Shown here: in pieces, positions 1 to 64,000 of the stretch
How the letters are laid out: the number at the start of each line of letters is the position of its first letter
Position numbering within the stretch: the first letter of the stretch is position 1
NCBI RefSeq assembly: GCF_039654945.1
Contig: NW_027361798.1
Coordinates: 3,596,001 to 3,660,000, forward strand
Reading direction: 5' to 3'
Origin: Dendrobates tinctorius
Taxonomy: Eukaryota
Length of the DNA stretch: 64,000 nt
Made by a program: the position numbers and the translations under genes
Notes under the pieces: generated by a model
Told to the model about the DNA's origin: nothing
What the model saw: only the letters and a program-made list of their open reading frames with translations
Database searches by the model: none

Positions 1-3000
1 CTCCTCCCTGCAAAGCTGTATGATCACTGCTACCTGCTCCTTGCAGAGCTGTATGATCAGTGCCACCACCTCCTCCCTGCAGAGCTTTATGATCAGTGCC
101 CCCACCTCCTTCCTGCAGAGCTGTATGATCAGTGGCACCACCTCCTCCCTGCAGAGCTGTATGATCAGTGCCACCACCTCCTCCCTGCAGAGCTGTATGA
201 TCAGTGCCACAACCTCCTCCCTGCAGAGCTGTATGATCAGTGTCACCACCTCCACCCTGCAGAGCTGTATTATCAGTGCCACCACCTTCTCCCTGCAGAT
301 CTGTATGATCAGAGCCATCACCTCCTCCCTGCAGAGCTGTATGATCAGTGCCACCTCCTCCCTGCAGAGCTGTATGATCAGTGCCACCACCTCTTTCCTG
401 CACAGCTGTATGATCAGTGCCATCACCTCCTCCCTCCAGAGCTGTATGATCAGTGGCACCACCTCCTCCCTGCAGAGCTGTATGATCAGTGCCACCACCT
501 CCTCCCTGCAGAGCTGTATGATCAGTGCCACCACCTCCTCCCTGCAGAGCTGTATGATCAGTGCCACCACCTCCACCCTGCAGAGCTGTATTATCAGTGC
601 CACCACCTTCTCTCTGCAGATCTGTATGATCAGAGCCATCACCTCCTCCCTGCAGAGCTGTATGATCAGTGCCACCTCCTCCCTGCAGAGCTGTATGATC
701 AGTGCCACCACCTCTTTACTGCACAGCTGTATGATCAGTGCCATCACCTCCTCCCTCCAGAGCTGTATGATCAGTGCCACCACCTCCACCCTGCAGAGCT
801 GTATTATCAGTGCCACCACCTTCCCCCTGCAGATCTGTATGATCAGAGCCATCAACTCCTCCCTGCAGAGCTGTATGATCAGTGCCACCTCCTCCCTGCA
901 GAGCTGTATGATCAGTGCCACCACCTCTTTCCTGCAGAGCTGTATGATCAGTGCCATCACCTCCTCCCTCCAGAGCTGTATGATCAGTGCCACCACCTCC
1001 TCCCTGCAGAGCTGTATGATCAGTGCCACCACCTCTTTCCTGCAGAGCTGTATGATCAGTGCCATCACCTCCTCCCTGCAGACATATATGATCAGTGCCA
1101 CCACGTCCTCCCTTCAGAGCTGTATGATTAGTTCCACCACCTCCTCCCTGCAGAGCCTTATGATCAGTGCAATCACCTCCTCCCTGCAGAGCTGTATGAT
1201 CAGTGCCATTGCCTCCTCCCTTCAGAGCTGTATTATTAGTGCCACCACCTTCTCCCTGCAGAGCTGTATGATTAGTGCCACCACCTCCTCCCTGCAGAGC
1301 TGTATGATCAGTGCCACCACCTCCTCCCTGCAGAGCTGTATGATCAGTGTCACCACCTCCTCCCTGCAGAGCTGTTTGACCAATGCCATCACCTCCTCCC
1401 TGCCGAGCTGTATGATCAGTGCCACCACCTACTCCCTGCAGAGCTGAATGATCAGTGCCACCTCCTCCCTGCAGAGCTGTATGATCAGTGTCAACACCTC
1501 CTCCCTGCAGAGCTGTATGATCAGTGCCATCACCTCATCCTAGGCAGAGCTGTATGATCAGTGCCACCAACTTCTCCCTGCAGAGCTGTATGATCAGTGC
1601 CACCACCTCCTCACTGCAGAGCTGTATGGTCAGAGCCTCCACCTATTCCCTGCAGAGATATATGATCAGTGCCAACACCTCCTCCCTGCAGAGCTGTATG
1701 ATCAATGCCATCACCTCCTCCCTGCAGAGATGTATGATCAGTGCAACCACCTCCTCCCTGCAGAGCTGTATGATCAGTGCCACCACCTCCTCCCTGCAAA
1801 GCTGTATGATCAGTGCCACCACCTCCTCCCTGCAGTGCTGTATGATCACTGCTACTTCATCCCTGCAGAGCTGTATGATCAGTGCCACCTCCTTCCTGCA
1901 GAGCTGTATGATCACTACCAACTCCTCCCTGCAGAGTTGTATGATCAGTGCCACCACCTCCTCACTGCAGAGCTGTTTGATCACTGCCACCTCCTCCTCT
2001 CTACAGAGCTGTATGATCACTACCACTTCTTCCCTGCAGAGTTGTATGATCAGTGCCACCACCTCCTCCCTGCAGAGCTGTATGATCACTGCCACGTGCC
2101 ACCTCCTCCCTGCAGAGTTGTATGATCAGTGCCACCACCTCCTCACTGCAGAGCTGTATGATCAGTGCCACCTCCTCCTCCCTGCAGAGCTGTATGATCA
2201 GTGCCATAACCTCCTCCTTGCAGAGCTGTATGATCAGTGCCATCACCTCCTCCCTTCAGAGCTGAATGATCAGTGCCACCTCTTCCCTGCAGAGTTGTAT
2301 GATCAGTGCCACCTCCTCCTCCCTGCAGAGCTGTATGATCAGTGCCACCACCTACTCCCTGCAGAGCTGTATGATCAGTGCCATCACCTCCTCACTCCAG
2401 AGTTGTATGATCAGTGCCACCACCTCCTCCCTGCAGAGCTGCATGATCAATGTCACCACCTCCTCCCTGCAGAGCAGTATGATCAGTGCCACCACCTCCT
2501 CCCTGCAGAGCTGTATTATCAGAGCCACCACCTTCTCCCTGCAGAACTGAATGATCAGAGCCATCACCTCCTCCCTGCAGAGCTGTATGATCAGTGCCAC
2601 CTCCTCCCTGCAGAGCTGTATGATCAGTGTCACCACCTCCTTCCTGCAGAGCTGTATGATCAGTGCCATCACCTCCTCCCTCCAGAGCAGTATGATCAGT
2701 GCCATCACCTCCTCCCTGCAGAGCTGTATGATCACTGCCACCACCTGCTCCCTGCAGAGCTTTGTGACCAAGGCCATTACCTCCTCCCTGCAGAGCTGTA
2801 TGATCAGTGCCTCCACCTCCTCCCTGCAGAGGTGTATGATCAGTGCCTCCACCTCCTCACTGCAGAGCTGTATGATCAGTGCCACCACCTCCTCCCTACA
2901 GAGCTGTATGATCACTGCCACCACCTCCTCCCTGCCGAGCTGTATGATCAGTGCCACCACCTACTCCCTGCAGAGCTGAATGATCAGTGCCACCTCCTCC

Positions 3001-6000
3001 CTGCAGAGCAGTATGATCAGTGTCACCACCTCCTCCCTGCAGAGCAGTATGATCAGTGTCACCACCTCCTCCCTGCAGAGCTGTATGATCAGTGCCATCA
3101 CCTCTTCCCATGCAGAGCTGTATGATCAGTGCCACCAACTCCTCCCTGCAGAGCTGTATGATCAGTGCCATCACCTCTTCCCAGGTAGAGCTGTAAGATC
3201 AGTGCCACCACCTCCTCCCTGCAGAGGTGTATGATCAGTGCCATCACCTCTTCCCAGGCAGAGCTGTATGATCAGTGCCACCACCTCCTCCCTGCAGTGC
3301 TGTATGATCAGCGCCACCACCTACTCCCTGCAGAGCTGAATGATCAGTGCCACCTCCTCCCTGCAGAGCAGTATGATCAGTGTCACCACCTCCTCCCTGC
3401 AGAGCTGTATGATCAGTGCCATCACCTCTTCCCAGGCAGAGCTGTATGATCAGTGCCACAAACTCCTCCCTGCAGAGCTGTATGGTCAGTGCCACCACCT
3501 CCTCACTGCAGAGCTGTATTATCAGAGCCACCACCTTCTCCCTGCAGAACTGTATGATCAGAGCCATCACCTCCTCCCTGCAGAGCTGTATGATCAGTGG
3601 CACCTCCTCCCTGCAGAGCTGTATGATCAGTGCCATCACCTCCTCCTTCCAGAGCTGTATGATCAGTGGCACCACCTCCTCCCTGCAGAGATATATGATC
3701 AGTGCCACCACTTCCTCCCTGCAGAGCTGTATGATTAGTTCCACCACCTCCTCCCTGCAGAGCTGTATGATAACTGCCACCACCTCCTCCCTGCAGAGCT
3801 GCATGATCAGTGCCACCACCTACTCCCTGCAGAGCTGAATGATCATTGACACCTCCTCCCTGTAGAGTTGAATGATCAGTGCCACCACCTCCTTCCTGCT
3901 GAGCTGCATGATCACTGCCACCACCTCCTCCCTGCAGAGCTGCATGATCAGTGCCATCACCTCCTCCCTGCAGAGCTGTATGATCACTGCCACCACCTCC
4001 TCCCTGCAGAGCTGCATGATCAGTGCCACCTCCTACTCCCTGCAGAGCTGAATGATCATTGCCACCTCCTCCCTGTAGAGTTGTATGATCAGTGCCACCA
4101 CCTCCTCCCTGCAGAGCTGTATGATCAGTGAATCCACCTCCTCCCTGCTGAGCTGTATGATCAGTCCCACCACCTCCTCCATGCAGAGCTGCATGATCAT
4201 TGCCATCACCTCCTCCCTGCAGAGCTGTATGATCACTGCCACCTCCTCCCTGTAGAGTTGTATGATCAGTGTCACCACCTCCTCCCTGCAGAGCTGCATG
4301 ATCAGTGCCATCACCTCCTCCATGCAGAGCTGTATGATCACTGCCACCACCTCCTCCCTGCAGAGCTGCATGATCAGTGCCACCTCCTACTCCCTGCAGA
4401 GCTGAATGATCATTGCCACCTCCTCCCTGTAGAGTTGTATGTTCAGAACCACCACCTCCTCCCTGCAGAGGTGTATGATCACTGCCACCACCTCCTCCCT
4501 GCAGAGCTGTGTGACCAATGCCATTACCTCCTCCCTGCAGAGGTGTATGATCAGTGCCTCTACCTCCTCCCTGCAGAGCTGTATGATCAGTTCCACCACC
4601 TCCTCCCTGCAGAGCTGTATGATCACTGCCACCAACTCCTCCCTGCCGAGCTGTATGATCAGTGCCACCACCTACTCCTTGCAGAGCTGAATGATCAGTG
4701 CCACCTCCTCCCTGCAGAGCTGTATGATCAGTGTCACCACCTCCTCCCTGCAGAGCTGTATGATCAGTGCCACCACCTCCTCCCTGCAGAGCTGTATTAT
4801 CAGTGCCATCAACTCCTGCCTGCAGAGCTGTATGATCACTGCCACCTCCTCCCTGTAGAGCTGTATGTTCAGAGCCACCACCTTCTCCCTGCAGAGGTGT
4901 ATGATCACTGCCACCACCTCCTCCCTGCAGAGCTGTGTGACCAATGCCATTACCTCCTCCCTGCAGAGCTGTATGATCAGTGCCTCCACTTCCTCCCTGC
5001 AGAGGTGTATGATCAGTGCCTCCACCTCCTCCCTGCAGAGATGTATGATCAGTGCCACCACCTCCTCACTGCAGAGCTGTATGATCACTGCCACCACCTC
5101 CTCCCTGCCAAGCTGTATGATCAGTGCCACCACCTACTCCCTGCAGAGCTGAATGATCAGTGCCATCTCCTCCCTGCAGAGCAGTATGATCAGTGTCACC
5201 ACCTCCTCCCTGCAGAGCTGTATGATCAGTGCCACCACCTCCTCCCTGCAGAGCTGTATGACCAATGCCATCACCTCCTCCCTGCCGAGCTTTATGATCA
5301 GTGCCACCTCCTACTCCCTGCAGAGCTGAATGATCAGTGCCACCTCCTCCCTGCAGAGCTGTATGATCAGTGTCACCACCTCCTCCCTGCAGAGCTGTAT
5401 GATCAGTGCCATCACCTCATCCTAGGCAGAGCTGTATGATCAGTGCCACCAACTCCTCCTTTGCAGAGCTGTATGATCAGTGCCATCACCTCTTCCCAGG
5501 CAGAGCTGTAAGATCAGTGCCACCAACTCCTCCCTGCAGAGCTGTATGATCACTGCCACCACCTCCTCACTGCAGAGCTGTATGGTCAGAGCCTCCACCT
5601 ATTCCCTGCAGAGATATATGATCAGTGCCAACACCTCCTCCCTGCAGAGCTGTATGATCAATGCCATCACCTCCTCCCTGCAGAGATGTATGATCAGTGC
5701 AACCACCTCCTCCCTGCAGAGCTGTATGATCAGTGCCACCACCTCCTCCCTGCAAAGCTGTATGATCAGTGCCACCACCTCCTCCCTGCAGTGCTGTATG
5801 ATCACTGCCACGTGCCACCTCCTCCCTGCAGAGTTGTATGATCAGTGCCACCACCTCCTCACTGCAGAGCTGTATGATCACTGCTACTTCATCCCTGCAG
5901 AGCTGTATTATCAGTGCCATTGCCTCCTCCCTTCAGAGCTGTTTGATCAGTGCCACCTCCTTCCTGCAGAGCTGTATGATCACTACCACCTCCTCCCTGC

Positions 6001-9000
6001 AGAGTTGTATGATCAGTGCCACCACCTCCTCACTGCAGAGCTGTTTGATCACTGCCACCTCCTCCTCCCTACAGAGCTGAATGATCACTACCACTTCCTC
6101 TCTGCAGAGCTGTATGATCACTGCCACGTGCCACCTCCTCCCTGCAGAGTTGTATGATCAGTGCCACCACCTCCTCACTGCAGAGCTGTATGATCAGTGC
6201 CACCTCCTCCTCCCTGCAGAGCTGTATGATCAGTGCCATCACCTCCTCCTTGCAGAGCTGTATGATCAGTGCCATCACCTCCTCCCTTCAGAGCTGAATG
6301 ATCAGTTCCACCTCTTCCCTGCAAAGCTGTATGATCACTACTACTTCTTCCCTGCAGAGTTGTATGATCAGTGCCACCACCTCCTCCCTGCAGAGCTGTA
6401 TGATCAGTGCCACCACCTCCTCCCTGCAGAGCTGCATGATCAATGTCACCACCTCCTCCCTGCAGAGCAGTATGATCAGTGCCACCACCTCCTCCCTGCA
6501 GAGCTGTATGATCAGTGCCACCTCCTCCCTGCAGAGCTGTATGATCAGTGCCACTACCTCCTTCCTGCAGAGCTGTATGATCAGTGCCATCACCTCCTCC
6601 CTCCAGAGCTGTATGATCAGTGCCACCACCTACTCCCTGCAGAGCTGTATGATCAGTGCCATCACCTCCTCACTCCAGAGTTGTATGATCAGTGCCACCA
6701 CCTCCTCCCTGCAGAGCTGCATGATCAATGTCACCACCTCCTCCCTGCAGAGCAGTATGATCAGTGCCACCACCTCCTCCCTGCAGAGCTGTATGATCAG
6801 TGCCACCTCCTCCCTGCAGAGCTGTATGATCAGTGCCACTACCTCCTTCCTGCAGAGCTGTATGATCAGTGCCATCACCTCCTCCCTGCAGAACTGAATG
6901 ATCAGAGCCATCACCTCCTCCCTGCAGAGCTGTATGATCAGTGCCACCTCCTCCCTGCAGAGCTGTATGATCAGTGCCACTACCTCCTTCCTGCAGAGCT
7001 GTATGATCAGTGCCATCACCTCCTCCCTCCAGAGCTGTATGATCAGTGCCATCACCTCCTCCCTGCAGAGCTGTATGATCACTGCCACCACCTGCTCCCT
7101 GCAGAGCTTTGTGACCAAGGCCATTACCTCCTCCCTGCAGAGCTGTATGATCAGTGCCTCCACCTCCTCCCTGCAGAGGTGTATGATCAGTGCCTCCACC
7201 TCCTCACTGCAGAGCTGTATGATCAGTGCCACCACCTCCTCCCTACAGAGCTGTATGATCACTGCCACCACCTCCTCCCTGCCGAGCTGTATGATCAGTG
7301 CCACCACCTCCTCCCAACAGAGCTGTAAGATCACTGCCACCACCTCCTCCCTGCAGAGCTGAATGATCAGTGCCACCTCCTCCCTGCAGAGCAGTATGAT
7401 CAGTGTCACCACCTCCTCCCTGCAGAGCTGTATGATCAGTGCCATCACCTCTTCCCAGGCAGAGCTGTATGATCAGTGCCACCACCTCCTCCCTGCAGAG
7501 GTGTATGATCAGTGCCATCACCTCTTCCCAGGCAGAGCTGTATGATCAGTGCCACCACCTCCTCCCTGCAGAGCTGTATGATCAGTGCCACCACCTCCTC
7601 CCTGCAGAGCTGCATGATCAGTGCCACCACCTACTCCCTGCAGAGCTGAATGATCATTGCCACCTCCTCCCTGTAGAGTTGAATGATCAGTGCCACCACC
7701 TCCTTCCTGCTGAGCTGCATGATCACTGCCACCACCTCCTCCCTGCAGAGCTGCATGATCAGTGCCATCACCTCCTCCCTGCAGAGCTGTATGATCACTG
7801 CCACCACCTCCTCCCTGCAGAGCTGCATGATCAGTGCCACCACCTACTCCCTGCAGAGCTGAATGATCATTGCCACCTCCTCCCTGTAGAGTTGTATGAT
7901 CAGTGCCACCACCTCCTCCCTGCAGAGCTGTATGATCAGTGCCACCACCTCCTCCCTGCTGAGCTGTATGATCAGTCCCACCACCTCCTCCATGCAGAGC
8001 TGCATGATCACTGCCACCACCTCCTCCCTGTAGAGCTGTATGATCAGTGCCACCACCTCCTCCCTGCTGAGCTGTATGATCACTGCCATCACCTCCTCCC
8101 TGCAGAGCTGTATTATCAGTGCCACCTCCTCCTTCCTGCATAGCTGTATGATCACTGCCACCTCCTCCCTGCAGAGCTGTATGTTCAGAACCACCACCTC
8201 CTCAATGCAGAGATGTATGATCACTGCCACCACCTCCTCCCTGCAGAGGTGTATGATCAGTGCCTCTACCTCCTCCCTGCAGAGCTGTATGATCACTGCC
8301 ACCAACTCCTCCCTGCCGAGCTGTATGATCAGTGCCACCACCTACTCCTTGCAGAGCTGAATGATCAGTGTCACCACCTCCTCCCTGCAGAGCTGTATTA
8401 TCAGTGCCATCAACTCCTGCCTGCAGAGCTGTATGATCACTGCCACCTCCTCCCTGCAGAGCTGTATGTTCAGAGCCACCACCTTCTCCCTGCAGAGGTG
8501 TATGATCACTGCCACCACCTCCTCCCTGCAGAGCTGTGTGACCAATGCCATTACCTCCTTCCTGCAGAGCTGTATGATCAGTGCCTCCACCTCCTCCCTG
8601 CAGAGGTGTATGATCAGTGCCTCCACCTCCTCCCTGCAGAGCTGTATGATCAGTGCCACCACCTCCTCACTGCAGAGCTGTATGATCACTGCCACCACCT
8701 CCTCCCTGCCGAGCTGTATGATCAGTGCCACCACCTACTCCCTGCAGAGCTGAATGATCAGTGCCACCTCCTCCCTGCAGAGCAGTATGATCAGTGTCAC
8801 CACCTCCTCCCTGCAGAGCTGTATGATCAGTGCCATCACCTCCTCCTTGCAGAGCTGTATGATCAGTGCCATCACCTCCTCCCTTCAGAGCTGAATGATC
8901 AGTGCCACCTCTTCCCTGCAAAGCTGTATGATCACTACTACCTCTTCCCTGCAGAGTTGTATGATCAGTGCCACCACCTCCTCCCTGCAGAGTTGTATGA

Positions 9001-12000
9001 TCAGTGCCACCTCCTCCTCCCTGCAGAGCTGTATGATCAGTGCCATCACCTCCTCACTCCAGAGTTGTATGATCAGTGCCACCACCTCCTCCCTGCAGAG
9101 CTGCATGATCAGTGCCACCACCTCCTCCCTGCAGAGCAGTATGATCAGTGCCACCACCTCCTCCCTGCAGAGCTGTATTATCAGAGCCACCACCTTCTCC
9201 CTGCAGAACTGAATGATCAGAGCCATCACCTCCTTCCTGCAGAGCTGTATGATCAGTGCCACCTCCTCCCCGCAGAGCTGTATGATCAGTGCCACCACCT
9301 CCTTCCTGCAGAGCTGTATGATCAGTGCCATCACCTCCTCCCTCCAGAGCTGTATGATCAGTGCCATCACCTCCTCCCTGCAGAGCTGTATGATCACTGC
9401 CACCACCTGCTCCCTGCAGAGCTTTGTGACCAAGGCCATTACCTCCTCCCTGCAGAGCTGTATGATCAGTGCCTCCACCTCCTCCCTGCAGAGGTGTATG
9501 ATCAGTTCCTCCACCTCCTCACTGCAGATCTGTATGATCAGTGCCTCCACCTCCTCCCTACAGAGCTGTATGATCACTGCCACCACCTCCTCCCTGCCGA
9601 GCTGTATGATCAGTGCCACCTCCTCCCTGCAGAGCAGTATGATCAGTGTCACCACCTCCTCCCTGCAGAGCTGTATGATCAGTGCCATCACCTCTTCCCA
9701 GGCAGAGCTGTATGATCAGTGCCACCACCTCCTCCCTGCCGAGCTGTATGATCAGTGCCACCACCTACTCCCTGCAGAGCTGAATGATCAGTGCCACCTC
9801 CTCCCTGCAGAGCAGTATGATCAGTGTCACCACCTCCTCCCTGCAGAGCTGTATGATCAGTGCCATCACCTCTTCCCAGGCAGAGCTGTATGATCAGTGC
9901 CACCACCTCCTCCCTGCAGAGCTGAATGATCAGTGCCACCTCCTCCCTGCAGAGCAGTATGATCAGTGTCACCACCTCCTCCCTGCAGAGCTGTATGATC
10001 AGTGTCATCACCTCTTCCCAGGCAGAGCTGTATGATCAGTGCCACCAACTCCTCCCTGCAGAGCTGTATGATCAGTGCCATCACCTCTTCCCAGGTAGAG
10101 CTGTAAGATCAGTGCCACCACCTCCTCCCTGCAGAGGTGTATGATCAGTGCCATCACCTCTTCCCAGGCAGAGCTGTATGATCAGTGCCACCACCTCCTC
10201 CCTGCCGAGCTGTATGATCAGTGCCACCACCTACTCCCTGCAGAGCTGAATGATCAGTGCCACCTCCTCCCTGCAGAGCAGTATGATCAGTGTCACCACC
10301 TCCTCCCTGCAGAGCTGTATGATCAGTGCCATCACCTCTTCCCAGGCAGAGCTGTATGATCAGTGCCACCAACTCCTCCCTGCAGAGCTGTATGGTCAGT
10401 GCCACCACCTCCTCCCTGCAGAGATATATGATCAGTGCCACCACTTCCTTCCTGCAGAGCTGTATGATTAGTTCCACCACCTCCTCCCTGCAGAGCTGTA
10501 TGATCAGTGCCACCACCTCCTCCCTGCCGAGCTGTATGATCAGTGCCACCACCTACTCCCTGCAGAGCTGAATGATCAGTGCCACCTCCTCCCTGCAGAG
10601 CAGTATGATCAGTGTCACCACCTCCTCCCTGCAGAGCTGTATGATCAGTGCCATCACCTCTTCCCAGGCAGAGCTGTATGATCAGTGCCACCAACTCCTC
10701 CCTGCAGAGCTGTATGGTCAGTGCCACCACCTCCTCCCTGCAGAGATATATGATCAGTGCCACCACTTCCTTCCTGCAGAGCTGTATGATTAGTTCCACC
10801 ACCTCCTCCCTGCAGAGCTGTATGATCACTGCCACCACCTCCTTCCTGCAGAACTGTATGATCAGTGCCATCACCTCCTCCCTCCAGAGCTGTATGATCA
10901 GTGGCACCACCTCCTCCCTGCAGAGATATATGATCAGTGCCACCACTTCCTCCCTGCAGAGCTGTATGATTAGTTCCACCACCTCCTCCCTGCAGAGCTG
11001 TATGATCACTGCCACCACCTCCTCCCTGCAGAGCTGCATGATCAGTGCCACCACCTACTCCCTGCAGAGCTGAATGATCATTGCCACCTCCTCCCTGTAG
11101 AGTTGAATGATCAGTGCCACCACCTCCTTCCTGCTGAGCTGCATGATCACTGCCACCACCTCCTCCCTGCAGAGCTGCATGATCAGTGCCATCACCTCCT
11201 CCCTGCAGAGCTGTATGATCACTGCCACCACCTCCTCCCTGCAGAGCTGCATGATCAGTGCCACCACCTACTCCCTGCAGAGCTGAATGATCATTGCCAC
11301 CTCCTCCCTGTAAAGTTGTATGATCAGTGCCACCACCTCCTCCCTGCAGAGCTGTATGATCAGTGCCACCACCTCCTCCCTGCTGAGCTGTATGATCAGT
11401 CCCACCACCTCCTCCATGCAGAGCTGCATGATCAGTGCCATCACCTCCTCCCTGCAGAGCTGTATGATCACTGCCACCACCTCCTCCCTGTAGAGCTGTA
11501 TGATCAGTGCCACCACCTCCTCCCTGCTGAGCTGTATGATCACTGCCATCACCTCCTCCCTGCAGAGCTGTATTATCAGTGCCACCACCTCCTCCCTGCA
11601 TAGATGTATGATCACTGCCACCTCCTCCCTGCAGAGCTGTATGTTCAGAGCCACCACCTCCTCCCTGCAGAGGTGTATGATCACTGCCACCACCTCCTCC
11701 CTGCAGAGCTGTGTGACCAATGCCATTACCTCCTCCCTGCAGAGGTGTATGATCAGTGCCTCTACCTCCTCCCTGCAGTGCTGTATGATCTGTGCCACCA
11801 CCTCCTCCCTGCAGAGCTGTATGATCAGTGCCACCACCTCCTCCCTGCAGAGCTGTAGGATCAGTGACACCACCTCCTCCCTGCAGAGCTGTATGATTAG
11901 TGCCATCACCTCCTCCCTGCAGAGCTTTATGATCAGTGCCACCACCTCCTCCCTGCAGAGCTGTATGATCAGTGCCACCACCTCCTCCCTGCAGAGCTGT

Positions 12001-12202
12001 ATGATCAGTGCCATTGCCTCCTCCCTTCAGAGCTGTATGATTAGCTCCACCACCTTCTCCCTACAGAGCTGTATGATCAGTGCCTCCACCTCCTCCCTGC
12101 AGAGCTGTTTGATCAGTGTCACCACCTCCTCCTTGCAGAGCTGTATGATCACTACCATACTCCCTGCAGAGCTGCATGATCAGTGTCACCACCTACTCCC
12201 TG
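1..12202 (+). repeat. 36-bp satellite (ATGATCAGTGCCACCACCTCCTCCCTGCAGAGCTGT, with 33-bp variants), roughly 340 monomers, runs off the left edge
   Basis: Direct tandem periodicity; the 12/11-aa periodic ORFs (SSLQSCMISATT, LLPAELYDQCHH) reflect the 36/33-bp units. Confidence 0.98.
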
Positions 12203-13336
12203 CAGGGAGGAGGTGGAGGCACTCATCATTCAGCTCTGCAGGGAGGAGGTGGAGGCACTCATCATACAGCTCTGCAGGGAGGAGGTGGTGGCACTGATCA
12301 TACAGCTCTGCAGGGAGGAGGTGGTGACTCTGATCATACAGCTCTGCAGTGAGGAGTTGGTGGCACTGATCATACAGCTCTGCAGGGATGAGGTTATGGC
12401 ACTGATCATACAGCTCTGCATGAAGGAGGTGGTGGGACTGATCATGCAGCTCTGCAGGGAGGAGGCAATGGCACTGATCATACAGCTCTGCAGGGAGGAA
12501 GTAGTGGCAGTGATCATATAGCTCTGCAGGGAGGAAGTGGTGACACTGACCATACAGCTCTGCTGGGAGGAGGTGGTGGCACTGATCATACAGCTCTGCA
12601 GGGAGGAGGTGGTGGCACTGATCATACAGCTCTGCAGGTTGGAGGTGGTGGCACTGATCATACAGCTCTGCAGGGATGAGGTGGTGGCAGTGGTCATACA
12701 ACTCTGCAGGGAGGTGGTGTTGGCACTGATCATACAGCTCTGCAGGGAGGAGGTGGAGGCACTGATCATACAGCTCTGTAGGGAGAAGGTGGTGGAACTA
12801 ATCATACAGCTCTGAATGGAGGAAGCAATGGCACCGATCATACTGCTCTGCAGGGAGGAGGTGGTGACACTGATCATACAGCTTTGCAGGGAGGAGGTGG
12901 TGGCACTGATCATACAGCTCTGCAGGGAGGAAGTGGTGGGACTGATCCTGCAGCTCTGCAGGGAGGAGGCAATAGCACTGATCATACAGCTCTGCAGGGA
13001 GGAGGTGGTGGAACTAATCATAAAGCTCTGCAGGGAGGTGATGGTAGTGATCATACAGCTCTGCAAGGAGGAGGTGGTGACACTGATCAAACAGCTCTGC
13101 AGGGAGGAGGTGGTGGCACTGATCATACAGCTCTGCAAGGAGGAGGTGGTGGCACTGATCATACAGCTCTGCAGGGAGGAGGTGGTGGCACTGATCATAC
13201 AGCTCTGCAGGGAGAAGGTGATTGCACTGATCATAAGTCTCTGCAGGAAGGAGGCAATGGCACTGATCATACAGCTCTGCAGTGAGGAGGTGGTGGCACT
13301 GATCATACAGCTATGGAGGGAGGAGGTGATGGCACT
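12203..13336 (-). repeat. Same 36-bp satellite, opposite orientation
   Basis: Units read CACTGATCATACAGCTCTGCAGGGAGGAGGTGGTGG after the CTCCCTGCAGGGAG palindrome at 12196-12209. Confidence 0.97.
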
Positions 13337-14916
13337 ATAAACAGAAAGATAGTGAGGAAACACTTAGCTAACCTAAATGTATTCAAGTCTCCAGGTCCAG
13401 ATGAATTACACCCCAGAGTACTGAAGGAGATAGCAGAAGAAATTTTTGAACCCCTCTCCATAATCTTTGAAAATTCTTGGAGAACAGGAGAAGTGCCAGA
13501 AGACTGGAGAAGAGCAAATGTTGTTCCTATCTTCAAAAAGGGGAAGAAGGTGGACCCAGGCAACTATAGGCCGGTGAGTCTGACTTCTATACCAGGAAAG
13601 ATCTTTGAACAAATTATTAAACAACATGTATGTCAATACCTGGATAAGAATGAAGTGATTAAACAGAGTCAGCATGGGTTTGTAACTAATAAGTCATGTC
13701 AGACTAATTTAATTTCGTTCTATGATGGTATTACTGATTGGGTGGATCAAGGAAATGCTGTAGATATAGTATATCTTGACTTCAGCAAAGCATTTGACAA
13801 AGTCTCTCATACAATCCTTATTGAAAAAATGACTAAGTATGGAATGGACAAGGCAACTGTTAGGTGGATTCATAACTGGCTTAGTGATCGGACCCAAAGA
13901 GTGGTCGTAAATGGCTGCACATCCAGTTGGAAGAATGTCTCAAGTGGGGTACCACAGGGCTCTGTCCTGGGCCCTGTATTGTTCAACATCTTTATCAACG
14001 ATTTAGATGAAGGAATTGAGGGTAAACTGATTAAATTTGCTGATGACACAAAGCTAGGAGGGATAGCTAATACTAGAGAAGAGAGAGAGAGGATTCAAAA
14101 AGATTTAAATAAACTGGAGAAGTGGGCAGCAACTAACAGAATGGTTTTTAACAGGGAGAAATGCAAAGTACTACATCTGGGCAATAAAAATGAAAAAAGC
14201 ATATATAGAATGGGAGGAATAGGGCTAAGTGACAGCACATGTGAAAAAGACTTGGGTATACTAATAGATCACAGACTGAATATGAGTCAACAGTGTGATG
14301 CAGCAGCAAAAAAGGCAAATGCAATTCTAGGATGTATTAACAGAAGCATACAGTCTAGATCACGTGAAGTAATTATTTCCCTCTACTCCTCTTTGGTCAG
14401 ACCTCATCTGGAATATTGTGTCCAATTTTGGGCACCACATTTTAAAAAAGACATCAACAAACTGGAGCAAGTTCAGAAAAGAGCGACCAGAATGGTGACC
14501 GGTCTGCAAACCCTGTCTTATGAGGAAAGGTTGCAGGATTTGGGAATGTTTAGTTTGCAAAAGAGAAGACTGAGAGGAGACTTAATAGCTGTCTACAAAT
14601 ATCTAAAGGGCTGTCACATTGTAGAAGGATCAACTTTATTCTCATTTGCACAAGGAAAGACTAGAAGCAATGGGATGAAGCTGAATGGGAGGAGACACAG
14701 ATTAGATATTAGAAAAAACTTTTTGACAGTTAGAGTGATCAATGAGTGGAACAGGCTGCCACGAGAAGTGGTGAGTTCTCCTTCAATGGAAGTCTTCAAA
14801 CAAAGGCTGGACAGACATCTAACTGGGATGATTTAGCGAATCCTGCTTTGAGCAGGGGGTTGGACCAGATGGCCCAGGAGGTCCCTTCCAACTCTACGAT
14901 TCTATGATTCTATGAT
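13335..14916 (+). mobile_element. 5'-truncated CR1 LINE with an open C-terminal ORF2 (RT) ending at 14836
   Basis: KSPGPDELHP, NYRPVSLTS, GVPQGSVLGP and FADD motifs; CR1 3' UTR ending in (ATTCTATG)n; inserted in satellite at GGCACT^GATCAT without a TSD. Confidence 0.96.
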
Positions 14917-15975
14917 CATACAGCTCTGCAGGAAGGAGGTGGTGGCACTGATCATACAGCTCTGCAGGGAGGAGGTGGCACTCATCATACAGCTCTGCAG
15001 GGAGGAGGTGATGGCTCTGATCATACAGTTCTGCAGGGAGAAGGTGGTGGCACTGATAATACAGCTCTGCAGGGAGGAGGTGGTGGCACTGATCATACAG
15101 CTCTGCAGGGAGGAGGTGGTGCCACTGATCATACAGCTCTGGAGTGAGGAGGTGATGGCACAATTCATACAGCTCTGCAGGGAGGAGGTGGCACTCATCA
15201 TACAGCTCTGCAGGAAGGAGGTGGGGCCACTGATCATAAAGCTCTGCAGGGAGGAGTTGGCACTGATCATACAGCTCTGCAGGGAGGAGGTGGTGGCACT
15301 GATCATACAGCTCTGCAGGGAGGAGGTGGAGGCACTGATCATACAGCTCTGCAGGGAGGAGGTGGAGGCACTCATCATTCAGCTCTGCAGGGAGGAGGTG
15401 GTGGCAGTGATCATACAGCTCTGCATGAAGGAGGTGGTGGGACTCATCATACAGCTCTGCAGGGAGGTGATGGTAGTGATCATACAGCTCTGCAGGGAGG
15501 AGGTGGTGGCACTGATCATACAGCTCTGCAGGGAGGAGGTGGTGGCACTGATCATACAGCTCTGCAGGGTGGAGGTGGTGGCACTGATCATACAGCTCTG
15601 CAGGGAGGTGATGGTAGTGATCATACAGCTCTGCAGGGAGGAGGTGGTGGCACTGATCATACAGCTCTGCAGGGAGGTGATGGCACTGATCATACAGCTC
15701 TGCAGGGAGGAGGTGGTGGCACTGATCATACAGCTCTGCAGGGAGGTGATGGTAGTGATCATACAGCTCTGCAGGGAGGAGGTGGTGGCACTGATCATAC
15801 AGCTCTGCAGGGAGGAGGTGGTGGCACTGATCATACAGCTCTGCAGGGAGGAGGTGGTGGCACTGATCATACAGCTCTGCAGGGAGGAGGTGGTGGCACT
15901 GATCATACAGCTCTGCAGGGAGGAGGTGGTGGCACTGATCATACAGCTCTGCAGTGAGGAGGTGGTGGCTCTGAT
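14913..15975 (-). repeat. 36-bp satellite, H1-proximal part; first monomer overlaps the H1 stem-loop
   Basis: Tandem units continue up to GGCTCTGAT at 15967-15975, one 36-bp period after GGCACTGAT at 15931-15939. Confidence 0.97.
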
Positions 15976-15982
15976 AAGAGCC
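15943..15982 (-). terminator. H1 histone 3' stem-loop (GGCTCTTATCAGAGCC, 15967-15982), ACCAC cleavage site and HDE/U7 site (AGAGCTGT, 15943-15950)
   Basis: Matches the replication-dependent histone stem-loop consensus, with 5' CACAAA and 3' ACCAC flanks, 30 nt after the H1 stop. Confidence 0.93.
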
Positions 15983-16011
15983 TTTGTGGGATGAGGACAA
16001 GGCGGCTCCAC

Positions 16012-16647
16012 TTATTTCTTGGCCGCGGGCTTCTTTGCTTTAGCCGCTTTCTTAGCCGGACTCTTGGCAGCTTTGGGTTTCGCCGCCTTCTTAGCGGGGC
16101 CCTTCGTCACCTTCTTGGGCTTCGGAGCGGCCTTTGGCTTCTTGGGGCTCTTGTCTGCTTTTTTGGCTGCTGCGGGCTTCTTGGCTTTTTTCGGGCTCTT
16201 CTTGGCCGCGATCGGAGCCTTCTTAGGCTTTTTCGGGGATTTGGCCGCTTTCTTGGCTGCGGGTTTCTTGGCCGCAGCCGCCGGCTTTTTCTTGTCCTTG
16301 GTCTCCTGCTTCTTGTTCAGCTTGAATGACCCGGAGGCGCCGCTGCCCTTTATCTGGAGCAGGGCGCCCTTAGTGACCAGACCCCTGACGGCCAGCTTCA
16401 GGCGGCTGTTATTCTTCTCCACATCGTACCCTCCGGCAGCCAGAGCCTTCTTCAGGGCGGCTAGAGACACCCCGCTGCGCTCCTTGGAGGCGGACACGGC
16501 TTTGACGATCAGCTCGGACACGCTGGGGCCGGAGGGCTTCTTGCTCTTCTTGGCGCTCCCTGCAGCGGATTTCTTTGGCTGCTTCTTGGACTTGGCGGCC
16601 GGTTCGGCGGGAGGAGGAGGCGCGGCGGCTGGTGCGGTCTCTGCCAT
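16012..16647 (-). CDS. H1: Linker histone H1, replication-dependent, 211 aa
   Basis: MAETAPAA start, globular domain [41 protein letters not shown], Lys/Ala/Pro-rich tail, 3' stem-loop. Confidence 0.97.
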
Positions 16648-16714
16648 TGTGTAACGAAAAACTGACAGAATAATCTCCTGCAAGGAAAACACTGAGGACT
16701 GAGCGGGAGCAGCC

Positions 16715-16810
16715 TCATATATACAGTCACACTGCGCACTGATTGGCTGCCGAGCTGCGTCCTCCTAAGCTTCTATTGGCTGACACTGGACACAGGCCCC
16801 GCCCCCTGTC
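16715..16810 (-). promoter_or_regulatory. H1 promoter (TATA, two CCAAT boxes, GC box)
   Basis: TATATA about 16717, ATTGG at about 16742 and 16775, CCCCGCCCC at about 16797; conserved at 40484-40572 in the second H1 copy. Confidence 0.7.
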
Positions 16811-17902
16811 TGAGACGGGTGAAGCTCCGCTCTCCCCTTGTGCTTCCTTGCCCGGGATAAGCGCCCATTACCGGCCAGGACCGGGCAGCAGAGCCGCTGT
16901 CTCCGTGTCCTCCTCCTGCCTGACATCTCCCCCACATGTCTATAGAGGTCACTGGCGGAGGAGGCAGGAAGGAGCCGGGAGGAGCCCCGGGATCTGCCCG
17001 TAGTCCTGGAGCTGCTGAGAGGCCAGAAGGACACACAGGCGCCCATCAATCCCAGTGTGTCCAGATCTCTGTATCCAGCGCCATCGGGAGCATTGCAGAG
17101 TGATCAGCGCTATATGGCAGAAGACCGCACTATATGGAGGTCGGGTTTGCTGCAAGATCCGGAGTGTATTCCGCCTTGTTCGATGCTAACAGCACCATCT
17201 GGACGGAGACAGCACTGTATGGGGGTATATGCAGCAGTCTATCCAGGAATAGAGACTATATGGAGGGCTATTAGCGCTATATGGAGGTATACAGTACTTC
17301 TTGAAGGGTATATACCAAAACATGTGTATGGATCGGTAATTGGCTGTATACAGCACGGTGTTACAGAAGTATATGGAGATCTCCAGCATTTACAGCCAGA
17401 TAGGGCGGTATACTGCATGATATTGATTTTACAGCACTATATGGAGGTATGCAGTCCCGTATGGTGATATATAGCAGTGTATGATGTGTAAACAGCAGTA
17501 TATACAGCCCTATATGGAGGTGTCAGCACTATGTTGGATTCTTCACTATTCGGGGCTGTATAGCAGTATAGAGGGCGCTTACGGCACTTTATGGAGATAT
17601 ACATGACTATATGGAGGTAATCGGCATTATAGTGAGGGTATTCAACCTTATCTATAGATTAGACAGATTTTTCCGGAATCCTTGCTGCAGTATATATGAG
17701 TATTCAGCACTAGATGGCAGTATACAGCATATGTGGCCTCTGTAATGCTGTATACCGCCCAGTATGGAGTCAGCTGAGGATAAACGGGAATTCCACACTC
17801 CCTGGTGCTGCGGCCACTGGAGACAATCAGCGCTGGGATCTCCCAATATGTACGCCGCCTGGAGTCACTGAGAATACATCCAGTAACACCGACCATGAAC
17901 CT

Positions 17903-18580
17903 GCACTAATAGAGGATTATACCCACTGTGCCAAGCACTAATAGACGGTTATACCCACTGTGCCAGGCACTAATAGAGGATTATACCCACTGTGCCAAGC
18001 ACTAATAGAGGATTATACCCACTGTGCCAAGCACTAATAGAGGATTATACCCACTGTGCCAAGCACTAATAGAGGATTATACCTACTGTGCCAAACACTA
18101 ATAGAGGATTATACCCACTGTGCCAAGCACTAATAGGGGATTATACCCACTGTGCCTCCAAGCACTAATAGAGGATTATACCCACTGTGAATCACTAATA
18201 GAAGACTTTACCCACTGTGCCAGGCACTAATAGAGGATTATACCCCCTGTGCCAGGCATTAAGAGGATTATATCCCCTGTGCCATGCACTAATAGAGGAT
18301 TATACCCACTGTGAATCACTAATAGAAGACTTTACCCACTGTGCCAGTCACTAATAGAGGATTATACCCACTGTGCCAGGCACTAATAGAGGATTATATC
18401 CCCTGTGCCAAGCACTAATAGAGGATTATACCCACTGTGCCAGGCACTAATAGAGGATTATACCCACTGTGCCAAGCACTAATAGAGGATTATACCCACT
18501 GTGCCAAGCACTAATAGAGGATTATACCCACTGTGCCAGGCACTAATAGAGGATTATACCCACTATGCCAGGCACTCATA
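17903..18580 (+). repeat. 32-bp satellite (GCACTAATAGAGGATTATACCCACTGTGCCAA) upstream of H4
   Basis: ACTAATAGAG recurs at 18001 and 18033; about 21 copies. Confidence 0.96.
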
Positions 18581-18734
18581 GCTCTCCGGTCATGTGGAGG
18601 CGTCTGACTGTTGATGATCTCCCAGAGATTGAATTATTTCCAGGCCGGAACCTCACATTTTCAGTAATTTCTCGTTCCTCCAGCGACGCTGACAGGACGA
18701 GGTTTGCAGAATTTTCTTGTTAGCATAATACAGA

Positions 18735-18890
18735 GAAGCGGGAAATTCAAATCACCAACTGTCCTGTGCTCAGCCAATCAGCGAGAAAGGGGAGGGGCTG
18801 AAAATGGCAATTCAGGAAAACAAACATCTCCGGTACGCGTCATCACTGTGCAGTTCTCACTCCGGTCCGCCTAGCCTCCATATAAAGGAG
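18735..18890 (+). promoter_or_regulatory. H4 promoter: E2F-like GCGGGAAA next to TTCAAA (CHR-like), CCAAT, GGTCC H4 element, TATAAAA
   Basis: Motifs at about 18738-18751, 18775, 18864 and 18881; repeated before all three H4 copies. Confidence 0.7.
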
Positions 18891-18932
18891 GACTCAGCGC
18901 TGACCCTTCACAGTCGTCTGAAGATTTTCTGA

Positions 18933-19247
<315 letters not shown>

Positions 19248-19279
19248 TTGTATTCTCGTCTCTGTCCTGACAACCCAAA

Positions 19280-19295
19280 GGCTCTTCTCAGAGAC
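19280..19295 (+). terminator. H4 3' stem-loop with a C>A substitution (GGCTCTTCTCAGAGAC)
   Basis: The other two copies read GGCTCTTCTCAGAGCC. Confidence 0.85.
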
Positions 19296-19869
19296 GCCCA
19301 CATCTCACGTGAGAGGCTGCAATTCCCGCTGGGGTCTAGCGGTCGCTGCTGGTGTGATCGCCGGGACCGGCTTGTGACGTTGCGCATTGGGGGGAGACGT
19401 TCTCTCTTCTGGAGCTGATCCAGTGAGTAGTCTCAGTGTGAGGTGGGGCACAGATGATCCGGGTGTATGGGGGAATCGATCGGCCGCACAGTCACCTCCT
19501 ATGATGCTGCAGTTACTACAGAGCAGAAATCCGAGTGCTGGTAATAAATGTGGTTGTGCCACGTCTCCTGCTGCTGAGATCCTGTGGGTTGTAGGATGGC
19601 TGCGAGGAGTAGAATGCGGCTGCACTGATGAATGGACGCCGGTGTGAACGCTCCTGAGCAGCGGCTCAGGATTGGGGTATCGACAGGATACCTACATGCG
19701 ATGAGAGGTGCCGTCTGTGTTTCTGCGCCACCACATGGGCAGGGAGGGACGGTGCAGGAATACAGGGTCGCTCTGCCTGTGATCAGGAGAACATCTGCCC
19801 ACATCACACTTTGCGCTTCGCACCAATCACCGGATCTAAATCCCGGAGCAAATTAACAAATTATCATAT

Positions 19870-20040
19870 ACAGGAATATACCCACTGTGCCAACTGCTAA
19901 TAGCAGGAATTATATCCACTGAGTCACCCACTAGAGAGATATATAGAGGATTATACCCACTGTGCCAAGAACTAATAGAGCATTATACCCATTGATCCAA
20001 GCAGTAATAGATAATTTTTACCCACTGTGCCAAGCACTAA
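19870..20040 (+). repeat. Degenerate 32-bp satellite, continuous with 32195-33280 once the CR1 insertion is removed
   Basis: GCACTAAT at the left junction and ACCAGAGG at the right junction rebuild one monomer. Confidence 0.85.
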
Positions 20041-21699
20041 TCATAGAATCGTAGAGTTGGAAGGGACCTCCTGGGCCATCTGGTCCAACCCCCTGCTCAA
20101 AGCAGGATTCGCTAAATCATCCTAGTCAGATGTCTGTCCAGCCTCTGTTTGACGACTTCCATTGAAGGAGAACTCACCACTTATCGTGGCAGCCTGTTCC
20201 ACTCATTGATCACTCTAACTGTCAAAAAGTTTTTTCTAATATCTAATCTGTGTCTCCTCCCATTCAGTTTCATCCCATTGCTTCTAGTCTTTCCTTGTGC
20301 AAATGAGAATAAAGTTGATCCTTCTACAATGTGACAGCCCTTTAGATATTTGTAGACAGCTATTAAGTCTCCTCTCAGTCTTCTCTTTTGCAAACTAAAC
20401 ATTCCCGAATCCTGCAACCTTTCCTCATAAGACAGGGTTTGCAGACCGGTCACTAGAGTTGAGCGACTTTTGGTTTTTTAGGGTCGCGTTTCGTTTCGTG
20501 AAACCCGACTTTTCCAAAAGTCGGGTCGAGCAAGATCGTCCGATTATAGGGAAAAGTCGGGGTCGTCCCGAAACACGAAACCCAATGTAAGTCAATGGGG
20601 AATAAAAGTCGGCAGTGAGAGGAGGACAGGAAACACACCTACAGTGCCCATTTGAATGCCAAAAGCATCAATTCTTCTTACTTAAGCTTGTCAACCTTAA
20701 TTAACTTCATAATACAAGTTACGCACTGAAAAATGGGGGTTATTTGGCTAAAGTTGTGGGGGGGTAGGGCTGGCTACAGGTTTTCATGTGCCCTGGGCGA
20801 AAGAGCTCCCCTTTAACACATACCACAACTCATCATGCTCCGATACGGCAGAGAAATAGCGGTATAGTACAATGAAAAATACTTCACTTTTTACATCTCA
20901 TGACGAGGCCCATCTATTTCTCCATACAGAATCATTGGTCCCATATAATGTTTGAAACAGTATATGATGAGCTCCACATAATGCTACAGTATATGTTGGT
21001 CCCCATGGATGAAGCTCCACTGTCTTATGGGCCCAAATAAAGCTCCAAACATAATGGGCCCCATTTCTAATGCTCTAGTGTATAATGGGCCCTGTAAATG
21101 CTGCTCCAGTGTCTGATGTCCACCTTTGGAATGTTCCAGTGTATGGTGGGCCCCATCTATCATTCTCCAGAGTATAGTGCTCCCCAAAAATTGCTGTCCC
21201 AACATTGAAAACAATCAAATAAGTCTCCTCGCTAGGGAATCCCTGTACTAGTCTGGACTCCTCGTCGTCCCCATCTTCCATCTCACTGCACAGTATTTCA
21301 ACCTTGCAAGTGCTGTGATCCTGAGCAAGCAGGGGGTGCCCACTCGTTGGCGACGGCACTGGCACAGGGCCCCTGATAGTACGGTGGTGTGTCTGATGGC
21401 GGCTGGGCCGAACCTGCACTTTCATCTGCAGCTTCCTCTTTGTCACCGTGTAAGATGGAACTGTATATGGGAAGGGTAACCTCAGTTTCATCAGGGTCAG
21501 ATTCAGGCTGTGTAGCGTGCAAGGGGAATGTAGTGGTCTGGGTCAATGTACCAGCAGATTCATCGAGCAGTGGCTGGGCATCAGTGCACTTGTGTCGCCC
21601 CCAGGAGTACGGTCACCACAGTGGCATTACCTTCCTCCTAGGGAGTGTGATGTCATGCTTGGGAGCAACGAAGGATCTCTCTAGCAGGTTAACTGATTG

Positions 21700-22171
21700 G
21701 GCGGCGTTATTCCCACGAGTCATGACCCTCCAAACAGCGTTCATGAAGGCAAAGTGTTTGTTTTACGTGGGCAGTATGGTTGCAAAGCTGAACCTTAAAG
21801 GAATGTCCAGAAGGGCACCACCAGGAGTGGAGCCTACGGTTAAATTCGACTCCACCTGGGAAACCTCAACCATGCCAGCTACAGAACAGATGCACACATT
21901 GCAAGCTTAATTCCGTTAACGAACGAGACTCCGTCATGCCCCGCGGTCCGTGTCCGGCTTACTAGAGGGACACGTGAGGCTCTGGCACATGAGATTGGCC
22001 AATAACTGGTGTGTCATGCCCTTACATGTCCGTGGCTGCATGTGCGCTACACTGAAAAGGCCAGCGTTTGTCGCTTACAGGTGCAGATAACCCGCTGAAC
22101 AACGTTAGTGATGGGGATCACTGATTACAATTATTACCCGCGAACAATGATTTCCCAGTAAGTGCAGGTCA
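21700..22171 (+). pseudogene. Degenerate 18S rRNA gene fragment (3' half) inside the hAT element
   Basis: Recognisable 18S blocks in order: GGCGGCGTTATTCCCA, AGTATGGTTGCAAAGCTGAA, GAAGGGCACCACCAGGAGTGGAGCCT, TTAATTCCGTTAACGAACGAGACTC, TGATGGGGATC, TTCCCAGTAAGTGC. Confidence 0.9.
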
Positions 22172-22281
22172 ACCGCAGTTCCGGAATTAGGCCTAACCGT
22201 CATTCCTGAAAAAATGAAAAACTTACGTGTGCAAACCACAGGTGCTGTAGCTTGCTTAACAGCTCGCCAGCCGTTCTCACG

Positions 22282-23060
22282 CCCAGTATGGATTACACGT
22301 GATTGCACAAAGGTGAGAAAGGGTACCGTATCCCCGGATAACATGTATGGATAGCGTACACATTCAAAATATATGTCAACACATCAGGAGGCAGGCTCAG
22401 ACGGTGTTAGGCCCAGTATGGATTGCACGTCATTGCACAAAGGTTAGAAAGGGTACAGTATCCCCAGATAACATGTATGGATAGCGTACACATTCAAAAT
22501 ATACGTCTATACAGCAGGAGGCAGGCTCAGATGGTGTTAGGCCCAGTATGGATTGCACGTGATTGCACAAAGGTTAGAAAGGGTATCGTATCCCCAGATA
22601 ACATGTATGGATAGCGTACACATTCAAAATATATGTCTCAGGAGGCAGGCTCAGACGGTGTTAGGCCCAGTATGGATTGCACGTGATTGCACAAAGGTTA
22701 GAAAGGGTACCGTATCCCCGGATAACATGTATGGATAGCGTACACATTCAAAATATATGTCTCAGGAGGCAGGCTCAGACGGTGTTAGGCCCAGTATGGA
22801 TTGCACGTGATTGCACAAAGGTTAGAAAGGGTGCCGTATCCCCGGATAACATGTATGGATAGCGTACACATTCAAAATATATGTCTATACATCAGGAGGC
22901 AGGCTCAGACGGTGTTAGGCCCAGTATGGATTGCACGTGATTGCACAAAGGTTAGAAAGGGTACCGTTTCCCCGGATAACATGTATGGATAGCGTACACA
23001 TTCAAAATATATGTCTATACATCAGGAGGCAGGATCAGACGGTGTCAGGCACAGTATGGA
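22282..23060. repeat. Internal tandem repeat of 124-130 bp, about 6 copies, in the hAT 3' region
   Basis: Repeated pseudo-ORFs start at 22423, 22553, 22677 and 22801. Confidence 0.93.
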
Positions 23061-23483
23061 TTTGACGGCCCAGATTACACAGCGGAGGAGCAGGGAGAGG
23101 TAAAGATTGCAAATACTGGGGCCCTGCCCAAGCAAGGGGGGGCCCACTCGTGGGCGTCGGTACTGGCACTGGGCCCCTCATAGTACAGCGGTGTGTCTGA
23201 CGGCGGGTGTGCACCACCGCCGTCAGAGACACTTGATTGCACTATGAGGGACCCTGTGCCAGTGCCCGCGCCCAAGAGTCGGCCTACCCACCTGTCCAGG
23301 GCAACCGCACTCGCACGGTGTCGTGCGCTAGGTGGTGACCCCGGCCATGGGGGGGGGAGGCAGCATAGTTAGGGAGTTTTAGAAAGTGGCATATGTTGAT
23401 GTTGGACATTCAGCTGATGCAAAAGGCGAAATAGGTGAAGTACCAGGAAGAGGTGGACCAAAGCAAGCCATTTTTCTGTCACC

Positions 23484-26400
23484 CTATGTGTCATCAGGGG
23501 AAGGTGGGACAAAATCCTTGGAAACCCATGCGTGGTTCATTTTAATGAAGGTTAGATCATCCACATTTTGGGTTGACAGACGGGTCCTTTTTTCTGTCAG
23601 GATTGATCCAGCTGCACTGAAGACTCTTTCCGATAGCACACTTGCAGCTGGGCAAGCGAGCTCCTGTAAGGCATATTGTGCCAATTCAGGCCAGGTGTCC
23701 AGTTTAGCGGCCCAATAGTCAAAGGGGAATGACCTGTGTGGGAGAACATCGATATGGGAGGAAAAGTAGTTTGTAACCATAGTTGACAACTGCTGTCTCC
23801 TGTCACTTTCCATCGATGCAGTATTACCAGTTGTGTGAGCGGTACTTGAAAAATCAGTCCACAACATTGTCATGAAACCCCTGTCTCCAACGCCACTTCT
23901 GCTGTGTGCACCACGAACACCTCTGCCAAGCTGCCCCCGGCCCGTACGGCTCGTGTGAGAACCATCACCACTGCTGTGTGCTGGGAATGCCTCAAGCAAC
24001 CGATTTACCAGAGTTGCTTGTTTATTAGCCAATATTAGGTCAAGGTTCTCCTGTGGCATGATGTTTTGTAATTTGCCTTTATAGCGTGGATCCAGGATGC
24101 TGGCCAACCAGTAGTCGTCATCGTTCATCATTTTGGCAATGCGGGGGTCCCTTTTTAGGATCCGCAAGGCATAATCTGACATGTGGGCCAATGTTCCCGG
24201 TGTCAATGATGCACTGCGAGTGCTGGGTGGAGGAGCACTTTCTGGCAAATCCACATCCCTCCAGTCACGCACAAACCCTGTACCAGACCTTGCCACGCCA
24301 ACATTTTCACTTGCCCCACGAGATGCATCCTCCTCCCCTAAGTAATCATCCCCATCATCATCCTCCTCCTCCTCTTCTTCCTCCACCTCGTCCAGGAGAG
24401 GTCCCTGAGCAGACAATGGCTGAATGTCATCAAGGATTCCCTCCTCCTCTTCCTCCTCATCAACATTGGCTGCAGACGCCTGCTCCTTAAGGTGCGTCAA
24501 AGTTTGCATGAGCAGACGCATAAGTGGGATGCTCATGCTTAGGATGGCGTCGTCTGCGCTTACCAGCCGTGTGCATTCCTCAAAACACTGAAGGACTTTA
24601 CAAAGGTCTTTCAGCTTCGACCACTGCACACCTGTCAACTCCATGTCTGCTCTCAAAGTGCCTGGCCGTGTATCCTCCCACAAATGCATAATGGCCTGCC
24701 TCTGCTCGCACAGCCGCTCCACCATGTGCAGGGTGGAGTTCCACCTTGTTGCAATGTCGATAATGAGGCGGTGGTTGGGAAGGTGGAGCAATCGCTGCAG
24801 CTTCTGCATACGAACGGAGTGTACAGGCGACCGGCGGATGTGCGCGCACAGTCTTCGCACCTTCTGGAGCAGGGCTGTTAACTCCGGATAATTTTTGAGG
24901 AAGCACTGCACCACCAGGTTCAAGGTGTGAGCCAAGCAAGGTATGTGGCTGAGTTTTGAAAGGGCTATGGCTGCCACAAAATTACGGCCGTTATCACTAA
25001 CTACCTTGCCTGCCTCAAGATGTACACTGCCCAGCCATGACTCAGTTTGTCGCTTCAAGTGATAATGTGTGCAAAAACTGTAAAGCGCTGCGGAATATGT
25101 TAGCGCTATATAAAAATAAAGATTATTATTATTATTACTCGGCCAGCACCTCGGCGGTGTGTCTGTCGCCCAAACACATCATCTGCAACACAGCCTGCTG
25201 ACGCTTTCCACTAGCTGCTCGATAGGGGGACACATCGTGTGCAACAGTGGCAGCTGCAGATGGAGTGCTCGTACGACTGCGCTCTGTGGACGAGCTTTCG
25301 CTTCTGGAGGAGGAGGAGGGTCGAGCGCCTACAGCCAACTGTTTCCTATATCGTGGGCTAGGCAGCACTGTCCCACCACAGCTGTCCCCTGTGGACCCTG
25401 CATCCACCACATTAACCCAGTGCGCAGTGATGGACACGTAACGGCCCTGGCCATGCCGACTGGACCATGCATCAGTTGTGAGGTGCACCTTTCCGCTCAC
25501 TGACTGCTTGAGTGCATGGACAATGCGGTCTTTCACATGATGGTGGAGGGCTGGGATGGCTTTGCGAGAGAAGAAGTGGCGACTGGGTAGGTCATAGCGT
25601 GGTACTGCATAGGCCATGAGTTCGCGGAAAGCTGCGCTTTCCACCAACCGATAGGGCATCATCTCTAACGAGATTAGTTTGGAAATGTGGGCGTTCAAAC
25701 CCAGTGTACGCGAATGAGAGACTGAGTACTTTCTTGACCTACTCATAGTGTCTGGGAGGGTGAGCTGGACTTGAGAGCTGCATATGGTGGAACTAGCGAT
25801 GGACAGGGCGGACTGAGAGAGGGTTGATGATGGTGATGGAGTTGGTGTTCTTTCTGATGGCCTAGATTCAGTCTTTCGTTGATATAACAGTGGGATTCCC
25901 TGACTGCTGTGGCCTTGCAACGACACCTCAACATTTGCTGCTGTGCTAACCGGTGGGCTTACAGTGGGGGAAACAATGTAGCGTTGCTGACTACCTTCTT
26001 TGTGATCAGTTGCACATGTGGTACTTGAGGTTTGGTGTTGTGTCCACGCTTGCAAGTGCATGCTGGTTAAATGTCTAAGCATGCAACTGGTATTCAAATT
26101 TTTCAGATTTTTCCCTCGGCTAAAGGTCTTTGCGCACTTCTTACAGATAACCTTGGCCTGATCATGAGGATTTTGGTCAAAAAAGTGCCACACTGCACTC
26201 TTCCTACTTTGGCAGACATTTTGCGGCCTAGCACGCTGTGATCTTTTGACCCTCTGGACAAGCTGTCCAGCAACTCTTTTGATGTTTGGAACCTGTCTTT
26301 GGAGTGCTCCGGGCCTGCCAGATAACAGCTGTTGCGATGTCGATGTCTGCTGTGGATGCTCCTCATCTGAGCTATTGGAAGCAGCACCCTCTTCCCCCAA

Positions 26401-27093
26401 TGGATGCCAATCTGGGTCAACAACTGGGTCATCCATCACCTCCTCTTCTATGTCATGTGCACCTTCCTCTGTGTCACCGTGTATGGTGGTATAGTGTGCG
26501 GGAAGGGGCACCTGAGTCTCATCAGGGTCAGAATCTGGCTCTGTACACTGCGAGGACAATGTAGTGCTCTGAGTGAATGTACCAGCAGAATCATCCATCA
26601 GCGGCTGTGCATCAGTGCACTCCATGTCAGATTCATCTTGGCCTGGGTAATTCACCATTTCACTTGATAATCCAGGCATGGTATGTGAAAACAGCTCCAT
26701 GGAGTAATCAGTAGTATGGCCTGCGTCATCCTTCTATCTTGGTTGGGGTGAAGGACACAAGGAAAGGTGTGGTTCATGAACATGAGCCTCCAATGACGAC
26801 TCAGTGCTTTTACTTTTTACAACTGAAGAAGAGGAGGCGATAGAGCTGGAGGCTGAGTCAGCAATGTAAGACAAAACTTTTTCCTGATGCTCTGCCTTTA
26901 AAAGCGGTTTGCCAACTCCTAGAAAACTAAGCGTTCGAGGCCTTATGTAGCCAGACGATGACGCAGGGTCAGCACCTCCTGCATTCGGTCCTATTTTGCT
27001 CTTGCCACTACCATCAGATCCACCACCAACACCATCATTACCAGCTGCCAACCCCCGCCCAATTCCACGGCCTCTTCCACCAGCCTTCCTCAT
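23484..27093 (-). pseudogene. hAT transposase (BED zinc finger, DDE core, C-terminal dimerisation domain), about 1180 aa, broken by one nonsense codon (26734-26736) and a 76-bp insertion
   Basis: SAVWHFF..CKKC..HLTSMH, LTTDAWSS, VSDNGRN, CLAHTLNL, TRWNST, PAASVLSERVFSAAG. Confidence 0.93.
25061..25136 (+). mobile_element. Extreme 3' tail of an L2-clade LINE or partner SINE inserted in the transposase
   Basis: TGTAAAGCGCT..AGCGCTATATAAA stem-loop, AATAAA, (TTA)n; removing it restores the reading frame AEYLKRQ. Confidence 0.7.
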
Positions 27094-27169
27094 TTTTGGT
27101 AGAAATGTAGACAAAATCCAACAAACTATATAGTAATGTAAAACAAGGTACAAGGTGTCTATAGGACAG

Positions 27170-27702
27170 GGGAGATTTTGAATTTCTGCAGACACTTGTG
27201 GACACTGGACACTTTTGGATTGTGTGAGGCCCACTGATATCTGAGCGCTATGTGACAGGCTCGATGGCACAGCTGTGACCAAAGTGACTAGAGGATAAGG
27301 GAGATTTTGAATCTCTGCACACACTTTTGGACACTGGATGGACACTTTTGGATTGTGTGAGGCCCACTGATATCTGAGCGCTATGTGACAGGCTCGATGG
27401 CACAGCTGTGACCAAAGTGACTAGAGGATAAGGGAGATTTTGAATCTCTGCACACACTTTTGGACACTGGACACTTTTGGATTGTGTGAGGCCCAATGAA
27501 TATCTGAGCGCTATGTGACAGGCTCGATGGCACAGCTGTGACCAAAGTGACTAGAGGATAAGGGAGATTTTGAATCTCTGCACACACTTTTGGACACTGG
27601 ATGGACACTTTTGGATTGTGTGAGGCCCACTGATATCTGAGCGCTATGTGACACGCTCGATGGCACAGCTGTGACAAAAGTGACTAGAGGATAAGGGAGA
27701 TT
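27170..27702. repeat. About 130-bp tandem repeat, 4 copies, upstream of the transposase
   Basis: GAGATT start of unit at 27172, 27301, 27434, 27564 and 27697. Confidence 0.92.
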
Positions 27703-28095
27703 GGATTGCTTTTAAAAAAGCAGTTTGCGGAGCAGTGGGTAAACAGCAATGCAGGAATGTCAGGAAGCCTTAGAAGGCAGCCCAACAACCAACACCACTA
27801 TATAGCCTCCCCTTGCACTGCACACACAGTGACTGGTGTGTTTTGCAGGCCAAATCGCTAGCAGCAGAAGCAGTTTTTTGTCTTCTTCCCTGCCTAACGC
27901 TCTCCCTACAGAATCAGCAGCAACCTCTCCCTATACTAAGATCGGCAGAAGTAAGATGGAGGTCGGCCTGCACGCCCTTTTATACCCCCTGTGACGCCCA
28001 CCAAAGCAAGCCAATCACTTGCATGCCCTTCTGAAAGATGGTGGTGACCCGTGCCTATGTCATCACGTTGCCCACAGTGTCCGTGGATCCTGATT

Positions 28096-28990
28096 GAATC
28101 ATAGAATCGTAGAGTTGGAAGGGACCTCCTGGGCCATCTGGTCCAACCCCCTGCTCAAAGCAGGATTCGCTAAATCATCCCAGTCAGATGTCTGTCCAGC
28201 CTCTGTTTGAAGACTTCCATTGAAGGAGAACTCACCACTTCTCGTGGCAGCCTGTTCCACTCATTGATCACTCTAACTGTCAAAAAGTTTTTTCTAATAT
28301 CTAATCTGTGTCTCCTCCCATTCAGTTTCATCCCATTGCTTCTAGTCTTTCCTTGTGCAAATGAGAATAAAGTTGATCCTTCTACAATGTGACAGCCCTT
28401 TAGATATTTGTAGACAGCAATTAAGTCTCCTCTCAGTCTTCTCTTTTGCAAACTAAACATTCCCAAATCCTGCAACCTTTCCTCATAAGACAGGGTTTGC
28501 AGACCGGTCACCATTCTGGTCGCTCTTTTCTGAACTTGCTCCAGTTTGTTGATGTCTTTTTTAAAATGTGGTGCCCAAAACTGGACACAATATTCCAGAT
28601 GAGGTCTGACCAAAGAGGAGTAGAGGGAAATAATGACTTCACGTGATCTAGACTGTATGCTTCTGTTAATACATCCTAGAACTGCATTTGCCTTTTTTGC
28701 TGCTGCATCACACTGTTGACTCATATTCAGTCTGTGATCTATTAGTATACCCAAGTCTTTTTCACATGTGCTGTCACTTAGCCCTATTCCTCCCATTCTA
28801 TATATGATTTTTTCATTTTTATTGCCCAGATGTAGTACTTTGCATTTCTCCCTGTTAAAAACCATTCTGTTAGTTACTGCCCACTTCTCCAGTTTATTTA
28901 AATCTTTTTGAATCCTCTCTCTCTCTTCTCTAGTATTAGCTATCCCTCCTAGCTTTGTGTCATCAGCAAATTTAATCAGTTTACCCTCCA
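28096..28990 (-). mobile_element. 5'-truncated CR1 LINE nested in the hAT subterminal region
   Basis: RT C-terminus (FADD..HLTGMI) plus 3' UTR and tail; ATTG on both sides. Confidence 0.95.
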
Positions 28991-29991
28991 TTGGCTGAAA
29001 AAGAGCGCAAAACAAACTTTTGAAACGCGACTTTGGCGCGTAAGTCGCCGACCTCGTGGCCGACCTCATCCTAGGGTCGGGTTTCGTTTCATGAAACCCG
29101 ACTTTGCCAAAAGTCGGCGACTTTTGAATTTTTTCGACCCGTTTCGCTCAACTCTACCGGTCACCATTCTGGTCGCTCTTTTCTGAACTTGCTCCAGTTT
29201 GTTGATGTCTTTTTTAAAATGTGGTGCCCAAAACTGGACACAATATTCCAGATGAGGTCTGACCAAAGAGGAGTAGAGGGAAATAATGACTTCACGTGAT
29301 CTAGACTGTATGCTTCTGTTAATACATCCTAGAATTGCATTTGCCTTTTTTGCTGCTGCATCACACTGTTGACTCACATTCAGTCTGTGATCTATTAGTA
29401 TACCCAAGTCTTTTTCACATGTGCTGTTGCTTAGCCCTATTCCTCCCATTCTGTATATGCTTTTTTCATTTTTATTGCCCAGATGTAGTACTTTGCATTT
29501 CTCCCTGTTAAAAACCATTCTGTTAGTTGCTGCCCACTTCTCCAGTTTATTTATATCTTTTTGAATCCTCTCTCTCTCTTCTCTAGTATTAGCTATCCCT
29601 CCTAGCTTTGTGTCATCAGCAAATTTAATCAGTTTACCCTCAATTCCTCCATGTAAATCGTTGATAAAGATGTTGAAAAATACAGGGCCCAGGACAGAGC
29701 CCTGTGGTACCCCACTTGAGACATTCTTCCAACTGGATGTGCAGCCATTTACGACCACTCTTTGGGTCCGATCACTAAGCCAGTTATGAATCCACCTAAC
29801 AGTTGCCTTGTCCATTCCATACTTAGTTATTTTTTCAATAAGGATTGTATGAGATACTTTGTCAAATGCTTTGCTGAAGTCAAGATATACTATATCTACA
29901 GCATTTCCTTGATCCACGCAATCAGTGATTCCGTCATAGAAGGAAATTAAGTTAGTCTGACATGACTTATTAGTTACAAACCCATGCTGAC

Positions 29992-30825
29992 TGTTACGAC
30001 GGCGGAACACGCTTAAAAAAATATAAATAAACGTGTTCGCCGCCCGGGGTCCACCGTGCGGCAGGTGAAATAACCGCTGCTAAAATGGCAGAACACAGGG
30101 ACGATAATGTGCACAAGGTTTAACTGCACCTGGTGCACAAAAGTAGCTCTGTTGAGGTCACAGAGCTGCACATGAAAAGTAATGCAGAAGCAGGCTGTTT
30201 CACAGACAGAGCTGCAAACAAAACAAAAATACAAAGAACGCCGAGTCTGTATCAGCTTCACAGACCATCAGCGGCACACGTGCGGTAGTCAGGGATCGGA
30301 GTAGTTCAAGACAACACTACAACCGGATAGATTTACCGTGGCAGACCGTGTGCACGGCGTCGCAACTGCGGACGCCAAAAGCGACTGCAAGCGCGAATTT
30401 ATCAGGCGCAATGCAGAACGCTGGCTGCTGTAACGAATGATGCTTGAGCGCACTGGCGCTAGCGCAATACTGGCTGTCCCAATCACTCACACAAACGTAA
30501 TATCCGAGGGAAGGGGTTTCATAATAAGTCATTCACCAGACCAAGCATCCATCACCAAGCACACAGCAGCAAGTATAGAAAATACTAGCGCATGGCATAG
30601 CGGCCATGCGCACTTTTTATAGCGTACGGGACCTGCCGGAAATCTCCAGAGCCCCGAGCATAACCAATCAAATCAGGAGCAGGACCTGAGCACCTGACTC
30701 CTGAACTCCAGTGAGAGCTCGTCCCGAGAGCATGCTCAGTAGCAGGGAAAAAGGACTTAGCCTCTGGAGACAAATGTGAGAATCTGGGTTGCTGCATAAG
30801 CATAGACTGACCCAGATTCCTAACA
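29992..30825 (-). mobile_element. Solo LTR (834 bp) related to the Gypsy LTRs at 56004 and 63040
   Basis: TGTTA...TAACA termini; 5-bp TSD CTGAC at 29987-29991 and 30826-30830; shares GTTCGCCGCCCGGGGTCCACCGTGCGG and GGGAAGGGGTTTCATAAT. Confidence 0.93.
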
Positions 30826-32194
30826 CTGACTCTGTTTAATCACTTCATTCTTATCCAGGTACTGACATACATGTTGTTTAATAATTTGTTCAAAGATCTT
30901 TCCTGGTATAGAAGTCAGACTCACCGGCCTATAGTTGCCTGGGTCCACCTTCTTCCCCTTTTTGAAGATAGGAACAACATTTGCTCTTCTCCAGTCTTCT
31001 CCTGTTCTCCAAGAATTTTCAAAGATTATGGAGAGGGGTTCAAAAATTTCTCCTGCTATCTCCTTCAGTACTCTAGGGTGTAATTCATCTGGACCTGGAG
31101 ACTTGAATTCATTTAGGTTAGCTAAGTGTTTCCTCACTATCTCTCTGTTTATAGATATCCCGGATTCTTCTATTCCCTTAATAGGACAGTGAAGAACCGT
31201 TGATGTTACATTTCCTGAGAGAAAACAGATGCAAAATAGGAATTTAAAAGTTCGGCCTTCTCAACATCCTGTCTTACCATTTCATCATTTTCATCCTGTA
31301 AAAATCCTATAGCATCTTTGGCTATTCTTTTACTTTTGACATATCACCAAAATTCTTTATTATTGCTTTTGACGTCTCTTGAAAGCCTCAATTCATTGTC
31401 AGCTTTAGATAATCTGATTTGTGCCCTGCAGGTTCTGCAGACAGCATTATATTCTTCTTTAGATATGCCTCCCCCTTTCCATTTTATAAACATTTTTTTC
31501 TTCCTTTTTAGCATGTGCTTAAGTTCTGTGTTCATCCATCCTGGTTTCCTTAAATGTTTCCTATTCTTCCCTCTTTTCGGAATTGTTAACAATTGTGCTT
31601 TGAGAATTTCATTTTTCAAGATTTCCCATCCTTCCTGGACATTTTTGTCTTTAAGGATATCCAGCCATTGGATCCCTCCAATTCTCTTTCTGAATCCCTT
31701 AAAATCTGCCTATCTGAAATCTAACCTTGACGTCTGAGTCTTCACAGGTCTTCCGCCTCTAGTTATCCAAAATTCTAAAATAGCATGGTCGCTACCTCCT
31801 AGGGTCCCAGCCACTTTTACCTCCTCAACCATTTCCTCCCTGTTTATAAGGATTAGATCCAAGGTAGCAGTTCCCCTTGTTTTCTCCTTTACCTTTTGGA
31901 AGATAAAGTTGTCAGCAAGAGAGGATAAGAATTTCCTTGACCTGTTAGTTTTGCCTGAGAGAGATTCCCAACAAATGTCTGGATAGTTGAAATCTCCCAT
32001 GACAACTATGTCATATTTTTTGGAGAACTTGGCCATTTGATGCATAAAGAGTTCATCCATATCTTCAGCTTGCACAGGCGGCCTGTAGTAAATGCCTACA
32101 ATGGTGTCCTTTCCATTGTTCTGTCCTTGTATTCTTACCCAAACAGTTTCCACAGAACTCCCAGTCTCTGAAGCTTGGATCTCTGTGCAGATAT

Positions 32195-33280
32195 ACCAGA
32201 GGAATTTACTCACTGTTCCAAGCACTAATAGAGGATTATACCCACTATGTCATGAACTAATAGAGCATTATATTCACTGTGCCAGGCACTAATAGAGTAT
32301 TTTACCCACTGTGCTAGGAGGCACTAATAGAACTTGGCACAGTGGGTATAATCCTCTGGTATTAGTGCTTGAGACAGTGGGAACAATCTGCTATTAGTGC
32401 TTGGCACAGTCGTTATAATCCTCTATTAGTGCTTGGCACAGTGGGTATAATCCTCTATTAGTGCCTGGCACAATGGGAATAATCCTCTGGTATTAGTGCT
32501 TGGCACAGTGGGTATAATCTGCTATTAGAGGATTATACCCACTGTGCCAAGTTCTAATAGTGCTTGGCACAGTGGGTATAATCTGCTATTAGAACTTGGC
32601 ACAGTGGGTATAATCCTCTATTAGTGCTTGGCACAGTGGGTATAATCCTCTATTAGTGCCTGGCACAATGGGCATAATCCTCTGGTATTAGCAGATTATA
32701 CCCACTGTGCCAAGCACTAATACCAGATGATTATGCCCATTGTGCCAGGCACTAATAGAGGATTATACCCACTGTGCCAAGTACTAATAGCAAATTATAC
32801 CCATTGTCTCAAGCACTAATACAGGATTATACACACTGTGCCAAGCACTAATAGAGGATTATGCCCACTGTGACAGGCACTAATAGAGGATTATAACGAC
32901 TGTGCCATGTACTAATAGTGCTTGAGACAGTGGGAACAATCTGCTAATTCCAGAGGATTATATTCAGTGCCAAGCACTAATAGAGGATTATACCCATTGA
33001 GCCAAGCACTAACAGCAGAGGATTTTTACCCATTGTGCCAAGCACTAATAGCAGATTATACCCACTGTGCCAGGCACTAAGTGAAGATTATACCCACTGT
33101 GCCAAGTATTAATGGCAGATTATACCCACTGTCTCAAGCACTAATTCTAGAGAATTATATACACTGTGCCAAGGACTAATACCAGCGGATAAAACCCGCT
33201 GTTCCAAGCACTAATTCAGGGTAATATTCACTGTGCCAAGCACTAATAGAGGATTATACCCACTATGCCAGGCACTCATA
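32195..33280. repeat. 32-bp satellite with several internal orientation flips
   Basis: Reverse-strand units (CTTGGCACAGTGGGTATAATCC) at about 32330-32527, 32560-32690 and 32918-32946. Confidence 0.92.
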
Positions 33281-33633
33281 GCTCTCCGGTCAGGTGGAGG
33301 CGTCTGACTGATGATGATCTCCCAGAGATTGGATTATTTCCAGGCCGGAATCTCACATTGTCAGTAATTTCTCGTTCCTCCAGCGGCGCTGACAGGACGA
33401 GGTTTGCGGAATTTTCTTGTTAGCATAATACAGAGAAGCGGGAAATTCAAATCACCAACTGTCCTGTGCTCAGCCAATCAGCGAGAAAGGGGAGGGGCTG
33501 AAAATGGCAATTCATGAAAACAAACATCTCCGGTATCGCGTCATCACTGTGCAGTTCTCACTCCGGTCCGCCTAGCCTCCATATAAAGCAGGACTCAGCG
33601 CTGACCCCTCACAGTCGTCTGAAGATTTCCTGA

Positions 33634-33948
<315 letters not shown>

Positions 33949-33980
33949 TTGTATTCTCGTCTCTGTCCTGACAACCCAAA

Positions 33981-33996
33981 GGCTCTTCTCAGAGCC
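33981..33996 (+). terminator. H4 3' stem-loop GGCTCTTCTCAGAGCC
   Basis: Consensus match, preceded by CCCAAA and followed by purine-rich GAGAGGCTG. Confidence 0.92.
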
Positions 33997-35524
33997 GCCC
34001 ACATCTCACGTGAGAGGCTGCAATTCCCGCTGGGGTCTGGCGGTCGCTGCTGGTGTGATCGCCGGGACCGGCTTGTGACGTTGAGCATTGGGGGGAGACG
34101 TTCTCTCTTCTGGAGCTGATCCAGTGAGTAGTCTCAGTGTGAGGTGGGGCACAGATGATCCGGGTGTATGGGGGAATCGATCGGCCGCACAGTCACCTCC
34201 TATGATGCTGCAGTTACTACAGAGCAGAAATCCGAGTGCTGGTAATAAATGTGGTTGTGCCACGTCTCCTGCTGCTGAGATCCTGTGGGTTGTAGGATGG
34301 CTGCGAGGAGTGGAATGCGGCTGCACTGATGAATGGACGCCGGTGTGAACGCTCCTGAGCAGCGGCTCAGGATTGGGGTATCAACAGGATACCTACATGC
34401 GATGAGAGGGGCTGTTTCTGCGCCACCACATGGGCAGGGAGGGACGGTGCAGGAATACAGGGTCGCTCTGCCTGTGATCAGGAGAACATCTGCCCACATC
34501 ACACTTTGCGCTTCGCACCAATCACCGGATCTAAATCCCGGAGCAAATTAACAAATTATCATATACAGGAATATACCCACTGTGCCAACTGCTAATAGCA
34601 GGAATTATATCCACTGAGTCACCCACTAGAGAGATATATAGAGGATTATACCCACTGCTCTGTCACCAGGTCCCAACTCTACAATAACGTCATCCGAGAT
34701 GTGTGGAAAGGAATCAATGACCCCAACTATGGAACCACAGCTCTGCCCCTAGTGCCGGCGCCTCCAACAGAGACCAGGAGGAGGTCGCTGCTCTCTATGG
34801 AGCTGCCCCGGGCTCAGTGGGTCCCTGTGATCTCGGGACTCGATGTCGCAGCCCGGGCGGCTCTCTTCCTCCGGACACACTGCGGTCCCGGCTGCGGCCT
34901 CCTCTCTCGGTGCTGCCCCTGGAGCTCGCACCGCTGTTTGCACTTTATGATCTATTCTGGGGTTGAGCCTTGTAACAGGGTGTATGGGCGCTATATCCGG
35001 ACACAGACCCCTCTGTGCACAGTACAAAGCTCGGAGTGCTGCTGTGAGATGAAGGGAAGGTAACGGCGGCGGCCGATCAGGGGAGCGATCAGCAGCTCCG
35101 GAGAGCAGGACTATGTGCTCTGCGGGTGCAGCTGCCCCAGACCGGACGGCTCACGTCACAGCGATCTCCGCTAATAAGCAGAGGGGCCGGGAATAATCCG
35201 AAGGACAGGAAAGGGATTGAGCGGGGAATTCAAAACTATCAACGGGTCTGTGATCAGCCAATGAGAGAAGACCGCAGGCGCGACCAATCCCAGAGCCAGG
35301 TATGGACTCCTCCGGTTAACTCCTTAGTGACCGTGCGCTGCTCAATTCCCCCTTCTGTATAAGGATGCATGGAAGCAGGAACAGAACCGCTGGATCTACC
35401 GATAACGGCACCAGCCAGAATAACAGCCCACAGACAACTGTGGACTAAGCAGCCCAGATATTACCGAACCAGGAGGAAGGAAGGAGAAATGGCAGGAAGG
35501 AGCTCATCTGTGGGAGGATTTGGT

Positions 35525-35540
35525 GGCTCTGAGAAGAGCC
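35525..35540 (-). terminator. H3 3' stem-loop GGCTCTTCTCAGAGCC followed by ACCA
   Basis: Consensus match 30 nt after the H3 stop; downstream AGATGAGCT is HDE-like. Confidence 0.92.
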
Positions 35541-35569
35541 TTTGTGTTGTGGTTGGTGCTCGGGAAGAT

Positions 35570-36145
<576 letters not shown>

Positions 36146-36409
36146 CGTGAAGCAAACCGCGGCCTCCCGCCCTGTAACCCCGCCTCCTCCATGATGCGGC
36201 TCTCAGCAGATCGCGCTCATCTCCCGCTGTACAGAATAGAGAAATCCGGTGACGTCATCTCCAGCGCAGGAGGAGACCTGGAGCAGCCGCCACCGCACTG
36301 CCATGACCCCGTGTACACAGCGCTGTACAGTGCAGCTCCCCATTATCACCAGATCACACCCATCCTGACACTGCGCCCGGATTATCAGCAGCTCATAAAC
36401 TACAGAGGA

Positions 36410-39400
36410 GGCACTGATCATACAGCTCTGCAGGGAGGAGGTGGTGGCACTGATCATACAGCTCTGCAGGGAGGAGGTGGTGGCAGTGATCATACAGCTC
36501 TGCAGGGAGGAGGTGGTGGCAGTGATCATACAGCTCTGCAGGGAGGAGGTGGTGGCACTGATCATACAGCTCTGCAGGGAGGAGGTGACACTGATCATAC
36601 AGCTCTGCAGGGAGGAGGTGGTGGCACTGATCATACAACTCTGCAGGAAGGAGGTGGTGGCACTGATCATACAGCTCTGCAGGAAGGAGGTGGTGGCACT
36701 GATCATACAGCTATGCAGCGAGGAGGTGATGGCACTGATCATACAGCCCTGCAGCGAGGAGGTGATGGCACTGATCATACAGCCCTGCAGCGAGGAGGTG
36801 GCAGTGATTATACAGCTCTGCAGGGAGGAGGTGGAGGCACTGATCATACAGCCCTGCAGGGAGGAGGTGGAGGCACTGATCATACAGCCCTGCAGGGAGG
36901 AGGTGGTGGCACTGATCATACAGCTCTGCAGGGAGGAGGTGGTGGCACTGATCATACAGCTCTGCAGGGAGGAGGTTGTGGCACTGATCATACAGCTCTG
37001 CAGGAAGGAGGTGGTGGCACTTATCATACAGCTCTGCAGCGAGGAGGTGATGGCACTGATCATACAGCCCTGCAGGAAGGAGGTGATGGCACTGATCATA
37101 CAGCCCTGCAGCGAGGAGGTGGCAGTGATTATACAGCTCTGCAGGGAGGAGGTGGTGGCACTGATCATACAGCCCTGCAGGGAGGAGGTGGTGGCACTGA
37201 TCATACAGCCCTGCAGGGAGGAGGTGTTGGCACTGATCATACAGCTCTGCAGGGAGGAGGTGGTGGCAGTGATCATACAGCTCTGCAGAAAGGAGGTGGT
37301 GGCACTGATCATACAGCTCTGCAGGGAGGAGGTGGTGGCACTGATCATACAGCTCTGCAGGGATGAGGTGATGGCAGTGATCATACAGCTCTGCAGGGAG
37401 GAGGTGGTGGCACTGATCATACAGCTCTGCAGGGAGGAGGTGGTGGCACTGATCATACAGCTCTGCATGGAGGAGGTGGTGGCACTGATCATACAGCTCT
37501 GCAGGGAGGAGGTGGCACTGATCATACAGCTCTGCAGGGAGGAGGTGGTGGCACTAATCATACAGCTCTGCATGGAGGAGGTGGTGGCACTGATCATACA
37601 GTCCTGCAGGGAGGAGGTGGAGGCACTGATCATACAGCCCTGCAGGGAGGAGGTGGTGGCACTGATCATACAGCTCTGCAGCGAGGAGGTGATGGCACTG
37701 ATCATACAGCTCTGCAGCGAGGAGGTGATGGCACTGATCATACAGCCCTGCAGCGAGGAGGTGATGGCACTGATCATACAGCCCTGCAGCGAGGAGGTGG
37801 CAGTGATTATACAGCTCTGCAGGGAGGAGGTGGTGGCACTGATCATACAGCCCTGCAGGGAGGAGGTGGAGGCACTGATCATACAGCCCTGCAGGGAGGA
37901 GGTGTTGGCACTGATCATACAGCTCTGCAGGGAGGAGGTGGTGGCTGTGATCATACAGCTCTGCAGGAAGGAGGTGGTGGCACTGATCATACAGCTCTGC
38001 AGGGAGGAGGTGGTGGCACTGATCATACAGCTCTGCAGGGATGAGGTGATGGCAGTGATCATACAGCTCTGCAGGGAGGAGGTGGTGGCACTGATCATAC
38101 AGCTCTGCAGGGAGGAGGTGGTGGCACTGATCATACAGCTCTGCAGGGAGGAGGTGGTGGCACTGATCATACAGCTCTGCATGGAGGAGGTGGTGGCACT
38201 GATCATACAGCTCTGCAGGGAGGAGGTGGCACTGATCATACAGCTCTGCAGGGAGGAGGTGGTGGCACTGATCATACAGCTCTGCATGGAGGAGGTGGTG
38301 GCACTGATCATACAGTCCTGCAGGGAGGAGGTGGAGGCACTGATCATACAGCCCTGCAGGGAGGAGGTGGTGGCACTGATCATACAGCCCTGCAGGGAGG
38401 TGTTGGCACTGATCATACAGCCCTGCAGCGAGGAGGTGATGGCACTGATCATACAGCTCTGCAGGGAGGTGTTGGCACTGATCATACAGCCCTGCAGCGA
38501 GGAGGTGGCAGTGATTATACAGCTCTGCAGGGAGGTGTTGGCACTGATCATACAGCTCTGCAGGGAGGAGGTGGTGGAACTGATCATACAGCTCTGCAGG
38601 GATGAGGTGATGGCAGTGATCATACAGCTCTGCAGGGAGGAGGTGGTGGCACTGATCATACAGCTCTGCAGGGAGGAGGTGGTGGCACTGATCATACAGC
38701 TCTGCATGGAGGAGGTGGTGGCACTGATCATACAGCTCTGCAGGGAGGAGGTGGCACTGATCATACAGCTCTGCAGGGAGGAGGTGGAGGCACTGATCAT
38801 ACAGCTCTACATGGAGGAGGTGGTGGCACTGATCATACAGCCCTGCAGGGAGGAGGTGGAGGCACTGATCATACAGCCCTGCAGGGAGGAGGTGGTGGCA
38901 CTGATCATACAGCTCTGCAGCGAGGAGGTGATGGCACTGATCATACAGCTCTGCAGCGAGGAGGTGATGGCACTGATCATACAGCTCTGCAGGGAGGAGG
39001 TGGAGGCACTGATCATACAGCCCTGCAGGGAGGAGGTGTTGGCATTGATCATACAGCCCTGCAGCGAGGAGGTGATGGCACTGATCATACAGCTCTGCAG
39101 CGAGGAGGTGGCAGTGATTATACAGCTCTGCAGGGAGGTGTTGGCACTGATCATACAGCCCTGCAGCGAGGAGGTGGCAGTGATTATACAGCTCTGCAGG
39201 GAGGAGGTGGTGGCACTGATCATACAGTCCTGCAGGGAGGAGGTGGAGGCACTGATCATACAGCCCTGCAGGGAGGAGGTGGTGGCACTGATCATACAGC
39301 TCTGCAGCGAGGAGGTGATGGCACTGATCATACAGCTCTGCAGCGAGGAGGTGATGGCACTGATCATACAGCCCTGCAGCGAGGAGGTGATGGCACTGAT

Positions 39401-40272
39401 CATACAGCCCTGCAGCGAGGAGGTGGCAGTGATTATACAGCTCTGCAGGGAGGAGGTGGTGGCACTGATCATACAGCCCTGCAGGGAGGAGGTGGAGGCA
39501 CTGATCATACAGCCCTGCAGGGAGGAGGTGTTGGCACTGATCATACAGCCCTGCAGCGAGGAGGTGATGGCACTGATCATACAGCTCTGCAGCGAGGAGG
39601 TGGCAGTGATTATACAGCTCTGCAGGGAGGTGATGGCACTGATCATACAGCTCTGCAGGGAGGAGGTGGAGGCACTGATCATACAGCCCTGCAGGGAGGT
39701 GTTGGCACTGATCATACAGCCCTGCAGCGAGGTGATGGCACTGATCATACAGCTCTGCAGGGAGGTGTTGGCACTGATCATACAGCCCTGCAGCGAGGAG
39801 GTGGCAGTGATTATACAGCTCTGCAGGGAGGTGTTGGCACTGATCATACAGCTCTGCAGGGAGGAGGTGGTGGCACTGATCATACAGCTCTGCAGGGATG
39901 AGGTGATGGCAGTGATCATACAGCTCTGCAGGGAGGAGGTGGTGGCACTGATCATACAGCTCTGCATGGAGGAGGTGGTGGCACTGATCATACAGCTATG
40001 CATGGAGGAGGTGGTGGCACTGATCATACAGCTCTGCAGGGAGGAGGTGGCACTGATCATACAGCTCTGCAGGGAGGAGGTGGTGGCACTGATCATACAG
40101 CCCTGCAGGGAGGAGGTGTTGGCATTGATCACACAGCCCTGCAGCGAGGAGGTGGTGGCACTAATCATACAGCTCTGCAGTGAGGAGGTGGTGGCACTGA
40201 TCATACAGCCCTGCAGGGAGGAGGTGGTGGCACTAATCATACAGCTCTGCAGTGAGGAGGTGGTGGCTCTGA
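36410..40272 (-). repeat. Second 36-bp satellite array (about 110 monomers) downstream of the truncated H1
   Basis: Same monomer with array-specific variants (CAGCCCTGCAG, GCAGCGAGG). Confidence 0.98.
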
Positions 40273-40414
40273 CTATCAGCTCGGACACGCTGGGGCCGGA
40301 GGGCTTCTTACTCTTCTTGGCGCTCCCTGCAGCGGATTTCTTTGGCTGCTTCTTGGACTTGGCAGCCGGTTCGGCGGGAGGAGGAGGCGCGGCGGCTGGC
40401 GCGGTCTCTGCCAT
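40265..40414 (-). pseudogene. H1: Truncated H1 (codons 1-48) fused in frame to the satellite
   Basis: [15 protein letters not shown], then RATTSSLQSC..; 5' flank and promoter nearly identical to the intact H1. Confidence 0.94.
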
Positions 40415-41671
40415 TATGTGATGAGGAACTTCCAGAATAATTTCCTGCAAGGAAAACACTGAGGACTGAGCGGGAGCAGCCTCATATATACAGTCACACT
40501 GCGCACTGATTGGCTGCCGAGCTGCGTCCTCCTGAGCTTCTATTGGCTGACACTGGACACAGGCCCCGCCCCTCCTGTCTGAGACGGGTGAAGCTCCGCT
40601 CTCCCCTTGTGCTTCCTTGCCCGGGATAAGCGCCCATTACCCGCCAGGACCGGGCAGCAGAGCCGCTGTCTCCGTGTCCTCCTCCTCCCTGACATCTCCC
40701 CCACATGTCTATAGAGGTCACTGGCGGAGGAGGCAGGAAGGAGCCGGGAGGAGCCCCGGGATCTGCCCGTAGTCCTGGAGCTGCTGAGAGGCCAGAAGGA
40801 TACACAGGCGCCCATCAATCCCAGTGTGTCCAGATCTCTGTATCCAGCGCCATCGGGAGCATTGCAGAGTGATCAGCGCTATATGGCAGAAGACCGCACT
40901 ATATGGAGGTCGGGTTTGCTGCAAGATCCGGAGTGTATTCCGCCTTGTTCGATGCTAACAGCACCATCTGGACGGAGACAGCACTGTATGGGGGTATATG
41001 CAGCAGTCTATCCAGGAATAGAGACTATATGGAGGGCTATTAGCGCTATATGGAGGTATACAGTACTTCTTGAAGGGTATATACCAAAACATGTGTATGG
41101 ATCGGTAATTGGCTGTATACAGCACGGTGTTACAGAAGTATATGGAGATCTCCAGCATTTACAGCCAGATAGGGCGGTATACTGCATGATATTGATTTTA
41201 CAGCACTATATGGAGGTATGCAGTCCCGTATGGTGATATATAGCAGTGTATGATGTGTAAACAGCAGTATATACAGCCCTATATGGAGGTGTCAGCACTA
41301 TGTTGGATTCTTCACTATTCGGGGCTGTATAGCAGTATAGAGGGCGCTTACGGCACTTTATGGAGATATACATGACTATATGGAGGTAAACGGCATTATA
41401 GTGAGGGTATTCAACCTTATCTATAGATTAGACAGATTTTTCCGGAATCCTTGCTGCAGTATATATGAGTATTCAGCACTAGATGGCAGTATACAGCATA
41501 TGTGGCCTCTGTAGTGCTGTATACCGCCCAGTATGGAGTCAGCTGAGGATAAACGGGAATTCCACACTCCCTGGTGCTGCGGCCACTGGAGACAATCAGC
41601 GCTGGGATCTCCCAATATGTACGCCGCCTGGAGTCACTGAGAATACATCCAGTTACACCGACCGTGAACCT

Positions 41672-42122
41672 GCACTAATAGAGGATTATACCCACTGTGC
41701 CAGGCACTAATAGACGGTTATACCCACTGTGCCAAGCACTAATAGAGGATTATACCCACTGTGCCAAGCACTAATAGAGGATTATACCCACTGTGCCAAG
41801 CACTAATAGAGGATTATACCTACTGTGCAAAACACTAATAGAGGATTATACCTACTGTGCCTCCAAGCACAAATAGAGGATTATACCCACTGTGAATCAC
41901 TAATAGAAGACTTTACCCACTGTGCCAGGCACTAATAGAGGATTATACCCCCTGTGCCAGGCATTAAGAGGATTATATCCCCTGTGCCATGCACTAATAG
42001 AGGATTATACCCACTGTGAATCACTAATAGAGGATTATACCCACTGTGCCAGGCACTAATAGAGGATTATACCCACTGTGCCAGGCACTAATAGAGGATT
42101 ATACCCACTGTGCCAGGCACTC
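41672..42122 (+). repeat. 32-bp satellite upstream of the third H4
   Basis: Paralogous to 17903-18580 with fewer copies. Confidence 0.95.
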
Positions 42123-42478
42123 ATAGCTCTCCGGTCATGTGGAGGCGTCTGACTGTTGATGATCTCCCAGAGATTGAATTGTTTCCAGGCCGGAATCTCA
42201 CATTGTCAGTAATTTCTCGTTCCTCCAGCGACGCTGACAGGACGAGGTTTGCAGAATTTTCTTGTTAGCATAATACAGAGAAGCGGGAAATTCAAATCAC
42301 CAACTGTCCTGTGCTCAGCCAATCAGCGAGAAAGGGGAGGGGCTGAAAATGGCAATTCAGGAAAACAAATATCTCCGGTATCGCGTCATCACTGTGCAGT
42401 TCTCACTCCGGTCCGCTTAGCCTCCATATAAAGGAGGACTCAGCTCTGACCCTTCACAGTCGTCTGAAGATTTTCTGA

Positions 42479-42907
<429 letters not shown>

Positions 42908-44435
42908 TGACGTTGAGCATTGGGGGGAGACGTTCTCTCTTCTGGAGCTGATCCAGTGAGTAGTCTCAGTGTGAGGTGGGGCACAGATGATCCGGGTGTA
43001 TGGGGGAATCGATCGGCCGCACAGTCACCTCCTATGATGCTGCAGTTACTACAGAGCAGAAATCCGAGTGCTGGTAATAAATGTGGTTGTGCCACGTCTC
43101 CTGCTGCTGAGATCCTGTGGGTTGTAGGATGGCTGCGAGGAGTGGAATGCAGCTGCACTGATGAATGGACGCCGGTGTGAACGCTACTGAGCAGCGGCTC
43201 AGGATTGGGGTATCAACAGGATACCTACATGCGATGAGAGGGGCTGTCTGTGTTTCTGCGCCACCACATGGGCAGGGAGGGACGGTGCAGGAATACAGGG
43301 TCGCTCTGCCTGTGATCAGGAGAACATCTGCCCACATCACACTTTGCGCCAATCACCGGATCTAAATCCCGGAGCAAATTATCATATACAGGAATATACC
43401 CACTGTGCCAACTGCTAATAGCAGGAATTATATCCACTGAGTCACCCACTAGAGAGATATATAGAGGATTATACCCACTGCTCTGTCACCAGGTCCCAAC
43501 TCTACAGTAACGTCATCCGAGATGTGTGGAAAGGAATCAATGACCCCAACTATGGAACCACAGCTCTGCCCCTAGTGCCGGCGCCTCCAACAGAGACCAG
43601 GAGGAGGTCGCTGCTCTCTATGGAGCTGCCCCGGGCTCAGTGGGTCCCTGTGATCTCGGGACTCGATGTCGCAGCCCGGGCGGCTCTCTTCCTCCGGACA
43701 CACTGCGGTCCCGGCTGCGGCCTCCTCTCTCGGTGCTGCCCCTGTCTTCAGCCCCTGGAGCTCGCACCGCTGTTTGCACTTTCCGATCTATTCTGGGGTT
43801 GAGCCTTGTAACAGGGTGTATGGGCGCTATATCCGGACACAGACCCCTCTGTGCACAGTACAGAGCTCGGAGTGCTGCTGTGAGATGAAGGGAAGGTAAC
43901 GGCGGCGGCCGATCAGGGGAGCGATCAGCAGCTCCGGGGAGCAGGACTCTGAGCTCTGCGGGTGCAGCTGCCCCAGACCGGACGGCTCACGTCACAGCGA
44001 TCTCCGCTACTAAGCAGAGGGGCCGGGAATAATCCGAAGGACAGGAAAGGGATTGAGCGGGAAATTCAAAACTATCAACGGGTCTGTGATCAGCCAATGA
44101 GAGAAGTCCGCAGGCGCGACCAATCCCAGAGCCAGGTATGGACTCCTCCGGTTAACTCCTTAGTGACCGTGCGCTGCTCATTTCCCCCTTCTCTGCTCTC
44201 CCCTCGGATCCCGGGAGATGCTGCTCGCGCTTCCTGGTCTGTTCTGCGGCCGGTGCTGCACAGAACCCCAGGGTGAAGAGACGCAGACATCGCCTTGTAA
44301 TGGCCGCGCCCTGTGCTTCTGGTAACCAAGCAAGGCCGGGATTACCGGCTCTGTAGTGGGATCGGCGCCAACAGAGGATCCGGCTCGGTGATTGTACAGA
44401 GACTGCAGGGAGGGAAGCAGGAACAGAACCGCTGG

Positions 44436-47400
44436 ATCATACCCACTGTGCCTAGCACTAATAGGGAATTATACCCACTGTGCCAAGCACTAATAGGGAA
44501 TTATACCCACTGTGCCAAGCACTAATAGGGAATTATACCCACTGTGCCTAGCACTAATAGGGAATTATACCCACTGTGCCAAGCACTAATAGGGAATTAT
44601 ACCCACTGTGCCAAGCACTAATAGGGAATTATACCCACTGTGCCAAGCACTAATAGAGGATTATACCCACTGTGCCAAGCACTAATAGAGGATTATACCC
44701 ACTGTGCCAAACACTAATAGAGGATCATACCCACTGTGCCAAGCACTAATAGGGAATTATACCCACTGTGCCAAGCACTAATAGGGGATTATACCCACTG
44801 TGCCTAGCACTAATAGGGGATTATACCCACTGTGCCAAGCACTAATAGGGGATTATACCCACTGTGCCAAGCACTAATAGAGGATTATACCCACTGTGCC
44901 AAGCACTAATAGGGGATTATACCCACTGTGCCAAGCACTAATAGAGGATTATACCCACTGTGCCAAGCACTAATAGGGAATTATACCCACTGTGCCTAGC
45001 ACTAATAGGGAATTATACCCACTGTGCCAAGCACTAATAGGGAATTATACCCACTGTGCCAAGCACTAATAGAGGATTATACCCACTGTGCCAAGCACTA
45101 ATAGAGGATTGTGCCAGGCACTAACAGAGGATTATACCCACTATATCATGCACTAATAGAGGATTTTACCCACTGTGCCAATCACTAATACCAGAGGATT
45201 AATTTCACTGTGCCAAGCACTAATACCAGAGGATTTTACTCACTGTTCAAAGCAGTAATAGAGGATTATACCCACTATGCCAATTACTAATAGAGCATTA
45301 TATTCACTGTGCCAGGCAATAATAGGGGAATATACCCACTGTGCCAAGGACTAATACCAGAGGATAGTACCCACTGTGAAAAAGCACTAATACAGGATTA
45401 TACCCACTGTGCCAAGTACTAATAGCAGATTATACCCACTGTCTCAAGCACTGATTCCAGACGATTACATTCACTGTTCCAAGCACTACCAGAGGATTAT
45501 ACCCTCTGTGCCAAGCACTAATAGAGGATTTTACCCACTGTGTCTGGTACTAATAGAGACTTATACCCATTGTGCCAAGCACTAACAGCAGATGATTTTC
45601 CCACTGTGCCAAGCACTAGTAGAGGATTTTACCCACTATGCCATGCACTAATAGAGCATTATATTCACTATTCCAGGCACCAATAGAGGATTATATACAC
45701 TGTCTCAAGCACTAATACAGGATTCTGCCCACTGTGCCTAGCACTAAAAGAGGATTATACCCATTGTGTCATGCACTAAAAGAGGATTATACCCACTGTG
45801 CCAAGCACTAATAGAGGATTATACCCACTGTACAAGCACTAATAGAGGATTATATCCATTGATCGAAGCAGTAATAGAGGATTTTTACCCACTGTGCCAA
45901 GCACTAACAGGGAATTATACCCACTGTGCCAAGCACTAATAGAGGATTATATTCACTGTGCCAGGCACTAACAGAGGATTATACCCCCTGTGCCAAGCAC
46001 TATTACCAGAGGATTTTACTCACTGTGACGAACAATAATAGAGGATTATACCCCCTGTGCCAAGCACTAACAGCAGATTATTTTACCCACTGTTCCAGGC
46101 ACTAATACCAGAGGATTATATTCACTGTGCCAAGCACTAATTCCAGAGGATTTTACCCACTGTGCAAAGTACTAATGGCAGATTATAACCACTGTCTCAA
46201 GCACTAATACCAGAGGATTTTATTCACTGTTCCAAGCACTAATAGATGATTATACCCACTATGCCAAGAACTAATAGAGCAATATATTCACTGTGCCAGG
46301 CAATAATAGGGGATTACACCCACTGTGTCAAGCACTAATTCCAGAGGATTATATTCACTGTGCCAAGGACTAATACCAGAGGATAGTACCCACTGTGCCA
46401 AGCACTAATTCAGGGTTATATTCACTGTGCCAAGAAATAATAGAGTATTTTACCCACTGTGCTAGGAGGCACCAATAGAGGATTATACCTACTGTGAAAA
46501 GTACTAATAGCAGATTATACCCACTGTCTCAAGCATTAATAGAAGATTATACCCACTGTGCCAAGCACTAATACCAGAGGATTATGCCCATTGTGCGAGG
46601 CACTAATAGAGGATTATACCCACTGTGCCAAGTACTAACAGCAGATTATACCCACTGTCTCCAGATGCAGGATTATACCCACTGTGCCAATCACTGATAG
46701 AGGATTATACCCACTGTGCCATGCACTAATAGAGATATATGCCCACTGTGTCAAGCACTAATAGAGGATTATACCCATTGAGCCAAGCAGTAATAGCAGA
46801 GGATTTTTACCCACTTTGCCAAGCACTAAAAGAGGATTATACCCATTGTGCCAAGAACTAACAGAAGATGATTTTACACACTGTGCCAAGCAAGGAGATA
46901 GCAGAAGAAATTTTTGAACCCCTCTCCATAATCTTTGAAAATTCTTGGAGAACAGGAGAAGTGCCAGAAGACTGGAGAAGAGCAAATGTTGTTCCTATCT
47001 TCAAAAAGGGGAAGAAGGTGGACCCAGGCAACTATAGGCCGGTGAGTCTGACTTCTATACCAGGAAAGATCTTTGAACAAATTATTACACAACATGTATG
47101 TCAATACCTGGATAAGAATGAAGTGATTAAACAGAGTCAGCATGGGTTTGTAACTAATAAGTCATGTCAGACTAACTTAATTTCCTTCTATGATAGAATC
47201 ACTGATTGGGTGGATCAAGGAAATGCTGTAGATATAGTATATCTTGACTTCAGCAAAGCATTTGACAAAGTCTCTCATACAATCCTTATTGAAAAAATGA
47301 CTAAGTATGGAATGGACAAGGCAACTGTTAGGTGGATTCATAACTGGCTTACTGATCGGACCCAAAGAGTGGTCGTAAATGGCTGCACATCCAGTTGGAA

Positions 47401-48840
47401 GAATGTCTCAAGTGGGGTACCACAGGGCTCTGTCCTGGGCCCTGTATTGTTCAACATCTTTATCAACGATTTAGATGAAGGAATTGAGGGTAAACTGATT
47501 AAATTTGCTGATGACACAAAGCTAGGAGGGATAGCTAATACTAGAGAAGAGAGAGAGAGGATTCAAAAAGATATAAATAAACTGGAGCAGTGGGCAGCAA
47601 CTAACAGAATGGTTTTTAACAGGGAGAAATGCAAAGTACTACATCTGGGCAATAAAAACGAAAAAAGATATATAGAATGGGAGGAATAGGGCTAAGTGAC
47701 AGCACATGTGAAAAAGACTTGGGTATACTAATAGATCACAGACTGAATATGAGTCAACAGTGTGATGCAGCAGCAAAAAAGGCAAATGCAATTCTAGGAT
47801 GTATTAACAGAAGCATACAGTCTAGATCACGTGAAGTCATTATTTCCCTCTACTCCTCTTTGGTCAGACCTCATCTGGAATATTGTGTCCAGTTTTGGGC
47901 ACCACATTTCAAAAAAGACATCAACAAACTGGAGCAAATTCAGAAAAGAGCGACCAGAATGGTGACCGGTCTGCAAACCCTGTCTTATGAGGAAAGGTTG
48001 CAGGATTTGGGAATGTTTAGTTTGCAAAAGAGAAGACTGAGAGGAGACTTAATAGCTGTCTACAAATATCTAAAGGGCTGTCACATTGTAGAAGGCTCAA
48101 CTTTATTCTCATTTGCACAAGGAAAGACTAGAAGCAATGGGATGAAACTGAATGGGAGGAGACACAGATTAGATATTAGAAAAAACTTTTTGACAGTTAG
48201 AGTGATCAATGAGTGGAACAGGCTGCCACGAGAAGTGGTGAGTTCTCCTTCAATGGAAGTCTTCAAACAGAGGCTGGACAGACATCTGACTGGGATGATT
48301 TAGCGAATCCTGCTTTGAGCAGGGGGTTGGACCAGATGGCCCAGGAGGTCCCTTCCAACTCTACGATTCTATGATTCTATGATTCTAATACCAGAGGATT
48401 TTACCCACTGTGCAAAGTACTAATGGCAGATTATAACCACTGTCTCAAGCACTGATACCAGAGGATTTTACTCACTATTCCAAGCACTAATAGATGATTA
48501 TACCCACTATGCTAAGAGCTAATAGAGCATTATATTCACTGTGCCAGGCACTAATAGGGGATTATACCCACTGTCTCAAGCCTTAATAGAAGATTATACC
48601 CACTGTGCCTAGCACTAATACCAGGGGATTATGCCCATTGTGCCAAGCACTAAAAGAGGATTATACCCACTGTGTCAAGTACTAATAGCAGATTATACCC
48701 ACTGTCTCAAGTACTAATACAGGATTATACCCACTGTGCCAAACACTAATAGAGGATCTTACCCACTGTGCCAAGCACTAATAGAGGATTATACCCCCTG
48801 TGCCAAACTAACAGGAGAGGATTTTACCCACTGTGCCCAT
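44436..48840 (+). repeat. Long 32-bp satellite array (homogeneous 44440-45100, diverged afterwards), interrupted by a CR1
   Basis: Direct tandem periodicity. Confidence 0.95.
46892..48387 (+). mobile_element. 5'-truncated CR1 LINE with one frameshift in RT (about 47665)
   Basis: ORFs 46868-47689 and 47677-48303; (ATTCTATG)n tail; inserted at CCAAGCA^CTAATA. Confidence 0.96.
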
Positions 48841-50196
48841 AATGCTTCAGGTAACCAAGCAAGGCTGGGATTATCGGCTCTGTGGTTGGATCGTCGCCCA
48901 CACAGTGGATCCGGCCCGGTGATTGTACAGAGACTAATGTTGAGCATTCCGATACCGCAAGTATCGGGTATCGGCCGATATTCGCGGTATCGTAATTCCG
49001 ATACTGAGTACCGATACTTTTAGCATATCGAATACCGGAATCGGAAGTTCCCATAATGCTATCAGCCCGCTCGCTTTGATTCAGCCAATGGGAATCCTCA
49101 GAAGTGTGGGCACATCCTGTTAGGCATGTAGGCATGTTAACTAATGGCATGGCTGTGATTGGCTGTTGAAATGGTGTCATGATGCACTATAAAAGCCGCC
49201 CCCATTTAGGGTTCACTCTGCTGTGAATTCAGTTAGGGACAGGCTGCTCTTCTGACTCTGAGGGACAGTTAGAAATAGCGATTTGCTATATTGTGCTTTA
49301 CCCAGGCTACTTTTGCAATCACCTGAGCTTTCTTTTGCCTTGCAGCGCTGTTCACAGCTGTCTGCAAGGTCTGCAGCTCACGGTGTAGTGTGTTCTGCAG
49401 CCACCTCTGGTTGTAGGCCGCTCAGCGTGCGTCACTGCCTCATACTGTATATGTTTTTTTTTTTTTATTGCTGCTCATTTTTCCTGATTTCTCCTATTAG
49501 TGTGCATCCATCCGTATCCATATACATTGGTTGCAAACACTATAGTAGTAGACAGCGGAGCCTTTCTGCAGCCTGTCAGTGCTAGTGCCCAGTTCTCTGC
49601 ACTGTTCACGGCTGTCTGTGAGGTCTCTGTGTGAGTGCAGCTCACGTTGTAGTGTGTTCTGCAGCTACCTCTGGTTGTAGTCCGCTCAGCGTGTGTCATT
49701 GCCTCATACATAGTCCTTTCTTTGTTTTATTGCAGCTCATTTTTCCTGATTTTTTTCTCCTATATTAGTGTGCTTCCATCCGTATCCATGTACATTGGTT
49801 GGTTGCAAACACTATATAGGAGTAGATAGAGGAGCCTTTCTGTTGGCTTGTGCCCTGCAGCCGCAGCCAGATTAGTATTAGCCTATTTTTTGGAGCCTCA
49901 TCTATTGCATTGTAGGTTACCTTCCTGCATTGTAATAGCTCCAAAAAGTTAGAGATACTATCACTTTCAAATCTTTGGTCACATCCTTTTTGTTTTTTTT
50001 AAAAAAAAAACCACGTAAATAAAGTTCACCCAACACTCCACTTGACAGTTGTGTAGGCCACATTAGCTCCCATTAAAGTGTAGTCCACACACTTTATAAA
50101 ATTAGTGTTTCTTATACCTGTAACCAGCTGTTCAGGAATAAGCACACTAAGCCCCCCCCTTTGTACTTTTCTGCCTGTCTTTATCAGTCTATCAAG

Positions 50197-53100
50197 ATGA
50201 AGAAGGCAGGGAGTAAGGCACGTGGTCGTGGGCGTGGAGTTTCAGCAGGGAGAGGACGTGGGGATTCTGCAGGGAGAGGACGTAGGGATTCTGTGCCTGC
50301 TGTTGGCACCAGTGAGTCAGCATCCCCCAGTTTTAGCAGTCAACAGTCCTTTATGCGCAGCTTTGTAGGACCTCGCCGTGCCCCACTGCTGCGGGAGGAA
50401 CAAATTGAAGCAGTTGTTGGATGGATGGCAACTAACGCATCGAATTCAATGACTTCCACATCCTCTCAGGGCCAGAGCACCGAAGAGCAACCATCTGTCT
50501 CTTCACCACCTGCCAAAGTGCCCAGGCAGTCAGAGAGCCCTGGACAGGAGCCATCTCAATCTTTACTTCTGTTCTCAGAATCTGTTGGCTTGGAAAGAGG
50601 GGGCCAGCCAAGCAGCATTCAAGAATGTGAAGAAGAGGGAGTATGCAGTGATGCGCAACTGCTTTGTCCCTCAGAATCTGAAGAGGCGGGTGGGCCAGTG
50701 CCTATGGTCAGCACACCTCTGTACGCCTCACATGATGAGACTCAGGTGCCACTTTCTGTTGCATACGGTGCTGGCGAGACTACCCAGGAGAAGCAGGTGT
50801 TTGAAAAGGGGAGTGTAGATAATGAGGTCCTTGACCCATCATGGCGTGAGGAACAGGAAGGTGGTGGGAGCAGCTCTGAGGAAGAGATTCCCCGAACGGC
50901 CAAGACAGGAGGGCAGGGGCAGACTTGGTTGCCTGTAGCCTCCACTTCGGCACCCGTTAGGAGCATTCCTCTTCCAAAACCCAAAACGTGCACTCCCAGG
51001 AATTGCAGTGCGTGGTCCTTTTTTGACACAGTTGTAGATGACATTTGCTTTGTCAAATGCAAGCTGTGTCATCAGAAAGTCAAAAGAGGGAAAAGTGTCA
51101 GCAACCTCAATACCACAAAAATGTGGAAACATGTGCGGACCAAGCACGAGGTGGAGTTACACAGACACACTGAAGACGTAGGCCAACGTACAGCACCACC
51201 TACCACCTCTTCAGCTCGTGTTGGGGCCTCTTCCTCCAGCTCACACACAGCTGGTTCAGCTTCCTCACAGGATCGCCAAGGAAGAACCTCTGGCACTGTT
51301 GTCCGGAGACCCTGTGACATTCCATCCACAGCACCACGTTCCCTGTCATCCTCACACTCCCAGGCCACTCTACAGCCATCGGTCGCACAAGCATGGGAGA
51401 AAAGGTGGCCATACTCGGCAAACCATCCCTGAGCACAGGCTCTGAATGCTGGCATTGCCAAACTACTGGCCCTTGAAATGCTCTCATTCAGGCTAGTGGA
51501 GACTGACACCTTCCGGGACTTCATGGCATTGGCAGTCCCACAATACACCGTGCCCAGCCGCTTTTATTTCAGCAGGCAAGCCGTCCCTGCCCTGCAAAAG
51601 CATGTGGAGGCAAACATAAAACATGCGATACTAAACGCCGTCAGTAGCAAGGTCCACCTGACCACCGATGCGTGGACCAGTAGCCATGGACAGGGACGAT
51701 ACCTTTCCCTCACTGCCCATTGGGTCAATGTTGTGGAGCCAGGTACAGATCTGGAGAGTGGCGCTCTACGTATTTTGCCAACTCCACGGATTGCAGGACT
51801 CCAGTCTGTACACATTGACTCCTCCTCCTACTCTAGTTCCTCAGAAACAGCGCAGCAGGAGCCTGTTACGACCGATATGAGAACAGCCGTGGCCAAACGT
51901 CAACAGGCCGTACTGAAATTAATCTCTTTGGGGAATCGAAGCCACACAGCGCAGGAGCTCTGGAATGCCATCAAGCAGGAGAGCGACGTGTGGTTTGTGC
52001 CAGCGAATCTCCAGCCAGACTTGGTAGTGTGTGACAATGGCCGAAATCTGGTGGCAGCTCTGGGCCTAGGCAACCTCACTCACATCCCATGTCTGGCACA
52101 TGTGCTGAACTTGGTCGTGCAGAGCTTTCTGAGGGACTATCCGGATCTTGATGCACTGCTGCACTAGGTCCGCAAAGAGTGCAGTGCGCTCACTTGCGTC
52201 GTTCCAGCATGGCAAGATCGCGCCTTGCTGCTCTGCAGCGCCGATTACGCCTTCCGGAACATCGCATCATATGTGACCTACCCACCAGGTGGAATTCAAC
52301 GTTACATATGTTGGAGCGGTTGTGTGAGCAGCAGGCAGCAGTCATGGAGTACCAGCTGCATCAGCCGCAAACAAGTCGCACTGTGCGCCGGTCACACTTC
52401 AGCACCACTGAGTGGGCCTCTATGAAGGACATCTGCCCCATTTTGCGTGCCTTCGCTGACTCCACGCGGATGGCCAGTGCAGATGATGCACTAATCAGCA
52501 TGACTGTCCCCCTTATCTGCATGCTTCAAAAAACACCGCAAGCACTAAGGGAGGAGGTTTTGGAAGAGGTGGAGGATGAGGAGTCCCAAATGCCATCTGC
52601 TTCTGGACAGTCTGCACTACGTGCTTCCTCACAAAGGCCTAGGCAGGGGACACAGTGTGAGGAGGATGAGGAGGAGTCGATGGAGGAGGAAGACATCTCT
52701 CCAGAGGAGGGAGGTACACAAAGCTCTAGTCAGTATGTACAGCGAGGGTGGGGTGATGCAGAGCAGGCACAGATGACGACTCAAGCAGGGGACAGAGGTT
52801 CTTGGGCAGTTGGGAGTCTGCAGCACATGGTTGATTTCATGCTGCAATGCCTGAGAAATGACCGCCGCATCGCCCACATTCTCTACTCGGCTGATTATTG
52901 GGTGTACACCCTCCTAGATCCTCGCTACCGGGACAACTTACAAAGCCTCATAGCACCGTTGAACCGGGAGCGTAAAATGCGGGCGTACCAAGACACACTG
53001 GTGCAGTCCATCGTGTTCTCCATTCCACCCGACAGCAGTGGTGCTAGTGCTTTACAAAGCAGCTCTGTGCATCGAGGCAGTGGAGGAAGCTCTACACAGA

Positions 53101-53523
53101 GGGAGCAGAGGCAGCGCCTCAGCACAAGGCAAGACCAGTATGGCCCAAATGTGGCAAAGTTTTGAGTGCCCGCCACAAATGTCTACACCATCACAGACGG
53201 CTCCAGTCAGCAGGAGGCAACGTTTTCGTCAGATGGTGACAGACTACATGTCTTGCCCTGTCAGTGTACTCCCAGACGGCTCTTCCCCCGTCAATTTTTG
53301 GGTCTCTAAGCTGGATACATGGCCAGAGCTTAGCCAGTATGCATTGGAGGTGCTGGCTTGCCCTGCTGCTAGAGTATTATCGAAACGCGTCTTTAGTGCA
53401 GCAGGTGGTGTACTAACAGATCGTCGCACGTGACTATCCTTCGATAACGTTGGCCGGCTTACTTTTCTGAAAATGAACAAGGCCTGGATCTCACCGGAAT
53501 TTGCCAGTCCTCTTCCAGAATAA
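50197..53523 (+). pseudogene. hAT/BED-finger transposase with stops and frameshifts
   Basis: SAWSFF..CKLC..HVRTKH, LTTDAWTS, VCDNGRN, CLAHVLNL, TRWNST, KRVFSAAG; paralogous to the transposase at 23484-27093. Confidence 0.93.
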
Positions 53524-53721
53524 ATAATTAGTTGGCAACAGTATCCGGGTCTCCTGTTGTGTTCATGTTTCTACCACCTGAACTGTAATCCCTGGGCTCC
53601 AACGCAGCCAGTTGTTGCTCAGAAGTGCCGTCTGCACAGAGAAAAACACTAGCTCCTGTGTTATTGGGGTTCAGTAACGCCAGCTGCTCCCCTGCTGTGT
53701 GTCCGGCAATATCTCATGCTC

Positions 53722-54071
53722 TGTTGTGAGCTCATTATCTTGTTCGCCTGTGTCTCAGCGCCGACGTCTACGGCTTTACCTGCCGCTGCGCTGCACTAAC
53801 CGCAGCTACTCTTGGTCGCTGTCGCGACGCCACACGCAGGCCTCTGTGACATTAACTGAGCCGAGTCTCGGCATCACATTGTTCCTTGCGACTCTGTGCC
53901 AGAACAGAGCCGTCCTTAGCGTTCGGGTGACGTTAACCCGAGCGCAGCACCTCATTGATTAGGTGCATCTGCCATTGTTCAGCAGCGGTCTTCTCACCTA
54001 CCGCACGGTGGACTCCGGGCGGCGAACGCACCTCCTGTTATTTTATATTTGGTGCGTTCCGCCGTCCTAAC
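53722..54071 (+). mobile_element. Chimeric LTR remnant: start of the 54256-type LTR joined to the 3' part of a 56004-family LTR
   Basis: Begins TGTTGTGAGCTCATT and ends GGCGGCGAACGCACC..GGTGCGTTCCGCCGTCCTAACA. Confidence 0.7.
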
Positions 54072-54255
54072 AATCAGATTTTACACTTGCTCCAAGTAGG
54101 CCTCAGCCTACTCCATGATTGACCCTGGGCTCCAACACTGCCAGTTGCTGCTCAGAAGTGCCATCTGCACAGAGAAAAACACTAGCTCCTGTGTTAGTGG
54201 GGTTCAATAACGCCAGCTGCTCCCCTGCTGTGTGTCCGGCAACATCTCCTGCTCT

Positions 54256-56003
54256 GTTGTGAGCTCATTTTCTCGTTCACCTTTGATGTCCGATGAACTC
54301 CCTCTGCTGGTGAAAGGAGGTGGTGAAACTGATTTGGATGGGAGAAACCTGTCACCTGAACAGGTGGATTGCGATTGGACATCCGGAATCTCTGAGTGGA
54401 TATAAGGCAGCCGACACCCTGTAGGGTTGCTGGTGATTTCTCTGCTCTGAGCTCTGGCCTCCAGTTCAGTTCCTGTCTTCTAAAGCTAAGTTTTGCTCTG
54501 TTATCGTTCCATGAGATTTTGTCTGATTTGCTTAGTTTTTTGTTCTGACAGCCCCAGCTGGGGCTCTGCTGAATTTCCATTTTTGTCCCTGATCGGTTAA
54601 ATCTCTTTTGCTCTGTCTTCAGAATATATCGGAGTGCTGATATAGGGATTTTGAAGTCTAGTGACTTCAGGGCCGTTTTTCCTATCAGACGTGTTGGGAA
54701 ATTTTTGGTAGGGTTTTTGCAGATTGCAGCCAGCATCTTTTCTGTCCTTTCCTATCTAGTTAGTTGGACCCCATCGTTTGCTCTGTCTGTCTTTCTGTCT
54801 GTGTTAGTGTTTTCATCTGTTTTCACCGACAATACATGATGGGGGCTGTCTATTGCTTTGGGGTCTGCTCTGGGGCAGTTTAGATTTCCCTTTTCTTTCT
54901 TTAGGCTTATTTAGCTCTCTGGCTGTGACGAGGTGTCTAGGATCACCGTAGGAACCCCCCACGGCTACTGTTGTGTGAATAGGATCAGGGGTCTGCAATC
55001 CGTTAGCTACCAACCTCTCCGGTTTTATGGACTTGACTTGCATTTTTGTTTTTTCCTCCTCCGGTGATTCATTCATAACAGAATCACCAGCCATACCGCA
55101 GATTCTAGGGTACTCAATAGCAGAAAGGAATTGTAAAAAAAAAACAAAAAGTGTCAGAATTTTTTTTTTTTCTTTTGTATATTTTTTCCTCTTTTTCTCT
55201 GGGGCCGTAGGAGGAATTTTTTCTTGATGGAGATTAAGCAATTGTCTGATTGTATGGAGCAGTTCGCTGCTGAAGTGCGGGGAATTTCCTCCAATCTCGC
55301 TCATTCACACGCTGCTGAACCAAAGATCCCTACTCCTGATGTGTTTTTTGGGGATCGGTCTAAATTTTTGAATTTTAAGAATAATTGTAAATTATTTCTT
55401 GCCTTGCAGCCTAACTCATCGGGGAGCTCTGCACAGCAGGTTAAAATTGTCATCTCTTTGCTGCGCGGCGATCCCCAGGATTGGGCGTTTTCTTTGACAC
55501 CTGATGATTCTATTCTAACTAATGTGGACGCATTTTTTCAAGCCTTGGGGTTGTTGTATGATGAACCTAATGCTATTGATCAAGCTGAAAAAGCCCTGTT
55601 GGCATTGAGCCAGGGTCAGGATTCTGCAGAGTTGTACTGTCAAAAATTCCGAAAGTGGGCGGTCCTTACTACCTGGAATGATAATGCATTGGCAGCTCTC
55701 TTTCAGAAGGGTTTGTCAGAAACCATAAAAGATACTATGGTGGGATTTCCTGTTCCCTCTGGTCTTGACGATTCTATGTCATTAGCCATTCAGGTGGATC
55801 GGCGTTTATGTGAACGTAAAATTACACGAGAGGTGTTGCCACCTGTTGAACAAATGTCTGAACCTATGCAATGTGATAGAGTTTTGCCTGGGGCGCAGCG
55901 TCAGGAGTTCAGAAGGCGTAATAAGCTGTGTTTTTTCTGTGGAGACGCCTCTCATAATATTTCTGTCTGCCATAAACGAGAGAAACGCTTTGCACACACA
56001 TTT
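54256..56003 (+). mobile_element. Gypsy element A: 5' LTR (54256-55080) and gag (from about 55224), interrupted by element B and resuming at 63936
   Basis: LTR termini TGTTGTGA...TCATAACA; Gag PDVFFGDRSKF..EPMQCD..CFFCGDASHNISVC zinc knuckle. Confidence 0.9.
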
Positions 56004-58006
56004 TGTTATGGTCGGCGGAACGCAACAGATATAAAATAATAAGAGGTGCGTTCGCCGCCCGGGGTCCACCGTGCGGTAGTTGATAAGACCGCTGCTGGGC
56101 AATGGCAGATGCACCAGAAGGTGAAGTAGTGCGCACGGGTTAACGTCACCTGAACGCTAGGAGCGTCTCTGTTCAGACACAGAGTCGCTTGCCAGAAATA
56201 TATACAAAGGTGCTGGCCCTGTTATCGTCACAGGAGTCAGCGTGTGGCGTCGCAGCCGCGAACACCAATAGCTGCTGTTAATGCAGCGCAGCGGCAACTA
56301 TAGCCGCAAGCGTCGGCGCCGAGGACCGGGCACCGACGGACGCTAGTGTAGGCGAAGCAGCACTGTGGCGTAGCTTGCCTCTACCTGGTGCTGACCTAAG
56401 AACACTCTCTGTCACCAATCGTATTATCCAAGGGAAGGGGTTTCATAATGAGTCAGCCACCAGTCCATGCATCCATCACCATTCACACACATAGCAAGAA
56501 AAGTCTACACTAGCGCATCGTCGAGCCGCCCTGCGGGCTTTTTATAGCGATGCGCTTCCGGAACCTTCCATTAGCTTGGGAAGGACCAATCAGATCCGAC
56601 GCAGGACCTGAGCATGTGACCCCTGCTCTCCAGTGAGAGGTCAAGTTGCGGGCATGCCCAGTAGCACGGCATGAGGACTTAGCCTCAGGAGCGGTTCCCT
56701 GCAAAGCAGGTTGCGCTGCCATTGCTGCACCAGAGGTGGCAGCAACATCGAGGCTGCCAGAGCGAGTCTGAGCAGCAGGCCTGGCTCGCTGTGTTTGCTG
56801 AGCAACACCCGGAGCGGTTGAAGAAGAATGGGAGACCGCAGCATGTCTGGCTCTGGATTCCTGCTGTGCAGTGCCAGGAATCCGACGCCCAACATCACCC
56901 CCCCCCCCCCCCCCAGGGCCCCCCTCCCCCTGAGCCCCACCGCGCCCAAAAGCAGCGATCAGGAGCGGTGCATGAATGTTCTCCACCGGCTCCCAGGTCC
57001 GAGCCTCAGGACCTTGACCCCTCCAGTCCACCAAATAAAACTATTTGCCACGGACAAGCCTGCGCCCCACGATGGCATTAACCTCAAACCCGTCAGACGA
57101 TAAGTCTGATGACCCGGTGGATGGTTCAGAAAACCAGACTATGTGAACTGGTTTGAGGAGGGACACATGAAACATGTCCGATATGGCCAAATGTGGAGGA
57201 AGAGCCAGGCGGTAGACCACTGAGCTAAGTCGCTCGAGGACCTTGAACAGTCCAATGTAACGTGGTGCGAATTTGGGAGACTCGACCCGCAGTTTGATAT
57301 TCCGGGTGGAGAGCCACACCATGTCACCAGGGGAGAAGCTTGGTGCGTGTCGGCGGACGCCCTCATCCTTTCTTTAGATGCCCGGATAGCATCCTGCGTG
57401 CGATCCCAAATGTCCCGGCCCTCCACTGCCCAGTCTGCCACCCTGGAGTCAGCGGAGGACACCGGCATTGGGACAGGGACGCGAGGGTGTTGACCATAAT
57501 TTAGGAGAAAAGGCGTCTGACCAGTGGAATCGGCCACCGCATTGTTTAGGGCAAACTCAGCCCAAGGCAGCAAGGATGCCCAGTCATCCTGCCTGGCAGA
57601 GACAAAATGTCGTAGATAGGTGACCAAGGTCTGATTGGCCCTTTCGACAAAGCCATTCGTCTCGGGATGGTAGGCGGAAGACAGATTTAGCTCGATGCTG
57701 AGTAAGCTGCAGAGCTCCCTCCAAAACCGAGACGCAAACTGCGGACCTCGGTCACTTACGATTTTGTCCGGCATACCATGTAAACGGAATACATGCTTAA
57801 TGAACAGGACGGCCAGACCTCGGGCGGAGGGTAGGCGTGCGAGTGGCACCAGATGTGCCATTTTGGAAAAATGGTCGGTAACCACCCAGATGACCGTACT
57901 GCCACTGGACTTGGGCAGGCCAACTATAAAGTCAATGCCCACCATTTCCCATGGTCTATCCGCTACTGGCAGGGGAAACAAGAGCCCCGCCAGCCTCTGT
58001 CTAGAG

Positions 58007-59988
58007 CAGTGGTCCCCAACCCTTTTTGCACCAGGGACCGGCTTGAACCAAGACCATTCTTCCATGGCCCGGCAGGGCGGGGATGGAGGTTTGACAGGGG
58101 CGGGGCTTTGGTCATAAGGGGGCGGGGCTATGGACGCGGTTGTAGTTTAGCCGTGCATATTTATCATTTAATTATAACATTTTTAATGTGACTCAACTCA
58201 CCATAGGTTTTGAATGAGTGGGAGCACCTGGCTTGTTTCTGTTTCAGTGGGAGCACCGGGCTACTTCTACTGATGACCGTCACTGCTAATGATGATTGGA
58301 ACCTACAAGGAAATGGAGCATTGAGCACTTAAGAACAATTGTACTGGAGTACTGTACATGCTGATTATTTTCTAATCATCAGAAAATGTATGTGTGGTCC
58401 CCCCCGTCCAGCTCTGTGTTGCTCCCCTGTCCCATCCTGTATACATGGCTCTGCTCCCACTCTCCCATCCTGTATACATGGCTCTGCTCCCATCCTGTAT
58501 GCATGGCTCTGCTCCCATCCTGTATACATGGCTCCGCTCCCATCCTCCCATCCTGTATACATGGCTCTGCTCCCACTCTCCCATCCTGTATACATGGCTC
58601 TGCTCCCACTCTTCTATCCTGTATACATGGCTCCCCTGTCCCATCCTGTATGCATGGCTCCGCTCCCACTCTCCCTCCCTTGTATATATGGCTCCGCTCC
58701 CACTCTCCCGGCCTCCCTTGTATATATGGCTCAGCTCCCAGTCTCCCTCCCTCGTATATATGGCTCTGCTCCCATTCTCCCTCCCCTGTGTATATGGCTC
58801 CGCTCCCACTCTCCCTCCCTTGTATATATGGCTCCGTTCCCAGTCTCCCTCGCTTGTATATATGGCTCTGCTCCCACTCTCCCTCCCCTGTGTATATGGC
58901 TCCGCTCTCATTCTCCCTCCCCTGTGTATATGGCTCCGCTCCCATTCTCCCTCCCCTGTGTATATGGCTCCGCTCCCATTCTCCCTCCTGTGTATATGGC
59001 TCCGCTCCCATTCTCCCTCCCCTGTATATATGGCTCCGCTCCCAGTCTCCCTCCCCTGTGTATATGGCCCGCTCCCAGTCTCCCTCCCTTGTATATGGCT
59101 CCGCTCCCACCCTCCCTCCCTTGTATATATGGCTCCGCTCCCACTCTCCCTCCCCTGTGTATATGGCTCCGCTCCCAGTCTCCCTCCCCTGTGTATATGG
59201 CTCCGCTCCCAGTCTCCCTCCCCTGTGTATATGGCTCCACTCCCAGTCTCCCTCCCCTGTGTATATGGCTCCGCTCCCAGTCTCCCTCCCCTGTGTATAT
59301 GGCTCCGCTCTCATTCTCCCTCCCCTGTGTATACGGCTCCGCTCCCATTCTCCCTCCCCTGTGTATATGGCTCCGCTCCCATTCTCCCTCCCCTGTGTAT
59401 ACGGCTCCGCTCCCATTCTCCCTCCCCTGTGTATATGGCTCCGCTCCCATTCTCCCTCCCCTGTGTATATGGCTCCGCTCCCACTCTCCCTCCCCTGTGT
59501 ATATGGCTCCGCTCCCACTCTCCCTCCCCTGTGTATATGGCTCCGCTCCCACTCTCCCTCCCCTGTGTATATGGCTCCGCTCCCACTCTCTCTCCCTTAT
59601 ATTTATGGCTCCGCTTGGCTCCCCCATCCTCCCCATCATACTTACCCTCACGTCGCTGAACTTCCTTCCCGTCGCTGCACGTCCCTGCATCTCGCGACGC
59701 TTCAGCTTCTTCCTGTGCGGAGCGGTCACGTGCTACCGCTCATTAAGGTCCATGAATATGGACGCCACGCCTATGGGAGATGAGTGGCGTCCATATTCAT
59801 GACCTTAAATGAGCGGTAGCACGTGACCGCTCAGCGCTGGATGAAGCCGCCGCTGGATGAAGCCGCCGCGGGATGCAGGGTGAGTATCAGCTGCTGCACC
59901 GCCCCCCGGCTCCCCTTGTGTCCGCGGACCGGCAAGGGCACTGCAACGGCCCGGTGCTGGGCCGCGGACCGGCGGTTGGGGACCCCTG
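58007..59988. mobile_element. Non-autonomous hAT (Charlie-type) element inserted in the integrase
   Basis: TIRs CAGTGGTCCCCAACC...GGTTGGGGACCCCTG; 8-bp TSD GTCTAGAG at 57999-58006 and 59989-59996. Confidence 0.95.
58420..59615 (+). repeat. 34-bp minisatellite (ATGGCTCCGCTCCCACTCTCCCTCCCCTGTGTAT) inside the MITE
   Basis: GGCTCC recurs at 59471 and 59505; shorter variant units at the left end. Confidence 0.95.
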
Positions 59989-62900
59989 GTCTAGAGGGCC
60001 TGTTCCGGGCACACGAGACACATGCTTTCACGTATGCCTTGACGTCTCGAGCCATATGCGGCCATCAATATGACCTTGCCAGGAGTTCGGTGGTCCGTTT
60101 ATTACCAAAATGGCCACCTAGCCTGGAGGCATGTGCCCAGGCAAGAACCTCTGGCCGTAGCCGAGGGGGCACTAAGGTCTTGCCTGGCGGTACCGACTCG
60201 AGATCGATAGGAGCCACGGTCGTAAAACTCTCTGGAGGGAGAATTAACCGAGGCTACGCTTATCCCTCCTCCGCTGAGACCACCGAGCGTGAGAGGGCAT
60301 CTGCTCGGACGTTCTTCTCCCCGGAGAGGTAGTGTAGGGTAAAGCGGAAGCGAGAAAAGAAGAGCGACCACCTGGCCTGACGGGAATTCAGGCGTTGGGC
60401 CGTCTGAAGATAGACCAGGTTTTTATGGTCCGTGAAGACCTGAAAGGGGAACCGGGCTCCCTCCAGGAGATGTCTCCACTCGGAAAAAGCCAATTTCATG
60501 GCCAGCAGCTCCCTGTCGCCGATGGAGTAATTTTGCTCCGCCGGTGAGAAGGTCTTAGAAGAAGCAGGGATGCTTCCGACCTTGAACATCCTTTTGGTAA
60601 AGGACTGCTCCTGCACAGACGGAAGAAGCGTCTACCTCAAGGATAAACGGCTTATCCACATCGGGACGGTGTAAAATGGGAGCGCCTGCAAAGTGGGACT
60701 TTACGGAGGAAAAGGCCTTAGAAACCTGTTCGGTCCACGCCTTAGGATTAGCTCCTTTTTTCGTGAGAGCAACCAAAGGAGCTACCAGGGTGGAAAAGTG
60801 GGGTATAAACTGGCGATAATAGTTAACGAACCCTAAAAAGCGCTACACCGCTTTAAGAGAATGGGGTTCCTGCCAGTCCATAACCGCTTGCAGTTTGGCC
60901 AGATCCATAGTCAACCCCTGGGCCGAGATGACGTAGCCCAGAAATGGCAAGGACTCCTGCTCGAACAGACACTTCTCCAGCTTGGCGAACAGGAAATTCG
61001 CCCGTAGGCGGTCAAATACCCTGCAGACATCTTTCCGGTGGGTGGGCAAATCTGGCGAAAAGATGAGGATGTCATCCAGATAGACTACCACCGAGGTAGA
61101 AAGCATGTCACGGAAGACGTCGTTGACGAAATCCTGGAAGACAGTGGGCGCATTACAAAGGCCAAAGGGCATGACCAGATATTCATAATGGCCATCCCGA
61201 GTATTAAAAGCTGTCTTGCACTCGTCTCCCTCACGAATACGGATCAGGTTGTATGCCCCTCGTAGATCTAGCTTAGTAAAGAGTCGCGCCCCACGCAACC
61301 TGTCGAACAACTCGGAGATCAACGGGAGAGGGTACTTATTCTTGACCGTGATGGCATTGAGACCCCGGTAGTCGATGCAAGGGCGTAACTCTCTGCTCTT
61401 CTTCTGAACGAAGAAGCCTGCCCCGGCCGGTGACACCGACTTCCTGATAAAGCCCCGTGCCAGGTTCTCCCTGATGTATTGGGACATTGCCTCCGTCTCC
61501 GGGAGAGATAATGGGTAAACACAACCTCGAGGAGGTTCTGTGCCTGGCAGGAGGTCAATCGGGCAGTCATAGGGACGGTGCGGTGGGAGTGTCTCCGCGG
61601 ACTTCTTAGAGAAGACGTCCGCATATTGATGGTAAGGTTCAGGGAGCGTGGAGAGGTTTGTAGGCAGCTCCGTAGACGCTCCCTGAAGACTGTCCCTGAG
61701 ACACCTACCCTCGCAGTCCTTGCTCCAGCCCAATATTCTCCCCGAAGCCCAATCAATGTGAGGGGAGTGACATCGAAGCCAGGGAACCCCAAGGAGTACC
61801 TGATCGATGCCATGAGGCATAATAAGCAAGGACAGGGTCTCCGGATGTGAGGGGGACATGGCGAGACCGAGTGGGACCGTCTGATGGGTCACTCGAGACG
61901 GCAATGGTGCCCCATCCACCACCCTGATGGTCAGAGGTTGTGGGAGTAATACCAGAGGGATAGTGTGACTCTGGGCAAAACTCGAGGACATAAAGTTCCC
62001 CTCGGCCCCGGAATCCAGAGTGACCTCTGCCTCCCAGGTGGAGGAAACATTATCTAGGGTACCCCGGAATACCGGCTTAGGCGAAAAGGACTCCATCTGG
62101 GACTGGCCACCACCTACAACCATGGAACGGGGTCGTCCCTTCGGCCGCTGAGGACATGTGCCAGCCGTGTGGCCAAAGTGTTGGCAGTGGTAACAGCGCA
62201 CGGAGCCCCGCACCTGACGTGGCTTAGTACCGGTGCGAGATACCTCCATGGGCTCGGTGGAGGGAGACTCCTGTGCGAAATGGCTCAGCGGTTCGGTAAA
62301 GGTGGGAGCCAGGTTAATTTTACGCCGGGATTGAGTCCTCTCCAACCCGCGCTCCTTGAACCGGAGATCAATACGGGTGGAGACGGTGATCAATTCCTCC
62401 AGAGTTGTGGGAATATCTCGGGTAGCTAGAGCATCCTTGACGTGCTCAGCTAGGCTTCTCCAGAACACTGGGACTAATACTTTGTCCGGCCACTCCAGTT
62501 CGGAAGCCAATGTCCGAAACCGGACAGCATAATGACTAACCGAGAGTGACCCTTGCGTTAAGGACAACAGGTCGAGAGCCGTATCGTGCGTGACCTGTGG
62601 TCCTAAGAAGACCTGCTTCAGAGCCGCGAGGAACTGAGCAGGCCCCTGAACCAGAGGATCATCACGTTCCCACAATGGCGTGGCCCACTGCAATGCCCGG
62701 CCAGACAATAAGGAGACAATGAAGCCCACCTTAGCCCGCTCTGTAGGAAACCGTGCAGCCAGCAACTCCAGGTGAATGGAGCACTGACTGACGAATCCCC
62801 TACAGGTGGAGCTTTCACCCGAAAACTTATCGGGGAGCGGGAGGGAAGAGATTGTCGGCGAGGGCAAGAGTGTGGGTACACGTGAGACGGCCTCAGCGAC

Positions 62901-64000
62901 CGTCTGGGCGGCAGCTAGAGCAGCATTCGCAGCTGAGTTGGTGCTCTCGATAGCCGCCAACCTGCTCTCCAGCTGCCGAATGTAGCGCTGCAGCTGCTGC
63001 ACGTCTGCCATTGTCAGCCAGACCCTGGCGCTAGTGTAATGTTATGGTCGGCGGAACGCACCAGATATAAAATAATAAGAGGTGCGTTCGCCGCCCGGGG
63101 TCCACCGTGCGGTAGTTGGTAGGACCGCTGCTGGGCAATGGCAGATGCACCAGAAGGTGAAGTAGTGCGCACGGGTTAATGTCACCCGAACGCTAGGAGC
63201 GGCTCTGTTCAGACACAGAGTCGCTTGCCAGAAATAAATACAAAGGTGCTGGCCCTGTTATCGTCACAGGAGTCAGCGTGTGGCGTCGCAGCCGCGAACA
63301 CCAATAGCTGCTGTTAATGCAGCGCAGCGGCAACTATAGCCGCAAGCGTCGGCGCCGAGGACCGGGCACCGACGGACGCTAGTGTAGGCGAAGCAGCACT
63401 GTGGCGTAGCTTGCCTCTAATTGGTGCTGACCTAAGAACACTCTCTGTCACCAATCGTATTATCCGAGGGAAGGGGTTTCATAATGAGTCAGCCAACAGT
63501 CCATGCATCCGTCACCATTCACACACATAGCAAGATAAGTCTACACTAGCGCATCGCCGAGCCGCCCTGCGGGCTTTTTATAGCGATGCACTTCCGGAAC
63601 CTTCCATTAGCTTGGGAAGTACCAATCAGATCCGACGCAGGACCTGAGCATGTGACCCCTGCTCTCCAGTGAGAGGTCAAGTTGCGGGCATGCCCAGTAG
63701 CACGGCATGAGGACTTAGCCTCAGGAGCGGTTCCCTGCAAAGCAGGTTGCGCTGCCATTGCTGCACCAGAGGTGGCAGCAACATCCAGGCTGCCAGAGCG
63801 AGTCTGAGCAGCAGGCCTGGCTCGCCGTGTTTGCTGAGCAACACCCGGAGCGGTTGAGGAAGAATGGGAGACCGCAGGATGTCTGGCTCTGGATTCCTGC
63901 TGTGCAGTGCCAGGAATCCGACGCTTAACACATTTGCTGTGGATGGTGTACAACTTAAATTTCTTCTGGCAATTACTCTGATCTGCTCCCTGTCCACATT

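Follow-up and report, generated by a model that had tools for sequence, protein, structure and literature searches.

The window analysed here (the whole stretch of 64,000 nucleotides) raises the question of how a 36-bp satellite came to stand at the 3′ end of a histone H1 gene, and whether its repeats serve the cell or have simply multiplied. In the 64-kb window, Tandem Repeats Finder called a 36-bp period at 1-12205 (342 copies, 86% matches) and further ones at 12200-13336, 14913-15975 and 36410-40272. Wrap-around segmentation resolved these calls into four blocks with a single common consensus and 518 units (343 + 32 + 32 + 111), including a few partial units at the ends; together they take up much of this histone gene cluster. 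As expected for satellite DNA, the arrays are long and head to tail, follow one consensus and show larger-period structure, with best lags of 9, 19 and 37 units. Units of block A differed from the consensus at 2.6 positions on average, and block D, whose far end is degenerate, showed higher-order periodicity at about 19 and 37 units. The orientation of the array switched at position 12205, within a palindrome, with blocks A and B head to head, and a LINE insertion, whose open reading frame matched RVT_1 (E 2e-36), separated block B from block C. Thus, the initial annotation was right in placing 36-bp arrays within positions 1-15982, but the span is not one uniform array. All four blocks of the window were attached to an H1 gene or to an H1 remnant. 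Coordinates are collected in Table 1.

Table 1. Positions of the satellite blocks, the histone elements and the associated features in the window.
Feature	Position	Strand	Description
Satellite block A	1..12205	+	343 units of 36 bp, H1-sense; continues beyond the left edge of the window
Array inversion point	12199..12212	.	Palindrome CTCCCTGCAGGGAG, based on the unit's CTGCAG; sign of GC skew flips
Satellite block B	12206..13336	-	32 units, H1-sense on the minus strand
LINE fragment, CR1-like, 5′-truncated	13337..14912	+	1.58 kb; 507-aa open reverse-transcriptase ORF, ATTCTATG-repeat tail
Satellite block C	14913..15975	-	About 30 units; the first is unit 1 (15975-15940)
H1a histone downstream element (HDE) core AGAGCTGTA	15942..15950	-	11 nt past ACCAC
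H1a histone stem-loop GGCTCTTATCAGAGCC, GGCTCT-TATC-AGAGCC	15967..15982	-	6-bp stem, 4-nt loop
H1a, intact histone H1 gene	16012..16647	-	211 aa; Linker_histone, E 1e-21
H4 stem-loop and 3′ flank, comparator	33976..34020	+	Resembles unit 1
H3 stem-loop and 3′ flank, comparator	35500..35545	-	Resembles the satellite unit
Satellite block D	36405..40273	-	About 110 units, flanked by the dead H1b and an H3 gene
H1b, dead H1	40271..40414	-	First 48 codons; promoter region kept

Comparison with a protein atlas placed the H1 protein at the level of Chordata and at no finer rank. On the minus strand, the stop codon of H1a (TAA, 16014-16012) was followed by a 29-nt 3′ UTR and then by a stem-loop of the kind that marks histone mRNA 3′-processing signals, which the Rfam model Histone3 recovered at 15941-15987 with 31.9 bits (E 1.8e-7), just below its gathering score of 34. 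At gathering level neither Histone3 nor U7 gave a match in the window, and the stem-loops reported here come from local E-value scans. The sole gathering-level Rfam match in the window was an 18S-like fragment. Beyond the H1a stem-loop lay ACCAC (15966-15962) and an 11-nt spacer. As the initial annotation had described, the stem-loop passes directly into the 36-bp units, and unit 1 itself is made of the stem 3′ arm, ACCAC, the 11-nt spacer and AGAGCTGTA. Only two positions set unit 1 apart from the consensus, position 6 (A for T) and position 21 (A for C); the stem-pairing A, where the consensus has T, was present in unit 1 at both junctions of the window. Consensus units come after unit 1, and units 2 to 6 of block C matched the consensus without any change. 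Neither a pattern search nor a Histone3 scan inside the arrays detected a full stem-loop in the satellite units, and the complete hairpin for SLBP is absent from unit 2 onward.

The 3′ ends of the H3 and H4 genes, whose flanks carry no satellite, were used as comparators. Their Histone3 scores (32.9 bits for H3 and 28.2 bits for H4) were similar to that of H1a and likewise below the gathering score, and the part of unit 1 lying 3′ of the stem aligned to the H3 and H4 flanks better than shuffled sequences did (p ~0.006 each). With an array that is continuous and in register with the H1 signal, a stem base that is kept and a junction that recurs under a second species label (see below), the proposed origin of the satellite from the H1 3′ signal is well supported. 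In the converse history, the H1 3′ flank would have acquired its HDE from an older and unrelated 36-bp satellite that entered it by recombination where the two happened to be alike. This history would agree with a satellite word depth about 1000 times that of H1 in organism D, where many arrays may lie elsewhere, with the capacity of satellites to spread by illegitimate recombination and with the microhomology joining seen in this window at the H1b joint. It would, however, require that eight of nine bases of the stem 3′ arm, ACCACC and a 9-nt U7 complement had come together by chance at the right spacing; furthermore, unit 1 resembles H3 and H4 flanks that are themselves free of satellite, and all arrays in the window are H1-linked, so that we regard this history as very improbable.

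The reading that we consider most likely, and probably correct, is that the satellite is a mostly neutral derivative of the H1 3′-processing signal. We infer that the direction was from gene to satellite: a 36-bp piece that starts in the hairpin loop and ends shortly beyond the HDE would have been duplicated in tandem, and the array would then have grown by unequal exchange and slippage within the repeated histone gene cluster. Unit 1 would still be the working H1 signal, with the stem 3′ arm, the cleavage site and the HDE, and the later units would be copies without the stem 5′ arm, presumably unable to bind SLBP because that arm is absent.

The second array begins at a dead H1 gene. In H1b, a deletion of about 531 bp brought GTCA, from within the coding region, up against the GAGCC in the stem 3′ arm of unit 1, with TCA as microhomology, and because of this deletion the gene has neither a 3′ UTR nor a stem 5′ arm. 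The two copies of the cluster were about 95% identical over 3.5 kb, with the flank alignable from 16498 and 40265 onward, respectively, and the junction unit with A6 and A21 was common to both, which indicates that the array is older than the duplication of the cluster. The suggestion that the second array starts like the first is therefore correct for its A6/A21 first unit but not for the H1 junction, since what precedes it here is a 48-codon dead H1 with no stem-loop.

Variation was evenly spread along the unit. Exact AGAGCTGTA was found in 295 of the 518 units (57%; 179 units in block A) and was lost in 43%, and AGAGCTG was present in 363, these counts of HDE variants reflecting block amplification and not independent events. 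Substitutions reached 5.3% in the nine U7-pairing positions and 5.5% in the rest of the unit, and the HDE window ranked 19th of 36 windows in conservation. Selection on a binding site is thus not apparent in a test that concerted evolution weakens; since concerted evolution can hide selection, the equal variability does not exclude function. Monomers carrying TTATCAGAGCCACCACC were confirmed at 2516, 3519 and 9178, but the ancestral status once attributed to them did not stand. The idea of three independent ancestral relics was rejected, and the copies appear to be one variant spread by larger duplications, because their flanking variants are common to all three.

The sequence UACAGCUCU occurs in human and mouse U7 (PMC7026596). 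With these mammalian U7 sequences as stand-ins, nine base pairs were predicted for AGAGCTGTA in both cases, and the predicted duplex with the 5′ end of mouse U7, used as a proxy, reached -14 kcal/mol, so that the claimed complementarity to the U7 5′ end holds for the mammalian molecules. Predicted duplexes with mammalian U7 were at least as strong as -10 kcal/mol in 78-95% of units, depending on the block, and the window's own H4 and H3 signals paired less strongly (-11.8 and -7.4, respectively) than an intact unit, which counts against the neutral reading. Each repeat would therefore carry a likely U7 docking site, because the unit appears to be copied from the H1 mRNA end signal. A substrate with only nine uninterrupted base pairs was processed weakly (PMC7026596), and a 9-bp U7 duplex without SLBP would be weak.

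Data from other organisms extended the junction beyond this window. In an RNA run of organism B, a 130-nt contig with a depth of 897 covered 15930-16059 and thereby spanned the H1a junction; it matched without a mismatch over the stretch that begins with the stem-loop and extends into unit 2, and its 3′ UTR differed at 9 or more places. The RNA contig crossing the cleavage site into unit 2 reached roughly 2-18% of the depth over the H1 coding region, and RNA depth dropped from 897 to about 40 in four units. Some transcripts would thus pass the cleavage site into the array, and part of the array would in consequence be made as RNA with HDE-like sites. About 62 sense units lie ahead of the inversion from H1a and about 110 from the dead H1b promoter, and block A, with its 343 units, runs antisense to H1a. 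Because the array inverts at 12205, read-through RNA would carry these ~62 or ~110 sense units, and the "hundreds" of U7 sites on one such RNA in the initial annotation were an overcount; that all 518 units could be sense sites of one transcript is ruled out by the inversion. Satellite words were found in runs of four organism labels. The ratio of satellite to H1 word depth was about 20-70:1 in DNA of organism B and about 1000:1 or more in that of organism D, a more than tenfold difference in which contig depths are rough. Judged roughly, from summed contig depths, the satellite seems to vary strongly in abundance from one species to another, as do other satellites shared by related species. 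Conservation of the junction and the unit across organisms could also mean constraint, and counts against neutrality.

A function for the arrays, with tens of HDE units on read-through RNA that recruit or titrate U7 snRNP, as a multivalent platform keeping U7-rich bodies at the histone locus, as a buffer of free U7 or as back-up cleavage sites for polymerases that passed the first signal, would be in line with the 9-bp predicted pairing to human and mouse U7, with the RNA that enters unit 2 in organism B and with a unit and junction common to several organisms. We nevertheless consider it unlikely, given that the U7-pairing positions are no better conserved than the remaining unit, that the exact 9-mer is gone from so many units, that units without a stem-loop offer only the weakly processed 9-bp type of substrate, that arrays stand behind a dead gene, inverted or broken by a LINE, that RNA depth falls so steeply over four units, and that abundance varies more than tenfold between species. 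Equally, the sponge, the histone-locus-body scaffold and the fail-safe termination array initially envisaged found no positive support in substitution frequencies that are alike inside and outside the pairing positions. Quite doubtful, too, is that nascent H1 read-through RNA, with its tens of predicted U7 docking sites, forms a multivalent tether that concentrates or buffers U7 snRNP at the histone locus; if it did, the sequence itself would account for the placement of U7-rich bodies at histone loci in this lineage, and the antisense blocks would yield RNA mimicking the U7 5′ end. Neutral expansion, offered at first as a fallback, is the better reading: even variation along the unit, larger periods, inversion, LINE insertion, an array behind a dead gene and interspecies differences in abundance would all be ordinary behaviour of a satellite.

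The array could also matter as DNA or as double-stranded RNA, if fold-back RNA from convergent blocks fed small-RNA silencing or if the blocks marked cluster boundaries. Blocks A and B do meet head to head at the palindrome, and read-through from H1a would pass from sense into antisense units; yet the sequences on either side of that junction do not mirror each other, differing at 4 of 29 nt, and the window contains a single inversion, which makes such a role highly unlikely.

Compared with the canonical metazoan histone 3′ signal, which combines a stem-loop, an ACCCA-type cleavage site and a U7-pairing HDE, H1a shows every part, the HDE as a predicted one, with order and spacing as is customary; what each satellite unit retains is ACCACC with a remnant of the 3′ arm, followed by the spacer and the predicted HDE core. 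Unlike that signal, units 2 onward have no stem 5′ arm and no SLBP site, and they stand by the hundreds head to tail. Our literature searches on the unit sequence, tandem HDEs and histone-derived frog satellites returned nothing and, as far as these searches reach, head-to-tail repetition of a processing signal hundreds of times has not been described. Satellite 1 of the newt Notophthalmus, with a unit reportedly of about 220 bp, is said to lie between histone gene clusters and to be transcribed by read-through on lampbrush loops. Both satellites are found directly 3′ of histone genes, with evidence for gene-to-satellite transcripts; to our knowledge, the newt satellite has not been reported as derived from a processing signal. 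The PcP190 satellite of hyloid frogs has 5S rDNA as its source (Vittorazzi et al. 2011, cited in PMC12191414). It likewise arose from part of a repeated gene family and is common to related species at different abundances, but its origin lies in the body of a Pol III gene and its unit measures 190 bp, whereas here the unit is a 36-bp RNA-processing signal still attached to its parent gene.

The birth of this satellite would be readable base by base, since its parent, a well-understood RNA-processing signal, survives together with the first unit and the register has been kept; for these reasons it is a clean candidate example of a satellite arising from a functional gene element. It also provides a ready-made construct with which to ask whether many HDEs in tandem, lacking SLBP sites, attract U7 snRNP, trigger cleavage or help to nucleate a histone locus body. 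If the repeats are inert, cells tolerate hundreds of decoy sites next to a real signal. Finally, the long open reading frames that run across the arrays were not taken as genes; they arise because the 36-bp unit contains no stop codon in two frames.

The window is a portion of a vertebrate histone gene cluster. Besides H1, H4 and H3 genes it contains LINE, hAT and Gypsy elements, as well as two satellites with short units. One of these, with a unit of 36 bp, forms four blocks (A to D) which share a single consensus in wrap-around alignments, with 343 + 32 + 32 + 111 = 518 units and a mean divergence from the consensus of 2.6 to 3.9 positions. The initial annotation had described this satellite as continuous with an H1 processing signal, an observation which is real, given the 518 units and the in-register junction. 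We found no account of this H1-derived satellite in the searchable literature, where older journals are thinly covered.

Coordinates of the genes, processing signals and repeats
Feature	Position	Strand	Details
H1a (intact H1 gene)	16647-16012	minus	211 aa; Pfam Linker_histone, E 1e-21; stop TAA
H1a stem-loop	15982-15967	minus	GGCTCT-TATC-AGAGCC
H1a HDE core	15950-15942	minus	AGAGCTGTA
H1b (H1 remnant)	40414-40271	minus	48 codons left
36-bp satellite	1-12205; 12200-13336; 14913-15975; 36410-40272		Tandem Repeats Finder
LINE	13337-14912		5'-truncated
550-aa ORF	38807-40459		from H1b start codon
H4a stem-loop	19281-19296		3' arm AGAGAC
Third H4 copy	42482-42910		stem-loop at 42813
32-bp satellite	17903-18581; 32207-33281; 41672-42126; 44434-46892; 48393-48837		partly inverted at 32324-32722
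18S rRNA piece	21769-22200		Rfam SSU_rRNA_eukarya, 96.9 bits; model positions 1118-1666
34-bp C/T-rich array	58654-59615		28 copies, 92% matches

Downstream of the H1a stop codon, a 29-nt 3' UTR is followed by the stem-loop, ACCAC, an 11-nt spacer and AGAGCTGTA, the core of the histone downstream element (HDE). The Rfam Histone3 model matched this signal at 15941-15987 with 31.9 bits (E 1.8e-7), slightly short of the gathering threshold of 34; the H3 and H4 signals of the window (32.9 and 28.2 bits) likewise fell below it. The satellite register begins inside the loop of the H1a stem-loop. As the initial annotation had correctly stated, the first repeat (unit 1, 15975-15940) comprises the stem's 3' arm, the ACCAC cleavage site, a spacer and the HDE core. 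Unit 1 departs from the consensus only at positions 6 and 21, both of which are A (A6/A21), and units 2-6 are exact consensus. Regarding the H4 genes, the 3' arm of the H4a stem-loop departs from AGAGCC, breaking one pair; the arm is canonical in H4b and H4c. The third H4 copy, frame-shifted after about residue 72 with its stem-loop intact, is probably a pseudogene.

Descent of the satellite from the H1 3'-processing signal is well supported. Position 6 of unit 1 is a stem-pairing A, where the consensus T would break the stem, and the functional base is retained by the unit under functional constraint. Downstream of the stem, unit 1 aligned better with the satellite-free 3' flanks of the H3 and H4 genes than with shuffled versions (p ~0.006 each), and it thus resembles a typical histone 3' flank of the cluster. 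Moreover, all four blocks adjoin an H1 gene or H1 remnant. The GGCTCTT directly before unit 1 partly resembles the end of the unit, AGCTGTATG, a likeness that may have helped the first slippage.

Block D likewise opens with an A6/A21 unit, at the dead gene H1b, where a deletion of ~531 bp fused coding GTCA to the GAGCC of the stem's 3' arm with TCA microhomology. The flanks of H1a and H1b are ~95% identical across some 3.5 kb, which indicates that both junctions are one ancestral junction duplicated with the cluster, and hence that the satellite is older than the cluster duplication; this identity and the common A6/A21 unit ruled out two independent origins. Block D has larger repeat periods of ~19 and ~37 units, and its far end consists of degenerate units followed by an H3 gene. 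The putative 550-aa ORF continues without a frame change into the satellite, where it would encode a 12-aa repeat, because the unit measures 36 bp and two of its frames are stop-free; nothing indicates that the product is made.

The array orientation flips at 12205, within the palindrome CTCCCTGCAGGGAG. Blocks B and C are a single array divided by the LINE, whose reverse-transcriptase ORF is open. Indels were concentrated in the CCACCACC stretch of the unit, as expected from slippage. The 17-mer TTATCAGAGCCACCACC, which had been taken as marking distant "ancestral" monomers, does occur at 2516, 3519 and 9178; however, neighbouring variants are identical for all three copies, which, judging from these shared flanks, are a single variant spread by larger duplications. 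It departs from the consensus at two positions, and either change by itself is found in 2.5-4% of units, so a chance origin is possible.

Human and mouse U7 as printed contain UACAGCUCU (PMC7026596). With the mouse U7 5' end as a proxy for native U7, an intact unit had a predicted 9-bp duplex of -14 kcal/mol, compared to -11.8 for the H4 signal, -7.4 for the H3 signal and -6.8 +/- 2.1 kcal/mol for shuffled units. Between 78% and 95% of units, depending on the block, reached a predicted -10 kcal/mol or better with mouse U7, and the exact 9-mer is kept in 295/518. No U7 gene was found within the 64-kb window by Rfam at gathering level. SLBP, which binds the histone stem-loop, is dispensable only given a strong U7 duplex, and a substrate with 9 uninterrupted pairs showed weak processing (PMC7026596). 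Substitution frequencies gave no sign of HDE-site protection (5.3% over the nine pairing positions vs 5.5% elsewhere in the unit; conservation rank 19/36 for the nine-position window), a comparison weakened by array homogenisation.

Read-through from H1a would traverse, in order, ~30 sense units, the antisense LINE, ~32 sense units and 343 antisense units, and read-through from the H1b promoter ~110 sense units; sense reading of block A requires a promoter past the window's left edge. The upper end of the "tens to hundreds" of sites per RNA proposed initially would therefore not be attained, since the inversion leaves ~30 + ~32 from H1a and ~110 from H1b. Antisense array RNA (block A, 1-12205, vs block B, 12206-13336) would hold in each unit UACAGCUCU, the U7 5'-end bases, and could, purely by inference, pair in principle with HDEs. 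Functional claims for U7-site arrays are hypotheses, and most likely this satellite, derived from a gene, is tolerated rather than used.

Satellite words were present in sequencing runs under four coded organism labels (A, B and D among them), whose contigs were aligned on 15830-16760; depths are rough and run kinds were guessed automatically. The organism B RNA run contains a 130-nt contig (depth 897) that spans 15930-16059 and extends 32 letters past the cleavage site, with identity from the stem-loop through the start of unit 2 and at least 9 differences in the 3' UTR. H1 coding depth was ~5,000-40,000 in this run and H1 copy depth only 100-300 in a DNA run 20 times larger, so the junction contig must derive from RNA. 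Depth in the RNA run dropped to ~40 by four units into the array. The small organism A RNA run yielded one 66-nt satellite contig, at a depth of 2.2, from which no firm conclusion follows. A contig from organism D DNA runs from the 3' UTR across the stem-loop to 15956, and satellite words in that DNA were roughly 1000-fold or more deeper than H1 words, compared to roughly 20-70-fold in organism B.

Among the other repeats, the 32-bp satellite lies between H1 and H4 and also around LINE fragments. A 130-bp tandem repeat and an ORF for a hAT transposase adjoin the degenerate 18S-like piece in the spacer, and the 34-bp array lies within a Gypsy-type integrase/pol ORF region.
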